64,000 nucleotides of DNA, from contig JAPETS010000011.1 of the NCBI GenBank assembly GCA_026023565.1, positions 310,001-374,000 on the forward strand, read 5' to 3'. This DNA comes from Cirrosporium novae-zelandiae. Its lineage: Eukaryota. The translations under genes were made by a program, and so were the position numbers. This document shows positions 1 through 64,000 of the stretch, in pieces (within the stretch, counting starts at the first letter, position 1; every line of letters begins with the position of its first letter). The notes beneath the pieces are model-generated. The model saw only the letters and a program-made list of their open reading frames with translations. It was not told the DNA's origin and ran no database searches.

Positions 1-45
1 TATGTAATCGTAAAGGTATTCCATATGTAGCAAAAAGTCGTTCCA

Positions 46-52
46 TGAGTCA
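46..52. promoter_or_regulatory. Gcn4/CpcA (cross-pathway control) element TGAGTCA upstream of ARO1
   Basis: Exact TGA(G/C)TCA about 160 bp upstream of the AROM ATG, with a partial GAGTCA at 106-111. Amino-acid biosynthetic genes are established Gcn4/CpcA targets. Confidence 0.65.
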
Positions 53-195
53 CAGACAAGACCGAAGTTCGGTGGTATGATTTAACTTCAGCCCTACAAC
101 TCTCGGAGTCATAATTTTTGAATCGTCGCCCATTTGTTAAGTGACTACCCTCACTCTAGTTTCTAGGAACGCTCAACTAATTCCTAAATATTTAA

Positions 196-5156
<4,961 letters not shown>

Positions 5157-6197
5157 ACACCTACGCTCAGCCACCAAAGTGCCAATTGAGGGAAGCTACC
5201 ACAATCCCCTACCCTTTCTTCCACCTTTCCCTTTCTTCCTTTCTTTCCTTCTTTCTTCCCAAATGTCCACCTCTACGAACTCAACGAAGGACGATAACGA
5301 CCTTATTGCACCCTAACCTAACCTAACTTCTATTCATTCATTTCCAAAAACAAGTTTTGCTTCAGAAGAAAATCCCTCTTCTTCCTCTTCTTCCTCTTCT
5401 TCTCCATCCTATTCGATTCGATTTTATTTTTGGGAAAGGAGGTGAAGGAAATAAACATCATACAAGACAATTTGTTTTTCTCGTTGGTTTTTATCTTCCT
5501 GATTTCCTCAATCTTCTTTTGGAACTTTCTAGATCTTTAGGTAGATTATGAAACAAATCGTACTGGTTGATTGATTGATTTAGTCTATTGGTTTCTTGTT
5601 TATTATTAGATGGAAACTTGGTTCGCTTCTCTTCTCTTCTTCATTTCATGGATAATAACGCATGTAATGCGCGTAACATATCATACATACTTGTAAAGTG
5701 CTTTGGGGGTGTGCCTAAGGCCAAACATAGAAACAAGAACAACACTAATTACTGTAGCAAGCAACGTACTTGATTATCTAAACTAATCCTATGCCTCGTA
5801 AAGCTCTCTCATTTTCATTACAAATTACAAACACTACAGGTATAGCTATAGATTTCACTTCCGACACACCACGCATAAATAAGTACACGTGGGTAGGGTA
5901 ATGGTATGGTATGTCTTTAACGGATCTTGAAGAAATTATACAGGATGATGAATCTCTTTCCCTCCTTCCCTCCCTCCTTCTCCCCCCTTCCCTTTCTTTA
6001 CCCAACTATCAAAAAAAAGACAAAGAAAAAAAATCGGTAAAAGAGAGAGATGGACCTTGTAAGTTTGGACCTGCTTGACACACTCCACCATACACACACT
6101 CAAATATGATGACAATGATGAAAAAAAAAAACAAGTGGGAAATGCAAACGATTGATTAATTTTCCTTTTTCCCGAACCCATGGTTATTTTCCCTTCT

Positions 6198-9103
6198 TTA
6201 TTGACACAAATATTTGCCACTTATTAACTTCCGAGCGGTTGGAACTATGATCCATTCATGTCCCGATGGTGCATTATGCGATGTGCCCTCATCTGCGAAC
6301 GGATCTGTTCCTTCCTCTTTCACGGTGCCATTGCTTCCTAGAACGCTGTGACTCACGGCAAGCCCGCTGCCTGCAATCGCGGCTTGCTCTCCACTAATCT
6401 CCCATCTTGCTTCCACGTGTCCGGGCTTAGCTTCACTTTCGGTAGAGAATCGGGCAACAAGCTTCTGTGATGTGGAGTTGTCTTTGCTCAGAGTCACATC
6501 GCCAAGCTTCCAGTATATCAATGACTTTTCCTTTGAGAAAGTGCCAACGGGTTTAGATTGACATTTCGTCGTCTTTGTGCCGTCGAGGGTGACAATAATG
6601 AGGAGATTCTTTATGAGGATGGAGGAGTTCTCCGTAGTAATGAATGAGAGGTTCGGGGTATATGCGATGATAAGAGAAATCTGGGTTGGTTCGACTTTCC
6701 AGGACGCTTTGAGAAAGACAGGGGCATAAGATGCGAGGTCTGAATCTTCGACGTGAACTTGATATTTGAATGCCACGTTAGGACGAGCAACATGAACGAG
6801 CTCAAGATCGTATTCTCCTGGTCTGTCAGGGATCTTTGAAATGAATGCAGGATTTGGTGCCACTTTTTCCAACGCTTCAAAATTCTCTAACCGGATAGAA
6901 TCATTCCCAAACGGAGCGTTGGGATCAGGGCGATTGAATGCCAAAGCAAGTTCACCAATCAAAGTAGCCTTTATGACTTCACCATTCTTGAACCAAGCAC
7001 TAGCTGTCTCGACAATGGAAGCGTTAAGGCCTGGGAAATTCATATCTGCGTGTTTTACCGCAGCACCAGTAGCACTCCCAAGGGAATGTGACGAGCGAAT
7101 AGACTGGGCATCGGATCCTGGGTGGTCTTCCGCCGCCAGAGCAGATGGTCTTCTGAAGGGCGATGGAGGTGGAGGGGAACTTTCTGTCACCGGATTTTCA
7201 GGAGGTGGCTGTGGATTCGGGATATATATAGTATTGCGCACATCTCTACGTCCTCTTAAAGTACTTGTCCTGCGAGTCGGTGCTGAAAGTTGAGCTTGCT
7301 AGAAAGACAGTTAGGTACTTATTTCTTCGTAACCTTCAGATAACTTACACGCAAAGTGTTAGCAACATTATCAAAAGCTACCTTAGCATCTCCATCGTTT
7401 TCTTCCTTAATTGGCTCATCACGAATATCAAATTTGAACAAAGGTCCTTCGTGTTCACTTGTTAAGTTAGCCTCGTATGTTCGTGTCATTTAAATGACAT
7501 TCACCAACCTTGAAGCAGCTTCTTGTTGTGCCCTTGTTATATCATCAATTGTATCCGGACGTATATTAAAGCCTTCCGTGTCCTTTGTCTATGAAATGGT
7601 CAGTAATAATATAGGACTATGCAATAAACTTTAGACTAACTGGGCTTGACGGGTTCTTTGCAGCATTAGCGCTTGGCTTGGTCTCGCTGATGCCAAAAGC
7701 ATTAGAAGCTTCGCCAGCCGCTCCAATACCATTCACAGCTTTCCGTTCAGGAGGATATTCTTCACTGGCCTTTGCTTCCTCTTGCGTATTAGAGTCTTGC
7801 GGCGTAGCCTGAACTGGAGGAAGCTCTGGCGTTGGAGCAACAGCATCTTGTTGAGGGGAAGGTTGAATGGATAGATTCTGGGTTGAAGCCGCCGGAGATG
7901 GTATCGGTTGTCTTGAACTGTCGCCTCGGCTGAAAAGGGGTCTATGATTCTTCTTGTTTGGTGATGAAGGTCTTGTTGAGAGTGCCGAGTTTTTTCTTCG
8001 TCCCATTACTGTGCCGAGACGTTTGAGACCACTAAAACCGCTATGATCTGCTTCATGTCAATAGAGTACGACCGATTTTATTAGATTGGTGTGGCCTACG
8101 AATGCTAGGACTTCCTTTGCTTGATGGACCAGACATTTCACTAACATGATCCTCGTTTGAATGGGAGTGGGAGGACATAGGAGGTGGTCGAAGACCCCCA
8201 GCTGTGCTGTGACTTGTCTTTCTTGACGACGGCGCCTTACCTCCTGATGTTTTCAGCACAAAAGTTTTTATTTCATCTTCTGTCTTCACATTCAACAACA
8301 AATTCAAACATTCCTCGTGAGCCGCACGACTTCGTCCAACTTCATCAATCTCATGGGTGAGGAACTGAGTGAGAACGTCGCGGAGATGGTTAAGCCTGGT
8401 TTCATCCAGTGCTTGCAGCTGTTCAAATACATATGGCGCCTGGGAATCCCATTCCTGAGATGCATTCTCAACGCCTGAATTTGCTGAGGCAAGCTTGCCA
8501 GTTGCTGCCCCTTTCCCCTTGAGTTTGTCTGCTTTACGTTGAGCGGTCTCCACGTCTTTCGCTATTGATGCAAGATTTCCTTGTATTGTGGACATGTTTT
8601 GCATTTCTTTATCCCTCATAGCAAATTCTCGCAATGGACGTTCGACATCTGCTTCAATTTTATTGGCAAGGTCGGCATGGGCATGGGCAATGGCTTCGGT
8701 CGAGCTGACAATTCGGTGCCATGGTAGTTGAAAGATACTGTACATGTTAACCATATTATCCTAGATAGGATGGTAATAGGAGAACAATACCCAAGCTCTA
8801 CTGCACTATCTCGGTGTTGGCGTTGCGCAAGCTTTCTCAATCCTTGAACATAAAGTTCTTCCACCCTCCTTCGTTCCTGGTTATACTCAGTTTCTGGTGT
8901 GGAAGCGGTTTGTGTTCCCTTACCTGAAGCCAGTCGGCGATATCTGCATGTGTCTTTTCGATTGTTTTGATCCTTTCCCTTAATACAGCGATGGCTTGGC
9001 CCGGTTGAAGAGCGCCCTGTCACAAAGTCAGTTGCGGAGAAAAAGGATCGCAATATTTAATACCCACCAGGAGAGCAGGATAATCTGACCGTGACAGCTC
9101 CAT
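6198..9103 (-). CDS. SYP1: Muniscin Syp1/FCHo-like endocytic adaptor (N-terminal F-BAR, C-terminal mu-homology domain), multi-exon
   Basis: ATG at 9103 gives MELSRSDYPALL|GALQPGQAIAVLRERIKTIEKTHADIADWLQ|ERRRVEELYVQGLRKLA. F-BAR segment WDSQAPYVFEQLQALDETRLNHLRDVLTQF. The last exon (ORF 6198-7241) has GLNASIVET...GELALAFN...LEKVAPNPAF...RKLISGKY. Confidence 0.9.
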
Positions 9104-9624
9104 TTTGATTCGGATCAAGCGGCGACCATTATGCGCCACTTATTCAATTATTATAAAAGTAAAAGGTTTTCAACTATAAGAAGCCCAAATTTCCGAATGT
9201 AAATGTTGTATACAAGGAGCGACAGCACAAACTATGTCATGTTAACAATTGGACGATGAACAAGCAGGTTCAAACTTTCGGGCTCAGGTTGCTCCACAGT
9301 TGGCATAGTTGGGCGTGATGGGCAAAGAATAGCACCAATAATTAGTTAAGCGAGACCCGGCCCTTACGGTTATCCATTTACCCTATAAACGCATCAAACA
9401 ATAACCGTCAGTCCTGTCTACCATTAGAATATATATCAATTAGCTTTTTAATTATGAAAATATTTCCAATAATCAATTCTAGAAGTTGAGGTTTCATATA
9501 TCAAATAATGTTGAAACCCATCCAAGATTAATTAATTCATCTATTAAGAATATGTTTATTGTTTATTATTAAACATTCCTCATTCTTTTTTCCATGTTAA
9601 ATATTCCATCTATCTCTCTTCATT

Positions 9625-11137
9625 ATGTCTTCCTCACAATCCGACATAACATTTTCGGATCGTCTTTCCAGTGTCGTTGAAATGCAAGTCCCTCTTTACA
9701 TTTTGATATAGGTGTCCTCTGTCCTGTGTTAGTCTCTGACTTTGTTTCTGTTCCTACCAGATCCTCTGCCTTCAAGTCTGCATTTCCGTCAAGCGAAGCA
9801 TCCACAGCACGAAAGCACGCCAAGTCTTCTGAAGATCATTGTTTTGACTGTGCAAAATCAAAGGTGTGCATTTATTGTACTCTAAAAGTATTACCTTTCC
9901 CTGCTCATCAAAAGCTAGGAGGAGTATCATAAGAGTATCCGGAAAATTATCGAGGACCTCTTAACAATTTCACAAGCAGCCCAATCCAAGGAATCAATCC
10001 AGAATGAAAGCAATGAAGCAAATGAAGATGACTCAAACGTGGTATCTATTGGACCATTCAAGACTGCAATATACTCCAACCATGGACTTTTTTCCACAGT
10101 GTACAAGGCTAGAGGCGATGATGGCAAAGTGGTAGCTTTAAAGGCTACTACCCCTTCAGTTATGGCTGCCCCACATCACTCTGAACGAGAGGCAAGGATA
10201 CTTGGGCAAATTACTCGAGAGCTGCACGGAAGATATATTTTGCCTCTCCTGAAGAGCTTCCGGGACGGGAGTCAGTTTGTGCTTGTCTTTCCATTCTTGC
10301 CCCACAATCTAGAACAGCTTCTCGAAGGACATACCCTTTCTTCCACACAAAGGCGATCTTACTTGAAAGATTTGTTTGAGGGATTAAAACATCTCCATAG
10401 CAAGGGTATTATACATCGTGACGTGAAACCCTCTAATATTCTTCTTGCCTCTCCGGTTGGTCCAGCATACCTTGCGGATTTTGGCATTGCATGGTCCCCA
10501 GAGGATCCTGATTCGGAACCAGTCAATGAAAAGATCACAGATGTAGGAACTACTTGCTACCGTCCCCCAGAACTACTTTTTGGGCATACTTCCTACGATT
10601 GTTCTTCAGATCTCTGGGCCGCAGGTTGTGTTGTGGCTGAAACTATTGGACTGAAGAATGAGCCACTCTTCGATTCAGGCCCATTAGGGAGTGAACTGGC
10701 TCTAATCAAATCGATTTTCACATCTCTTGGTACCCCTAATATAGAGATTTGGCCGGTAGAGAACATTATTCCTCACCTGAGTAAGAGGTAATTCTAATGT
10801 CAAAATAGGAAGCGGCAGAATTTCCAGCATGGGGGAAAATGCAATTCTACGAGTACTCAGCTAAGTCTTGGGAAGAGTTGGTCCCAGGATCAACGAAAGA
10901 TGAACGAGATCTAGTTAGCAAATTGGTACGATACCAAAGCTCGGATAGATTATCTGCTGCAGAGGTATGAACCTGGTCATTTTTCCACTTTCCCATGAAC
11001 ATTCGGAAAGCTTTCCGTAATCATGTTATTTTATTAAGGACTGCAGATTACTAACTTGACTGGATAAAAAGACCTTGGAACACCCGATCTTTCATGGGGT
11101 TGAAGCAACGGGCTCTAGAATTAATTATCTACATTAG
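9625..11137 (+). CDS. CMGC/CDK-family Ser/Thr kinase, probable monomeric CDK-activating kinase (Cak1/Csk1-like) with N-terminal helical extension
   Basis: Exons 9625-9683, 9761-9863, 9919-10755, 10809-10964, 11072-11137. Motifs VALK, IIHRDVKPSN, LADFGIAW, DVGTTCYRPPELLFG, DLWAAGCV. Degenerate Gly loop (GLFSTVYK) and no PSTAIRE, as in fungal monomeric CAKs. Confidence 0.8.
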
Positions 11138-12468
11138 TAAAGTTACCCCGGTTACCTGGAACTGCCGGGATTTCCTCGTCATTAATCAAATGAAGAAGAT
11201 AATATCTCTCTCTGTTTTCATAAGGAGGATATTTCATAGATGCATTAGTCATTTCTAGTGTCAGGTGTGGCGTGTTAAGTGTGGCATGGTAGATGGTAGG
11301 TAGATTGGACACAGAGAAATAGAGAAATGGAAATTGAAAAGCCAAGGGCTCGAGAGATTTTACTTGGGGGGTGTGTGTGGCTAGTATCACGTGAATGGCA
11401 TCCCCTCACGTGGCGGTTTCGTCTTACAAAGTAAACATGGGGGAATATGTTACCACAGGGCTGTGTAAATGGATCAATGGATGAAGCATACCACGGGATA
11501 AGGTTAGAAGACAACCTTGGTTCTGAGTGTAAATGATGAATAGCACAAGTGGCTTTCCTGTGCTGTTTTTGCTTGCTGTCCATAGAAGCAGAGTTTTCTT
11601 AATAAAATTGGGAGAAACGAATACGTGTGTGTATGTTGGTTAGAGTGAATGGTCATCGGCAGTTCTCTCACCAGTTACGGCATAACTCTGGTTAGTGGTT
11701 AGTGTGGTGGTACAAAATGAAAGAATATCTATTTATAAAAAGTTATGCAGCCAGTACAGTAAATTGGGAGCAGTTGAGAAGATGGTAATTACTGGTTGAA
11801 AATTGAGGGAAATGGAGCATTCAAGTAATCTCCGATGGGACAAGAGATGAAAAGGGTATAGGGTCAATGGTGATATTTACTCGAGTAAACGGTTACCCTT
11901 GGGGGAATTACTGGGAAATAACTCTGGGAAGCCAACGGAAACTTGTTTGTGCCTGGCGTGCCTGGATGTGCCTGACTAAACCAATATTGGTGTTAGTCTA
12001 TCCAATCATATCTGGATGGATACAAGACAATCCCCCCAGTCCAGTCTCTTTTGTCTCCATTCTCCGAAGTGGTCGTTGTTGGTGTCTCTCCAGCCTCAAT
12101 ATCACCTTGCTTTATTCTGGTTCTTCTCCTTCCTTCATTCCGCGACCTCACTGTCGTTGATTCTATCGTCGCCCTTCTCTTATCGACGATCAGGCATCGC
12201 CTTCATTTTCTCTATCGCAAATATACGCTCGTTACGCTCAATCGCTGTTATCCAAGAACCACCCTCAAGTTCCAGACATTCCTGGCTATTGTCCTAAGCG
12301 CGCATAAGGCGGAATACGACCCAAGTTGGTCAATTAATTCACTCTTGAATTATTTTCCACATAACCTCCACTTGTCTGCCGGGCCGACCCTCAAACTTTC
12401 ATCTCTGATTCAAGCCAACGACTCCATGTTTCAACCGTTATAACCATTGAGAAATCATTACAACAATT

Positions 12469-14861
12469 ATGCCTCATCTACATCATTATCATCGGCGCCA
12501 TGCCGCCATAATGGGGAACCAGGACCAAGACCAAGTACAGAGTCTTGTTGATAGTGTCTTAGATGATAACCTCCAAGTTATTGGTCACCGTGCAAACGTC
12601 GCAACAATCGTCAGCGTTGTCTACGTTACAGCATCCGCTACATTTACTGGAGCTATCGCTGGATATACGACACTCGGTGACGACGACGATGATACTACGA
12701 CAGCTACTGCAACTAAGAATTCTCACCACAAAACTCAACATACAGCAGACCGAGCTACTACTACTACCGAGACAAGTGAGGCGCAAACCACCGAAGCATC
12801 AACGACGACCGCAAAAGAAACAAAAGAAAAAACTACCACAACAGAAGCTTCTATTACCTCAAGTAGCACGAGCTCTGCGAAATCGACATCGATTTCGTCA
12901 TCGAGCTTCTCATCTACCGTAGCTTCAACGACTCTTGTCACCTCAACTTCAGCATCAATTGCTGCGTCATCAACCTCAGCCGCCGCCAGTGCTACATCTA
13001 CTTCTTCAGCGAGCTCCAGTGGAAGCTCGGGTGGCTCCAAGGCTGGTATTGCCTTTGGTGTGATTTTTGCTCTCCTTGCTGTAGCCGGACTAGTTTTCTT
13101 CGTGTACAAGAAAAAGAAACAACAGAATGAACTCATGGAGTTGGACGATGAAAAGACGCACACTGATAACAATGCGCCGCCTATGACCCAAATTACTAGA
13201 ACCGGAACTGGACTAGGACTCGAGGCTGCAACTAGAGAGGCTGCAACTAGAGAAGCTGCAACTAGAGCGGCTGGTACGGGTGCTTATGCTGGTGCTCACG
13301 CTGGTGCACATGCTGGCTCACTTGCTGATGGTTCTAACCTTGGAGCTGTAGCCACGGCAGTACCCGTCGTAAGCATAGCACGATCTGGAAGTGAAAGATC
13401 TATCAAGAGGGCATCTGTTGCACCACAGCTTCAGTTGAGACCTATTACACAATTCCAGCCCTTGCTAGCACAGGATAAGCCTTCTGGTTCTGCCCCTCAA
13501 CTATCGATCAATACTGCAACAAGCAAGGCACTTACTGACAAGCCTCTTCCTTCTTCAGCATCCTCGGATCCATTTACTGATCCAGTGGACCCATTTGGAA
13601 ATCATGCTGAAGCTCCTTCGCCTAATAAATCAACTGCACCTCCTTTAGCTAGGCTTTCGTCTATTCAACCACCAGCTTCACTTATTCCAGGGAACCCGAA
13701 CACAGGAGCTGCTGCCGATGCTGCTGCTACAGGTGTTGCTGGTGCTATGGTAGCTGGTGCTGTTGTGGCTGCGACTGCAAGTGCAGCTCCCAACCGCAAA
13801 GATGTTCCAAATGCTCCCGTTCTTCAGAATTCGGCCCAGCAAGGTCCACCAGCCGCCACATCGGAGCAACCAGCTCCAGGCCCTGCTGGATCTCAAGTCC
13901 CTGTTGCTATGGCCCCAGGTGCTGTTGGAACACCACCAAACAATGTTTATCGTGTACAACTTGATTTCAAGCCTTCTATGGACGATGAATTGGAACTGCA
14001 TGCTGGTCAAGTCGTGAGGATGTTACACGAGTACGATGATGGATGGGTAAGTTTTCGGGACGATATTTATATTAGCACCATACTAATTGAAAGTAGGCTC
14101 TCTGTATTCGTATGGATCGCTCTCAACAAGGTGTAGCACCACGAACTTGCCTTTCAACTAGCCCTGTTAAACCACGTCCTGCAAATCCCCCCCGAGGATC
14201 TCCTCCAGGCGCTCGAGGTCCACCGATTAATCCAAATGGACGTCCAATGTCACCAGCCGGCTTTCCCCCATCTCCAGCAAGCTTCCCTCGTCCCGGATCC
14301 TCAAGACCGGCCACGCCGACTAACCAGCAGCGTCCAATGTCCCCTGCCGGCCGTCCAGGTCAACCACGTCCAATGTCTCCCGCTGGCCAACGTCGTCCAA
14401 TGTCTCCTGCAGGGCAAATGCGTCCAATGTCTCCAGCTGGTCAACGTCGTCCTGGTCCTCCTCCCAATATGCGTGGCCCCCATGCCCCGCGATCCATGTC
14501 CCCTGGCCCGTACGGTGGGGGTCCACAACCACAACCGCCACGTATCCCTCGTGAGAGCCGTCGTCGCAGCAACAGCGCCAGCGCAGTTCGGGAAAGGAGA
14601 AATAGTCCACCTGGTCCGAGTCCACTAGCCAATACGCAGTTAAATCCAAACAACAAGCCAAGAGCAAGCGTGATGCCTATTGATCCGTCTCTTAACCAGG
14701 CAGCGATTGCTATGCAACCTAGGCCCCCTCCTTCAGCCCAGCTTCCCGCGACTCCATCTGGTCCGGTACCTCCAGAACCTACTCAGGCTCCCAAACATGC
14801 GCCTTCTTCCTCCCAGTCGTCTCAAATAAACCGCAAGCCCATCCCGGGCCAGGCTTTGTAA
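12469..14861 (+). CDS. Single-pass membrane protein with Ser/Thr-rich ectodomain, SH3 domain and Pro-rich tail (Fus1-like architecture)
   Basis: Exons 12469-14046 and 14097-14861. S/T-rich stalk, TM AGIAFGVIFALLAVAGLVFFVY followed by KKKK, SH3 VYRVQLDFKPSMDDELEL...HEYDDGW|ALCIRMDRSQQGVAPRTCL, then RPMSPAG repeats. Confidence 0.85.
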
Positions 14862-15417
14862 ATGCGGTAACCTCCTATAGTACGTTATACGAACAATACA
14901 CATATCCCAGCAACTGGTCTGGAGGGAGCCTGCGGAGCAGGCTAACTTTTACGATCGGATATGACACTCCAGAAATTGAAACTAGGAGCTAAGGTGCACG
15001 TCTTTCTTTTGTTTTGCATTTGTATTTCTTCGGAATTCTTTTTTCGTGATGGGATGAGTGGGGTTGGAGGATATTCTCAAGATAGCGTTTGAATGAGCTT
15101 CATTTTACGGGGATATGGAAGATGGGAGGGGATTTTATGTGACCTTTTTTACAAAGGTAGCAGGTCATGGTCTGGCTTGGAGCTATTTTGCAATTTCCAA
15201 GCCCTTTTGATCAAGACAAACCTGACGACGTGGTCGACTTATTACTTTCTCTTCTTACGATGGAATGGAATATTCAACATCCTTGGCCGAGCAAAAATAT
15301 GCCAACTACGAACATCCAGAACTACTTGTGCTTAATACTGCAACAAGTTAGATTCTAACTTTGCCTTCAAATTAAGAGATACCCCCAAGCAACAACGAAA
15401 AGTTTCCAAACACTGTT

Positions 15418-15454
<37 letters not shown>
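15418..15454. repeat. (CAA)n microsatellite, about 12 units
   Basis: Direct reading. Confidence 0.95.
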
Positions 15455-15455
<1 letters not shown>

Positions 15456-18154
15456 AGCCACTCAAAATGCTTGGTCGGGTGATGGATGATGATTCTTAAA
15501 CCACCAATCAACTTAATTCGATTCTACCTTTTATTTTGATGGATGGTGATGGTGATGGATTTTTTAGTGTGATAATGTCTTTTTAGCTTTTCTTTTTTTT
15601 TCCTGGGACATTCACGAGAGAATTGGAGGGTGGTGATGGATTGATGAAATATATCGGTGAATACCCCTGAGGAAATATTTTCGAGATGTGAGGAGAGAAG
15701 TCAGGGAAGACGGAGGAAGGAAAGAAGAAGGATGAAGGAAGGTGGATATTAAAGAACAGGATTGTTGTAAAGAAGAACCCGCTAGCGGATTTTTGTCTCT
15801 CATAACTACTAAGCTAGCTTACTCAGTTTATTTTTTTCTCTCTATCTTTTTGATACCTACCTACATCTAACCTACCTACCGACTCCCGTACCTATGTATG
15901 TATTGTATATATGTATATATGTGTACCCCTTGCCTTGCTTTGCCTTGCCCTAGTCTTACTCTTACCCTCAGGCCCTAGAGGCGGAAATCCAAATCCGAAA
16001 AAAACATGAAATAATTAAACGGTATAGATGTAGATGTAATGGATGTTTTTCCAGGTGTAGTTCCAGTTTTGTTTTCATTCCCTCACACCATTTAGGTCAC
16101 TAGACATACATTTATCATTTCATTGACGTATTCTCGAGAATAATGAATGAATGAATCATATCAACTACATGAGGCTATATATCATTCAAGTGTAAATTCA
16201 CTATCGCCTAGCTAAGTCCCATAGGTTCCATAGGTCATATAGGTAGACAAATATAAATAAAGATCTCTCACCAACTGAATTAAACCACCGGACAATAATA
16301 AAACAGCGAGTGAATGAGATGAAATGGAATGGAAATGTATATAATATATAAGTGAATGCACCTATAGAATCGTAGCCTCGTTTCTTTCTTTCTTGGTTCT
16401 TCTAGGAGAGGAAGGGAGAGAAGGGGGACGGATGGAGGGGATGTGGATTTTATATATGTACGGTGAGTGTATTATGCTTTCATCAGGGTATAAGAGCATG
16501 AAAGGGGGTGAGAGTGGAAAAGAGGATCCATCATCATCATCACCACCACTACCACTACCATCACCATCACCATAACGATGATAGATATAAAACCAGAACT
16601 AGAAAAAGGGTCATACGTGTGTCTACGCATGTATGTATAGTACATGTGGGGATGTTATGGGAAGAAGAAGGAAGAGAGTGACAAGAACAAGAACAGGGTG
16701 GTATAAACGTGGATGTAAAACTACCTAGGTAGATAGATGCTAGTTGGTGCTAATGGGTGGTACTTAAGATTGGGGTTGAGATTGAAGAAGCAAGTAGCAA
16801 GCTACACCACCGTCCATGACAGAATAGATATGAATGTAAGTAAGTAGACTGGAAAGCTGGAAAGAGAAAGATCGTATTTGGTTCGGTTCGGTTTGGTTGA
16901 TGAAGGAGTGGTGAAGGAGTTGGTGTATAAGCTCTTTGATGTTGTTGTAGTTTATATTATTTGATTGCATCACTTTTATATCAATCAACCAAGCTAACCA
17001 AGCCAACTTATCATAATTCAATTCTATATCTTTCTTTCTTTTTCCCTTGGAGTATTCACTGTTACTGTTATTATTATGATTGTTGTGATTATAGTCGTGG
17101 TTGCAAAAGAATTGAAGTTTTGATTTATTTTATATTTTTAAAAATGTTTTTTTTTTAAAATAATAATAACTTTGTCACTTCAAGCAAAGAAATAATTAAT
17201 TAACCACCAATCACTACTACTATTATTATTGCTATCACTATTACTATTATTACTATCTATCTATATATTTATTATACATAATACTAATAACAACAGCTAC
17301 TTCTCTAATAAGCCCCCATTTAACCGTCTATCATTTTCAACCACATACACGCATGGATGGGCACGGCAACACCCGCACACGCTTAGATTGCTGGATTTAC
17401 TCGAGTACTGACCGACCCGATAAGATAAGATATGATTAAGATAAATATCATTACTATTATTTCTCATTCCCATCTCCCCTAAAAGAAATCTTTAAGGTGT
17501 CCGACAGACAGGATACCATACCATGAATACTCCTTATAGATTAAGTTTTCGATTCCCCAAAAAACGCTCGCTAATTTAGTGATTTGGGTCACAACTGGGG
17601 TAAGTGTAGGTGTAGTTTTTCGGCTGGCAATGTATATTTGACAGCGGTTAGCTAGGGAAGGGAGATAAATTAGGTGGTTGGGAAAGTTTGGGAAGGGGGA
17701 GCCAACTGGGTGGATTTGTGTAAGGTGTGTAAGGTAAGACAAGATAGAGGCCGCTAGGTAAGACATTGGAGAAAAAAAAAAAAAAACGCGTTATCAATGA
17801 ATGGCATGTCTTGGTCACCGCTATATTCCACGTAATTACTGCGTAAACAATAGCTACCACTACTCTACGCGTAAACACGACCAAAAAAAGACAATTAACG
17901 TTTTTGATAAAAGATTATCATATTTGAAATTTAACTTAATTTCCATTTCCGATGCCTTGTTTATAGCAAAGTTCCCCATCAAGTCATTCATGATGATGAT
18001 TCCGAAACTCAAGCGCTCAATATTTCCGCTTGTGTCATCTTTGAAACTCCTGTTTCTCCCCTCCCGAAATCAAAAATCCCTATGATACAGAAGGGCATCA
18101 TTTGTAATTGCATAAAAGAAAAAACCACAACCCATCCCGCTCCATCCTCTTCTA

Positions 18155-18666
<512 letters not shown>

Positions 18667-19064
18667 TTTGATTGAAGTGTGAGGAGGTAAAAAGCTTGAA
18701 TGCTTTGAGAGATTTGATGTGGAATGAGTAAGAAGTAGTGGATGTGGTTGGTGGTTGAATGTGGGTGAGTGGATGCTGTTTACATATTGGAGGAGAAGAG
18801 TAGATTTATAACATGGAGCTTCAAGAGAGCATGTCGCGTTGGATCACCGTCTATACCTGTTTCGGATAGGTACGGGGGGATTAAGCGAGCTTTGTTGATC
18901 TGACGAGAGTTTCCGCCGTTTTGGCAGCAAGGGGGAGGAAGGAACCAAGCTACTGTAATCATTACCATAAGGAAAAGGATACATTCTTTCAACTTCAATC
19001 TCAAGTTCCAAGGCTGATATTCTCTAGCAATATATGTAAACTATAGTAGTCTATACCTCATGAA

Positions 19065-19104
<40 letters not shown>
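19065..19104. repeat. (ATT)n microsatellite, about 13 units, near the middle of the H4-H3 divergent promoter
   Basis: Direct reading. Confidence 0.95.
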
Positions 19105-19108
<4 letters not shown>

Positions 19109-19558
19109 GATTATAATTATTATTTCTTTCATTTCTTGTAGTCCAATGATAAGGCAATAGGAAGTTATCTCGAATGTTTAATTATGGTGTCTCTCGCTTA
19201 GTTCCCTCTACCCGCTTCGTTTAGCCTTACATACCCATTGCGCAATAAATTTTGATTTTCTTCACTCAACATGACTTGCAAAGAACGCGCGAATTGTGCA
19301 CTGCTTTCCTGACACTTTTCCCAGCTGAATAAACCACGCTAAAACCACAACAAAAAGCAGAGTCACATTTGAATTGCCCCCCCCCCCAAAGATCACTCGC
19401 GCTAGTGAGTGCCTACTTAAGGTCTTCCACCACCCACTCTCTACATCTTCATTCCATCATCCACTCATCCACTTCTCTCCACCACACACTTCAGTCATCA
19501 ACAACTTCAACAATTTCATCCTTTTCATCATCCAAAATCCTCTAAATCCACTCTAAAA

Positions 19559-20170
<612 letters not shown>

Positions 20171-21096
20171 ATGCATTCCTGACACCTCCCAACCTTCTTT
20201 CGACTTAGATAGACTTTCGGGACAAATCGTGTTGGAAGGATTGGTTTTCTGTCATGATAGCAATGGATCTTCTTTATGGCCTTTTTTATTCTACTAGGGA
20301 TTAACGGGTTTTTACTCACGGTGCAAATGATGTCTGGCCTTAGTGCCACCAAAGGGGTTTCGAAAGGGAATTATGGTCTTATGGAAACTTTAGCAATGCT
20401 TGTACATTAATCGGCTTGCAAAATCTTGATACACCGACCTTTTCCAATATTTGTCTCAGAGCTTTTGTCTCTGGGGCGGTCGGAAAGGTATGGAATATGC
20501 AGAGGAGAGAAAGCAAATCAATAACTTTTAAACATCATACCATTTTGTACATTATGACTAGTATTTCCCCTTTCCGGGGAATGTAGAACCAAAGAATGAT
20601 CATGTCTGGCGCGTGCTCATCAGACACATGCCATCTTTTATTTATCACTGAAACAATGACGCGTCCAGATCCGGATCCGGTCCCCATCTTTGTCCCTTCC
20701 ACCAACCCAAAACCCAAGCAAGCAAGCAAATTCAATTATACAATTCTAGTTCTAATTCTAGCTCTAATTCTAATTCTAAACCCAAGAAGCTTTCCTTTCC
20801 TTTTCCTTTCCTTTTTTTTTTTTTTTTTAGCTAGCTTATAAGGTTGTAGGGTTGTGGCTTACCTGCTTACTTGTTAGTTGTCTATACGTATATGTGTTTC
20901 TGGGGAAGATTTATACTGTTTTGAATTTAAATGTGTGTAGGTGGTGGGTATTGAGATTGTAAGTTGGGATGATGTATTTCATTTAGTTGGGGGGATTGAT
21001 ATCGGGACTTTTATAATGAAGGAGAAACCTCCCCCCCCTCCTCTCTCTACCCAACCACCCAACCATAACCACAACCACAACCACACGACCCCCCAA

Positions 21097-22306
21097 TCAA
21101 ACAACCTCATTAACCGGCGCAACCGGCCTCCCCCGCAAAAACCACCCCCTAACATTCTTAAAGCACTCCCTCTCCGCCTTCCGAAACGCTCCATCCGTCA
21201 ACCCCCCCAAATGCGGCTGCAAAACACACCTCCCACTCCTCCTAAAATATTCATTAATCCTCGGCTCGCCATCAAAGACATCTAAACCGGCGCGGGTGAT
21301 TTTGCCGCTCTCGAGGGCGGCGATCAGGGCGGCCTCGTCGACGATGGGACCACGGGCCGTGTTGATTAGGTAGGTGTTTTGTTTCATGGTGGAGAATTCG
21401 GGGTAGCTGAGAAGGGATTTTGTGGTGGGGTTTAGGGGGCAGTGGATTGAGATTATGTCGGAGGTGGAGAGGAGAGTGGGGAGGGTGGAGCAGTAGGTGT
21501 AGGTGGATTCTTCGGAGGGGGAGAGGCGCGTGCGGTTGTGGTATTGGACTTTTAGGTTGAAGGCGCTGGCTTTGCGGGCTACGTGCTATTTTTTTTGTTA
21601 GTGGGGGGGTTGGTGGGGTGGATATGAGTGAATTGGTGGATATAGGTGCTCGAAGTAAATTACTGTAGAGGAGAGAGAGAGAGAAGAGCTTTACCTTTCC
21701 GATGTTTCCCATGCCAATGATGCCCAACGTCAGCCCCGAAGGATCTCTCGTCGGCACATGGTCTGCGCGCCACTTGCCCTCTCTTGCCGATTTCTCCGCA
21801 TTGGTTGCATCTTTCAAGACGGCAAGAAGCAGAAAAATAGTCATATCGGCCGTGGCCTCGGAGACGGCATTTCTGGTGTTACAGAACCAGATCTTATTCT
21901 TGGTCATCCAGTCGACATCAAACTCGTTGTAGCCTGCCGAGGCCGAGGCGATGATCGAGACTCCAGGAACGAGAGCGCCTAGTAGATTCTTGTCAAAGGG
22001 CTCGTAGGGGTGAGTTCCCATGCGGATTATGAGGGCGTCATATTTGCCGCGTGAAGCGATTTGGGCTGGGAGTTCGGTTTGGACTCGTTTTCGGTTTGGG
22101 GATTCTAGGACCTGTTTTTAGGGTTGAATGGGTTGAATGTGAGTTTTATCCATGTACTAGCTGAGGGGAACCTGGTGGGTAAGATGCTTCCAACTGACCT
22201 CGAAATCGAAATCATTTTTGAAATCTTCTAGGTAGTCTTCGCCGACATATGCTGGATATCCAATGGATAGGACTCGGGGCTTTTGAACTGCTTTACTAGG
22301 CGACAT
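21097..22306 (-). CDS. D-isomer-specific 2-hydroxyacid dehydrogenase (glyoxylate/hydroxypyruvate reductase-like)
   Basis: Exons 22306-22199, 22111-21695, 21585-21097 splice into an intact frame. Motifs SAGYNEFD, LGIIGMGNIG, YHNRTR, HCPL, INTARG, GLDVFDGEP, PHLGG. Confidence 0.92.
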
Positions 22307-22908
22307 GATTGATGACGATTCGATTTGAATCAATGACAACTAATCAAGAGAAAAAAAACACACAATTGAAGCGAGAAGAAAAAGAAGAAGGTCGAGAAAT
22401 AAAATAAAAGAAACAATTCCTTCAGCCTCGTTCGATTATTTGTGGTTTGTAAACAGCTTCATTCCGCACTACCGCAGGCGGGGATCTCTCAACCCCACAC
22501 AGCAGTTATCTTATAAAGCATGGTCGTAATCAAGCAGGGCAAGCTTTCACCTGTATCTTGTTCATTCCCAATGCTTATCTATCATCCAGGGGGGGGGGGG
22601 TTCTGAGGAGAGGCAGTTTTGCAAACTCGGGTAAGTTGTAGGTGAAGCCCCCACTGATCGGGAGAAAGTGACGGGAATCTTTCTGACTCGCTTAGTCTAG
22701 CGTCCTGTCACCACTTTGCTTATCGATATCTAATCATTGCAGTCCACCGTCATCATGACCATAACTATAACCACAACCATGGCATCGTCCAAAAAAAAAA
22801 AGTATATCCCTCTTCGCATAACCTTCCTCCTCCCTCTGAAACCTTACCATCTCCTCCTCCCTCTCCATAGCCAATAAATCAACCAACCAACCAACCAACC
22901 AACCAACC

Positions 22909-23855
22909 ATGACTTCCATCGATCCCCCCCTCCCCCCCCCTGGGCTTCATCGCCACAGAAATAAATTTCCACCGTCCGCCAGGCGACCCCTACAACGATC
23001 GAACATGGCCCTTCCCAATCATCAAGCGAGTCGCCAAGAACTCGCTGCTCGTGAACATCGTCACCGACGACACCTACCCAGAGGATTTTATCAATTCGGT
23101 TGTCGAGGCCGGCCAGGCCCTCGCGGATCAGGGATGCGTGGGGATTATCACTAGTTGCGGGTTTCTGGCTATGGCGCAACCTGAGTATGTGTCGATATTA
23201 TATCACTCCCCCTTTCCCAAGTCAAAAAAAAATAAGTAGAAAGAAATAGAAAAAAAAAGAAAAATGAATAGCTTCTCTCCCCCTTATTTTCTAACACCCT
23301 ACAATCCCTAGACTCTCCACCCGCCTGCCCATCCCCATCGCAACCTCCTCCCTTCTCCAAATCCCCACCATTATCCCCCTCCTCCCCCCAACCCAAACAA
23401 TCGGAATTCTAACCTTCGACGCCACCCGCCTGAACTCCAAACACCTCACCCAACTCAACATCCCCCCATCTCTCGCTTCCACAATCCCCATAATCGGATG
23501 TCCCTCCCCCGGTGCTCTCCGTAGCGTCATCCGCGACGGGAAACCCTACGTTCATGAGGTCTTGGAGGCGGAGCTGGTCGCGTGTGCGAAGGAGCTGGTG
23601 AAGCGGTTTCCGAATGTGGGCGCGATCGTGTTAGAGTGTACGCAGATGCCGCCGTTTGCGGAGGCGGTGGCGAGGGAGACCAGGTTGATGGTTTTTGATG
23701 TTGTGTCGTTGGGAAGGTGGTTTTATGGGGGATTGGTTAGGAGGGGTTTTGCGGAGTGGACGGAGAGGGAGGTTGCGGAGGCGGGGGTGGTGAGGGAGAG
23801 GGGGACGGGGGAGCGCGTGGAGAGTGCGGTTGGGGTGGGTGCTGGGGGGGTGTGA
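22909..23855 (+). CDS. Aspartate/glutamate/hydantoin racemase-family protein, with an apparent +1 frameshift in the poly-C tract near the start
   Basis: Main frame LGFIATEINFHRPPGDPYNDRTWPFP...GIITSCGFLAMAQ, intron 23185-23311, then ...IGILTFD...GAIVLECTQMPPF. The two Cys motifs (TSCGF, LECT) are typical of this family. ATG 22909 is out of frame by one C. Confidence 0.8.
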
Positions 23856-23867
23856 GAGGGTACTTAC

Positions 23868-25013
23868 GGGCAACGGTATAGAGGTTTGTTTTGACGGTGG
23901 AGTAACCCTGTGGGTGTTCTGTTAGTCGGGTGTGGTTTGATTGATTGGAAAATGTGAGACAAACCAGTCGCGTTACCATCCGGGGTAAGAAGTTGCCCAC
24001 AGATGCGGTGTCAACGCCATAAGAAAATGAAATGACTGACTAGACCATAACCCTCCAATCTGCAATTTTCTCTGTTCGCTGATCTCCTTTTCATTGCTAG
24101 TTAGCCACTTGCAAGTGCTAAGGTCTTGCGGGAGATGCCAATAGGCGAAGGAGGCTAGAAGGAGTGTGATGCTATCCTCGATGATCATAAGCTATTTCTA
24201 GCTGGCAACTTTGGGATCGTCGATTTGAAAGACGCCGAACGCGAGGAGGCCGTAGAGTGGCATCTGCGATTTGAACTGAGCCGAAGAAAATTGCCATGCG
24301 GAAGACGATCTCGTCGCGTTTGTAGAAGAGGGTTAGATGAAATGTAACTCCTATTAAACATTAGAAGAGGTATTTTATATGTCAAGGAATAAATAGATGT
24401 ACTGGCAAAGAATGTAGTTTCGAATGCCCTCATGATCAAACAACATACGACCAATCCCCCCCAATTGGTAACTGCGCATTGGAGCATGGTTATAGACCCC
24501 CTTTCGAGCATTGTTAGTATAGATGGGCGGACCGGATCACAAGAGACCCAAACCATCCCATCATCAATGTTAGAAGCATAACCTTGCTGCTGAATCTCTT
24601 CAATAGAAGATTACAAGGAATATCAAACAGACAAAATATGATCATAAAAAAGCACAAACGTAATTGAATATTCGTTTCCTTTCAGACCTAGATCTTCTTC
24701 CAGACCATCTGTTTTTTGCATTGCCAAGGTTAGAGCGATGAATTTAGTTGAAGCTGTTAATAAATATTCTATAGAATTGCATATGCTACCCTTTTTCTGG
24801 ACATTTGTGAATCAAATGGGTCCTTGCTGCGTTGAACAGGTACATTAGACTAAGCAAGGGGAGCAATCTAAAGTCTAGCTTCCTGGTGGTTGAGCGCTGA
24901 ATGACCTGGTCGAGAACTGGAATCACTTCATCTGTTTCGATATCATTGCCTTTGGACAAACTGGATGGAGACATATCTGTCTCCACTTTCGCTGGAAATT
25001 TCTCCTGGTCCAT
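23868..25013 (-). pseudogene. MFS transporter pseudogene, anion:cation symporter (Dal5/Tna1) family, with frameshifts, stops and no C-terminal part
   Basis: Fragments RKLDFRLLPLLSLMYLFNA, NLGNAKTDGLEEDLGLKGNEYS, LQCAVTNWGGLVVC, FYKRDEIVFRMAIFFG, LMIIEDSITLLLA, GYSTVKTNLYTVA lie in shifting frames with stops. Confidence 0.85.
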
Positions 25014-25639
25014 TATGATGGTTTAAATGGGAAAAAAAAAAGGCTTTTCAAAAACTATGTATGACTAGAAGAGCGTATCAAAGTAGCCTTAGACAAAAAC
25101 CTGAGAAATACCAATTGAGACATGATGAAGGTTGGTCAGGACCTTGAAATATAAAACTAGAGATGGGCGAATCTACTCTATTTCTCTCCTAAAGAAGAAA
25201 CGCCAACGCCAAGTGCTCTACCTCCATAGTAGCTTTTTGCCATGGATTCACAAGCTATAGTATATAGTGGATAGTAGATAGTAGATATTGATAAATCGGA
25301 GGAAAGCCGGATTGTTTTGATTTTGATAATTTGAGAGATGACTTACTCGAGTATAAAAATAGGAAACCGGAAGAAACCGACGAGAAATGTTTGGAGTGGA
25401 ACGGTTTATTCCGCACGGTGGAGATTGTCAGGGGTGGTTCCCCGACCTAGAAGAAGAAGCCTCACGTCGTTATCAACCCCAACCTAAATCTAATAGACGA
25501 TATTCCCTTGGACCTTAATACTCATATTAGTATCAGTACAAATCTGAAGATATGGTGGTTCCCATCTATCATGGCTTTGAGATATATGTTTATTTCTACT
25601 TTGAAATGGAGCCTCTTTTTTTCCCCACAAGGCTAAAAC

Positions 25640-27069
25640 AGGTGTGAATTACTATGAAAGGAGTTTATATTCGTATGCTGCAGGTTGTGATGCTGCTTCA
25701 GCCGGTAAGTTGACTTGCATCAAAATATAATGTAGAAAATGAACTAATATCGAAGGGGTGAGTAGATATTAATAAAACCGTTCAATCTGTTTATGGCACC
25801 CAAAAAGCTTACACGGAGCTCACACTAGAAGCAGTGCACTACTAGCTTGTTTAGAGTCATGAGCTTACTACTAGCAAATCCGTCCCTGAAAGGCTGACCA
25901 AAGATGATGTGTTGTTTTTAAATAATGGCAGTTGCCAAATGATTGACGATGTAATATTGTCTCCATTTGAGAGTCATTCGTTACAGACAATGAAGGAGAT
26001 CGGTATGGGCCATACCCAGATCCTTTTCAATGATCCCGAAAGCATGGTTCGAGCTTAACGATATGGATTCGGTTTTACAGTTGATCCACTCCAACGGTAG
26101 AGGAAGGGTAAGCAGTGTTTGGCATCATTAGACACGACAGGTGGAACTGTCTTTGCAGATAAGGCATGCCGCTTTGCCCTGTATAAGGCGAAGAAGCTAG
26201 ATGTCAAGTTCATTCTCAGCGGTGATGCGAGCACTTTTGACTCGCTGGTCTACGATACCTCTGATTCCAGAAAAGTGATAGGTGTCTGCACCAAAGACAA
26301 GAGTATCCACATTGTCGAGCTTGTCGTGGCTGCCTGTGGAGGGTGGACCCCAACTGTTGTTCCTAAGCTTGATAGCATATGCGAAACGACAGGTGGCTCA
26401 GTGACATTGATCAAGATTCCCCGCTCATCACCCTTCTATGATCGCTTTGTCCCCGAATATTTTCCTACATGGATGTTTAAGATGTGTGATGGAGGCTCGG
26501 GCGGTCGTTATGGTTTCCCTCGTGACAGAGATAGCTATTTAAAAATCGGATATCGTGGAACCAAGTATACGAACCCAAAAGTTCAAGCAGACGGTAAAGA
26601 ACATAGTACCTTAACCACCCGCTGGACGAAAGATGAAACTATCACCTAAGTACTATGGTAGGCTCTTGATGTCATTAAGAACTTTGTTACTGAATTTATC
26701 CCAGAGCTTGGTGCAGCAGGCATCAATATTGAAAAGACTTGGCTGTGCTGGTATTGTGATGCTTACGATAACAATTTCGTCATCGATCACGTGCCGGAAA
26801 AGGACGGCCTGATGGTTGCGACAGGCGGCAGTGGTCATGCATTCAAGCTTTTGCCAAATATTGGTAAGTGGATCGTGGGCGTAATTGAGGGCAATGGATT
26901 GAACAGAGAATTAATATAGAAGTGAAGGTGGAGGGAAATGGAAGCTGGAGAGGCGCCAGTGAATGCGTTAGGAGTGGGGAGTCATAGAATCAGGGCGTTG
27001 AAAAATGTGCAGCTGGCAAGTGATGAGGATTATATCCTGCCTCACTGTAGTGCCGAGGCGAAGTTGTAG
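25640..27069 (+). pseudogene. FAD-dependent amine oxidase pseudogene (sarcosine/pipecolate/fructosyl-amino acid oxidase family) with C-terminal PTS1-like AKL
   Basis: GCDAASA|DINK, AACGGWTP, LCWYCDAYDNNFVIDHVP, VATGGSGHAFKLLPNIG, ending AEAKL*. Seven in-frame stops at 25843, 26056, 26098, 26647, 26659, 26917 and 26923. The N-terminal GxGxxG motif could not be found. Start is approximate. Confidence 0.88.
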
Positions 27070-27199
27070 TGTTCTTTAGATAGTTTTCTGAAACATAAGA
27101 AAACAAAAATTTGTACATAATCCGACGCCAGGGTGATAGTAAAGAATTAAACGTCTAATTTTAAACATTATTCTGCCCTTTAAACGTATGGTGATTGTA

Positions 27200-29107
27200 A
27201 CAGACTTTAGTTGGGGTTTACCTATTTAGGTACCACGTATCCCCTTAACAACTCATCCAATAACATCTTTACACCCTTGCACATACCTACATTCGCCACG
27301 TCCTCGAACCAATTATTTATAGGTGTCGGTATCATTTATGGCTGGCCTTCTTGTATCAACGCTGGCATGCCCTGGTTAATCCAACTTTGTCGGGCGCCAT
27401 CACAGATCATGCTAATCGTCTTGGTCGATAGTGTCTCGAATATATCATGATACGGAGCAACTTTCTTCCAGCGATCACTAGGACCACTGTACATGTACAA
27501 GCTGTATAAGTTGTGCAGACATCATCGCTACGGACCATCGTGTGTACTGTGGGATATATCCAGAGACAGTGGAGGTAGGTCAGACGAGCGAGAAAGAGAA
27601 TGTGGAGCGATCGAGGTATAATTGACGGTATTGTAGGCAGATATCACGAGCTGCAGCTACACACTCGGTGAAAGCTGTGGAGGAGGTCCAGTTATTGATA
27701 CCATTATCGGAATTAAGACCTTGGTTTTGCCGGCTCGGCGGTATTAGAAAACATCTATAAAGTAGCAGGATTGAGTGCTCGTAGGCCAGCTGGAACAGCT
27801 CTTTAGAGCTGAAGATAGAAAGCTGCTGGTCAGATGGACAACTTAGCTGGCCTGGTATCTGTTTATGCTATTCATCTAGCTCTTTACGAGGCGATCTGCT
27901 GACTCACGATACATAGCCATATTGGAGTTCGGTTTACCGCTGATAGCCGAGTCGCTTGGGTAAAGCGCCTCCTAAATTTTTGACTAGATACGCCTTAGTC
28001 AAATTATATGTATAGCGCCTGACATCGTTGTCAGAGGTTCATTTGCAAATGAGCGAGGATCGCCATATATCCCAGCGGAACCGATACAATAATCATCAAT
28101 GTCCTTGTTCATAATACCAAAAGGTCGCCCTAACGTTATTGCTGCTGCACGGTCAAGATCGTATGATACCCAAAATAAACGTTTAGCGAGCTCAACCCTT
28201 TATGGGTCATTTCTAGAATGAAATCTGCGTGTACTTCGGTGATAGCTAAGCTCGATACATTGACGTAGAGCGTCGCCTTAATATCTCGAGTCGGTCGGTA
28301 GCATTAAGACAAAGCATGTCAATTTCAGAAGTCAAATCGCTAGCGCTGCTGCCATGATCTAGAGTATCAGCTATATCAATTTGTGCTGCGATTGGAAGCG
28401 TAGAATTTGTTTGGTTTCTAGCTGTGCTACTGCCACTAGTATCATCGTCGCTTAGGATATCTGGATTGTCGCTGATCTCTCTGACCGTGGTAGACACGGT
28501 ATACAAGGGTCTAGCATTGTTAGAAACTACTAGATGATCGTTACATACTTCTGGGTTCACATTTTGTAGCAAGCCCTCTAGCATTGCAACTTTTTTCTCT
28601 AGGGAACTTAGGTAATCGCGGGGCTGGTGCTGTTTGGTTATAGGATCCTCAACAAGATCTTCTATACATATTTAAGTATGAGCTTGCCGTAGTTGATAAG
28701 TATATTGGTTGAAAGTGAGTACTATCGACTCGACCAAAATGCAAACGAATATTTAGGGAAATGGACCGAATTTTGATTGCGAGACTTGCTCTGCTATTTG
28801 GAATATTGTGGAAAGCATCTAATCATACCTCTTCCTATCTCCAGACAGTTCCTGCATGATGGGCTTCGGCCGTCGCACTGAATGTGTTAGAGCAATATTC
28901 ACTTAATGGAAGAAAGTAGCCCCTACCTTCTGTTTCCTCTGTTTACATCCTATGCATGTTAATATTGTCCTATTGCCTGGTCTTCTCCTTGAGGTTGGTG
29001 GATAGGGAGGGCTTAGATCTGAATTTAGTATCTGAAGATACAATTAAATGGCCTGGTATGAATACGGCTTTAGTTTCAACTCTCGAAGTTGGTCGGTTGG
29101 AAGACAT
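27200..29107 (-). pseudogene. Zn(II)2Cys6 transcription factor pseudogene with a fungal-specific TF (middle homology) domain remnant
   Basis: Spliced cluster TCIGCKQRKQK|CDGRSPSCRNCLEIGR|EDLVEDP...PRDYLSSLEKKVAMLEGLL, lacking the sixth Cys. MHR fragments ALRQCIELSYHR and ELAKRLFWVSYDLDRAAAITLGRPFGI. Frameshifts and an apparent large internal deletion near 28290. The 3' end is approximate. Confidence 0.85.
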
Positions 29108-32100
29108 GTTCTGTACTAAAGAATAAATTAGGCCGTTGATGAGAGCGGGATTTTTCCGCTAAGACTAGAAAGGAATGCGGACTACTAGGGTTGACTTTGG
29201 AATGAATAATATTCTGCTCTCTTTTCGTTTCACAAGCTAAAACCAAGGTGCTTCTCTTATATTTAGGTATTCATACTATGTATAGACAAGCAAATGGTTC
29301 TCAGATAGCAATATATCTATATACAAGGTTTTTAGCATTTATAATATGCAAACGTTCATTATTCTAGCGGGAAGAATGTAGCCAGAGCTAGATTAATTAT
29401 AACCCAACTCCGAGGAAAAAGTTATTGAACGTTCAAGTAAAGTGATGGTAACCATAAGCATGTAACACAACCTTTTCGTTAGACTCGGGTTTTTATTCCA
29501 ATTCTGTGGGTTGAGGTATTTGATATTGTTAGGCAATAGACAGAAGTAAGCAGCCATGCCGAGAGTCTGAAAGTTAGAAGGGATTAGTCAAGTCGAGTAT
29601 CTACTTCACCGGGCTGAGTTTTGAGGAATGCGCCCTTAGGGCAAGAAGGCTCTTTGTGGGGATGGTAAGAACTGGTTGAATTTAAATTCGAGGGGTTCCT
29701 TTCCCTACACCGCTTCCGTTTGTATGGGTAAATTTTGATGTATTTCACACCACGTGGAGACAAGATGAACCGTAGAAAATCCCTAGGGATGCTGGTGCTG
29801 AAGAAAAGTAGAAGGTGTTTGTGAGAAGCATAGACACAAGAGTTTCATCCCTCTAGATGAGAAGGGTATCAGTTTCCATTGTAGGAGAACAAGATTATGA
29901 CTGACTCCCTCCAAAACCTACCTATACATCACATGTCCAAGGGTCCTCTAGGCTTCAGAATAATTCATCACCATCCTCAAGATCAAGAAAATATGAGTAA
30001 GTTCGTAGAAGGCATGGCATAGCGAATAAAGATGACTCATTCTTCCGAGATCTTTCTTCATGACGAATCAATACCCAGCCACTCCAGTCAGACTTCTTTC
30101 CTGTCGGTTTATTTCCACGTATTACCATTCCCGGACTAGAGATGGTAGAAACATAATCATTCAAACACAGGGCGTAGCAGCAATAGACAGCACACGTATT
30201 TATCATGACATGTCTTTTATATGTCAGATAGATGTAGAAGCGGTAGACGACCTCGTTTCCTTCAAGTGGCTTAACAGGTTAGGGGCGGAAGGTTTCCACG
30301 TTGATTGTGGATCGTATAAGCGGGTGAAGTGTATTACATCTTCATGCCCGACATATCTCGTCAGGGACAGAGCGCGGGTGTACTTTTAGCAATAAGATAG
30401 TTAGGCACAATTATCCGGTTTGAGTTATCGCTGTTGGGAATCACGGGGTTGTTATGATTGGTGATGTATAAGCCGGAGATAGCATGGAGAATTAATTAGA
30501 TAGAGTTTATACGGCCGACGTCATCCGCATCCTGGCCAAACAGACTTAAGTAAGGCGGTGGTATGTTGGTCCGATACGAAGATGGAATGATTTGGAATAA
30601 TACGGAAATTGCAAGAACATGCGAACGCGAATGCGAAGAGTAAGGATGAGTGAGAAAAGAGATGATGGTTTTATTTTTATCGTTATTTTTTTGTCAGTCA
30701 AAAAAAGTCCTTGTCAAAGGAAAATACACGGTAAATAAAATAATTAAGTATCTGATGGTTTGTAATTTTGGGTGTTGGCACTTGACCTGCAACTGAAAGG
30801 ATGAAAAATAATTGATATAACTACTAGTTGATATGTAAGAAACTATGATCGATGACTCCGTGCAACTTGGGTCTTAAATACTTTGGAATTATTGTTTAGT
30901 TTTAAAAGATACTGAACTGTCTATTGACTCGAATCAGGTCAGCTTCTTGTGCTTGAACGCCGAGATACTTCTGATGGTTTTGTGATTACCAAAGTATTGC
31001 GTATATTTTAGTACACCCGGTAACTGTGTACACATCAGATCATTACTCGATACGATTCTCTCCGACACAGTTGTAAAACAAAGCGAAAGCTAATGGGCAA
31101 TTTCTCCATTAGGAAGCTCACAATCAGAGGATCAAAGTAAAATATATACCGTAGGATATTAATATTTGCCTCCGCTGATCGTCGTGAATTCATTTTTGTA
31201 TTTTGTAAAGGATAACATTTATGATACAACTGCCGACCGCCGGTATTAGGGTTTATGAGCCAAGAAGCTCGTGCAAAGTGTCCAATATCACCCAACGGTG
31301 GTGATATCGAACGGAATGCTGCATCAGTGTCTGCATCAATGTCACAAAATACACCTTAACGGTTTGAAATATTTTACTGATGATAAGATAATCAGTCCGA
31401 CAACTATCCCGAAAGGTCCTCGCAACGGGTACACAAAAGGAAGCATAATGGAACTAAGCATAAATTGCTGGGAAGCTTGGTCCGTTTTTTCGGGATTATT
31501 TATGGAGTAGCTGAATATATGAGATTGAATAGAAATCCAAACGAAAGATATAGGAGCCGGATGGTTTGAATGCATTGGACAACGTGGCAGAACAGCTCAG
31601 ACATCTTAGACAGCTGCATCGTTGGAACTTGGACAGCTTACCACCCACAACTCGACGGCTGGAACGTTCGGGTCACAGACTTTTAAAAAATGTTTTTTTT
31701 TTCTGTCAAAGAGCCATGTTCTAGGAGTGCCTGAGGCCCCCGGTTATCGCCGGGAGGCGTAGCCCTATTTGCTGCCCTAAGATAACTAGCCGTTGCTAAG
31801 AATGTTACCCTGAAATTTCATGGATGCTGCCGTTGGGACGAGAACAAGACGATCAAAAGCCACAAGTCTGGGTTTGTTTGAAATTTTTTCCGTTCTTGGG
31901 AGCCTGGAGCGTTGGACTGCTGCAATGAGACCCGGCTATATGCGCAGTAATCAATTATCTATGTATTGGTGAGGGTTCCGCTTCCTCCCGCCAATTGTGC
32001 AGTAGCACTGCACAGCCATGTCGATCAGAATTATAGTAGGAACGAAAATATAGAATTACCAACTAATGGAAAAAAGGTGCTGACCGATTAACCCATCAAT

Positions 32101-34573
32101 CGAATAGCATCCCGACTTTATCGCCGCGGAAGTTCAGGGACCACGAAATAGTCAGCTTGAATGGAGTTGTCCCCAGGAACACAGCCAGGGATCTTCAGCC
32201 TCTTCCGCGTGAGGCTCCAATTTTCTTTTGGAAGGAGATGGCGTAGATCTGTGGCTTGACCCAGCTGTTATCAAGATTTAAGGTCATTCAGAACTTAACC
32301 TCAGGCACAATGATTGAGGATAGCCTATAGCCTAGCACTCCTAGTAAACATGTCTTCTTCTGATGTTAGACTATTGGACTAGATACTGCTTCTCCCATCG
32401 GCCTCTCCGAATTTCAAATCATATCCATCAGCTGATCTGAAGAAGATCAGTCAGAAAGAAGGTGCGCCACTTCCCGGAAGTAAAAAGAATTGATTATTTT
32501 ATACTGACTCAGTAAATGAATGACATGGTTTAAAAGCGCCGAACTGGTATTTTCTAAGTGCCGACAACTTTGATCAGCTTGTTAAAGAAGTCTGAATAGC
32601 TACGGGAAGAGACTAAGAGACTACAATATTTTGTTGAGAAGGGACCCAAGGTACTGCTAACAAACCATATTCGGAAATCTCAAATAAGCAATGTCAACTA
32701 TCAATCAACAGGGAAACCATCCCCAATAAGATAAGTTGTAACCCCAGATGATCGGCTCATAAGCCGAGTATGTGCCACAACTGTAATTCAGGCTTCGGAT
32801 CTTGAGACTACCGAGTGTGGCGTGTGGCTTGCTCATGGGATGGTTTCCTCTATCAAGGAAATGGGGGGATGCCCTAGTTACTGTAGTAGTTTAGTAGGCA
32901 GCTGAATAGCCACGAGTCTTTTGTAACAAAGAGTCAAAAAGCAACGGTCAACGCAACACCAGGTGAGGCGCAGCTGTCAAAAGAACGGTTGGGAGTGGCT
33001 GTTTGTGTCCCATGGACCATGATTTCTGGGTTCTTGGTATAACTTTTTTCGGTTGTTGCAGATAAAATAGTTGATTGCTAAGTTGAAGTTGGTGTGAAGA
33101 ATGCCAGCAAAGCATCGCTTGGGAGCCGAGTTAAGAGTTCAAAAGTCTTAGAGTCTAAAAATGGCATACTTAGTGTAGACCCTAGTTAAGGGAAAAAAGA
33201 TTCGTGGGGGAGTTCTAGGTAGATCTGGCCCTGATTGATGCATGGTTCTAGTGTTAAAAAACTCTTTTTTGGCTGGTTACGTTGAAAAAAAAACGAAAAA
33301 AAAACAAGCTTGGTTGTGTGTGGGTACTGTAATTTTTTTCTTCGGTAGGGTTGTAGAATGGGAGAGTAGACAAAAGTGAAAGTGGAAGGGGGGGGGGGGG
33401 AAACCGGAAGTAGACGGGAGATGCATGGAAGAAAAAATCGAAGGTTTGGAAGCTGTATCTATACCGAATTAGGAAGGAATATTCATATTCAAAGGACCAT
33501 TATCTCTATTTTCTAGCCATATCCAATAATATCCAGTTGCATTCCCTCAATTGAGTGTCATTGTGCGTGGGCCAAAGCCCCAAGAAGGTCAAGTCATGTC
33601 CAATTTAGGTCTAGTTCAATAGTAACAATACAAGGACAACGAAAGGGCCAGTACAAGCTCAGTGTAGAAGCCAATGCAAGCCTAATGCAAGCCCATTGCA
33701 GGCCTGCGTTAAAGCCCTGCATAACTAGGCGCAACCATTGATTGGCTGTGGGTCTCACAGGGCTTTTGTGGATGGATGGACAAGACACTTCCTGGATACT
33801 TCGATATGTCATGAACTACGTCATCTTTTTTGTCCAGGACCAGGAAAACTTGATAAAGCTTTCCAACAAAGAAATAATAATAAAGACACTTGCCCTGCGA
33901 GAATTGCCATCGTCATGATTCACTCTGACTATTATTACCCATTCCGATCACACATCCAAATTTTCTTCATTTGCTGACTTGAAGAACAACAACCATTACC
34001 AACAACCAACAACAAACGAAAGAACAAGCATTCCGTCACCCTACAATCATATGTCGGTCGGATCATTCCACCACCTTCCAGAAGTATCAACAAAAAAAGC
34101 CTCCTAGGTATTACCTCGAACGTACCGCACGTAATAAATCTGTATTATTAGTTCGGTCGTTCCAAGGATCATTCTTCAACATTACTCAGTTTTCATCCAA
34201 ATCCAAGGCAGTCATTCAGTCATTTACTTTACTTTTACTCGCACGACTCGGAATCCTAGGCCGAAGTCCGAAGATTTTACCGACACTTTCTAGGGCAACA
34301 ACAAAGTTTGGGTGGTTGACATATATTCTATCCCGGCGAGTACCTTTGACCACCATAAATCGATCGACTCCCGGGTATTTGAATCGAGCATTTGCCACAC
34401 TGCTCGCTTTCACTCATCTTCTAACCCTTCAACCAAACAAAAGCCAACAAACCAAACAAAAAGGTCCTTTTCATTAAAGTCAAATCAAAATCCCATTTCA
34501 AATAGGTCAGCCCGTATTGCCTTGTCTAGCGCATAGACCCGGCGACTCGGATTCCCACTTCTCCCTGACATCC

Positions 34574-36898
34574 ATGCTTTTAGCGCAAAGCTACCAACGG
34601 CATCAACGTCAGCATTATCAACCCTATCAACCCTATCTACTTCCTTCAGATCTCTTGAATAATAGTCTTCCTCAACATCTGCCCAACTCATATCTAAACA
34701 CTACATCATCGTCATCCTCCCCATATTTCCACTCAACGACACCTTTTACAACCTTAAACAACAACCTTCCCAACCTCGAAATACCATCAAGAATCTACAA
34801 CCTACCCGACGACACTCTTCCTCCATTCCAGGCACCAGCATCTACCGACATCTTCGGGTTAAACCCATCGACACTGGAGTATCCTGACATTCAGGTCCAG
34901 CAACATTCACCTCCCTCCTCCGTTCCCTTAGAACATACCCCTTCTTCGTCGTCGACGGCATCGTCCATGATCGCAGAGGGAAACAGCTCCCTTCCCGCGG
35001 CTTCTTGGGATCAAGACATCTCTGGTCCTTTTCTGGGAAGTCCAGTGCGGTTTCGAGGTCAAATTGTTGGACATTTCCAAAAGCCTCGCAGAATCGTGCA
35101 GGGACATAACAGAACGTCCTCTGGTTCATCGGTGGCATCGGCAGGACCGGCGTCACCACTGGATCACACGACGGTCTATCCTCAAATAGCTGACGCCGAC
35201 AACTCTTCATCCAACTTTTATCTCGGGTCAGATCCCTATACTGATCAACCGCCTATTCATTTCCCAAAACCGCTTCCAACTCCGACGCATACGCCTGTTC
35301 AGTCGCTTCTGGCCCAGCCCTTCCAGGACTATGACCAACAGGATGAGCACTCAGTCTTGGCAGTCAAAAATGCAATGAGACAGGCTGGATTTGTACAGCA
35401 GCACGATCACATGGCCGAACAAAATGAGTCACCTGCCTTTACGGCTTCGACTGCCCAATCGGTTTCCAGTCGCGGCATCGACTCGCCCGCCACCCCGCAA
35501 ACCAACGATGGTGACAATACCGAGGCTTATCGGGTGCAAAGCAGCCATGGTGAGAATAATCCTTTTGACATCGATGCATGGATAGATGAATACTTACGCT
35601 CTGATGTGTATATAGAAATAAGACCAAATGTTCCAAGATTTGATCGCACCATGTCGGATGTGTACCAGGATGAACTCTTTAATCCCGCGACCACGTCTGC
35701 GCCCCAGCAACCCACCAAGCCAACTGTCAATATTACACATGCCTCGAATATGAGTAGCCGTACCCTCCTCTCGCCATATCAAAATGTCATTAGCGAGCGA
35801 CTTCGGGATGCAAGGAAAGGTCATGACCGGTCGCACTCTCCTGCTGATCTGCAACCACGAGAGCGCTCGCCATTCCAACCTAGTTCACCGTTTGCGCCAG
35901 CTTCGCCGATGAGGTTACCGTCTGCTGCCCAGCAAAGAGAGCAGCGAAAGACTGAGGCAGCTAATGAAGCATTTATGAATTCGTCGACCGTAGAGGAAAA
36001 CGCACCAAAAACCATTTCTCCCAAAGATGCACTTCTTGAATACCAAGAGCCGGAAGATGGTAGTCGTATGCCGTTATTTCCGCAACCGACACAAGAGGCG
36101 AATTACAACATGAATTTTCACTCGCATAACGGGATCGTTAATCGGGCGGTGGGGGTGAACATGCGAAGCCCGCATCCGCAAGGTTATGGTGCCATGCCCG
36201 GCGACACTCGGCAAAACTCCGAATACCAACCTGCATCGCTTCCTGAACATCAACCTTTCACCTTTGTACCTTCAACGATGTCTCATCAGCCCTCGATGCC
36301 ACAACAAACTCAATATCCTTTCCTCAGTCAAACGAGGCAATATAGTCAGAGTTCTGATCAAACTCAAACACCCGATTTTCCAACCCACCTTACGTCGATG
36401 GAAACGAGTGTTAGCAGCGACAGCGGCCATCACAACTTTGACACGACATCACATCAAGCTCAACCTCCATTTCGTCGTCCCTCCGACACGTCCGCCGACA
36501 CCGGTACGTACACTTGCACCTACCAAAATTGTACCCTGCGCTTCGAAACACCTGCCAAACTTCAAAAGCATAAACGCGAGGGTCATCGTCAATCACATCC
36601 TCCTGGGTCATCATCAAATCCCAACGTTCTTGCTCGGAACTCTCAAGCCGGACCACACAAGTGTGAACGCATCAACCCTACAACAGGCAAACCATGCAAC
36701 ACTCAGTTTAGTCGCCCATATGATCTTACGCGACATGAGGACACAATACACAATGCAAAAAAACAAAAAGTACGATGTCATCTATGCACAGAAGAGAAAA
36801 CATTTTCGAGAAATGATGCGTTGACAAGACATATGAGGGTTGTGCATCCTGATGTTGACTGGCCTGGAAAATCAAGGAGAGGAAGAAGAGAAGAATAA
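34574..36898 (+). CDS. RPN4: Rpn4-like C2H2 zinc-finger transcription factor (proteasome/stress regulator family)
   Basis: First in-frame ATG at 34574. Three C-terminal fingers, including HKCERINPTTGKPCNTQFSRPYDLTRHEDTIH and CHLCTEEKTFSRNDALTRHMRVVH, matching the Rpn4 FSRPYDLTRH / KTFSRxDALTRH signature. Possible in-frame intron 35550-35615. Confidence 0.85.
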   Translation: MLLAQSYQRHQRQHYQPYQPYLLPSDLLNNSLPQHLPNSYLNTTSSSSSPYFHSTTPFTTLNNNLPNLEIPSRIYNLPDDTLPPFQAPASTDIFGLNPSTLEYPDIQVQQHSPPSSVPLEHTPSSSSTASSMIAEGNSSLPAASWDQDISGPFLGSPVRFRGQIVGHFQKPRRIVQGHNRTSSGSSVASAGPASPLDHTTVYPQIADADNSSSNFYLGSDPYTDQPPIHFPKPLPTPTHTPVQSLLAQPFQDYDQQDEHSVLAVKNAMRQAGFVQQHDHMAEQNESPAFTASTAQSVSSRGIDSPATPQTNDGDNTEAYRVQSSHGENNPFDIDAWIDEYLRSDVYIEIRPNVPRFDRTMSDVYQDELFNPATTSAPQQPTKPTVNITHASNMSSRTLLSPYQNVISERLRDARKGHDRSHSPADLQPRERSPFQPSSPFAPASPMRLPSAAQQREQRKTEAANEAFMNSSTVEENAPKTISPKDALLEYQEPEDGSRMPLFPQPTQEANYNMNFHSHNGIVNRAVGVNMRSPHPQGYGAMPGDTRQNSEYQPASLPEHQPFTFVPSTMSHQPSMPQQTQYPFLSQTRQYSQSSDQTQTPDFPTHLTSMETSVSSDSGHHNFDTTSHQAQPPFRRPSDTSADTGTYTCTYQNCTLRFETPAKLQKHKREGHRQSHPPGSSSNPNVLARNSQAGPHKCERINPTTGKPCNTQFSRPYDLTRHEDTIHNAKKQKVRCHLCTEEKTFSRNDALTRHMRVVHPDVDWPGKSRRGRREE

Positions 36899-38770
36899 TT
36901 GAGTGGAAATGATGGAATGATAGATGTTTTTGTTGTCCTGTCTTCGGAAGGATAACGGTGAGACACGGAGAACGTGTCGTACAAACTGAATGAAGATCAA
37001 TGGGGTCGAATCGATTGCATTATACCTGGGATGGCAGTTATCATTTGGTCGCCCGAGTCACATGGGATTTCATCTGGTCTTGGGGATCTGTACTATCATC
37101 ATCTTTAGCAGCGGCGGCATCCATTATCAGCATTTGCAACCTGGTCATTTTCTTTGTGGGTTTGTGGGTCTCTCGTGTCATAAATTTGAAGTTTAGCGAG
37201 CGAACCTTGGGAGAGGAAACCAATTTATTGGAGGGAAGGATGGACTTTTCGGAATTTCTTTTGTACCTTGGTATATATGGTGTTTCTTTTCTTTTCTTTT
37301 TTTTGGCGGTCCCTTTTCCGGTGATAACCAATGTGTGATGGGATGAAAATGAAAAATGGGTACGGCAAAAGTTGAATGGGTACGACTATGACAGAAAAAA
37401 TGTGTTTCTTGCTTGCATGGAAGGATAGCGATCTAAAACGACTTGCTTGGCAAAAATGCAAAGCAAAAATGGAAGAAAGACGGATGGTGGTTACCTTGTT
37501 TGTGTTTTTATTATCTTTTTCTTCTTCTCTATCTTGCCTCTAGGCATTTAATATCTTTTATTTCTCCCATTTCCTTTTTTGTTTTTTGGTGGAGTGTACC
37601 AATAGAACGAAGAGCATCACTTGAAAGTTTTTTATGCGTATTTATGCCCCCCATGTTAACGTATTCGCATACGTTATGGGGAGGACGGGAGGCAAGGCGG
37701 CTGGGCTGGGCTGGGCTTTTATTCCATTGTCTTTTTTGATTGAAAAAAAAAGACACAAAATATGTGTATAACTTATTAACTTAATTAGCTCTCTCTTTTT
37801 TCTTCTTCTCTCTCTCCATCCTGTCGCAGAATGGGATGGGGATGATTGTTTTTGTCTGAAGAAGAAAAAAAGAGAGAGAGAGAGAGCGGATGATGGATGA
37901 GGGAAAGATAGGAATGTCAAAGGACGATGATGATTATTGGAATGGGAATGGAATGAAAGTTGTATTTTTGAGATGTGTATGTGTGTTCTTGAATCTTGGA
38001 AATGTGTATTATGAATGAGAGAATGAATAAATTGAGAGAATGAAAGCTTGTATTAATTAATTTTATACTATCACAATCTTTATCTACTATCCCCCCATTC
38101 TATCCTGAAAGAATGAGAATGAAAGCAAGAGAAAATAACTTTGTATTATTGATATACTATCCCTCTCTAAACGAACTTGGTTTGAAACTTTCTTCTTGGG
38201 GACGTATATATATCCCCATACATATATAACCAACTAAGGCACTTCGATAATAACAATAATAACACGAAATTTTGTTTTGTTGTTGTTCTAACTACCTTCA
38301 CATATAGTCTAGATATATCTTTTTTAGATATACATATACACTTTCTTTCCTAATAGGTCCATTCATTGGTAGATTATACTATATTAGCTTCTCCCCCCTC
38401 CTTTTTTTTTTGAAAGAAAGAAAAAGGGAAAAGGGAAAAAAAGAGAGGGGGATAAGATCGCTATAGGTACCTTTTTAATGAATAAATAAATAAATAAATA
38501 GAAAGAAAAATTTGTGCTGTTGTTTTGTTTGTTGATCTGTTTGTTTGTTAGGGGTAGTTAGTAGCAGTAGTAGGAGTAGGAGTAGGGCGAACTGATTTAT
38601 TTACCTAGGTACCTAGCTCGGAATTCGGAATGGGGATGGGAATGGATAGTGATAAAGGAATCAGAGAATAAGGAATAAAAGAAGAGAGAGGTTGATCTGG
38701 TCCATGGTCCATGTCTGTTTCATTCCATATCTATTCTATTCTATCCGTTCATCTCCTCCTAAAGACGTAT

Positions 38771-39083
38771 CCATCTATCTATCCATCTCCATCTCTATAT
38801 CTATATTCATCTCCATCTCTATATATATATCCATGTCCATGTCCATCTCTATATATACATCTATGTCCATGTCCATCTCTATATATATGTCCATATCCAT
38901 CTCTATATCCATCTCTATATCCATCTCTATATCCATCTCTATATCCATCTCTATGTTCATATCAATCTCCATCTCCATCTCCATCTTCATCTCCATCTCC
39001 ATCTCCATCTCCATCTCCATCTCCATCTCCATCTCCATCTCCACCTCCATCTCCATCTCCATCTCCATCTCCATATCCATCCC
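38771..39083. repeat. Degenerate hexamer/12-mer tandem array (ATCTCC / ATATCCATCTCT), about 310 bp
   Basis: Direct reading. It produces the spurious ISIS / SPSP / MEME ORFs. Confidence 0.95.
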
Positions 39084-39552
39084 TATATAAATATAAACAT
39101 AAATGTGAATGAAAGGGTGTTGTTTGTATGTTTGTTTGTAGGAATTTTAGGGATTATATTTTGTAATATGTAAATATGTGAGGGAGGGAGGGGGGTGGTA
39201 GGATGGTGGGAAGGTAAAGGTTGAAAGAAGTCGGGCTTTGGAGTGTAGCTGGTTTATGGGTATGGTTGTGGTTGTGGTTATGGTTATGGTTATGGGTTGT
39301 GAGATTAGGTGGGTGGTTTTTGGTTAGGGAGTGGGATTGGGATGGATGAGAGAGAGGGAGAGGGTTATTTGGTAGTAGAAAGTACATGATAGATAGATAT
39401 ATCTTGTAAGACTCCCCTTTTGCTTTGCTTTGCCGGTCATGACTAAACCTAGAAAAAAAAAACCTTAGATTAATTCCGCGTGGGGACAAATAAACCTCGC
39501 CACATAGAATATTTAACATACAAGTAAAACAACGCACACAAGAGCTATTTTT

Positions 39553-41009
39553 TCATGACCGAGAATCCGATTTTCCTTCAACAACGGAAGAAGAAGAAGA
39601 TATGACCAACACCGGAACACCTTCAATCCCTTTAACTTTCTTCCCTTCTAAAAATGCCATTATACCCCCGACGCCGGCAACGGTACATCCCAAGGCCACG
39701 AATAGTCCCGTCGACCATGAAGGGCGATCATATCTATTCAACCCCCACATGAACCCCGAAAGAATAATTTGGAACACCGTATTCAGGACGTACATCCAGA
39801 TGAGGAAATCGAGTTTCCACAGCGCTGTCGGTGGGGCTCGGATACCGGTGGGTGGTGGGTTGGGGGCTTTGGTTGCGGGGATGGGCACCGCGGGGTTGTC
39901 GCTGAAGATGGCGTCTGAGCTTCTGTTTTCTATGTCCGAGGAAAGCTGGACGGGCTTGTCGGGGGGTAGTTGGTCGCTGCCGGGGAGTCGGAACCAGTCG
40001 TTGTGGATACCTGCTAGTTTGCGCAAGGCGCCATGTTTCCCCTGGATTCGGAATTGGAGGGAGTAGTATAAATCGCGGAAGCGCCATGGGATCAGCCCGA
40101 AGCCTGTGACACAGAATAGGGCGTTGAGGATTTGCGAATCTATTTCGATCCAGACGCGGCGAGGAGAATTGATGTCGTTGCAGGTTGGATGGCACATGGC
40201 GGGCGCGACATTGAGTAAAAGGAAGAAGATCATTGCGCCCCAGGCGACAACGTTTAGACCGTATATGGTTACGATGAATCCGAAGGGTGTTAGGAAAAAC
40301 TTCCAAAATGAGCGGAGGCCTATCGATATGGATTCCTTCCATGTATGCTTGGGTGGGAATTTATAGCCGTTGGGGTAAACACCGTTTTCGTCTGGGCCAG
40401 TCTTTAATTCTTTTTGAGGAAGGTCGGTGCTGTCTTCTCGACTTATATCTGTTCCTCTATCTGAAAATGATGGAAAGACTTCTGTTTCTGTTTCGTCTTG
40501 TTGTATGACGGGACTTGGATCACCAAGAAGGGCTTTAGGAGCAGCATTTTCGGCAGCATTACTAGTTGATGCATGCTCTGATATTCTTCTTTCCGATATG
40601 TATTCCGTGTTGGGATTGTTAATCTGATAAGGAAATGATTAGTGATTCCATAACTCTATGACAGAAGGGAAACCATTTCTCAATGTGATAGTAGTTGATG
40701 GCACTTGAGCTCTAATTTCCTTACATTATTTATTGCCAGGCCGTTTCCTCTTCCTGGTCCTGGGGGTTCTGCAGTACTGTTTGCTCGTTGTCTTCTAGCA
40801 TTCCAGCCTTCATTGTCAAAATTTCCGCAACGAATATCGCCCAACGTTGGTGCTCTGGCAATAACAGATCCTGTAGCATGCCACATTCCTAGTGGTGGGG
40901 AGTATTCAAGGACTCTTTCTGAAGCACTTCTTAATCGATTTGTGGTCTCAGAAAATGTACTTCGTCGGAGGGGTGGATGCACATCCGCTGGCGGCGTCTG
41001 GGAATCCAT
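39553..41009 (-). CDS. DUF2985-like fungal integral membrane protein
   Basis: Exons 41009-40725 and 40623-39553. YPNGYKFPPKHTW...FFLTPFGFIVTIYGLNVVAWGAMIFFLL...RRVWIEIDSQILNALFCVTGFGLIPWRFRD...NRYDRPSW. Confidence 0.8.
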
Positions 41010-41642
41010 GGTTGTTATTTATTACTTCAGAGCTACAGTTAAGAATATGGCAAGTAGGAATCAAGACTTGTATGATGAAGTCTTTCGAAAGGCTTGTTGG
41101 CGATGTAAATTCAGGTGCCTAATCTTGGTTTGGATGACGCCTCAAGGTGGTATAAAGTCATTTCTTTCTATAATTAAGCTTCGATATGTATATCGCATTG
41201 TTAGAAATAGTGCTGGATTGTGGGATTGAAGGTATAGCTTCATGGAAAGGAGAGGTGGATTGAATTTCTTGTCCAAAGAAAACAATAGGTTGGGGATGAG
41301 AGGATGCTCCTAACAGAGTAAGCTTCGTTGTTTAGCCTAATAGGCTAAGGGTAAGGTTGAGCGCTTAGCCATTCACACAAAAGATTAGAATTCTGTCAAA
41401 GCCTTCTCCAGAAATCGTATTCGAGATCGTACTCGAGATCGTATTCGTTCTAGGCCCCGGATTTTCCAGTGTATGCTGTACTCGAGTAGGTGTCTATTCA
41501 TTACTGCATGAAACGAAGCTGAGGTCACAAATTTCTGTGGAACCCCACAATCACTGACTTGATCGACAGCTGGGCCAACCCTAGATTCATTTCCACTTAA
41601 CGGTAATTTGCACCACCACATTTGAAATTTAACATTTTCACA

Positions 41643-42185
41643 ATGACCACGCCTCTCGTGGAGCCATCTGCGCTCTCCAACTTTATCAAAGAGTCTTGCC
41701 CGACTTCACTATCAGAATCCGAACAAGTTTACCATCAACTTGCAGTGCACGTTTTACATGATCTTCAATATCAGCACATTTGGTCCAACCTATCCTTACA
41801 CCTTCTGTCTCCTCTTACTGGAGATCCTCTGCCTCGTCCTATAATATCAGGATTTCCACCTAAACGAGTCTACGTCCATCCAGATGAGCAGATCGAGAAT
41901 CTCGACAAAGGTGTTAGGGAAGAAGACTTGCCAAGTGAGCCTGAATGGGTGCTACCAACACAAATACGAGAGAAATGGAGTCTCAAGGCATTTGCTGGAG
42001 TATTCGATGCCATTACTGAGACTCCCCAGGAGCCTATCCGTTCGCTGGATGAGAGAAAAACAAGTGAAAGCAATAGCAAACCACGGAGAGGCGGTAAAAG
42101 AATACTGCTAGCTACTGTCAATGATGATAGCACAATTGTTTATTATATTATTCATGATGGTATCGTGAAGCCACGCCAGAACTAA
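41643..42185 (+). CDS. SEN15: tRNA-splicing endonuclease subunit Sen15 (fungal type)
   Basis: Intronless ORF. VLHDLQYQHIW, PPKRVYVHPDEQ, EWVLPT, and C-terminal KRILLATVNDDSTIVYYIIHDGIVKPRQN. Confidence 0.93.
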   Translation: MTTPLVEPSALSNFIKESCPTSLSESEQVYHQLAVHVLHDLQYQHIWSNLSLHLLSPLTGDPLPRPIISGFPPKRVYVHPDEQIENLDKGVREEDLPSEPEWVLPTQIREKWSLKAFAGVFDAITETPQEPIRSLDERKTSESNSKPRRGGKRILLATVNDDSTIVYYIIHDGIVKPRQN

Positions 42186-42401
42186 TAAACCATACAAAAC
42201 ATAAGGCTAATAAATTTCTATCGTTATACCTGCCGACTGACTCGGAACGTGGACGCACTGATTTCTGGGAATCTTTCTCACTATCCGTCGAATGTTGTAT
42301 ATTGTACTCAAAGACAACTTGCTTGGTATCGAAAACAATTCACCAACTCCCATGACCCATTTGACATAAAATTCAAACCACGATATCTCTGTATTCATTC
42401 T

Positions 42402-43437
42402 TCACTTGTATACCCCGTCAACGTTCCCAACCAAGAAACATGCTAGACCCGTCAACGCGCTCGCGGAGGCCCATACGCTTGCCCAACCAGCAGCACCATA
42501 TGGTTCTGCGCCAGCAATTGTAACATAGGTCTGCAACCATGTGTTGAATCCCGTCATGAGTACCAGGGCAGCCGTTCTCGACATTAAAACCTTGGTTCTT
42601 CTTGATTCTGCCCAAAGATTATGTTGCAGCGTCTCTCCCAGGGTGGCCTTCTCGGGGTTGAAGGGTTCCCTTACTTCCTCAACTTTCGCACCTGTAGTAG
42701 AGTTGAACAAAAACTGGGTTGTCGCAAATCCAATAGGCATCAATGTCATCACCAAGGTTGGCACATATACATCATAGACAGGTGCAATGGTTCTCAATCC
42801 ATCAAAATGTGTTACTAGATAGGTCGGTAACCATGTTTTAAATCCTGTAAAAATCACGACTGCATAGATCGCGGCTCCAAGAATCATGAGTTCGAATTGT
42901 GTTCCTGAGTCGTTGAGGATTATGCGATTTGATATGCTACCCTTGGGCGGATTTTTGTGGTGGACTGCTGATAGTGGACGCAAGAGGGCAAATGGAATGG
43001 AGACACAGGCAAGGTCGATAACAAGAGATGTTATAGCGGTAGAACCGCTGATTGTATAGAATGTAACCAGGAAATAAGCAGTTGGGGCGTGAGTGAGAAG
43101 GATCAGAGCACCTAGATCCATGCCTATCAAGTAATAGTCTCATATTAGCTATTTATTTATGCAAAATCGATTGCAATAGATATAAAGATGCGCGCGGGTT
43201 TATTGCATTGTTGTAGAATGACTTACCATCTAATCCCCAAAACCAACCAACTCCCAATTCGACCACTCTCCAAGTTAGTAGCCCCGCGATCTCAGTCCAT
43301 CCATCAAACCTGCGACTCACACCGGCTAAATCACCCGCTGTCCATTCTGAAGATATGGAATAAAATAATGATGAGAGACCCCAGCTCAAAAGAACCAGTA
43401 GAGGGAACCGAATTGGTGGAGGCAGTTTAGATGCCAT
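42402..43437 (-). CDS. Hypothetical multi-pass membrane protein
   Basis: Exons 43437-43227 and 43123-42402 join in frame across intron 43124-43226 (GTAAGT...CTAAT...TAG). Several hydrophobic segments. Confidence 0.8.
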
Positions 43438-45682
43438 CGTGATAGCATTCGCAGGCAGGCGAGAAAACTTTGCTAAAACCTTTAGCGGTCAGTCGCGTCA
43501 ATTCTGGATTATGAAAATTTGAAAAAAATTGAGTTGGTAAAGCTGAAATCGCAATCACCCCTAAACCAACCGCAGGAATGGATATATTCCCAAATATGAC
43601 TGGGGAGAATGAGAACCGAGAAAGTTGTTTTTTGTTGATCGTCGCGTGTAAGAAGAGCTTTTGAGCCGAGAGCTTGGCGGATGACATCAGGATACCATTT
43701 TCTATTTCATGCCAGTCATATTCACCACCAGCAACCAAATTCTCGGTTCCAACTTACTCCATACATGGTCATTCAAGGTAACATGGTGTTTTAAGTAATA
43801 TCCGGCATCTATATATCGCCTAATTCACCCAAGGCCGACGCGTCTTCAATGTCTAAACTCTGTTGACATCGGTCGGGGGCTTATAACCTTACATATATCC
43901 ATTCACTAGCACCATTCGCGATTAACTCTACAGAAGGAGGGCCATTTCTACCATTTTACGAAGTTACTTCTAGACATAGCGTGATCAAGAGTCTCAAACG
44001 AGTGTGCGTGCACTTATGTCAGAACCGAGACACCGCTGTTGTCCTCTTGGATTGGGAGCTTTTCATTTTAACATATTCTTGTGTTACAGACCTGCAGCTA
44101 TACCTACGAGGAATCTACACATCTGGATTTATAAACACCTTATATTTATGATTCTTCCTGATCGGTGTTAATAACCTAGGACGGCATTCAGGAAATATGA
44201 CAGAAACACTAGCTTAAGAGAGCATGTCGAATAACCTAGAATCATATTCAGATCACGCTCATTAGGGCTCTCTCCTCATGGATTGCTGACTGCTACTCTC
44301 TCGCACTAATGCTAAGCCTTGGAGAGGAAAGGGTTGCTCAAGCTCCTAAGAGTCAAACATCAGCACCCAAGGAGAACCATGCTATGATGCTTCAGCTTAA
44401 CGTAGACCTCTATGAGTCGGGGAGTACGTGTTCCCTAATATTCAATTAGCTTCCTTGAACTGGAGTTTGCCTAAATTTTAACCAAGTGATTTCTCACCAA
44501 TGATGAACGTGGCAGCCTTGATTAACTTGGCATTTGAACAGGAAACTAATCGGCTATGCATCGGCTCCCGTCCCAATCTTTGTGGAATGGTTCTCTTGCT
44601 GGAGTGGCTCATCTTATTTATCTGGTTCATGAGACTAGGAGTTATTTTTAAACTGGGTCTCATCCACAAACCATTATGCCTTGGTTATTTGACTAACATA
44701 CAGTGTTGATAGTCGGCCAAGATTCGATCGCCCCTAATCATATGAGAAGCCCAGGGCAAGACGCCTACATGCATGGAAAATACACTTCATGGACAAACAA
44801 AACGCTCACTGTAGTCCAAGGATGACGCCGATGCTTGCTTGCTTGTTCATTCAATGGCTTACACACCTTCACATCTATCGACAAAGAAGTTTAGAAAGCT
44901 CGTTAGAATGTTTGGTAGAGGCTTTTGGTAAAGCATTTAGGAGAATTCGGATGCTTCTAGGCAGTAAAAGAAGGGTTTCAATCACCAACATCTCGAATCC
45001 CCATTCCCCCCACAATGAGTCTCGCCATAATGAGATCCATCTATATAAAGACGAAATAGACGATCTACCTAACGTTTCCCATCTCTTCCACCAGACCCCC
45101 CCACCTATTACTCCTAAAATCTCAGCCTGCTACCTATAGACCTATCTTATAACCCCAACAAGAACAAGGAAAAAGCACCTAATTATATAATTTCATAAGT
45201 ATCACATTGTCACTAAGACTAATGGTAGTCTGGCAATAATAATATTGCAAGATTTTTTTATCGAAGGAACATAAGGAGCTATATGGGATTAAGGAAAGGA
45301 GGTGGAAATGGGGGAAATGAGGAAGAGGAGGAAGAACAAACTAACCAACCAAACCAACCATAAATAAAAAGAGCAGATGCTACATGCTTAGGCGCCTAGG
45401 TAACTAACGATTAATATTCCGTTCACAATAAAACCAAAGAATGAAACAAATTCAATTCAAAACTCCCATATGTAGTATCATATCATGTTTATATATTTAT
45501 GCTTCATAAAATCATGAAATCCCTTACTTTCCATTATTCATCTTTCCCAGCGATGCTCTCGTTTGTTTGGTTTTCCCTTCTTTCTTTCTTTCTTTCTTTC
45601 CATCCTTTAGAAATAATGCGTTGATCGATCGATATGAAATTTCTGTCCCTCTCTCTCTTAAAAAAAACATACCTTTTCCAAT

Positions 45683-47057
45683 TTACTGACAAACTTCCTG
45701 GTTTCCTGTCATAACCAGCCTATATCTGCATTCACTTCTCCCACACCTCTCAATAGCTTTCTTGAGCCCTACCTCCCCGATCCTAACTTCTTCAACCCAC
45801 GTCCGAACGCCCTTCTTGGCCGCCAGCTCCAACATCTCCACCGCCTCCTTCCTGCTTCCAAGATGACTGGCCCCAATCAAGCAACCATTAGCAATCTGCG
45901 TCCAGGTGCTGACCTCAGTTCCATGCTCATTCTTCGAAGGCATACCCACGGAGATCCAGCGACCATGAACATCAAGGAGAGGAAGATAGGGAGTCATTTT
46001 GACGGTGCTGGACGCGCAGTTCAGAATCAGATCAAAGGAAAGAATATGTGGTTTTTCCCAGCCCGGTTCCGTGTTGACGATGGTGCCCGTGGCACCGAGC
46101 TTGGTCGCATCGTCATCTTTCTCGTGGTCGAGACTGAAAGCCCATACTTCGGCTCCGAGGGCTTTCGCCCACTGCACCGCCAGATGGCCTAGACCTCCCA
46201 CACCCACAATTCCTACTTTCTTTCCTGGGCCGCATCCGTTTCGTACCAGAGGACTGTAGGTTGTGAGTCCCGCACACATCATGGGGGCGGCAACGGTGCT
46301 CGGAAGTTCTTCGGGTACGGGGAAGCAGTAGTGTTCGTGGATACGGACGTGGGAGGAGTAGCCACCCTGGGTGACGTAGCCGGTATCGGGCCAGACGGCA
46401 CCATAGGTGTCGAGTTGTTTCGAGCAGTATTGTTCATTGTTGGCTTTGCATTGACGGCATTCGAGGCAGGCGTAGGAGGATGCGCCGACTCCGACCCGCT
46501 GGCCGAGTTTGACCAGCGTTACTTTTGGACCGACCTTTTTGGCTATGCCAATGATTTCTGGGGGCCTGTTAGTAAAACGAGGTGAGGGAATATCTATGGG
46601 AAAGGGGTGGTAGTACCGTGGCCGACGGCGAGGGGATAGTGCTGGTCTCCCCAGCCACCGCGGATGGTGTGGACGTCACTGCCGCAAACTCCGCAGCATT
46701 CAATTTCGATGTCGACATCATAATCTCCTTGGGGTTTTAGTTTGTACTAAATAATGGTTAGAAGCTTGTATGGATTTAAAATGCGTTTATATTATGTCAA
46801 GCCGAGTTAGTTCTGCGTCATGGCTTCCCTAGCATTTGGGACTAGGCCAATTCAAGGTAGAGGTGAAAGTCTGTATTTGCAGAAACACCTTTTGCCGGTC
46901 TTGGAGTGGAAATTGGCTTGGATGGAAGTTTGTTGCAGGAAGATATAAAAACTGTCTAGGAATGTGGAGGATAACATACTGTGCGTTTGTGGAATTCGGT
47001 CCAGGTGTTAGGACCATCAACCTGAAACCCAACTGCTTCGTCAGGGCCTGCTGGCAT
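45683..47057 (-). CDS. Zn-dependent medium-chain alcohol dehydrogenase, cinnamyl-alcohol/Adh6-like, probably NADP-dependent
   Basis: True start MPAGPDEAVGFQVDG at 47057. Introns 46979-46747 and 46616-46558. Motifs CGVCGSDVH, GH|E, CLECRQC, PMMCAGLTTYSPL, GVGGLGH. Confidence 0.92.
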
Positions 47058-47542
47058 TTTTGCAATGATCAAATAAAGATATGGGTTTCAACAACAAGGA
47101 CAAGTTTTTGCAACTGGCGATGGGATGTTTTGATTTTGTCATCTTGAATAATACCACAAACCACACTTATATACAGTTTAGTCAACTAATCTAGAACAGC
47201 AATGGCAAAGGCTTTTCGTATGACTGCGGACTTTCGTATGACCGTCAATAACCACCCCACGCTCTGTCAACAGTTAAAGCGATTGAGGTTAGATGTAGTC
47301 AAAGGTTGTAGTATCGAATGTTGCACAGTTGCACAGTTGGACCCCCATCGTAACGGCCCGTTCTCCGGACGATTTTCCGCCTATGACAATGTAAGGGATT
47401 TCTCCGTTTTCCACGCCATGATATGAGTCACGTGTGAATATTGAAGACGGTAGCTTGAGATAATATTGCAAGTTGCATCTCCGTGGGGTTGATATTTGTC
47501 CTTATCGATGGTCCAGAATCATATAACTTGGGTGCGTTATAT

Positions 47543-48031
47543 TCAGGACATCCTTTTGTCCATCTGGGCATTATTTCCCTTGGGACTACGGGCGAACCCA
47601 AGGCCGAAGAGAAAGGCTATTCTGGTCATAGCACCGCAGTAGACAAATGCGATATTCCCCCAGTCAATTGAGTTCCATTTCATGACGTTCACATAAATTT
47701 CTGCCCCCAGTGGTTTGACGCTGTACAAGTGACCGAAGTCGGCAACCAACAAGCCGAACAACAATGTCTTCCAAACCCGAATATCATCCGTTGCCCGGAG
47801 AACGAGTGCCTCGTTGAGGACAAAGGCAAAGTACATGTTAGCAAGCTGAGCCAATACAATTTCCACTCCAAGAGGGAGTTGGACTTCATCGGGAGCAGAT
47901 GCTGCATGGGTCAAATGGATATATTCTTGTGGGAGGAAAAAGGCATAATAGGCGCCAAGGAAGGTGGCTACGGGTTCAATGTACAGGAAGAATAGTCGAT
48001 ACCAGAGAGGAATTGCTGTAAGAGAAGCCAT
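47543..48031 (-). CDS. Hypothetical small multi-pass membrane protein
   Basis: Intronless 162-aa ORF with about four hydrophobic segments. FFLYIEP and VLRATDDIRVWKTLLFGLLVADFGHL resemble a widespread fungal family. Confidence 0.8.
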   Translation of the reverse strand: MASLTAIPLWYRLFFLYIEPVATFLGAYYAFFLPQEYIHLTHAASAPDEVQLPLGVEIVLAQLANMYFAFVLNEALVLRATDDIRVWKTLLFGLLVADFGHLYSVKPLGAEIYVNVMKWNSIDWGNIAFVYCGAMTRIAFLFGLGFARSPKGNNAQMDKRMS

Positions 48032-49007
48032 GATGAATTATGAGATTTTGAATTTTTTTATCTGTTGGTCGTTTATCTGATCTTTGTCTTGTTTAGAAAC
48101 TTGAGAAGGTGAAAGAAATCTGGATCAGTGGAAGGTTTATTTTGTAGGGCTGACGCTGACCACTATCTACCTATGGTATGTATGTACAGTACATGTACTA
48201 ACGAGTATACTTTGTACTTTGGTACCAAATGACGATACACCCAAGAGGCCTGACACTCCTGGCACCTGGCACCTGGAAGGCCCAATTAATTCTGTTTTGG
48301 TTGTTTTGGTTGTTTTGGTTGTTGTTCTGGTTGTTGTTCTGGTTGTTCAGGCACTCTCTTTGGGTATCCTCCCCCCTTTAACCCCTACCAGTTATGCCAG
48401 CTCCCCCCCTTCCAGCCCCCCCCCGATCCCCCCTCCGATGCCCCCTCCCTTGTCCATTGTGGTTTAGTGGCCTCAGGTTTATCTTAATTTAGTTTTCTTT
48501 GAACCAAACTTTGAAGTTTCGCATGAAAAAGTCAACATTTAGCATTTGGCATTCACCAGAGAAAAGCTTGGGCTAGATAACTAATAAATTCCTCCCCCAT
48601 CTTCATATGAAGTCCTTTCGAATCGTCCTTCCTACTTACATCTTCCAATAATTGCTTTCTTTCTCTTGATCATCATAATTTTTTTTATCAACCTTCGTTC
48701 ATTTCTTTCCCTCCTCCCCAAGATTTGTCTCTGATTCAACACTCGTTGCCGTGATCCAGATAATCAAAAAAAAAAAAGTTTCCGATCTAATTGTCTTAAC
48801 TGCAGCCACCCATTGAATGAAGAACACTTCGAGATTTCAGCCACTTCACCTATAGTCACACATGCCCATACGGCTCTAAGGATTATTGCATCCTACAGAT
48901 TTTACAATTTTAGTCTTAATCTGTCACATTATCGACATTCGCTCATCTAGCAACTTCGAGAACGACTCTAACATCATTTATCGTCCGAGCTTTACTTAAG
49001 ATAAAAC

Positions 49008-51234
49008 ATGGCAACTTCAACATCTCCATCTCATCCAACCTTTTCTCGCAGACATTCCTCCTTACTCCTCAGAAAACGACCTCAGACGGCCGCCATGGAT
49101 CCATTTCCACAGACAAATTTTGGCGAATGGCATGGTTTCACCAGAGAACAGAACGAGAACAACAACATAAGAAATTATGCCGAGTGTGCTGGCCCCTCTC
49201 AGTTACTTAGCAACTACCGAGATCAAGATTCCCAAGGGGATCCCATTCCCTTCCATCGGTCTAGTAAGAGCTTCTCGGGTCTGCTCCATGGGTTGAGTGA
49301 AGTCCGATCACTTGCCCGTCGTATGTCACATTCGATTCGCCCAAAGCACCACAAATTGACAAAAATGGAGGAAGGACATGCTGCGGATGACAGTGGTTTT
49401 GAGCAAAGAGAAATTACAGAGCACAATTTTGACACCTTTCACGTGCATGAACTTGGGATTCGACGCAGCCATTCGACATGGTTTCGGAGTGCCAGAACAC
49501 CTCACCGAGCCCGCCGACCATCACTTGATGTCTTTCCACAAGAAGCGACGGAAAACCATCCCAGAGGTAGTCTACAGTATCCTAGGCCTACTGTTACCGT
49601 TAGCCTAGAACCTCCCAGCTTCAGTGAAGTCCTTTCTGGAGGCGCTGCAGCACGTGCAGCAGCAGCAGCTCAAAATGAATTTATGCGCAATGAACAATAC
49701 AAGATTGAAAGTGAAACCTGGGATAATAATGCTTTACGCGATTCGGAGAGTGGGATTGGAATAGATCTTCGGGATAAATCTGAAGGGAAAGAAGAGGAAC
49801 TCCCTGTTGTCCGAAGAGGTAATTCTAGTTGCCCTCCTGTTCTTACCTTTGCTAACTTTGCTTTAGATCCTGTGAATATTTTACCACCGGAACTCATGTC
49901 TCAAATACTATCCGAACTAGATTCCTTGTCCCTTGTCCGTGCTGAACTTGTCTCTCGAGATTGGTACAAAGTTGCGTCGTGTCGCTATGTCTGGCGCCAT
50001 GTGTTTCATCGAGAATCTGGTCCCTTGGGAGGAATCCTTCCGAAAAATCCAAAACTTCCTCGTGTTGGAGGGATGGGTATGGGGAGAGTAATACCAAACC
50101 AAGATTGGAAGCGAATGTTCCAAGTTCGAAAAGCATTAGATGATCGCTGGAAATATAGAGAGGCAGCAGCTATTTATCTTCATGGACATGCTGACAGTGT
50201 GTACTGCGTGCAATTCGATGAGTGAGTTTCGGGCCAATCCTGAACCCTTTGGTCGTGCATATCTAACTTTGAACAGGGAAAAAATTATAACTGGCTCTCG
50301 TGATCAAACTATCCGTGTCTGGGACATTCATACGTACCAGTGTACCAAAATTATCGGGCGTCCTCGACAAGCCACCAACGCCCTATCAAGCCCATCTTAC
50401 CAATCCAGTCATGGTGGCTCAGGCCCGATTGCTCAAGTTCCAACCCCTCATAATTCTGCTCTCCAAGGCCAGTACCCTGAAGAATACCACAGAGCCTCTA
50501 TTCTCTGCCTCCAATTTGACAAGGAAATCATGGTTACTGGCTCCTCGGATTGCACCTGTATCATCTGGGACATTAAACAGGACTACAAACCTATTCACCG
50601 TCTCCGTGGCCACACGGCTGGTGTTCTGGATGTTTGCTTTGACGAAAAAATCATCATCTCTTGTTCCAAAGACACTACCCTTCGTGTCTGGGACCGCTAT
50701 ACCGGCGAATTAATTACTCAACTTCTCGGCCACCGGGGTCCAGTCAACGCCGTTCAACTTCGTGGAGAACTTGCCGTCTCGGCTTCCGGTGATGGTGTTG
50801 CCAAGCTTTGGAATCTAACTTCCAGCCGATGCATCAAGGAATTTCCAAGCCGTGACCGTGGTCTCGCTTGTGTTGAATTTAGTGAAGATGGCAAAACAAT
50901 ACTCGCAGGCGGCAATGATCAAGTAATCTACCAATTTGATGCCATTACCGGTTCTCTTGTCAAAGAACTCAAAGGTCACCGTGGTCTTGTGCGTTCCCTC
51001 CACCTCGACTCGGTTAACAGACGTGTTGTGAGTGGAAGCTATGACATGAGTGTCAAGGTCTTTGATTTGGATTCCGGAGAGCTGATTATTGATTTTCCGG
51101 GATGGACAACCAGCTGGATGTTGAGTGCGAAAGCTGACTATCGGAGGATTGTCGCGACAAGCCAAGATTCAAGAACAGTAATTATGGATTTCGGATATGG
51201 AATCCCGGGGGTAGAGATGTTGGAGGGGTGTTAG
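49008..51234 (+). CDS. F-box and WD40-repeat protein (SCF substrate adaptor)
   Basis: F-box DPVNILPPELMSQILSELD...VSRDW. WD repeats GHADSVYCVQFD|EEKIITGSRDQTIRVWD, GHTAGVLDVCFD, GHRGPVNAVQL, GHRGLVRSL. Introns 49819-49866 (in frame) and 50222-50276. Confidence 0.92.
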
Positions 51235-51712
51235 TTACGATGTGTTATCGCGTCGGAGACGTTTTTTCCATGGTATGTGTACAACATGGGTGTGCAACAT
51301 GGGTGTGTATACATAAAAAGGGTATTTACGGGGTAGAATGATTGGGACGCCGGGGGGGAAATGGAATGGCATATGGATTTTTTTCAAGACGCTGGCGTTT
51401 TTTACGACGCAGGCGCTTGTTTTTTTTCTTCTCTTTTTTTAAAGGGTGACTTTTTGACATTTGAAACACCCTTGGGAAAATATTTTAGCGTTTTTTTTTA
51501 AATCTTATTAGCGATTCATTGACGGGCAGTTAGTTATTTTACATGGAAAGGTTGACACTTTTGATTTTGACTTTGGTGTCATTTTTTTTTTGTTTCATTT
51601 GTCTTCTCTCCCTCTCTCTTTCTGTCTCTCGTTTCAGAGCAAGAGCAAGATATAAAAAAAGGGGGGAGAGGAGGGGAAGAGAGAGCGGATTTAACCATAG
51701 ATCAGACAGACA

Positions 51713-51713
51713 G

Positions 51714-51748
<35 letters not shown>
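51713..51748. repeat. (GTT)n microsatellite, about 12 units
   Basis: Direct reading. Confidence 0.95.
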
Positions 51749-52075
51749 CTCATTACTACTACTGTATTTTATCTCATTTCATCATCCTGTCTATCATCAT
51801 CTGTCTTACAAACAGCACCTTCCCTCGCCAGTATATATATAATCTTCGTACTAGCTAGCTAGCTAGGTATTTCCATCCATCACTTCTATCACATCCACAT
51901 CGATATCCTCATTTTCGAAAACAAGAAAAGGGTTTTTTTTTGCAGTCTTGCATGTCGTGTCATGTATATTGACCCTTGTCTATTTAATTTATTTGATTTA
52001 TTCTGTTTCTCCCTTTTTCTTTATATTTTTTTTGTATATTACCTTTTTTCACCTTTTTATCTTTTTATCTGCTGA

Positions 52076-52080
<5 letters not shown>

Positions 52081-52107
<27 letters not shown>
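52081..52107. repeat. (AG)n microsatellite
   Basis: Direct reading. Confidence 0.9.
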
Positions 52108-52580
52108 TTGGTATGTATTGGGGGAGGAAAGAGGGAGAAAGAGCTAAAAATGCATGATCTATTTACTTATTTACCCATTTATACCTATTTATATATAAAT
52201 CATATATTCGAAAATTGAAGGTTTTTTATGTCTGTGTGTGTATGATCTTTTCTTTTGGAGAGGGGGGAAAGGGGGGGTTTGTTGGTTGTGGTGGGAACTA
52301 GGTAACTAGTAGCAACAAAACAACAAATCTCCTTTCTTCCTTTTCTTCGCTACCAATGAACGAACGGACGAGTCTGTCTGTCTGTCTGCCTTTGCTGCTC
52401 TAGTTTCTACTCTCCCCAATCAAATAATCCATCGAAATAATTCATTCATTCATTTTTTGTTTATTTCCTATCATCGTCCTATCTAAATCCCAAACCCAAT
52501 AAATTCTACCTACCATCACCAAAACAAAAAAAAAAAAAGTTAAAAAATTTCGAACGTTTTTTTTTAATTCATTTAATTCA

Positions 52581-53567
52581 TTACAGCTTAGCCTCCACAT
52601 CCATCAACTCCTTCGTCAAATCTTTAACCTCCTTGACCTTCTCAGCTGACAGCCTCTTCAGCGGCTGACGCGGGTAACCCCCATACCCGAAATAACTTTG
52701 AAGCGCGCTCTTGGTGCCCGGGATAGCGGTCCTGGTGAGGACCCAATCACCTTTACTCAGGATCTTTTGGAGCTCGATGGCCTCGTCTTTTTTGCCTTCG
52801 CGCCAGAGCGTCCATACTTTGACGCAGGTTTTGGGGGCCACGTTGGCGCCGCCGGCGATGATGCCTGAGCCGCCGGAGACGAGTGTTTGGGCGGTGAAGT
52901 CGGCCATTCCGCCAAAGGCCATGTAGCCCTTTGAGGAGCCCTTCACGTCGTTGCAGGTGAGGGCTTTGGTGGCGAGGGCCACGCGGGTCAGTTTTCCTGT
53001 GTTGGCGCAGGTGAATTTCGTGCCGACGATGTTGGGGTGTTGGGCTAGTTTTATAAGGAGGTCTGAGTCTAGGTCGATTCCTGAGACGGCGCCGGGGTAG
53101 TTGTAGATTATGATGGGCAATGGGGATTTGTCGGCTACGGTCGTGTAGTAGTTTGTTATTGCTTCTTCGTCCATGGCGTAGCGGTAGTAGGAGGGCGAGA
53201 CCAGGAGGACGTATTCTCCGCCTACGGCAGCGGATTCCTTGATTAGCGCGATGGTGCCTCGGATTGATTGCTCCGAGGCGCCGACGATGACAGGGACGTC
53301 GCTGAAGCCTGCGGAGTCTAGGGCCGACCGCGTTTCTTTTGTCACGGTGGCGCGTTCCTCGTGGGTTAGGTGTACGGCTTCGCCGTTGGAGCCCATGGTT
53401 ACTAGACCTGCGAGACCCGCTTTGGCTAGTCGGATGGCATGTGCGCGGATCGTGGGGATGTCGAGATCTTCGGTTACTGGGTCGAAGAAGGTCATTGTTG
53501 GGGCGTAGATGCCCGGTCGGAGGGGCGTTAGGGGTTTCGACCTGCTAGGGACGCTGGTTGATGTCAT
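52581..53567 (-). CDS. gaaC: 2-keto-3-deoxy-L-galactonate aldolase (DHDPS/NAL family) of D-galacturonate catabolism
   Basis: GIYAPTMTFF, GLVTMGSNGEA, IIIYNYPGAVSGIDL, and Schiff-base Lys in IVGTKFTC. Head-to-head with a GaaA-type reductase, the known gaaA/gaaC arrangement. Confidence 0.9.
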   Translation of the reverse strand: MTSTSVPSRSKPLTPLRPGIYAPTMTFFDPVTEDLDIPTIRAHAIRLAKAGLAGLVTMGSNGEAVHLTHEERATVTKETRSALDSAGFSDVPVIVGASEQSIRGTIALIKESAAVGGEYVLLVSPSYYRYAMDEEAITNYYTTVADKSPLPIIIYNYPGAVSGIDLDSDLLIKLAQHPNIVGTKFTCANTGKLTRVALATKALTCNDVKGSSKGYMAFGGMADFTAQTLVSGGSGIIAGGANVAPKTCVKVWTLWREGKKDEAIELQKILSKGDWVLTRTAIPGTKSALQSYFGYGGYPRQPLKRLSAEKVKEVKDLTKELMDVEAKL

Positions 53568-53992
53568 TGTGAAAGGGTTTTTAGGGGATCAATGTGAGAA
53601 TTTGAAAGAATAGGGGTTTATTTGGTAGGCCAAGGGGAACTTTTTTGAATATACGAGATTGGATATAAAAAAATAGATAGAGAGTTGAGGAAAGGAGAAA
53701 GAATGTCGCAGTGACTTGTCGGCTCCTCTTTAAGGAAATTGACAACGAGATCTCTATTAGCTAGGTACCCTAGGTATGTACAGTATAGTGATACAGTGAT
53801 ACTTGACTACAGCTATTAGCGGATATGTTGGAGATAGAGCGGTACCTAAAACAGTCAATTGCATCTGAAGCTTCTCGTGATGTCGGATGCTTTCAGGGCC
53901 CGGCTTGGCTTTTTTCCCATGTTCAGGGTCTTCTGAGGGAGGTTATTTCTTGGAAAGGTTTAAAGAAGTTATCCAGGAGCGGAAGGATTTGA

Positions 53993-54001
53993 TCCACCAA
54001 T
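53993..54001. promoter_or_regulatory. GARE (galacturonic acid responsive element) TCCACCAAT in the gaaC-gaaA bidirectional promoter
   Basis: Exact match to the TCCNCCAAT consensus described for GaaR-regulated pectin genes. Confidence 0.75.
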
Positions 54002-54858
54002 TGAGGTTGGGTGATGCGCCGTGGGGGTTTTTTTGTTGATGTTTGATGGGATCATGGGGGGGGTGGGTGAATGGTGGGTGGATGATGGTGGATAGGTGGA
54101 TGAAGGGCATGGAGGGGCAGAAGAGCTGTCCGATAACCGACGACATGCCAGATTGCGGGGGCCTTTAGTCTAATAAATAGCCTTTTTACGGCCTCGCTTT
54201 TTCCGCTTCTTCATTCTTCCGTTGGTTTTTAGGAAATGTCCGACAAGATTCCATTTACTATCCAGTACATCTATCACGTATATGTTGAAACAAGAATAAG
54301 AATGAAAAAAAGAATGAAAAATGAAAAATGAAAAAAGAAGAAAAAAGAAGAAAAGAGAAGACGAAAAGGAATGAATGTGACAGTGTATACTTATCGGCAA
54401 TTGAAGTCAAGTCTATAATAGTCATGGATAGATAGGTGGGGGCAACATGATGATTCAAATAACTTTAACAAGTCCCTTCAAAGTTCTTCAATTCGTTTGA
54501 AATTAACCCGGCCACCACGTCCATCCCCACCACTCCCACCACTCCCACCACGGAATATAACCCACATTCACCTTACTAATAATACTCCATGAGAAACTAA
54601 AAGCCCTTTGGGGGTTCGCCCAGTATCCATGTTGTCGGACCACTCTGCTCCCACCTATGACTGGATGCTCTATCATGAACTGCCACAATGAACCTCCACG
54701 CTTCATCGAACAATTTCACCGTTGTAGCTCAATGTTTCAAGACATTGACTTTTTATTTGTCTTCTCTTCCCTTTCTTAAACTGTTTGGTCTCAATTGCAA
54801 TCCTCATTGACCGTGAATCCCTCCAGAAACATCTCAAGTAATCAGTAAATAGTTCATC

Positions 54859-56289
54859 ATGGCACCTCTCAATGTTTTAATGGTAAGTTAGCTTCTCTAA
54901 TGACATGTTCGAGTGCTAAAAATGCTTCAATAGGTTGGTACTGGCGAGTACACGACCGGATATGTTGCAGGGAAAGCCTCTACATCAGACAAGAGCGTCG
55001 GTGTTGTTGCGCTTACAATGTTCGACCTTCGGCGACGAGGCAAGGTTGGAAATCTGAGCATGGTTGGTATCGCCGGAGATATCTATGCTGGAATTCGTAT
55101 GCACATCCTCCACAATTATTAACCTCTAATTAATCCATGTCCACTTGACAGGCGAGCACTTTAAGAAAAATATCTCCGAGGTCTACAACAACCTTGATGT
55201 CTCCTTCACGTCTTATCCTGAGGTGGGCGTCACAAACTACGAAGCCTACAAGACAGCCATTGATGCACTATCTCCCGGCGATGCTATTACAATCTTTACC
55301 CCCGACCCAACCCACTATCCCATTGCCCTCTATGCAGTCCAACACAAGATTCACGTCCTGGTAACCAAGCCCGCGACTCAGCTTCTGGAACACCACCTGA
55401 GCCTCCTTGAAGAAGCTAAGAAGAACGGCGTATTCGTATACGTCGAGCACCACAAACGATTTGACCCAACCTACGCCGATGCTCGTGCTAAAGCTAAGAA
55501 TCTTGGAGACTTCAACTACTTCTATAGTTATATGAGCCAACCGAAGAGCCAGCTCGACACATTCAAAGCATGGGCTGGAAAGGCCAGTGATATCTCATAC
55601 TACCTCAATTCACACCACGTCGATGTCAACGTAAGTATGGTACCGGACTACAAACCCATAAAAGTGACAGCATCCGGCTCGAAAGGAGTAGCTGTCGATC
55701 TTGGATGCGATCCCAAAACCGAGGACACCATTACATTACTCGTAACCTGGCAGAAAAAATCCGACCCAAAGAAGATCGCTACTGGTGTATACACTTCTAG
55801 CTGGACTGCTCCACAGAATGCTGGAGTGCATTCACAACAAAACTTCCACTGTAAGCATGCAATCCCCATCTTTTCCATTCATAATTCTACTATCCTTTTC
55901 TTGTTCCACATTGCCCTCGCCACTAACAACCACAAGACCTTGCTGCAAAGGGCGAAGTCCGCATCGACCAAGCCAAGCGCGGTTACACCATCGCCGACGA
56001 CAACAAGATGGCTTGGTCTAACCCATTCTACATGAAATACTCTCCCGACGAATCCGGCGACTTCAATGGCCAATCCGGATACGGATACGTTTCCTTTGAA
56101 AAGTTTGTTGATGCCGTAACAGCGGTAAATGCAAAGAAGGTGACCGTGGATGAGTTGGATAAGAGAGGGTTGCCCACACTGAAGAACACGATTGCGACGG
56201 GTGCAATCCTGAATGCTGGACGCATTAGTCTGGATGAGGGGAGAAGCGTGGAGATTATTGAAAAGGATGGCGTATGGTCGCTTAAATAA
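54859..56289 (+). CDS. gaaA: D-galacturonate reductase (Gfo/Idh/MocA family)
   Basis: Exons 54859-54882, 54934-55096, 55152-55850, 55937-56289. [19 protein letters not shown]...[54 protein letters not shown]. Confidence 0.92.
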
Positions 56290-57229
56290 ATGAAAATGAT
56301 CAAAAAGGGGAGAAGGGTTGGGTGAAAAGGTAACTATGTGTGTTGAATATCGTATGAAGTTTTTTATTTGTTATTATGTGATTAGGGCTACATGAAACCT
56401 TCTTCGTCCATATTGAATGAGAAAATATGACAATTTCCATTTCCACTTTCATCTCCATTTCCCAATTACCGCATTTCATAGTCTATGCTTACCCCCCAAT
56501 ACTCTTGCTCAAGTTCAAATTGTGCTTTTTCCGGCATTCTTTATTAGACTTGAACCGTAGGTGGTGGTGCTAGAGAATCTCCTTACACTATCGAAAAGGA
56601 GAATGTGACGCAAGGTAGTAGATTAGATATTAGAGAAATCTAGAGCTCATATGTAGGAGAAACTGCATCATATATCCCAACCCTCTGCATTTGTTGTTGT
56701 TCTACCTTAGAGCCTTTTGCGAATAGGATATTGGGGAGACGTCTAAACAAAATTAATACCGGCTTGGATAGGATCGATTGTCTGTTGCTGGCCGGTTCCC
56801 TATCCTCGTCAAACAACATCATGATCATGATATAAAAGTAAATACTATTTATACACGCATAAGAATGTTATGATATCATACATCTAGGGACCTCGTTGCC
56901 GTGTAAAATAAGCTGAAAAAGCAACTCCAAACTTCAAGTTTACCATGAATGCTAAGACTTCTTTATTTGGTTGAAATTCTAATTCATGAAGCTTAAGGAC
57001 CTCAGCAGTAACTAGAGCATTGAAACTTTCAGCGACAAAAAGGCTCAGAGGGGAGCTTGTAAGAGATGTGGTGAAACCACTTACTGGGTGCCAAGACATA
57101 GAGCACCTTGCTGGGCATTCATGCACTTTTGTGACTCTTTTTCTAACCTACGTCTTCAATTATGTGCCCAGGTATATTGCTCTATAACCCCTCCAACAAT
57201 TCATATGATATTCTCGAATCCATTTGGTC

Positions 57230-58291
57230 ATGACTTCCTCTATCCCCACTTCCAATCACCCTCCCAAACAGACCAAAAATATCTCCTCACTAGCTACCTC
57301 TTTCTCTTCTCCTTCCCCACCACTCCAAGCCAAGCCACCACCGAAAACATCCCTCCATACTCTAGTGCGCGTACGCAATAATCAACGCCGTCATCGTGCT
57401 CGGAGGAGAGAGTATATATCTTCCCTTGAGGAACAACTACATGACACCGAGAAGCGACTTGAGGAGGCAAGAGAGGAGATTAAGAGCTTAAAATTATTGC
57501 TTGTAAATTCGAACGAGAAGAGAATTGGTCCGGACGAGGTTCCAAGTATAACAAGCGACTTAGTAGGAAATGATAGCGGAGTGATATCAAGTGAGTTGGA
57601 GAATGGATATAATGCTTCAGAAATAACGACGGACCTGAGTATACCGGGGCCTGAGGACACTAGTATTGCTGCTGTTGGCACTGAATATAATTTCAACGAG
57701 ATAGAACCCAGGGTTGAAGCTATAGATAATATGGTTGAGGGCTGGACAAACAATCCAATCCTAGATGATCTCGGTTCACCCTTTACCTCGATATCAGGTT
57801 CCACGTCAATGACATCCATTTCGACAATGAATCCAATTTTTCCTCTCATGTCCTCTCCTTTTTCCATATCTGAAATGACAACCTTCGTCCCCGTATTGGC
57901 CATGAATCTTGAGGAAAATTCTTCAGAGTCTTTCCTCACTCCATCTTGCTGTTCTTCGGCCGACTCTTGTCGCCTCCCAACCCCCATCCCAACAGAACCA
58001 ACAACTCTGTGCAGCATAGCTTTTACCCACATCCAAGCCCGTAACATTCGGGGCGTCGATCCTGTAACCATTAAGATGTGGCTTTCAGAAGGGTTTCGAA
58101 AAGGGAGATGGGAAGGGGAGGGCTGCAGGGTCGAGAACAGTGTCTTATACGCGTTATTAGACTTTATTTGGAAGCCGTCGTTAGAGCAAATATTGGATTC
58201 TAGAAGGGAACGGGGTTCGGGGTATCAATCCGAACTCGGTCAGCCCTATCAGCTGGATGGACACAATATATTTCCATGTACACAGTGGTGA
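57230..58291 (+). CDS. bZIP-like transcription factor
   Basis: Basic region RVRNNQRRHRARRREYISSLEEQL followed by heptad repeats. C-terminal TTLCSIAF...GFRKG...GCRVENSVLYALLD resembles a fungal bZIP subfamily. Confidence 0.78.
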   Translation: MTSSIPTSNHPPKQTKNISSLATSFSSPSPPLQAKPPPKTSLHTLVRVRNNQRRHRARRREYISSLEEQLHDTEKRLEEAREEIKSLKLLLVNSNEKRIGPDEVPSITSDLVGNDSGVISSELENGYNASEITTDLSIPGPEDTSIAAVGTEYNFNEIEPRVEAIDNMVEGWTNNPILDDLGSPFTSISGSTSMTSISTMNPIFPLMSSPFSISEMTTFVPVLAMNLEENSSESFLTPSCCSSADSCRLPTPIPTEPTTLCSIAFTHIQARNIRGVDPVTIKMWLSEGFRKGRWEGEGCRVENSVLYALLDFIWKPSLEQILDSRRERGSGYQSELGQPYQLDGHNIFPCTQW

Positions 58292-59441
58292 TATCAAATT
58301 GTTCAACAGCTACAAAGCCTACGATAATGTCATTCTTTCCCGAAAACAACAATCGTCTAGCTACCGGATTGAAAAAAAACTCTTGATTACCAAGCTTCCA
58401 CTGTTCTGGCGGTCAAACACTATCCAGAGTGACATGGAAGCCGAATTCCTCTAATCCGTGGCGAATAAAGAGATCCCCCTATTTCAAGCAAGTAGCCTAG
58501 ACCAATCCACCTAAAGACGAAATACCAGCCACTCAAAGGGGGCAAAAAAAAACTTCAATCACAGTAGGACGGGACTCATTCATTCATCCATACGAAATCC
58601 CTCAATCCTTCAATCCACCCCAGCTTCTTTCACCAGGTCCCATGTCATCCTCATCTCCTGCATGAACCAAATCTGACACTTAACCAAATTTAACACTTAG
58701 CCTCATTTATAGTTCTAAAGATGAATCAATGACTAACTAACCAACTAACTCTTCCATTATTTCATTGCGTAAGCAGGATATATACTCGAATATAATAGGT
58801 ATGTATCATTCAGAATAGTCTATGCCTATACGAGTAAGTTTTCCTCTTCTTTTTTTTTGGAGATAGGATAAGTGATGCTATCGTCATGTTATACTATTCA
58901 TGAAATTCATGTTCTTCTTCACTATAGCGGCTGTATTACGGTACATTTGCTAGATGAAATGCCTTTTGCTGGAGTGAACGGGATATTCCATACATTCCAT
59001 AAGGACAAGAGCAAGAGCAAGAGCCAAGATAAACCAGTTATGACCAAACACACACACACATAAGTGGTGTAAATGACTAACTAAGTAAGAAAATAAATTC
59101 TAGGAGATGAAAAGGGGAAAGGGAAAGGGAAAGGTTGAGCTTTGAGATTGTTTAGGTTGAAAGGGATGGATTGGATTGGTATTGATGGAATACTGTGTGG
59201 GAATGAAAGTGATGAGGGCTCGAGGATTAGATGAGCTGGACAAGACGCGTCATGCCATGTCATTCACTATGTATAATAATTGATATTAGAACCCGGAGGT
59301 CCCTACATTGGGAATGTAACATCAAAATTACGAGGATCATAGCTAACAAGTTCTTTGGAACTCTGGGGGTATGGAGTCTCAGCCAGAATTGCGAGTTGAA
59401 TGACATTGACAAGTTAATAAGATCTAAACACTACAAGATCC

Positions 59442-60719
59442 TTACCAGATCTTTGAGCCGGTATCAAACATAGCCATGTCTTCCTTTGCTTGGTCCATGC
59501 GAGCGCAGACCGTCATCGCGATCATCACTTCCAGGGTGTAGTAGGCATCGTTTCCGGCGTTATGAAGGTTCCAGGCTGGAAAATCAAATACCTGCATGAT
59601 TCCGGCGAGGGACATGATTTGTCCGTAGATTTTTTTCCAGGCATTATACAGAGTTACTGTATCTAGGATCTGTACGATATGATTTGAATGGTTGGTGATA
59701 TCGAAGCCGATGGCTCTGAGCATGTTAAAGTCACCGTGAATGCCATGTCCGACCATAACCACATTTCTTCCCTGTGAGAAAAGACTGGATAGCAATTTGG
59801 GGATATTCCGGATCGAAATGAATTCAGACTCGCCAAACTCAAAGCCATTCGGGTTGCCCCCGACAAACTCATGGTTAACAATGTGCTTATACTCATCAGT
59901 CCTAACGTGGTGAGCCTCGATTAACTCTATCCAATTCTTTCCATTTTCTCCAGGAGGCGTTGCATGCAACAAGTTGGTGTCCAGCATGGAGAGCCCAACT
60001 TCCGTGACTTGTTTGTGGTTGCGCTCATTGGCTTCAATATCAAGCGAGATGATCAGCACCGAATTTTCAAAGGGGAAAGCCGCTACCTTTTCCAGGTCGA
60101 TGGGAGCACGAAGGGCTTTTGCTTCTTCTTTTTTTGCGGTCGCCATGGCTTGGTAGTCTTCCCAGGAGGTCCATTCATCGCCTTCGATCTGTTCATCCCC
60201 TGCTGGGAGATATTTAGGCCTTAGCCCTAGGAAGCGTTGAGCCCGTTTCATTTGACGCTGCCAGCTCTTTTCTTTCTCTATTCTGACTTGGAGTGCTTTC
60301 TTCTTTTTCCTTTCCTTCCTCGCTTCCTTATCAACATGCTTGTTGCCTTCGACTTTGTTGCTAAACCCAAGTACATCGCTATCGCTGTTCCGTGATTCCG
60401 AGATGCCATGATCGTCAGAGGCGCCAGCGGTTTGAGAAGATGGAAGGAAGATGAACTCTTCCTCCTCTAAATTGGCATATTCAGTCGGTTGGTTCACAGT
60501 ACTTTCATCCTCTCGGGAAGTATCCTCGGTAACAGTAGGCTCATTTAAATTGACCAAGTTTATGTTGGCAGAATCTTCTCCCAATCTTTCTAGAGGGTTA
60601 CAGTCATTGCTACGTGTCACTGATGAGCCCTCCAGCTCAAAGGGGCTAGCAGATAAAGGTTCGGGAAGTGGCTCATCTCCAGAAAGAAACCTGAGCCGTT
60701 CTCGTGCCTCGTTCGCCAT
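59442..60719 (-). CDS. QIP-like (QDE-2-interacting; Gfd2/YDR514C family) DEDDh exonuclease
   Basis: ISLDIEANE...VTEVGLSMLDT, FEFGESEF, VMVGHGIHGDF, ILDT, LHNAGNDAYYTL, preceded by KRAQRFLGLR. Probable 5'-UTR intron near 60729-60783. Confidence 0.85.
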   Translation of the reverse strand: MANEARERLRFLSGDEPLPEPLSASPFELEGSSVTRSNDCNPLERLGEDSANINLVNLNEPTVTEDTSREDESTVNQPTEYANLEEEEFIFLPSSQTAGASDDHGISESRNSDSDVLGFSNKVEGNKHVDKEARKERKKKKALQVRIEKEKSWQRQMKRAQRFLGLRPKYLPAGDEQIEGDEWTSWEDYQAMATAKKEEAKALRAPIDLEKVAAFPFENSVLIISLDIEANERNHKQVTEVGLSMLDTNLLHATPPGENGKNWIELIEAHHVRTDEYKHIVNHEFVGGNPNGFEFGESEFISIRNIPKLLSSLFSQGRNVVMVGHGIHGDFNMLRAIGFDITNHSNHIVQILDTVTLYNAWKKIYGQIMSLAGIMQVFDFPAWNLHNAGNDAYYTLEVMIAMTVCARMDQAKEDMAMFDTGSKIW

Positions 60720-60912
60720 TGTAGTGTCCTGGCAACAACGTATTAGATGAAAGGGCTAAACCTGTAATACGAGAATTACAAACCTTGAAGGTAGAAACCT
60801 AATGATAGTAGACCTGGGCAAAGAGATAATGTTTCGAATAGAATGTTGTCTTCTTGATTGACAGTGTTGCACAGACGACTGTTTGTTTTTGTTCTCGCTT
60901 GGTGGATGGGTT

Positions 60913-60957
60913 GTGAATGCTCAAGTGAATGCCCAAGTGAATGCTCAAGTGAATACT
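60913..60957. repeat. 12-bp tandem repeat (GTGAATGCTCAA) x about 3.7 upstream of the QIP-like gene
   Basis: gtgaatgctcaa gtgaatgcccaa gtgaatgctcaa gtgaatact. Confidence 0.85.
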
Positions 60958-61708
60958 AGAGACTTGGTTTCAAGGGAAGGCTCTCAGCCCAAAAGATAAT
61001 CCTAACTGTCAATAGTAGAACCTTGTTAAACAATTGAGTGATAAAATTTGAATAGCAAGTATAATACTAGGTCCAGATTTCAAGGCTCTAGTACTGTGTT
61101 TTTATAGAGAACTAGGGGCTTAGAGGATGGCCGATGAGACAAATGGACATAACAGAAAGAGCATTTGGGCACTTATGCTTTGTTGCAGTGAATATCAAGC
61201 CGGTTAGCATGTAGAAATTTGGCGAATATCGGTCTAAGAAGGTACCGTGCTTGTTTCAGAACATAAACATTCACACCGAGCAGATTAGTTGTATCATTAT
61301 TTGAAGAGATGAAGCAGAAATAACAGGATATGTATATCCATCAGGTCCTCTAAACCACTGTAAGACACAGAAAACAAATTCAGTCTCTCTTTATCTCTTT
61401 GTCGGTGATAGAAGGGGTGATAGAAGGAGTGATGTTATTTACATCATTCAGAAAGTAAGCCAGAAGGGAGACTTAAGTATATCGATTATCATATGGATAT
61501 CTTGGTCAAGGAAGGTTGGAGGCTTTGACCTTTTGACAGGTTGACAGGAGATTACGTCATCATGGGCTCGGATTTATGTTGTGCCGACACATCGACAGAT
61601 AGCTGAAGCTCCTCAGCAACCACGCGATTCAAGCTTACAGTCGACTCTCAAAGTGCTCAACCCACAATTCATCCCCGCTTTGAAGACGGCTTCGAGGAGA
61701 TCTCCAAA

Positions 61709-64000
61709 ATGGCCAACGTCGACTATGACGTTCAGATGGAGGACCTCGATGAGTCGGAACATAGCGAGCGAGATGATCAACTTGAGCTCCCTATCGACCC
61801 TCCACCCGACCCAGATACGCAAGCAACGGTTACTGATTTCCTTGACTATACAGAGTATCTATCAGCAGATGTTGTTCGAAGCCTTACTCTACTACGCAAG
61901 CTAGATGAAAATTGCCTTGACTCAAACCAAAAGGTGCATCAACTCACCAAAGAGTACGGCCAGTTGGACAAAATTGTTGCCGAACCACGAGACCCGCGAA
62001 TGCTTCGAGGTGGAATCTCCCATCAGGTAGATCGTGCTCTCAATATGCGCGAGTCTACCTATGGAGAATCGTCACGTCTCTACGATGTTGTTGATCGACA
62101 TTACAATCGTCTTACGAGTATCCTTGGGAAGCTGAAAGCGCTTCCTCGGCCCCCTTCTCGCGACCCTACTCCAATACCTCAAACTACGTCCCCAGAAATT
62201 AAGCGCTCGAGAAGTGGTCGAAAGCTTGAGAAGGCTGGAAGCCCGACACCCAGGATAACACTTCGTCTTGATAGTGCAAAAGCCGCTCTTGCTAGGGAAC
62301 AGCATAAACACCAACATAGGAGTCGCAAAGTCATGGTACCTGGAGAGGTTTTGCCGCCCCCGAATTTTGGTTCGCGTTCTCCAAGTCCAGCGACAGATTG
62401 GGAATCAGAACCCGAGACTTCAAAATTACCAACCACCAATGGAACAATCTCACGCAAGCGCGACGCTCCAAAGGAACCCACCGGCGATAAACCACCGAAA
62501 ATCCCCAAGCTTAAACTTCATAAAGGACCTCGACCACCACGTGCACCTGGTATGGGAACAAACGTACATAGTGCTGTAGCAGGCATATCTACGAGCAATG
62601 CTATAGCCCTACTCAAAGAACCGCCCCCGGACGCGAAAATCGGAAGCGAACATGCCCCTTGGATGCGACTGACGGAATGGGAAATGGCGACTTTGCGCAA
62701 ACGTATGAAAAAGAATGCCGTCTGGCAACCAAGCGAGACTATGATTAGAAGAGAGCTCGCTGACCGTGGACGAGGACCAGAGAACTATCGTACCGCGAAA
62801 ACCAAAGCCGAAACTGCTGGAGAAGAATTCCTTGACTGTGACAAACTTCATCAAAAGGAACATGGTAAGGCACCCTTACGAAACGGAGAGATAAGCTCCA
62901 AATCTTTGGCAGCCCAGGATACCCCTACCCCGACATTGAGTAATCGTGGTATGCGATTGAATAAAGCCAAAAAATTAAAACGGGAGGCGGCTCAAAAAGC
63001 AGAAGAAGCAGCCAATGCTCTAGGAGTCCTATCGCATAGTTTCAAGGATCTTTTCAGTCCTCAGACCATGGCTGCAACAAGGCGTAACACAATGGAAACC
63101 CCAGTCAAAAAGAAAGAAAGGAAGAGAAAGAGGGACGAGACTTCAGAGAAACCAGAACATACAGTCCCCAGTGCAACCTACGAAACACCTACAAGCACAG
63201 AGACCAAGAAGCCTACCAAAAAACCAAAGGTATACAAACCAGCTCCACTTGCTGTTTCAGAAACAAATACAATTGAAAATCCAAACATGAAGTCTTCAGC
63301 GACTTCTACTCCGGTAACCATTACAACAATCACAACCACAACATCTGTTCCCCTTGCTCCTGAAGCCCCTGCAGCTCCTATAGCCCCTGCGGTCCTTGAA
63401 CTTCCAACAGCATCTAGACGGACGTCTATTCAAGCTTCCCCCGAAAAATCAACACCTCCCAAGGAAAATGCTGGGAAAGAGGTCCCTCCCACTCCTAAGG
63501 AGTCACTAGATAAAGAAAAACCTCACAAGGAAATCTCTCCTCGGAAGGAACATCAGAAAGAGCCTCAAAAAGAGCCCCAAAAAGAGCCTCAAAAAGAAGA
63601 CCATAAAGAAGTTGAAGAGGAAGTCCAGGAAAAACTTCAGAATGAACTCCAAAAAGAACCCCAGGAAGTGTCTCGGAAAACATCTCGGGAATTATCCCAG
63701 GAAGAACCCCAAGAGGAATTTCAGGAGGAATCCCAGAAAGAATCTCAGGAAACTAGAGAAGTGGCTCATACGGAAGCGCCTCATACGGAAGCGCCTCATA
63801 CGGAAACACCCCACAAGGAAACGCCCCACAAGGAAGCATCTCACAAGGAAGCACACCAAAAAGAAGCACATCACAAAGAGACACATCACAAGGAAGCATC
63901 CCATAAGGTGGCGACCCATAAAGAGGCAGCCCATAATGGAACACCTCAAAAAGAACACCCTCAGAGAAAGTCAGGCCATAAACAGCCAGCTCATAAGGAA
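61709..64000 (+). CDS. ING-family-like chromatin protein (PHD finger expected beyond the window), 3'-truncated by window edge
   Basis: Missing from the ORF track because there is no stop before 64000. MANVDYDV...PDPDTQATVTDFLDYTEYLSADVVRSLTLLRKLDE (ING N-terminal coiled coil) and PWMRLTEWEMATLRKRMKKNAVWQPSETMIRREL. Confidence 0.8.
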   Translation, partial: MANVDYDVQMEDLDESEHSERDDQLELPIDPPPDPDTQATVTDFLDYTEYLSADVVRSLTLLRKLDENCLDSNQKVHQLTKEYGQLDKIVAEPRDPRMLRGGISHQVDRALNMRESTYGESSRLYDVVDRHYNRLTSILGKLKALPRPPSRDPTPIPQTTSPEIKRSRSGRKLEKAGSPTPRITLRLDSAKAALAREQHKHQHRSRKVMVPGEVLPPPNFGSRSPSPATDWESEPETSKLPTTNGTISRKRDAPKEPTGDKPPKIPKLKLHKGPRPPRAPGMGTNVHSAVAGISTSNAIALLKEPPPDAKIGSEHAPWMRLTEWEMATLRKRMKKNAVWQPSETMIRRELADRGRGPENYRTAKTKAETAGEEFLDCDKLHQKEHGKAPLRNGEISSKSLAAQDTPTPTLSNRGMRLNKAKKLKREAAQKAEEAANALGVLSHSFKDLFSPQTMAATRRNTMETPVKKKERKRKRDETSEKPEHTVPSATYETPTSTETKKPTKKPKVYKPAPLAVSETNTIENPNMKSSATSTPVTITTITTTTSVPLAPEAPAAPIAPAVLELPTASRRTSIQASPEKSTPPKENAGKEVPPTPKESLDKEKPHKEISPRKEHQKEPQKEPQKEPQKEDHKEVEEEVQEKLQNELQKEPQEVSRKTSRELSQEEPQEEFQEESQKESQETREVAHTEAPHTEAPHTETPHKETPHKEASHKEAHQKEAHHKETHHKEASHKVATHKEAAHNGTPQKEHPQRKSGHKQPAHKE
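63520..64000 (+). repeat. Coding minisatellite: 12-bp (KEPQ-like) then 15-bp (HKEAx-like) units
   Basis: aaagagcctcaa-like units, then catacggaagcgcct / cacaaggaagcatct-like units, all in the ING-like reading frame. Confidence 0.85.

Follow-up and report, generated by a model that had tools for sequence, protein, structure and literature searches.

The window, by which we mean the whole stretch of DNA analysed (64,000 nucleotides of contig JAPETS010000011.1 from Cirrosporium novae-zelandiae), holds five gene bodies between positions 21097 and 29107. They form two divergent pairs, a D-2-hydroxyacid dehydrogenase with a gene of the racemase family and an MFS transporter with an FAD-dependent amine oxidase, and a Zn2Cys6 regulator gene (Table 1), all at the places and in the orientations given by the first-pass annotation. 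Housekeeping genes surround them, as that annotation also described: histones H4 and H3 at 18–20 kb and, farther away, ARO1, a kinase, Sen15 and an F-box/WD40 gene. The annotation had read the five as a catabolic cluster. The gene bodies are indeed there, but in this genome three of the five (oxidase, transporter and regulator) are pseudogenes, the racemase is doubtful, and the dehydrogenase is the sole intact gene. The locus is a relic, the half-ruined copy of a cluster that many other fungi hold intact.

Table 1. Features of the cluster locus (positions in the window)
Feature	Position	Strand	Remarks
D-2-hydroxyacid dehydrogenase, glyoxylate reductase / D-mandelate dehydrogenase-like	21097..22306	-	Intact; Pfam PF00389/PF02826
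Dehydrogenase exons	22306-22199, 22111-21695, 21585-21097	-	Splice to an intact 337-aa protein
Possible decayed regulator site, dehydrogenase–racemase promoter	22658..22671	+	2 mismatches to TCGG-N6-CCGA
Racemase-family gene, PRK07475	22909..23855	+	5/62 conserved columns differ
Dal5/anion:cation-symporter-type MFS pseudogene	23869..25013	-	Stops; C-terminal third deleted at racemase 3' end
Two CGG-N6-CCG (PPR1-type) sites, MFS–oxidase promoter	25368 and 25402 (25368..25413)		
MSOX/PIPOX/FAOX-family FAD amine oxidase pseudogene, ending AKL	25620..27069	+	50% identical to intact ~490-aa fungal homologues
Oxidase exons	exon 1 remnant to ~25703; exon 2 from ~25762	+	8 in-frame stops in exon 2
PPR1-like Zn2Cys6 regulator pseudogene	27222..29107	-	At least 6 stops, 2 frameshifts, internal deletion; Cys6 of zinc cluster read as Asp

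Lesions and their origin

The spliced dehydrogenase model is identical to P0292 (M1834_000860) and differs at only 8 of 130 conserved columns. The oxidase frame does end in AKL, as first read, and is interrupted at 25843, 25852, 26056, 26098, 26647, 26659, 26917 and 26923; its N-terminal GxGxxG region gave no tblastn match in the window, and 38 of 177 conserved columns are altered, versus 10 of 177 in an intact orthologue. The transporter stops 14 bp from the racemase stop codon and carries at least three stops in the blocks that align with an MFS gene on another contig of the same genome (contig C57, locus L101), which extends beyond its end; across the fungal loci it found one weak match, in L043. 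In the regulator, the internal deletion lies near 28295 and corresponds to ~685 bp of locus L002. The start codon of the racemase, at 22909, is one base out of register with the rest of the frame, the shift falling within a run of nine C (22932–22940), which is possibly an assembly error and possibly a real frameshift. An upstream exon does not rescue the frame, since a TGA at 22910–22912 blocks it.

A Logan contig of sequencing run X1 matches 22941–29300 without any difference, so the lesions in that interval are not peculiar to the window assembly, and an origin of the stops in assembly error finds no support there, although X1 may be the source of the window DNA and hence the same data. The comparison skipped 22868–22940, and the racemase C-run therefore falls outside it. 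Repeat-induced point mutation was rejected as the cause of decay: the composite index is ~0 or below across the cluster and there is no CpA bias, the 17 RIP-type changes (C>T/G>A) falling in CA (6), CC (5), CG (3) and CT (3) contexts. No aldolase, DAO or aminotransferase relic was detected in the window (best tblastn E 0.24–0.69), nor any TqaM-like gene or relic, and a six-frame read-through of 29.2–34 kb yielded no Pfam family. We suggest that the importer, oxidase and regulator decayed first and the promoter site next, with the two enzymes of the first pair lasting longer under selection; the window copy is mainly useful as a record of this decay.

Counterparts in other fungi and shared promoter sites

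The genes are co-located in unrelated genomes, as in fungal catabolic clusters. By accession or locus tag, oxidase and dehydrogenase are adjacent in seven species (C. bantiana, R. mackenziei, E. viscosa, Elasticomyces, A. heterothallicus, A. karnatakaensis and Periconia). The racemase lies three to four loci from the oxidase in eight Colletotrichum species; it is adjacent to the dehydrogenase in Neocucurbitaria and Clonostachys solani, and five loci from it in Thozetella. Three fungal loci of ~14 kb show the order aldolaseII-TF-oxidase-dehydrogenase diverging from the racemase (L002), aminotransferase-DAO-aldolaseII-TF-dehydrogenase diverging from racemase-MFS, with a DAO ending in SKL (L043), and a TF diverging from racemase-MFS-MFS (L003). 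Two metagenomic fungal loci hold four of the five gene types of the window. The idea that the cluster is kept elsewhere thus stands in that the genes co-localise across classes, but no locus among those examined has all five types intact together, and the MFS genes of different loci are at most putative orthologues. The racemase sits on another contig than the oxidase–dehydrogenase pair in A. heterothallicus and A. karnatakaensis, and oxidase and dehydrogenase share a contig in E. oligosperma at a distance of 153 loci. Oxidase and dehydrogenase (plus the TF and a class II aldolase-fold, TqaM-like enzyme missing from the window) form the wider core, to which the racemase is an accessory.

The promoters of these loci share regulator sites, as those of a fungal regulon do. 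The intact regulator homologue of L003 has PPR1 as its best PDB match (1pyi, E 7.5e-9), and the PPR1-type site CGG-N6-CCG occurs 14 times in cluster promoters against 0.81 expected (maximum of 4 in 1000 shuffles), other spacers occurring 0–3 times. It is present in 9 of 11 promoter regions, after three regions without an N6 site had been dropped and four trimmed upon inspection, or in 9 of 14 with the dropped regions included. GATAAG occurs 15 times versus 3.1 expected. In the window, one base in 14 separates the site at 25368 from that upstream of L002's intact oxidase, and the promoter between dehydrogenase and racemase is without an intact site, while its counterparts in L002 and L043 carry one each. 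Because PPR1-type sites and GATAAG are shared, the cluster looks like a nitrogen-source regulon. Synteny and promoter motifs together support the earlier proposal that the cluster is conserved and co-regulated and exists intact in other genomes, and the many fungi that hold it intact probably use it to obtain nitrogen from a modified amino acid.

The first-pass annotation knew of no characterised fungal cluster with this combination of genes, and we found none in open PMC and bioRxiv text; the route seems uncharacterised in the literature covered. An overlap with the galactarate genes of Aspergillus niger was rejected, as the available text on them (PMC6384228) names a mandelate racemase, which is of a different family.

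Enzyme families and bacterial loci

The assignment of the oxidase as MSOX/FAOX-type and mostly peroxisomal proved sound for the family: intact homologues carry the GxGxxG, covalent-flavin Cys and GGSGH motifs, and among 119 homologues R-x-C-W-Y is found in 119/119 and a strict PTS1 end in 71/119. The intact L002 oxidase has its best PDB matches among MSOX, PIPOX and fructosyl-amine oxidases (4wct, 3djd, 6gg2 FmpA and 1el5, E 3e-32 to 1e-12), but these are patchy and local only. Scores fall below the curated NCBIfam cut-offs (soxA_mon, 89–93 bits versus 480; MTOX, 107–120 versus 257), and neither cut-offs nor orthology make it a FAOX, sarcosine or pipecolate oxidase. It forms an uncharacterised subfamily of ~490 aa within the MSOX/PIPOX/FAOX family.

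Intact clusters add an enzyme resembling the non-haem iron oxidative decarboxylases TqaM and NovR, with PF00596 genes in L002 and L043. The aldolase domain of P0364 (A. spectabilis, in a model fused to the dehydrogenase) has TqaM 9m09 as its best PDB match (E 2.6e-58); the motifs GH, N, HxH and NHG are all conserved in it, and with them the three-His metal site and GH/N substrate motifs on a class II aldolase fold. In contrast to the role proposed for the cluster enzyme, the known members TqaM, NovR and CloR act in biosynthesis, according to the available text of PMC13351049 and PMC13111500. The former describes TqaM as accepting 2R-hydroxy acids only, which would fit a D-specific dehydrogenase. 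Several unlinked paralogues of the aldolase-fold family occur in the window genome, and for that reason a TqaM-like activity of the cluster enzyme is a putative one.

For the racemase, fold searches and NCBIfam recover the superfamily of Asp/Glu/hydantoin racemases with its two catalytic cysteines, and specifically PRK07475: P0003 scores 240 against a cut-off of 231, while P0022, at 214, falls under it. Both cysteines (C85 and C200) are invariant in 29/29 sequences, set in x-CGF and ECTQ; the window reads SCGF and ECTQ. The fold resembles that of allantoin racemase (Z 16.1, rmsd 3.4, 206 aligned residues), but identity is below 20% to any solved member. Unlike D/NCGF relatives, the fungal protein combines SCGF with a conserved Arg (132 of 137 SCGF-type sequences versus 2 of 18 of the algal DCGF type), which suggests that the substrate may bear a second anion. 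We found no characterised PRK07475 member in open PMC and bioRxiv literature, where only the two versions of the Alma1 paper came up. In the accessible part of PMC10349084 it is the bacterial racemase subfamily closest to the algal DMSP lyases (Alma1), its bacterial homologues being without DMSP lyase activity. The ECTE/ECTQ motif of Alma1-type lyases is present in the window protein; their DCGF/NCGF motif is replaced by SCGF there and in nearly all fungal homologues, DCGF occurring in two sequences of the fungal clade. DMSP lyase as the specific function is thus rejected on motifs. No Alma1 structure came up in the fold searches, which does not speak against kinship. The family assignment made at first pass holds for the fold, but "racemase" is no more than a fold label, since no activity has been demonstrated for PRK07475 and, of its characterised relatives, the closest is a lyase. 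The gene tree (quick tree and FastTree) departs from taxonomy, and the distribution is patchy. Racemases also occur in the yeasts Lachancea, Zygotorulaspora and Pichia.

Of 80 GTDB bacterial loci, 51 have a DadA-like FAD dehydrogenase close to the racemase, 41 a TPP enzyme and 30 a 2-hydroxyacid dehydrogenase; among the 36 loci that reach at least 10 kb and are not from Bradyrhizobium the counts are 18, 10 and 12, and among 77 metagenomic loci 26, 9 and 9. On Agrobacterium, Bosea, Paracoccus and Sinorhizobium plasmids the racemase is followed by a trio of FAD-subunit, 2Fe-2S and FAD-subunit genes. The S. meliloti locus, which we take to be that of the SMa22xx tags, gave no substrate clue: these tags bear only generic labels in the available text of 10.1101/741314 and PMC12542648. 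None of the 80 loci carries the fungal-type oxidase or aldolase fold, so bacteria and fungi may differ in substrate.

Proposed pathway, alternatives and known systems

With somewhat less than even confidence, we read the locus as one copy, now in decay, of a nitrogen-scavenging regulon that is conserved among ascomycetes and serves an N-substituted amino acid route. We infer every reaction, the reaction order and the substrate class. In intact copies, the PPR1-like activator (at CGG-N6-CCG) and GATA-factor nitrogen control would switch the genes on, and the Dal5-type symporter would import an anionic N-substituted amino acid. Our leading guess for it, in line with the first-pass annotation, is an imino-diacid, either N-carboxymethyl or N-carboxyalkyl ("opine-like") or a cyclic counterpart. 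The two-cysteine enzyme of PRK07475 may invert one alpha-carbon, making both stereoisomers usable; the peroxisomal covalent-FAD oxidase would cleave the C-N bond, yielding H2O2 and a 2-oxo acid besides a usable amino acid; the D-specific dehydrogenase would reduce the 2-oxo acid to an (R)-2-hydroxy acid; and, where present, the TqaM/NovR-like iron enzyme might remove C1 as CO2. In bacteria, a DadA-like or three-subunit opine-oxidase-type dehydrogenase appears to play the same part, followed by a TPP enzyme, alone or with an aldehyde dehydrogenase. From general enzymology, an imino-diacid most easily accommodates oxidases of opposite regiochemistry in one slot, since both would give an amino acid and a 2-oxo acid. 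Against this reading, glyoxylate, pyruvate and 2-oxoglutarate, the simple products, have ordinary disposal routes, and the dedicated dehydrogenase and TqaM-like pair therefore points to a less usual 2-oxo acid.

A bolder version, which we consider fairly unlikely, is an undescribed amino-acid breakdown route built twice around PRK07475, with the MSOX-type oxidase, D-2-hydroxyacid dehydrogenase and TqaM-like decarboxylase in fungi and a DadA-/opine-oxidase-type dehydrogenase and TPP enzyme in proteobacteria, for a common but unrecognised imino-diacid of plants or soil. If true, the family nearest to the algal DMSP lyase would receive its first function, which might be a C-N/C-S lyase reaction, and carbon excision of the TqaM type would gain a catabolic role for the first time. 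A function for PRK07475 would also bear on the origin of the climate-relevant Alma1 DMSP lyase. The cluster points to a nitrogen source for which plant-associated fungi, yeasts and rhizobia-type bacteria retain genes and to which our literature searches gave no name. Now that the regulator and its binding site are identified, along with intact clusters to serve as models, the inducer can be found.

The substrate could instead be an acidic, non-proteinogenic primary amino acid. It would undergo racemisation, deamination at C-alpha to a 2-oxo acid and shortening by one carbon, in bacteria through a TPP enzyme (alone or with ALDH) and in fungi through the dehydrogenase and TqaM-like enzyme, on the model of racemase / D-amino acid dehydrogenase / 2-oxo-acid decarboxylase routes. 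L043, with its DAO and aminotransferase where the MSOX-type oxidase would be, agrees with this, as do bacterial operons that include an aspartate-aminotransferase-like enzyme, RidA and a polar amino acid ABC transporter. We nevertheless regard it as unlikely; against it, the dominant fungal partner is of the MSOX/FAOX type, whose characterised members are known to require a secondary amine. Quite unlikely, too, is a hydroxylated cyclic imino acid (4-hydroxyproline or 5-hydroxypipecolate), which PIPOX-type oxidation would turn into 4-hydroxyglutamate or 5-hydroxy-2-aminoadipate and TqaM-like decarboxylation into Asp or Glu. Bacterial hydroxyproline routes do pair an epimerase with single- or three-subunit FAD dehydrogenases, both of which types are seen here, and the products, as 2-hydroxy acids, would suit TqaM; against this, the ORFs listed in L002, L003 and L043 include no aldehyde dehydrogenase, DHDPS-family genes occur in only 1 of the 80 bacterial loci, and the conserved Arg suggests a second carboxylate.

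It is distinctly improbable that the two-cysteine enzyme is an Alma1-like lyase that removes the alpha-proton and eliminates a beta leaving group (acting as a C-N or C-S lyase on a succinate or propionate that carries an N- or S-substituent), the oxidase then acting on the released amine. Its kinship to algal DMSP lyases speaks for this, as does the fungal profile, which retrieves DCGF/ECTE-type proteins (E ~1e-63 to 1e-52); the Atlas auto-name "DMSP lyase" for the nearest, mostly ascomycete, cluster is a lead only. The lack of DMSP lyase activity in the bacterial homologues, SCGF with the conserved Arg, and the retention of both cysteines, as an epimerase requires, weigh on the other side. 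That the cluster serves to tailor or detoxify a secondary metabolite, and is no nutrient pathway, is very improbable: close relatives in structure or sequence are tailoring enzymes (TqaM, NovR, FmpA and, with PMC12661438, OpaE) and the distribution and gene tree are irregular, but no backbone synthase gene is among the ORFs listed for the three ~14 kb loci, GATAAG is enriched, and the transporters are of uptake type in both fungi and bacteria.

The known systems closest to the proposed route include bacterial and fungal ones. Bacterial routes with D-hydroxyproline dehydrogenase, opine oxidase and glyphosate/iminodiacetate oxidase likewise set an epimerase-like gene beside an FAD dehydrogenase of the DadA-like or three-subunit kind and a transporter of the amino acid, TRAP or TTT type; compared with these enzymes as generally described, the bacterial loci here differ in epimerase fold and have a TPP enzyme, 2-hydroxyacid dehydrogenase and RidA in place of a DHDPS-type deaminase. 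Among fungal nitrogen-utilisation clusters such as A. nidulans prn and yeast DAL, to our knowledge none has the enzyme set of the window, and unlike them the window copy is pseudogenised. The architecture is the same, with a pathway-specific Zn2Cys6 gene, a permease and enzymes in divergent pairs, and the regulator, by its PPR1 match and the CGG-N6-CCG and GATAAG sites, resembles the PPR1/UaY type.

Decay of the cluster in the window

The first-pass annotation had described a five-gene catabolic cluster in Cirrosporium novae-zelandiae (class Xylobotryomycetes in NCBI), and we found all five gene bodies where it had placed them, flanked by a histone H4/H3 pair on one side and on the other by a 5-kb stretch without Pfam match in any frame. 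The gene set thus stood but the copy is a relic, since its oxidase, MFS and Zn2Cys6 regulator (TF) genes carry stops and losses. The D-2-hydroxyacid dehydrogenase (DH; 100% identical to M1834_000860 of this species) is the only plainly intact gene of the five, with 337 aa from three exons and 8 of 130 conserved columns changed. The racemase-family gene (RAC; 100% identical to M1834_000861) has 5 of 62 conserved columns changed, and its ATG is out of frame by one base at a run of nine Cs, which reflects an error in the assembly or else a recent mutation. Its C terminus lacks the SKL present in the nearest relative, from Clonostachys.

The long exon of the MSOX/PIPOX/FAOX-type oxidase, which matches a partial model (M1834_000864), is 50% identical to intact homologues, yet has 8 in-frame stops, and no GxGxxG region could be detected in it. 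Conserved columns are changed at 38/177 positions, versus 10/177 in the intact orthologue of the fungal metagenome locus L002 and 27/176 in a distant intact paralogue on another contig of the same genome (C57). The MFS gene contains stops and lacks its last third; the donor-like sequence that its frame enters beside the RAC stop suggests that a single deletion may have taken the MFS 3' end together with intergenic DNA. The TF has at least six stops, two frameshifts, an internal deletion and its sixth cysteine replaced by Asp. A Logan contig of run X1 identical to most of the cluster counts against an assembler artefact, although the comparison skipped the C-run and X1 may be the source data, and is thus not an independent sampling. 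Substitutions lean to C>T/G>A without CpA bias, which rules out RIP and points to ordinary decay. The paralogous pair on C57 may have rendered the MFS and oxidase copies of the window dispensable.

Location and gene content of the features discussed (<>, divergent genes)
Feature	Sequence	Position	Strand	Content
Cluster	window	21097..29107		DH(-)<>RAC(+), MFS(-)<>oxidase(+), TF(-)
End of MFS	window	23869	-	14 bp off RAC stop
MFS/RAC junction	window	23840-23910		truncated MFS frame enters GTAAGT donor-like sequence ~10 bp from RAC stop
Match to X1 contig	window	22941-29300		identical letter for letter
Stretch just past dead TF	window	29200-34000		~5 kb, no ORF of at least 120 aa, six-frame read-through without Pfam match; may be DNA of older decay or the long promoter of C2H2 gene at 34.5-36.9 kb
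DHDPS-family gene	window	52584-53588	-	divergent from next; possible small sugar-acid catabolic pair
Gfo/Idh/MocA oxidoreductase	window	55130-56032	+	
Paralogous pair	C57	~264100-268200 (L101:7165-8860 + L102:132-1663)		separate, apparently intact MFS<>oxidase, same divergent layout; no CGG-N6-CCG site; no DH, RAC or TF alongside
L002	metagenome			aldolase II, TF, intact 499-aa oxidase, DH<>RAC
L043	metagenome			class III aminotransferase, DAO ending SKL, aldolase II, TF, DH<>RAC, MFS
L003 (yeast-like)	metagenome			TF<>RAC, Dal5-type MFS, second MFS
L086/L109, L087	S. meliloti pSymA, P. denitrificans plasmid 1			conserved operon: ABC transporter, TPP enzyme, ALDH <> HutC-like regulator, UbiD, UbiX, PRK07475 enzyme, FAD/2Fe-2S/FAD trio
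L090	Planktothrix agardhii plasmid	609-17815		distant PRK07475-like gene with glycine amidinotransferase, desaturases, O-methyltransferase, P450; apparent biosynthetic operon

Synteny and promoter motifs in other fungi

Orthologues are co-localised well beyond the window, as oxidase-DH, RAC-oxidase and RAC-DH neighbours in other fungal genomes. The oxidase-DH and RAC-oxidase species named here were picked by eye among the matches listed, so that their distances do not represent a frequency. Among these matches, the oxidase adjoins DH in Cladophialophora bantiana, Rhinocladiella mackenziei, Exophiala viscosa, Elasticomyces elasticus, Aspergillus heterothallicus, A. karnatakaensis and Periconia macrospinosa, and lies 5 loci from it in Boeremia and 153 in E. 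oligosperma. Four further species have the two genes on contigs of equal length, and may thus have them on one contig. Accession or locus-tag numbers place RAC 3-4 positions from the oxidase in Colletotrichum phormii, orchidophilum, salicis, simmondsii, abscissum, godetiae, chrysophilum and gloeosporioides 23 (again among the matches listed), and accession numbers place it 13-18 positions away in three assemblies of C. scovillei, with a larger distance in a fourth. RAC adjoins DH in Neocucurbitaria and Clonostachys solani, and lies at distances of 2 in Clonostachys byssicola and 5 in Thozetella. In A. heterothallicus and A. karnatakaensis RAC lies on a different contig, so that oxidase and DH form the core and RAC is an accessory. 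DH is fused in merged gene models with the oxidase (A. undulatus) and with the aldolase (A. spectabilis). Gene content marks three of the 80 metagenome loci retrieved by the RAC profile as fungal (L002, L043 and L003). As the window copy is a relic, its worth lies in pointing to such intact clusters, which are its testable counterparts.

The TF of L003 has PPR1 as its best PDB match, and the PPR1 site is CGG-N6-CCG. Across 11 promoter regions from the window, L002, L043 and L003 (5359 bp; four trimmed, and the set fixed after a first look at the sites) this motif occurs 14 times, versus 0.81 in dinucleotide shuffles (maximum 4 in 1000), and is present in 9/11 regions, or 9/14 if three regions that were left out, none with an N6 site, are included (the C57 promoter and two regions upstream of a TF alone). 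Spacers of any other length between 0 and 14 were seen 0-3 times each in the same 11 regions. GATAAG is seen 15 times in the cluster promoters against 3.1 expected (maximum 10 in 500 shuffles), an enrichment expected under AreA/Gln3-type nitrogen control. The MFS<>oxidase promoter of the window keeps two CGG-N6-CCG sites, and the DH<>RAC promoter only a two-mismatch remnant. The cluster is thus very probably a nitrogen-use regulon.

A putative pathway and the bacterial neighbourhoods of RAC

The genes, their lesions, synteny, promoter motifs and family placement are direct observations; from them we infer a regulon with a full pathway acting on an imino-diacid, a tentative reading to which we give slightly less than an even chance. 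An anionic N-substituted amino acid would be taken up and epimerised, its C-N bond would be cleaved by the oxidase in the peroxisome, and the resulting 2-oxo acid would be reduced, with decarboxylation as an optional last step. The peroxisomal location, already proposed in the first-pass annotation, is supported by a strict PTS1 in 71/119 oxidases, versus 1/120 DHs and 2/30 RACs. The N-substituent is the target of MSOX-type oxidases, C-alpha that of DAO, DadA and opine oxidases. Our main argument is that oxidases of both regiochemistries occupy one slot, and that an imino-diacid gives an amino acid and a 2-oxo acid either way.

In 80 GTDB loci, 31 of them from Bradyrhizobium, RAC lies near a DadA-like FAD dehydrogenase (51), a TPP enzyme (41), a 2-hydroxyacid DH (30), a polar amino acid binding protein (30), RidA (19) or an aspartate-aminotransferase-like gene (18); no fungal-type oxidase or aldolase fold was found near it in any of the 80. 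The first three partners occur in 18, 10 and 12 of the 36 non-Bradyrhizobium loci of at least 10 kb, and in 26, 9 and 9 of 77 metagenome loci, many of them short. Across Bradyrhizobium (L053, L057, L068 and 31 loci among L120-L186) the order TPP(PRK08199)-DadA-like-RAC is fixed, the genes upstream of it (ABC, 2-hydroxyacid DH, RidA, aminotransferase) have been lost in successive steps, and L053 and L057 have a second RAC copy. A primary acidic amino acid, for which one might cite the aspartate-aminotransferase-like neighbours, is an unlikely substrate.

Ten plasmid regions, one without annotation, were surveyed. Agrobacterium, Bosea, Paracoccus and Sinorhizobium have plasmids on which RAC is followed by a FAD/2Fe-2S/FAD trio, which we take to be of opine-oxidase type, with a TPP enzyme, ALDH, UbiD/X or RidA close by. 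In R. pomeroyi the TPP enzyme is the sole partner shown. We found no characterisation of the operon in L086/L109 and L087, where UbiD and an imino-acid dehydrogenase hint at an N-heterocyclic carboxylate. For the fungal cluster, hydroxylated cyclic imino acids are somewhat less likely still than a primary acidic amino acid, and the imino-diacid reading is preferred over both.

The racemase-family and aldolase-fold enzymes

RAC belongs to NCBIfam PRK07475, whose family name is 'hypothetical protein'. Its structure model (pLDDT 89) has the Asp/Glu/hydantoin racemase fold, with allantoin racemase as best match (Z 16.1, rmsd 3.4, 206 aligned, 12% identity), and in fold searches with the model the identity to solved relatives did not exceed 19%. 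All of 29 fungal sequences have both cysteines conserved. Shemi et al. (PMC10349084) place PRK07475 nearest, of the racemase subfamilies, to Alma1, the DMSP lyase of algae, describe it as without DMSP lyase activity, and define the lyases by D/NCGF and ECTE/Q motifs. The fungal profile also picks up DCGF-type proteins; however, an Arg ahead of the GD motif is carried by 132/137 SCGF-type sequences versus 2/18 of DCGF type, a difference from Alma1-type lyases that points to an anionic substrate instead of a sulfonium compound. That RAC is itself a lyase is accordingly improbable. Two fungal-clade proteins, P0015 and P0421, have the DCGF motif and retain the Arg.

Fungal RAC sequences form one clade (FastTree support 0.998, 44 rows), within which a quick tree separates Pezizomycotina (SH-aLRT 97) from yeasts (100). 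The window RAC clusters with Clonostachys and L043 (support 90, quick tree), contrary to taxonomy. These unrooted trees would fit a bacterial origin followed by fungus-to-fungus transfer, as reported for the racemase superfamily in general in PMC5169069. Sister to the ascomycete sequences is a group that includes P0457, a eukaryote-like model of 759 aa in which a class I/II aminotransferase is joined to a PRK07475 domain, perhaps through the merging of two neighbouring genes. According to a 2025 paper, OpaE is the sole well-characterised fungal member of the superfamily (PMC12661438). A RAC relative of Planktothrix stands in an unrelated biosynthetic context. That the fungal cluster is a tailoring module is the least credible reading. 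It is a fungal catabolic cluster of known kind, for a pathway of which we found no description; the gene combination and the family name gave no relevant match in the main text of open PMC and bioRxiv papers.

The 'class II aldolase' of the intact clusters, a sixth gene that the cluster of the window lacks, is (query, the A. spectabilis domain) nearest in PDB to TqaM (E 2.6e-58) and NovR, and retains their metal and substrate motifs. C. novae-zelandiae has several unlinked paralogues of this family. TqaM is a non-haem iron enzyme for oxidative decarboxylation of 2R-hydroxy acids only (PMC13351049), and CloR and NovR perform the same decarboxylation on a mandelate-type intermediate (PMC13111500). 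Because a D-specific DH yields 2R-hydroxy acids, DH and the aldolase-fold enzyme would together shorten the 2-oxo acid by one carbon. In bacteria, the TPP enzyme and ALDH would instead do the job proposed here for this fungal pair.

Follow-up and report, generated by a model that had tools for sequence, protein, structure and literature searches.

A probable exitron, kept translatable, in an Rpn4-like transcription factor gene of Cirrosporium novae-zelandiae

Background

Functional and deeply conserved alternative splicing is, to our knowledge, rare in fungi, and most intron retention in fungi is held to be either noise or a way of sending mRNA to decay. The intron of yeast PTC7 is in-frame and translated. 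The N-terminal acidic domain of yeast Rpn4 binds Ubr2, the element through which Rpn4 recognizes proteasome genes (PACE) has the sequence (A/G)GTGGC, and we know of no intron in yeast RPN4.

Exitrons (exonic introns) have been described in Arabidopsis and human (Marquez et al. 2015, PMC4484396). The segment analyzed here resembles these exitrons in that it has the form of a GT-AG intron inside an annotated coding exon of an otherwise intronless open reading frame (ORF), has a length that is a multiple of three and no stop codon, such that removal would yield an internally deleted protein, falls within a disordered region containing a short motif, and is lost in some relatives. Unlike the Arabidopsis and human exitrons, it is fungal, occupies a single site across several classes of Pezizomycotina, and encodes a peptide that, where retained, shows purifying selection. 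Among fungi, conserved intron retention events, such as that in PTC7, are reported for budding yeast (Hurtig et al. 2020, PMC7491326; see also PMC4227748). As in PTC7, the retained and removed forms of a fungal intron may both give functional proteins, and the intron has been conserved for a long time and lost in some lineages; the gene, the clade and the motif are different. The yeast transcription factor Gcr1 comes in two isoforms, Gcr1U and Gcr1S, from unspliced and spliced mRNA, respectively (PMC7826247). This is again a transcription factor with intron-retaining and spliced messages, the activation properties of which differ in the case of Gcr1, but Gcr1 is an unrelated factor with an intron near the 5' end.

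Saccharomyces cerevisiae Rpn4 owes its very short half-life to two degrons, one dependent on Rad6/Ubr2 and one independent of ubiquitin (Marshall and Vierstra 2019, PMC6568242); this control is post-translational, in contrast to the exitron proposed here. The protein encoded at our locus is, like yeast Rpn4, a C2H2 factor with a long disordered N-terminal part, the acidic motifs of which could act both in transcriptional activation and as a site for ligase binding. Rpn4 orthologues of euascomycetes are probably not regulators of proteasome genes: Neurospora crassa Rpn4p binds PACE-like sites in vitro, and such sites are, according to the same study, mostly missing from euascomycete proteasome genes (Gasch et al. 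2004, PMC526180). A link between the present gene and the proteasome is doubtful in this fungal group. In the literature on fungal exitrons and on Rpn4, we found no description of an exitron in a fungal Rpn4 gene.

Results

The Rpn4-like gene and its 66-nt segment

The window, a 64,000-nt stretch of a Cirrosporium novae-zelandiae contig, contains a C2H2 transcription factor gene with the features listed in Table 1. A called protein in a public collection (P0001) is identical to the unspliced 774-aa translation of this ORF. The zinc-finger region shows almost no variation among 35 orthologues, and the window's protein is 36-46% identical to the aligned relatives. Assignment to the Rpn4 family is putative and follows the source names of orthologues ('C2H2 transcription factor (Rpn4), putative', 'Transcriptional regulator RPN4') and the literature (PMC526180, PMC13417813), the latter paper giving 32.8% identity between the A. 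flavus protein and yeast Rpn4 (YDL020C, S. cerevisiae). A PACE-like autoregulatory site was considered and rejected: the only candidate is TGTGGCAAA, on the minus strand 176 nt upstream of the ATG, and motif counts in the window are at chance level.

Table 1. Features of the Rpn4-like locus (positions in the window)
Feature	Position	Strand	Observation
Rpn4-like C2H2 transcription factor gene	34574..36898	+	single uninterrupted ORF, 774 codons + TAA stop
Candidate exitron, 66 nt, phase 1, multiple of three, stop-free	35550..35615	+	homologous segment at same codon position in relatives; cDNA-like contigs without the segment
5' splice site GTGAGA	35550..35555	+	Gly GGT + Glu GAG codons
D-A-W-I-D-E codons, acidic/aromatic core D-x-W-x-[DN]-[EQD]	35573..35590	+	protein-level conservation in most classes
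TACTTAC, likely branch-point region	35591..35597	+	branch A at 35596, 19 nt from 3' end; 13/15 copies
CTGAT, branch-like, fits CTRAY	35601..35605	+	11 nt from segment end
3' splice site TAG	35613..35615	+	first AG downstream of TACTTAC; final G = first base of next codon GAA
C-terminal C2H2 zinc-finger region, three finger-like units	36503..36853	+	PF00096, E 7.5e-08, 3 stretches

The initial annotation had reported a stop-free, in-frame intron with a GTGAGA donor at 35550 and a TAG acceptor ending at 35615, and both signals, the length and its divisibility by 3 were verified. The 5' boundary of the segment lies between the first and second bases of a Gly codon (G|GT GAG); when retained, the segment adds GENNPFDIDAWIDEYLRSDVYI, residues 326-347 of the 774-aa protein. 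Its excision joins G with AA, which restores the same Glu codon (junction ...SSH-EIRPNVP...) in a 752-aa protein that reads ...SSH-EIRPNVPRFDRT.... The G+C content of the segment is 36%, compared to 49% for the whole ORF. The 22-residue peptide includes 6 D/E, 1 R, 4 aromatic and 6 aliphatic residues, as expected from the earlier description of an acidic, W/F/Y/L-rich peptide. By a crude acidic/hydrophobic score (W/F/Y/L plus D/E minus K/R per 22-aa window), the highest-scoring window of the protein (score 11) has residue 327 as its first, and the exact exitron window, with a score of 10, is sixth in a list of 753. By composition, the peptide appears as a concentration of acidic residues and bulky hydrophobic ones within a disordered part of the protein. 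Coding at RNA and protein levels overlaps at three places: GE corresponds to the donor, YL (TAC TTA C) to the branch region, and the last residue together with Asp to the acceptor.

Sequence patterns of this kind occur in the window at chance frequency. GTGAGA-N40-70-YAG was found 22 times, against 25.6 +/- 5.7 in shuffled sequences, and GTRAGN..CTRAY..YAG 19 times, against 21.9 +/- 5.6 in Markov-1 simulations, that is, without excess in either case; canonical GTRAGT..CTRAC..YAG was found 4 times, with 2.1 expected. Statistics confined to the window therefore neither support nor refute an exitron. These counts are what would be expected of a chance pseudo-intron, formed by a random GT...AG and a branch-like pentamer in an AT-rich coding stretch; such an origin is, however, exceedingly improbable, because 15 distinct DNA copies and 109 proteins from several classes have identical boundaries at this very codon, and cDNA-like contigs of relatives have the segment removed (see below).

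Conservation of the splice signals and of the reading frame

Fifteen distinct retained DNA copies, the window included, were compared. The segment lengths are 51, 54, 54, 60, 63 (three copies) and 66 nt (eight copies), all multiples of three and all stop-free. All donors conform to GTRAGR (GTGAGA in 12 copies, and one each of GTGAGG, GTAAGA and GTAAGG) and all acceptors to YAG (CAG in 14 copies, TAG in the window). Thus, the joint conservation of splice signals and length that the initial annotation had proposed to examine in orthologues holds for donor, acceptor and length in 15 of 15 copies.

The initial annotation had also pointed to CTGAT as a branch-like site. This pentamer is present, but the conserved signal is TACTTAC instead. 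The latter encodes Tyr-Leu in the window and Thr-Tyr, in another frame, in Pleosporales-like relatives; in all 10 copies that read Y-L, the Leu codon is TTA. Because most of the relatives, as read by eye from their copies, lack a canonical CTRAY between TACTTAC and the acceptor, CTGAT was rejected as a conserved branch site; it may still serve in C. novae-zelandiae. Conceivably, the T in CTTAC keeps the frame open, given that TAC TAA C and TAC TGA C would each introduce a stop, but we give this idea low weight: it fits the Y-L frame, whereas Pleosporales-like copies, which keep ACT TAC although ACT AAC or ACT GAC would be permitted, speak against it. The possibility that a conserved hairpin masks the 5' splice site, with TACTTAC complementary to the GTRAG donor, was also considered; RNAalifold returned no pairs and an energy of 0 for 14 copies, and the idea was therefore dropped.

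These patterns bear on the possibility that, in C. novae-zelandiae, the segment escapes splicing altogether and serves purely as coding sequence, with inherited vestiges of an exitron still working in other lineages. This would be compatible with the low identity of the window's protein to the aligned relatives, with the TAG acceptor in place of the CAG of all other copies, and with the small number of canonical intron patterns in the window. Nevertheless, the deep divergence has left everything intact: the GTGAGA donor, phase 1, the multiple-of-three length, TACTTAC with TTA as a rare Leu codon, and the acceptor at the first AG downstream of it, whereas unused signals should drift at synonymous sites, so we consider the absence of splicing in this species unlikely.

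Spliced and retained forms in relatives

The comparison set consists of 80 metagenome loci, 59 of which span the site, whereas the other 21 do not reach upstream of it. The segment is present in 18 of the site-spanning loci and absent from 41, and the frame is broken in none. Contigs of mRNA size lack exactly the segment, and genomic contigs that are 92-99.6% identical to them keep it. In one group, three contigs (L033, L043, L046), with 98.0-100% identity to L039 over aligned blocks, lack two GT..AG-bounded pieces of the latter, of 81 nt and 63 nt; the 63-nt piece is the homologous site (G|GTGAGA...CCAG|AC). In another group, five contigs (L030, L034, L041, L074, L058), 92-97% identical to L028/L065, lack exactly 66 nt of these and fall inside positions 3238-6663 of L028, around its reading frame. 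The two precise GT-AG deletions and the confinement to the transcription unit suggest that the short contigs are cDNA. A reverse-transcription artefact (compare PMC8240250) is unlikely because the junction has only one G in common; furthermore, conservation of the GT-AG boundaries extends to genomes, from some of which the segment has been lost precisely.

Five of the 21 contigs without sequence upstream of the site (L019, L035, L040, L053, L063) start exactly at the 3' junction, at the G common to both forms. This suggests the signature of an assembly fork, such as de Bruijn assembly gives where two isoforms converge. Four contigs that lack the segment (L004, 78.8 kb; L044, 399.5 kb; L045; L060) have their codons joined as by splicing, which looks like precise intron loss; L066 and L078 lack it as well, but a few residues are left at the site in these. 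Loss of the segment in several lineages implies that the peptide is dispensable there.

The same data could be read as a constitutive intron of the ordinary kind, overlooked by gene callers, in which case the segment would always be removed, the 774-aa model would be an annotation error and the peptide would never be made. Such a reading accommodates the 24 short contigs that, by hand sorting, lack the segment in lineages whose genomic relatives keep it, and the lineages that are entirely devoid of it. Against it stands the finding that, despite at least four length changes, a stop or a length not divisible by three occurs in 0 of the 80 loci and 0 of the 15 copies. It is also at odds with the exact breaks of five contigs at the junction and with short retaining contigs that have id prefixes in common with spliced ones (L070 with L041; L054, L069, L013 and L073 with L049 and L057). 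One of the retaining contigs, L069, lacks the upstream 81-nt intron and keeps the exitron, although its genome might simply be without that intron.

Orthologous proteins and selection on the retained peptide

The protein comparison covered 120 database entries, 118 of them informative; the segment is present, with 19-27 codons, in 109 of these and absent from nine. Among the 109 retainers, the first residue of the segment is Gly in 103, Arg in one and Cys in five (the Cys set sits one alignment column to the left), all with NGT codons, and the second is Glu, Lys or Met. The last residue belongs to {S,P,T,A,L,I,V}, with NYA codons, in 107 of the 109, and the residue that follows the segment is D, E, G or V, with codons starting with G, in all 109. 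Judged from these residues, the boundaries of retaining orthologues follow the GT-AG codon rule (NGT/RAG at the donor). Two models named Paecilomyces variotii differ by exactly the segment, which P0020 retains and P0092 lacks; the RPN4 model of Fulvia fulva (P0120) also lacks it. The DxWxDEYL motif singled out by the initial annotation is recognizable in most classes as a D-x-W-x-[DN]-[EQD] core but is degenerate in Capnodiales-like and Lichinomycetes sequences.

Selection was assessed on 4-5 related sequences and 11-17 codons. In the 11-codon core DSWLFNQFCTY of the Pleosporales-like contigs L039, L054, L069 and L075, five codons are variable and all the changes are synonymous, with dN = 0 and dS of 0.52-2.62 (one pair not computable); over the 17-codon exitron of the Pleosporales-like set, dN is 0-0.23 compared to dS of 0.37-0.97. 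Thus, in this lineage, the core of the retained peptide is under purifying selection, in agreement with the earlier suggestion that the peptide is selected as protein. In part, the conservation of the peptide is explained by the RNA signals, namely GE, YL and the last residue plus Asp, as a constitutive intron would also predict; the zero dN at nearly saturated dS in the core argues against that possibility, which, all the evidence considered, we regard as improbable.

Discussion

The most plausible explanation, to which we assign a probability of about 0.7, is that positions 35550-35615 are an ancient spliceosomal intron within a coding exon that has been kept translatable, that is, an exitron giving isoforms of 774 and 752 aa. 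The in-frame intron structure put forward in the initial annotation is supported in the relatives by the spliced cDNA-like contigs, the conserved GT/AG boundaries, the lengths divisible by three, purifying selection and the breaks at the junction. Taken as cDNA, the short contigs demonstrate splicing of the homologous segment in relatives; for C. novae-zelandiae, we infer splicing from homology only, and both mature mRNAs are presumably translated.

Given phase 1, a length that is a multiple of three and the lack of a stop, the gene can make two proteins. The unspliced message would yield the 774-aa form with the 22-residue acidic, W/F/Y/L-rich motif, and the spliced message the 752-aa form without it, with the junction codon unchanged. 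The splice signals are conserved and yet non-optimal (GTRAGA rather than GTRAGT, CTTAC rather than CTRAC), which is the usual make-up of a partly removed intron. The motif might be a transactivation signal, a degradation signal or both, the dose of which would be set by splicing.

More tentatively, the exitron could be older than the split of Eurotiomycetes, Dothideomycetes, Geoglossomycetes, Coniocybomycetes and Lichinomycetes and could work as a splicing-controlled dose switch, in which the weak signals are condition-sensitive and removal deletes the main acidic activation/degron motif; we view this extended scenario as possible but doubtful. Under such a scenario, excision would respond, by virtue of signals that are weak and yet conserved (GTRAGA, CTTAC), to conditions such as temperature, proteotoxic stress or spliceosome load. 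How potent and how stable the Rpn4-like factor is would then be decided at the RNA level in filamentous ascomycetes, in contrast to budding yeast, which relies on proteolysis alone.

Under the preferred interpretation, several classes have preserved, at a single site of a stress-related transcription factor, both the capacity for splicing and the capacity for translation, which makes this site a clear natural example of sequence that codes at the RNA and the protein level at once. There is also a consequence for annotation: public gene models disagree over the segment (109 keep it and nine drop it), even within one named species. If the motif is an activation or degradation signal, isoform-locked alleles would offer a direct handle on the control of Rpn4-like factors in filamentous fungi.

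The segment in the Rpn4-like gene

The C2H2 zinc fingers at the C-terminus (PF00096, E = 7.5e-08, three stretches) close a frame whose entry in the protein collection, a called protein, is the exact unspliced 774-aa translation; thus, the public model treats the 66-nt segment as coding. The initial annotation read this segment as an exitron, and the GTGAGA donor, CTGAT site and TAG acceptor that it named are all present, in a length divisible by three with no stop. The segment translates as GENNPFDIDAWIDEYLRSDVYI, starts one base into a Gly codon (G/GT GAG), and ends on a G that is also the first base of the following codon (GAA), so that removal rebuilds the same Glu codon, with a predicted spliced product of 752 aa (...SSH-EIRPNVPRFDRT...).

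Coordinates of features in the window and in the Pleosporales-like genomic contig L039
Feature	Sequence	Positions	Strand	Basis
Rpn4-like gene, uninterrupted reading frame, 774 codons	window	34574-36898	+	ORF analysis
Candidate exitron, residues 326-347	window	35550-35615	+	
GTGAGA donor	window	35550 (start)	+	
CTGAT branch-like site	window	35601	+	
TAG acceptor	window	35615 (end)	+	
PACE-like core TGTGGCAAA, 176 nt upstream of ATG	window	34390-34398	-	
Second in-frame stop-free intron, 81 nt, GTACGT...CTGAC...AAG	L039	3732-3812		
GGTGGCAAG, ~30 nt upstream of L039 ATG	L039	about 3222-3230		

Splice-like patterns are not above chance in the window, either for GTGAGA-N40-70-YAG (22 vs 25.6 +/- 5.7 in shuffles) or for GTRAGN..CTRAY..YAG (19 vs 21.9 +/- 5.6 in simulations), and the canonical GTRAGT..CTRAC..YAG occurs 4 times vs 2.1 expected from simulations; the case for the exitron therefore rests on relatives.

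Conservation of the segment in proteins and DNA

A search with residues 200-500 yielded 240 proteins at E <= 0.001, the best 120 of which, many named 'C2H2 transcription factor (Rpn4), putative' or 'Transcriptional regulator RPN4', were aligned. Among the 118 informative ones, a segment of 19-27 residues is kept in 109 and absent in 9. Its first residue is Gly (103), Arg (1) or Cys (5, placed one column leftward by the alignment), all with NGT codons, the fourth of which, AGT (Ser), occurs in one metagenome copy; the second is Glu, Lys or, once, Met (GAG, AAG, ATG); the last is S, P, T, A, L, I or V (codons NYA) in 107 of the 109; and the residue that follows is always D, E, G or V (G-initial codons). 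Both edges, as read from these sequences, obey the residue rule that a phase-1 GT...AG intron would impose. Two Paecilomyces variotii models differ by exactly the segment (present in P0020, absent in P0092), and the RPN4 model of Fulvia fulva (P0120) lacks it. Taxonomy look-ups placed named sources in Geoglossomycetes, Coniocybomycetes, Lichinomycetes and one unplaced leotiomyceta genus; genera of Eurotiomycetes and Dothideomycetes are present as well.

Scanning metagenome contigs with the alignment A1 gave 535 confirmed relatives; for the best 80, the longest frame containing the zinc fingers was aligned and classed. The segment is present in 18 and absent in 41 of these 80, 5 frames start exactly at its 3' edge, 16 fall short, and none is broken at the site. 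All the frames that fall short begin at a contig edge, so copies with stops or of non-3n length were not hidden by the method. Such copies, which the initial annotation had named, together with constant splicing, as evidence against an exitron, were looked for and are absent from the 80 loci and from the 15 distinct retained DNA copies (window included). 

These 15 copies are 51, 54 (two), 60, 63 (three) and 66 nt (eight) long. Their donors are GTGAGA (12 copies), GTGAGG, GTAAGA and GTAAGG, their acceptors CAG in 14, and a TACTTAC heptamer lies 11-19 nt upstream of the 3' end in 13 of the 15, with TATTTAC and TACTTAT as the variants in the others. Among 14 distinct copies measured, that of the window is the most AT-rich (36% G+C vs 40-52%) and the only one with TAG instead of CAG.

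Removal and apparent loss of the segment in relatives

Three contigs of 2.7-3.3 kb (L033, L043, L046) are 98.0-100% identical to L039 across aligned blocks and lack two pieces, the 81-nt intron and, at the homologous site, 63 nt (AAT G/GTGAGA...TACTTAC...CCAG/AC). Five others (L030, L034, L041, L074, L058) lack exactly 66 nt of the genomic contigs L028 and L065 at 92-97% identity, and map inside L028 3238-6663, around its reading frame. Given the precise GT-AG deletions, the near-identical sequence and the span of one transcription unit only, we infer that such short contigs are probably spliced cDNA; by a hand sort, 24 short contigs are without the segment although genomic contigs of their lineages retain it. 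In L030, the first 1 kb (1-1007) does not align with L028, which may be due to chimeric assembly or to divergence of the 5' region. Just after the exitron, genomic L065 and cDNA-like L058 of the same lineage are both missing five codons (DRTLS) of the VPKFDRTLSD block, a true in-frame deletion rather than splicing.

Absence of the segment also has a genomic form: in L004 (78.8 kb), L044 (399.5 kb), L045 and L060 it is missing and the codons on either side are joined as by splicing, which looks like precise intron loss, and L066 and L078 lack it with 1-3 residues left at the site in the alignment. Because of this apparent loss, short contigs of these lineages were not counted as evidence of splicing.

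The 81-nt intron, spliced in Pleosporales-like relatives, is retained in L039, L075 and L032 and absent from L033, L043, L046, L049, L056, L057, L071 and L069; public models disagree on it (present in P0076, absent in P0105 and P0117). In the window (residues about 203-229, YPQIADADNSS...) the homologous stretch is plain coding sequence, as it is in the L028 lineage, where cDNA-like contigs keep it. The intron looks like a lineage-specific intronization of coding sequence. L072 is missing just a portion of what L033, L043 and L046 lack here (...SYH-ADEPTRAF...), which may reflect another splice site or an ordinary deletion.

Probable use of the retained form, and dual coding

The reading frame is maintained in all copies across at least four length changes. 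In the Pleosporales-like L039, L054, L069 and L075, the five variable codons of the 11-codon core DSWLFNQFCTY all differ at third positions, synonymously; dN of 0 with dS of 0.52-2.62 (one pair not computable) indicates protein-level purifying selection on the retained peptide, in accord with the initial impression of selection as protein. The 17-codon exitron of this set has dN of 0-0.23 vs dS of 0.37-0.97, and the conserved flanking blocks 0.008-0.027 and 1.05-2.62; the lower dS of the exitron would fit additional RNA-level constraint. Five contigs with three id prefixes (L019, L035, L040, L053, L063), of the 21 without sequence upstream of the site, start exactly at the G common to both forms; a de Bruijn assembler stops a contig where two abundant paths converge. 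Frame, selection and assembly breaks are three indirect lines for use of the retained form. Weaker support comes from L069, which lacks the upstream 81-nt intron and keeps the exitron and may be a partly spliced mRNA or come from a genome simply without that intron, and from L070, a retaining contig whose id prefix is that of the spliced L041.

Part of the 'peptide' conservation is, judging from the codons, RNA signal: Gly-Glu is the donor, and the last residue with Asp/Glu the acceptor. At the nucleotide level Tyr-Leu reads TAC TTA C, with TTA for Leu in all 10 distinct copies reading Y-L, and Pleosporales-like copies carry the heptamer in a different frame (ACT TAC, Thr-Tyr); TACTTAC, which resembles the yeast UACUAAC consensus and is most likely the branch region, is therefore selected as nucleotides. 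Of the joint conservation named initially as a check, splice signals and 3n length held, and the D-x-W-x-[DN]-[EQD] core, unexplained by splice signals, held in most classes, whereas Capnodiales-like sequences and those of Lichinomycetes have a degenerate version. No conserved RNA hairpin was found across the segment copies.

Possible function

One gene would encode two proteins differing by 22 residues. By composition score, no other stretch of the protein is as acidic plus aromatic as this one, which is flanked by the conserved blocks SPATPQT and VPKLDRTxSDIYQDELYNP. Conserved though non-optimal, the donor (with A at +6) and the branch (with T in place of the usual R) would lead to partial removal, possibly condition-dependent. 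By composition and by analogy with yeast Rpn4, for which two degrons, one Rad6/Ubr2-dependent, are described (PMC6568242), the motif might be an activation domain or degron. The proteasome feedback switch proposed initially calls for caution. In the account of Gasch et al. 2004 (PMC526180), most euascomycete proteasome genes lack PACE-like sites; the same account has N. crassa Rpn4p binding such sites, reports sites for Rpn4 in front of the RPN4 orthologues of euascomycetes, and proposes a different target set and possible autoregulation. The PACE-like core upstream of the window gene does not match (A/G)GTGGC, and PACE-like motif counts in the window are at chance.

The segment fits the structural definition of exitrons as worded by Marquez et al. 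2015 (PMC4484396) and resembles the conserved protein-diversifying splicing described in budding yeast (PMC7491326); searches on fungal exitrons and Rpn4 found no description of an Rpn4-like exitron. The exitron reading is well supported by the comparison of relatives, and we put the probability that the exitron also operates in Cirrosporium novae-zelandiae at roughly 0.7. A functional switch by splicing is plausible, and the segment is unusual in the depth of its conservation in fungi and in its clearly readable dual coding.
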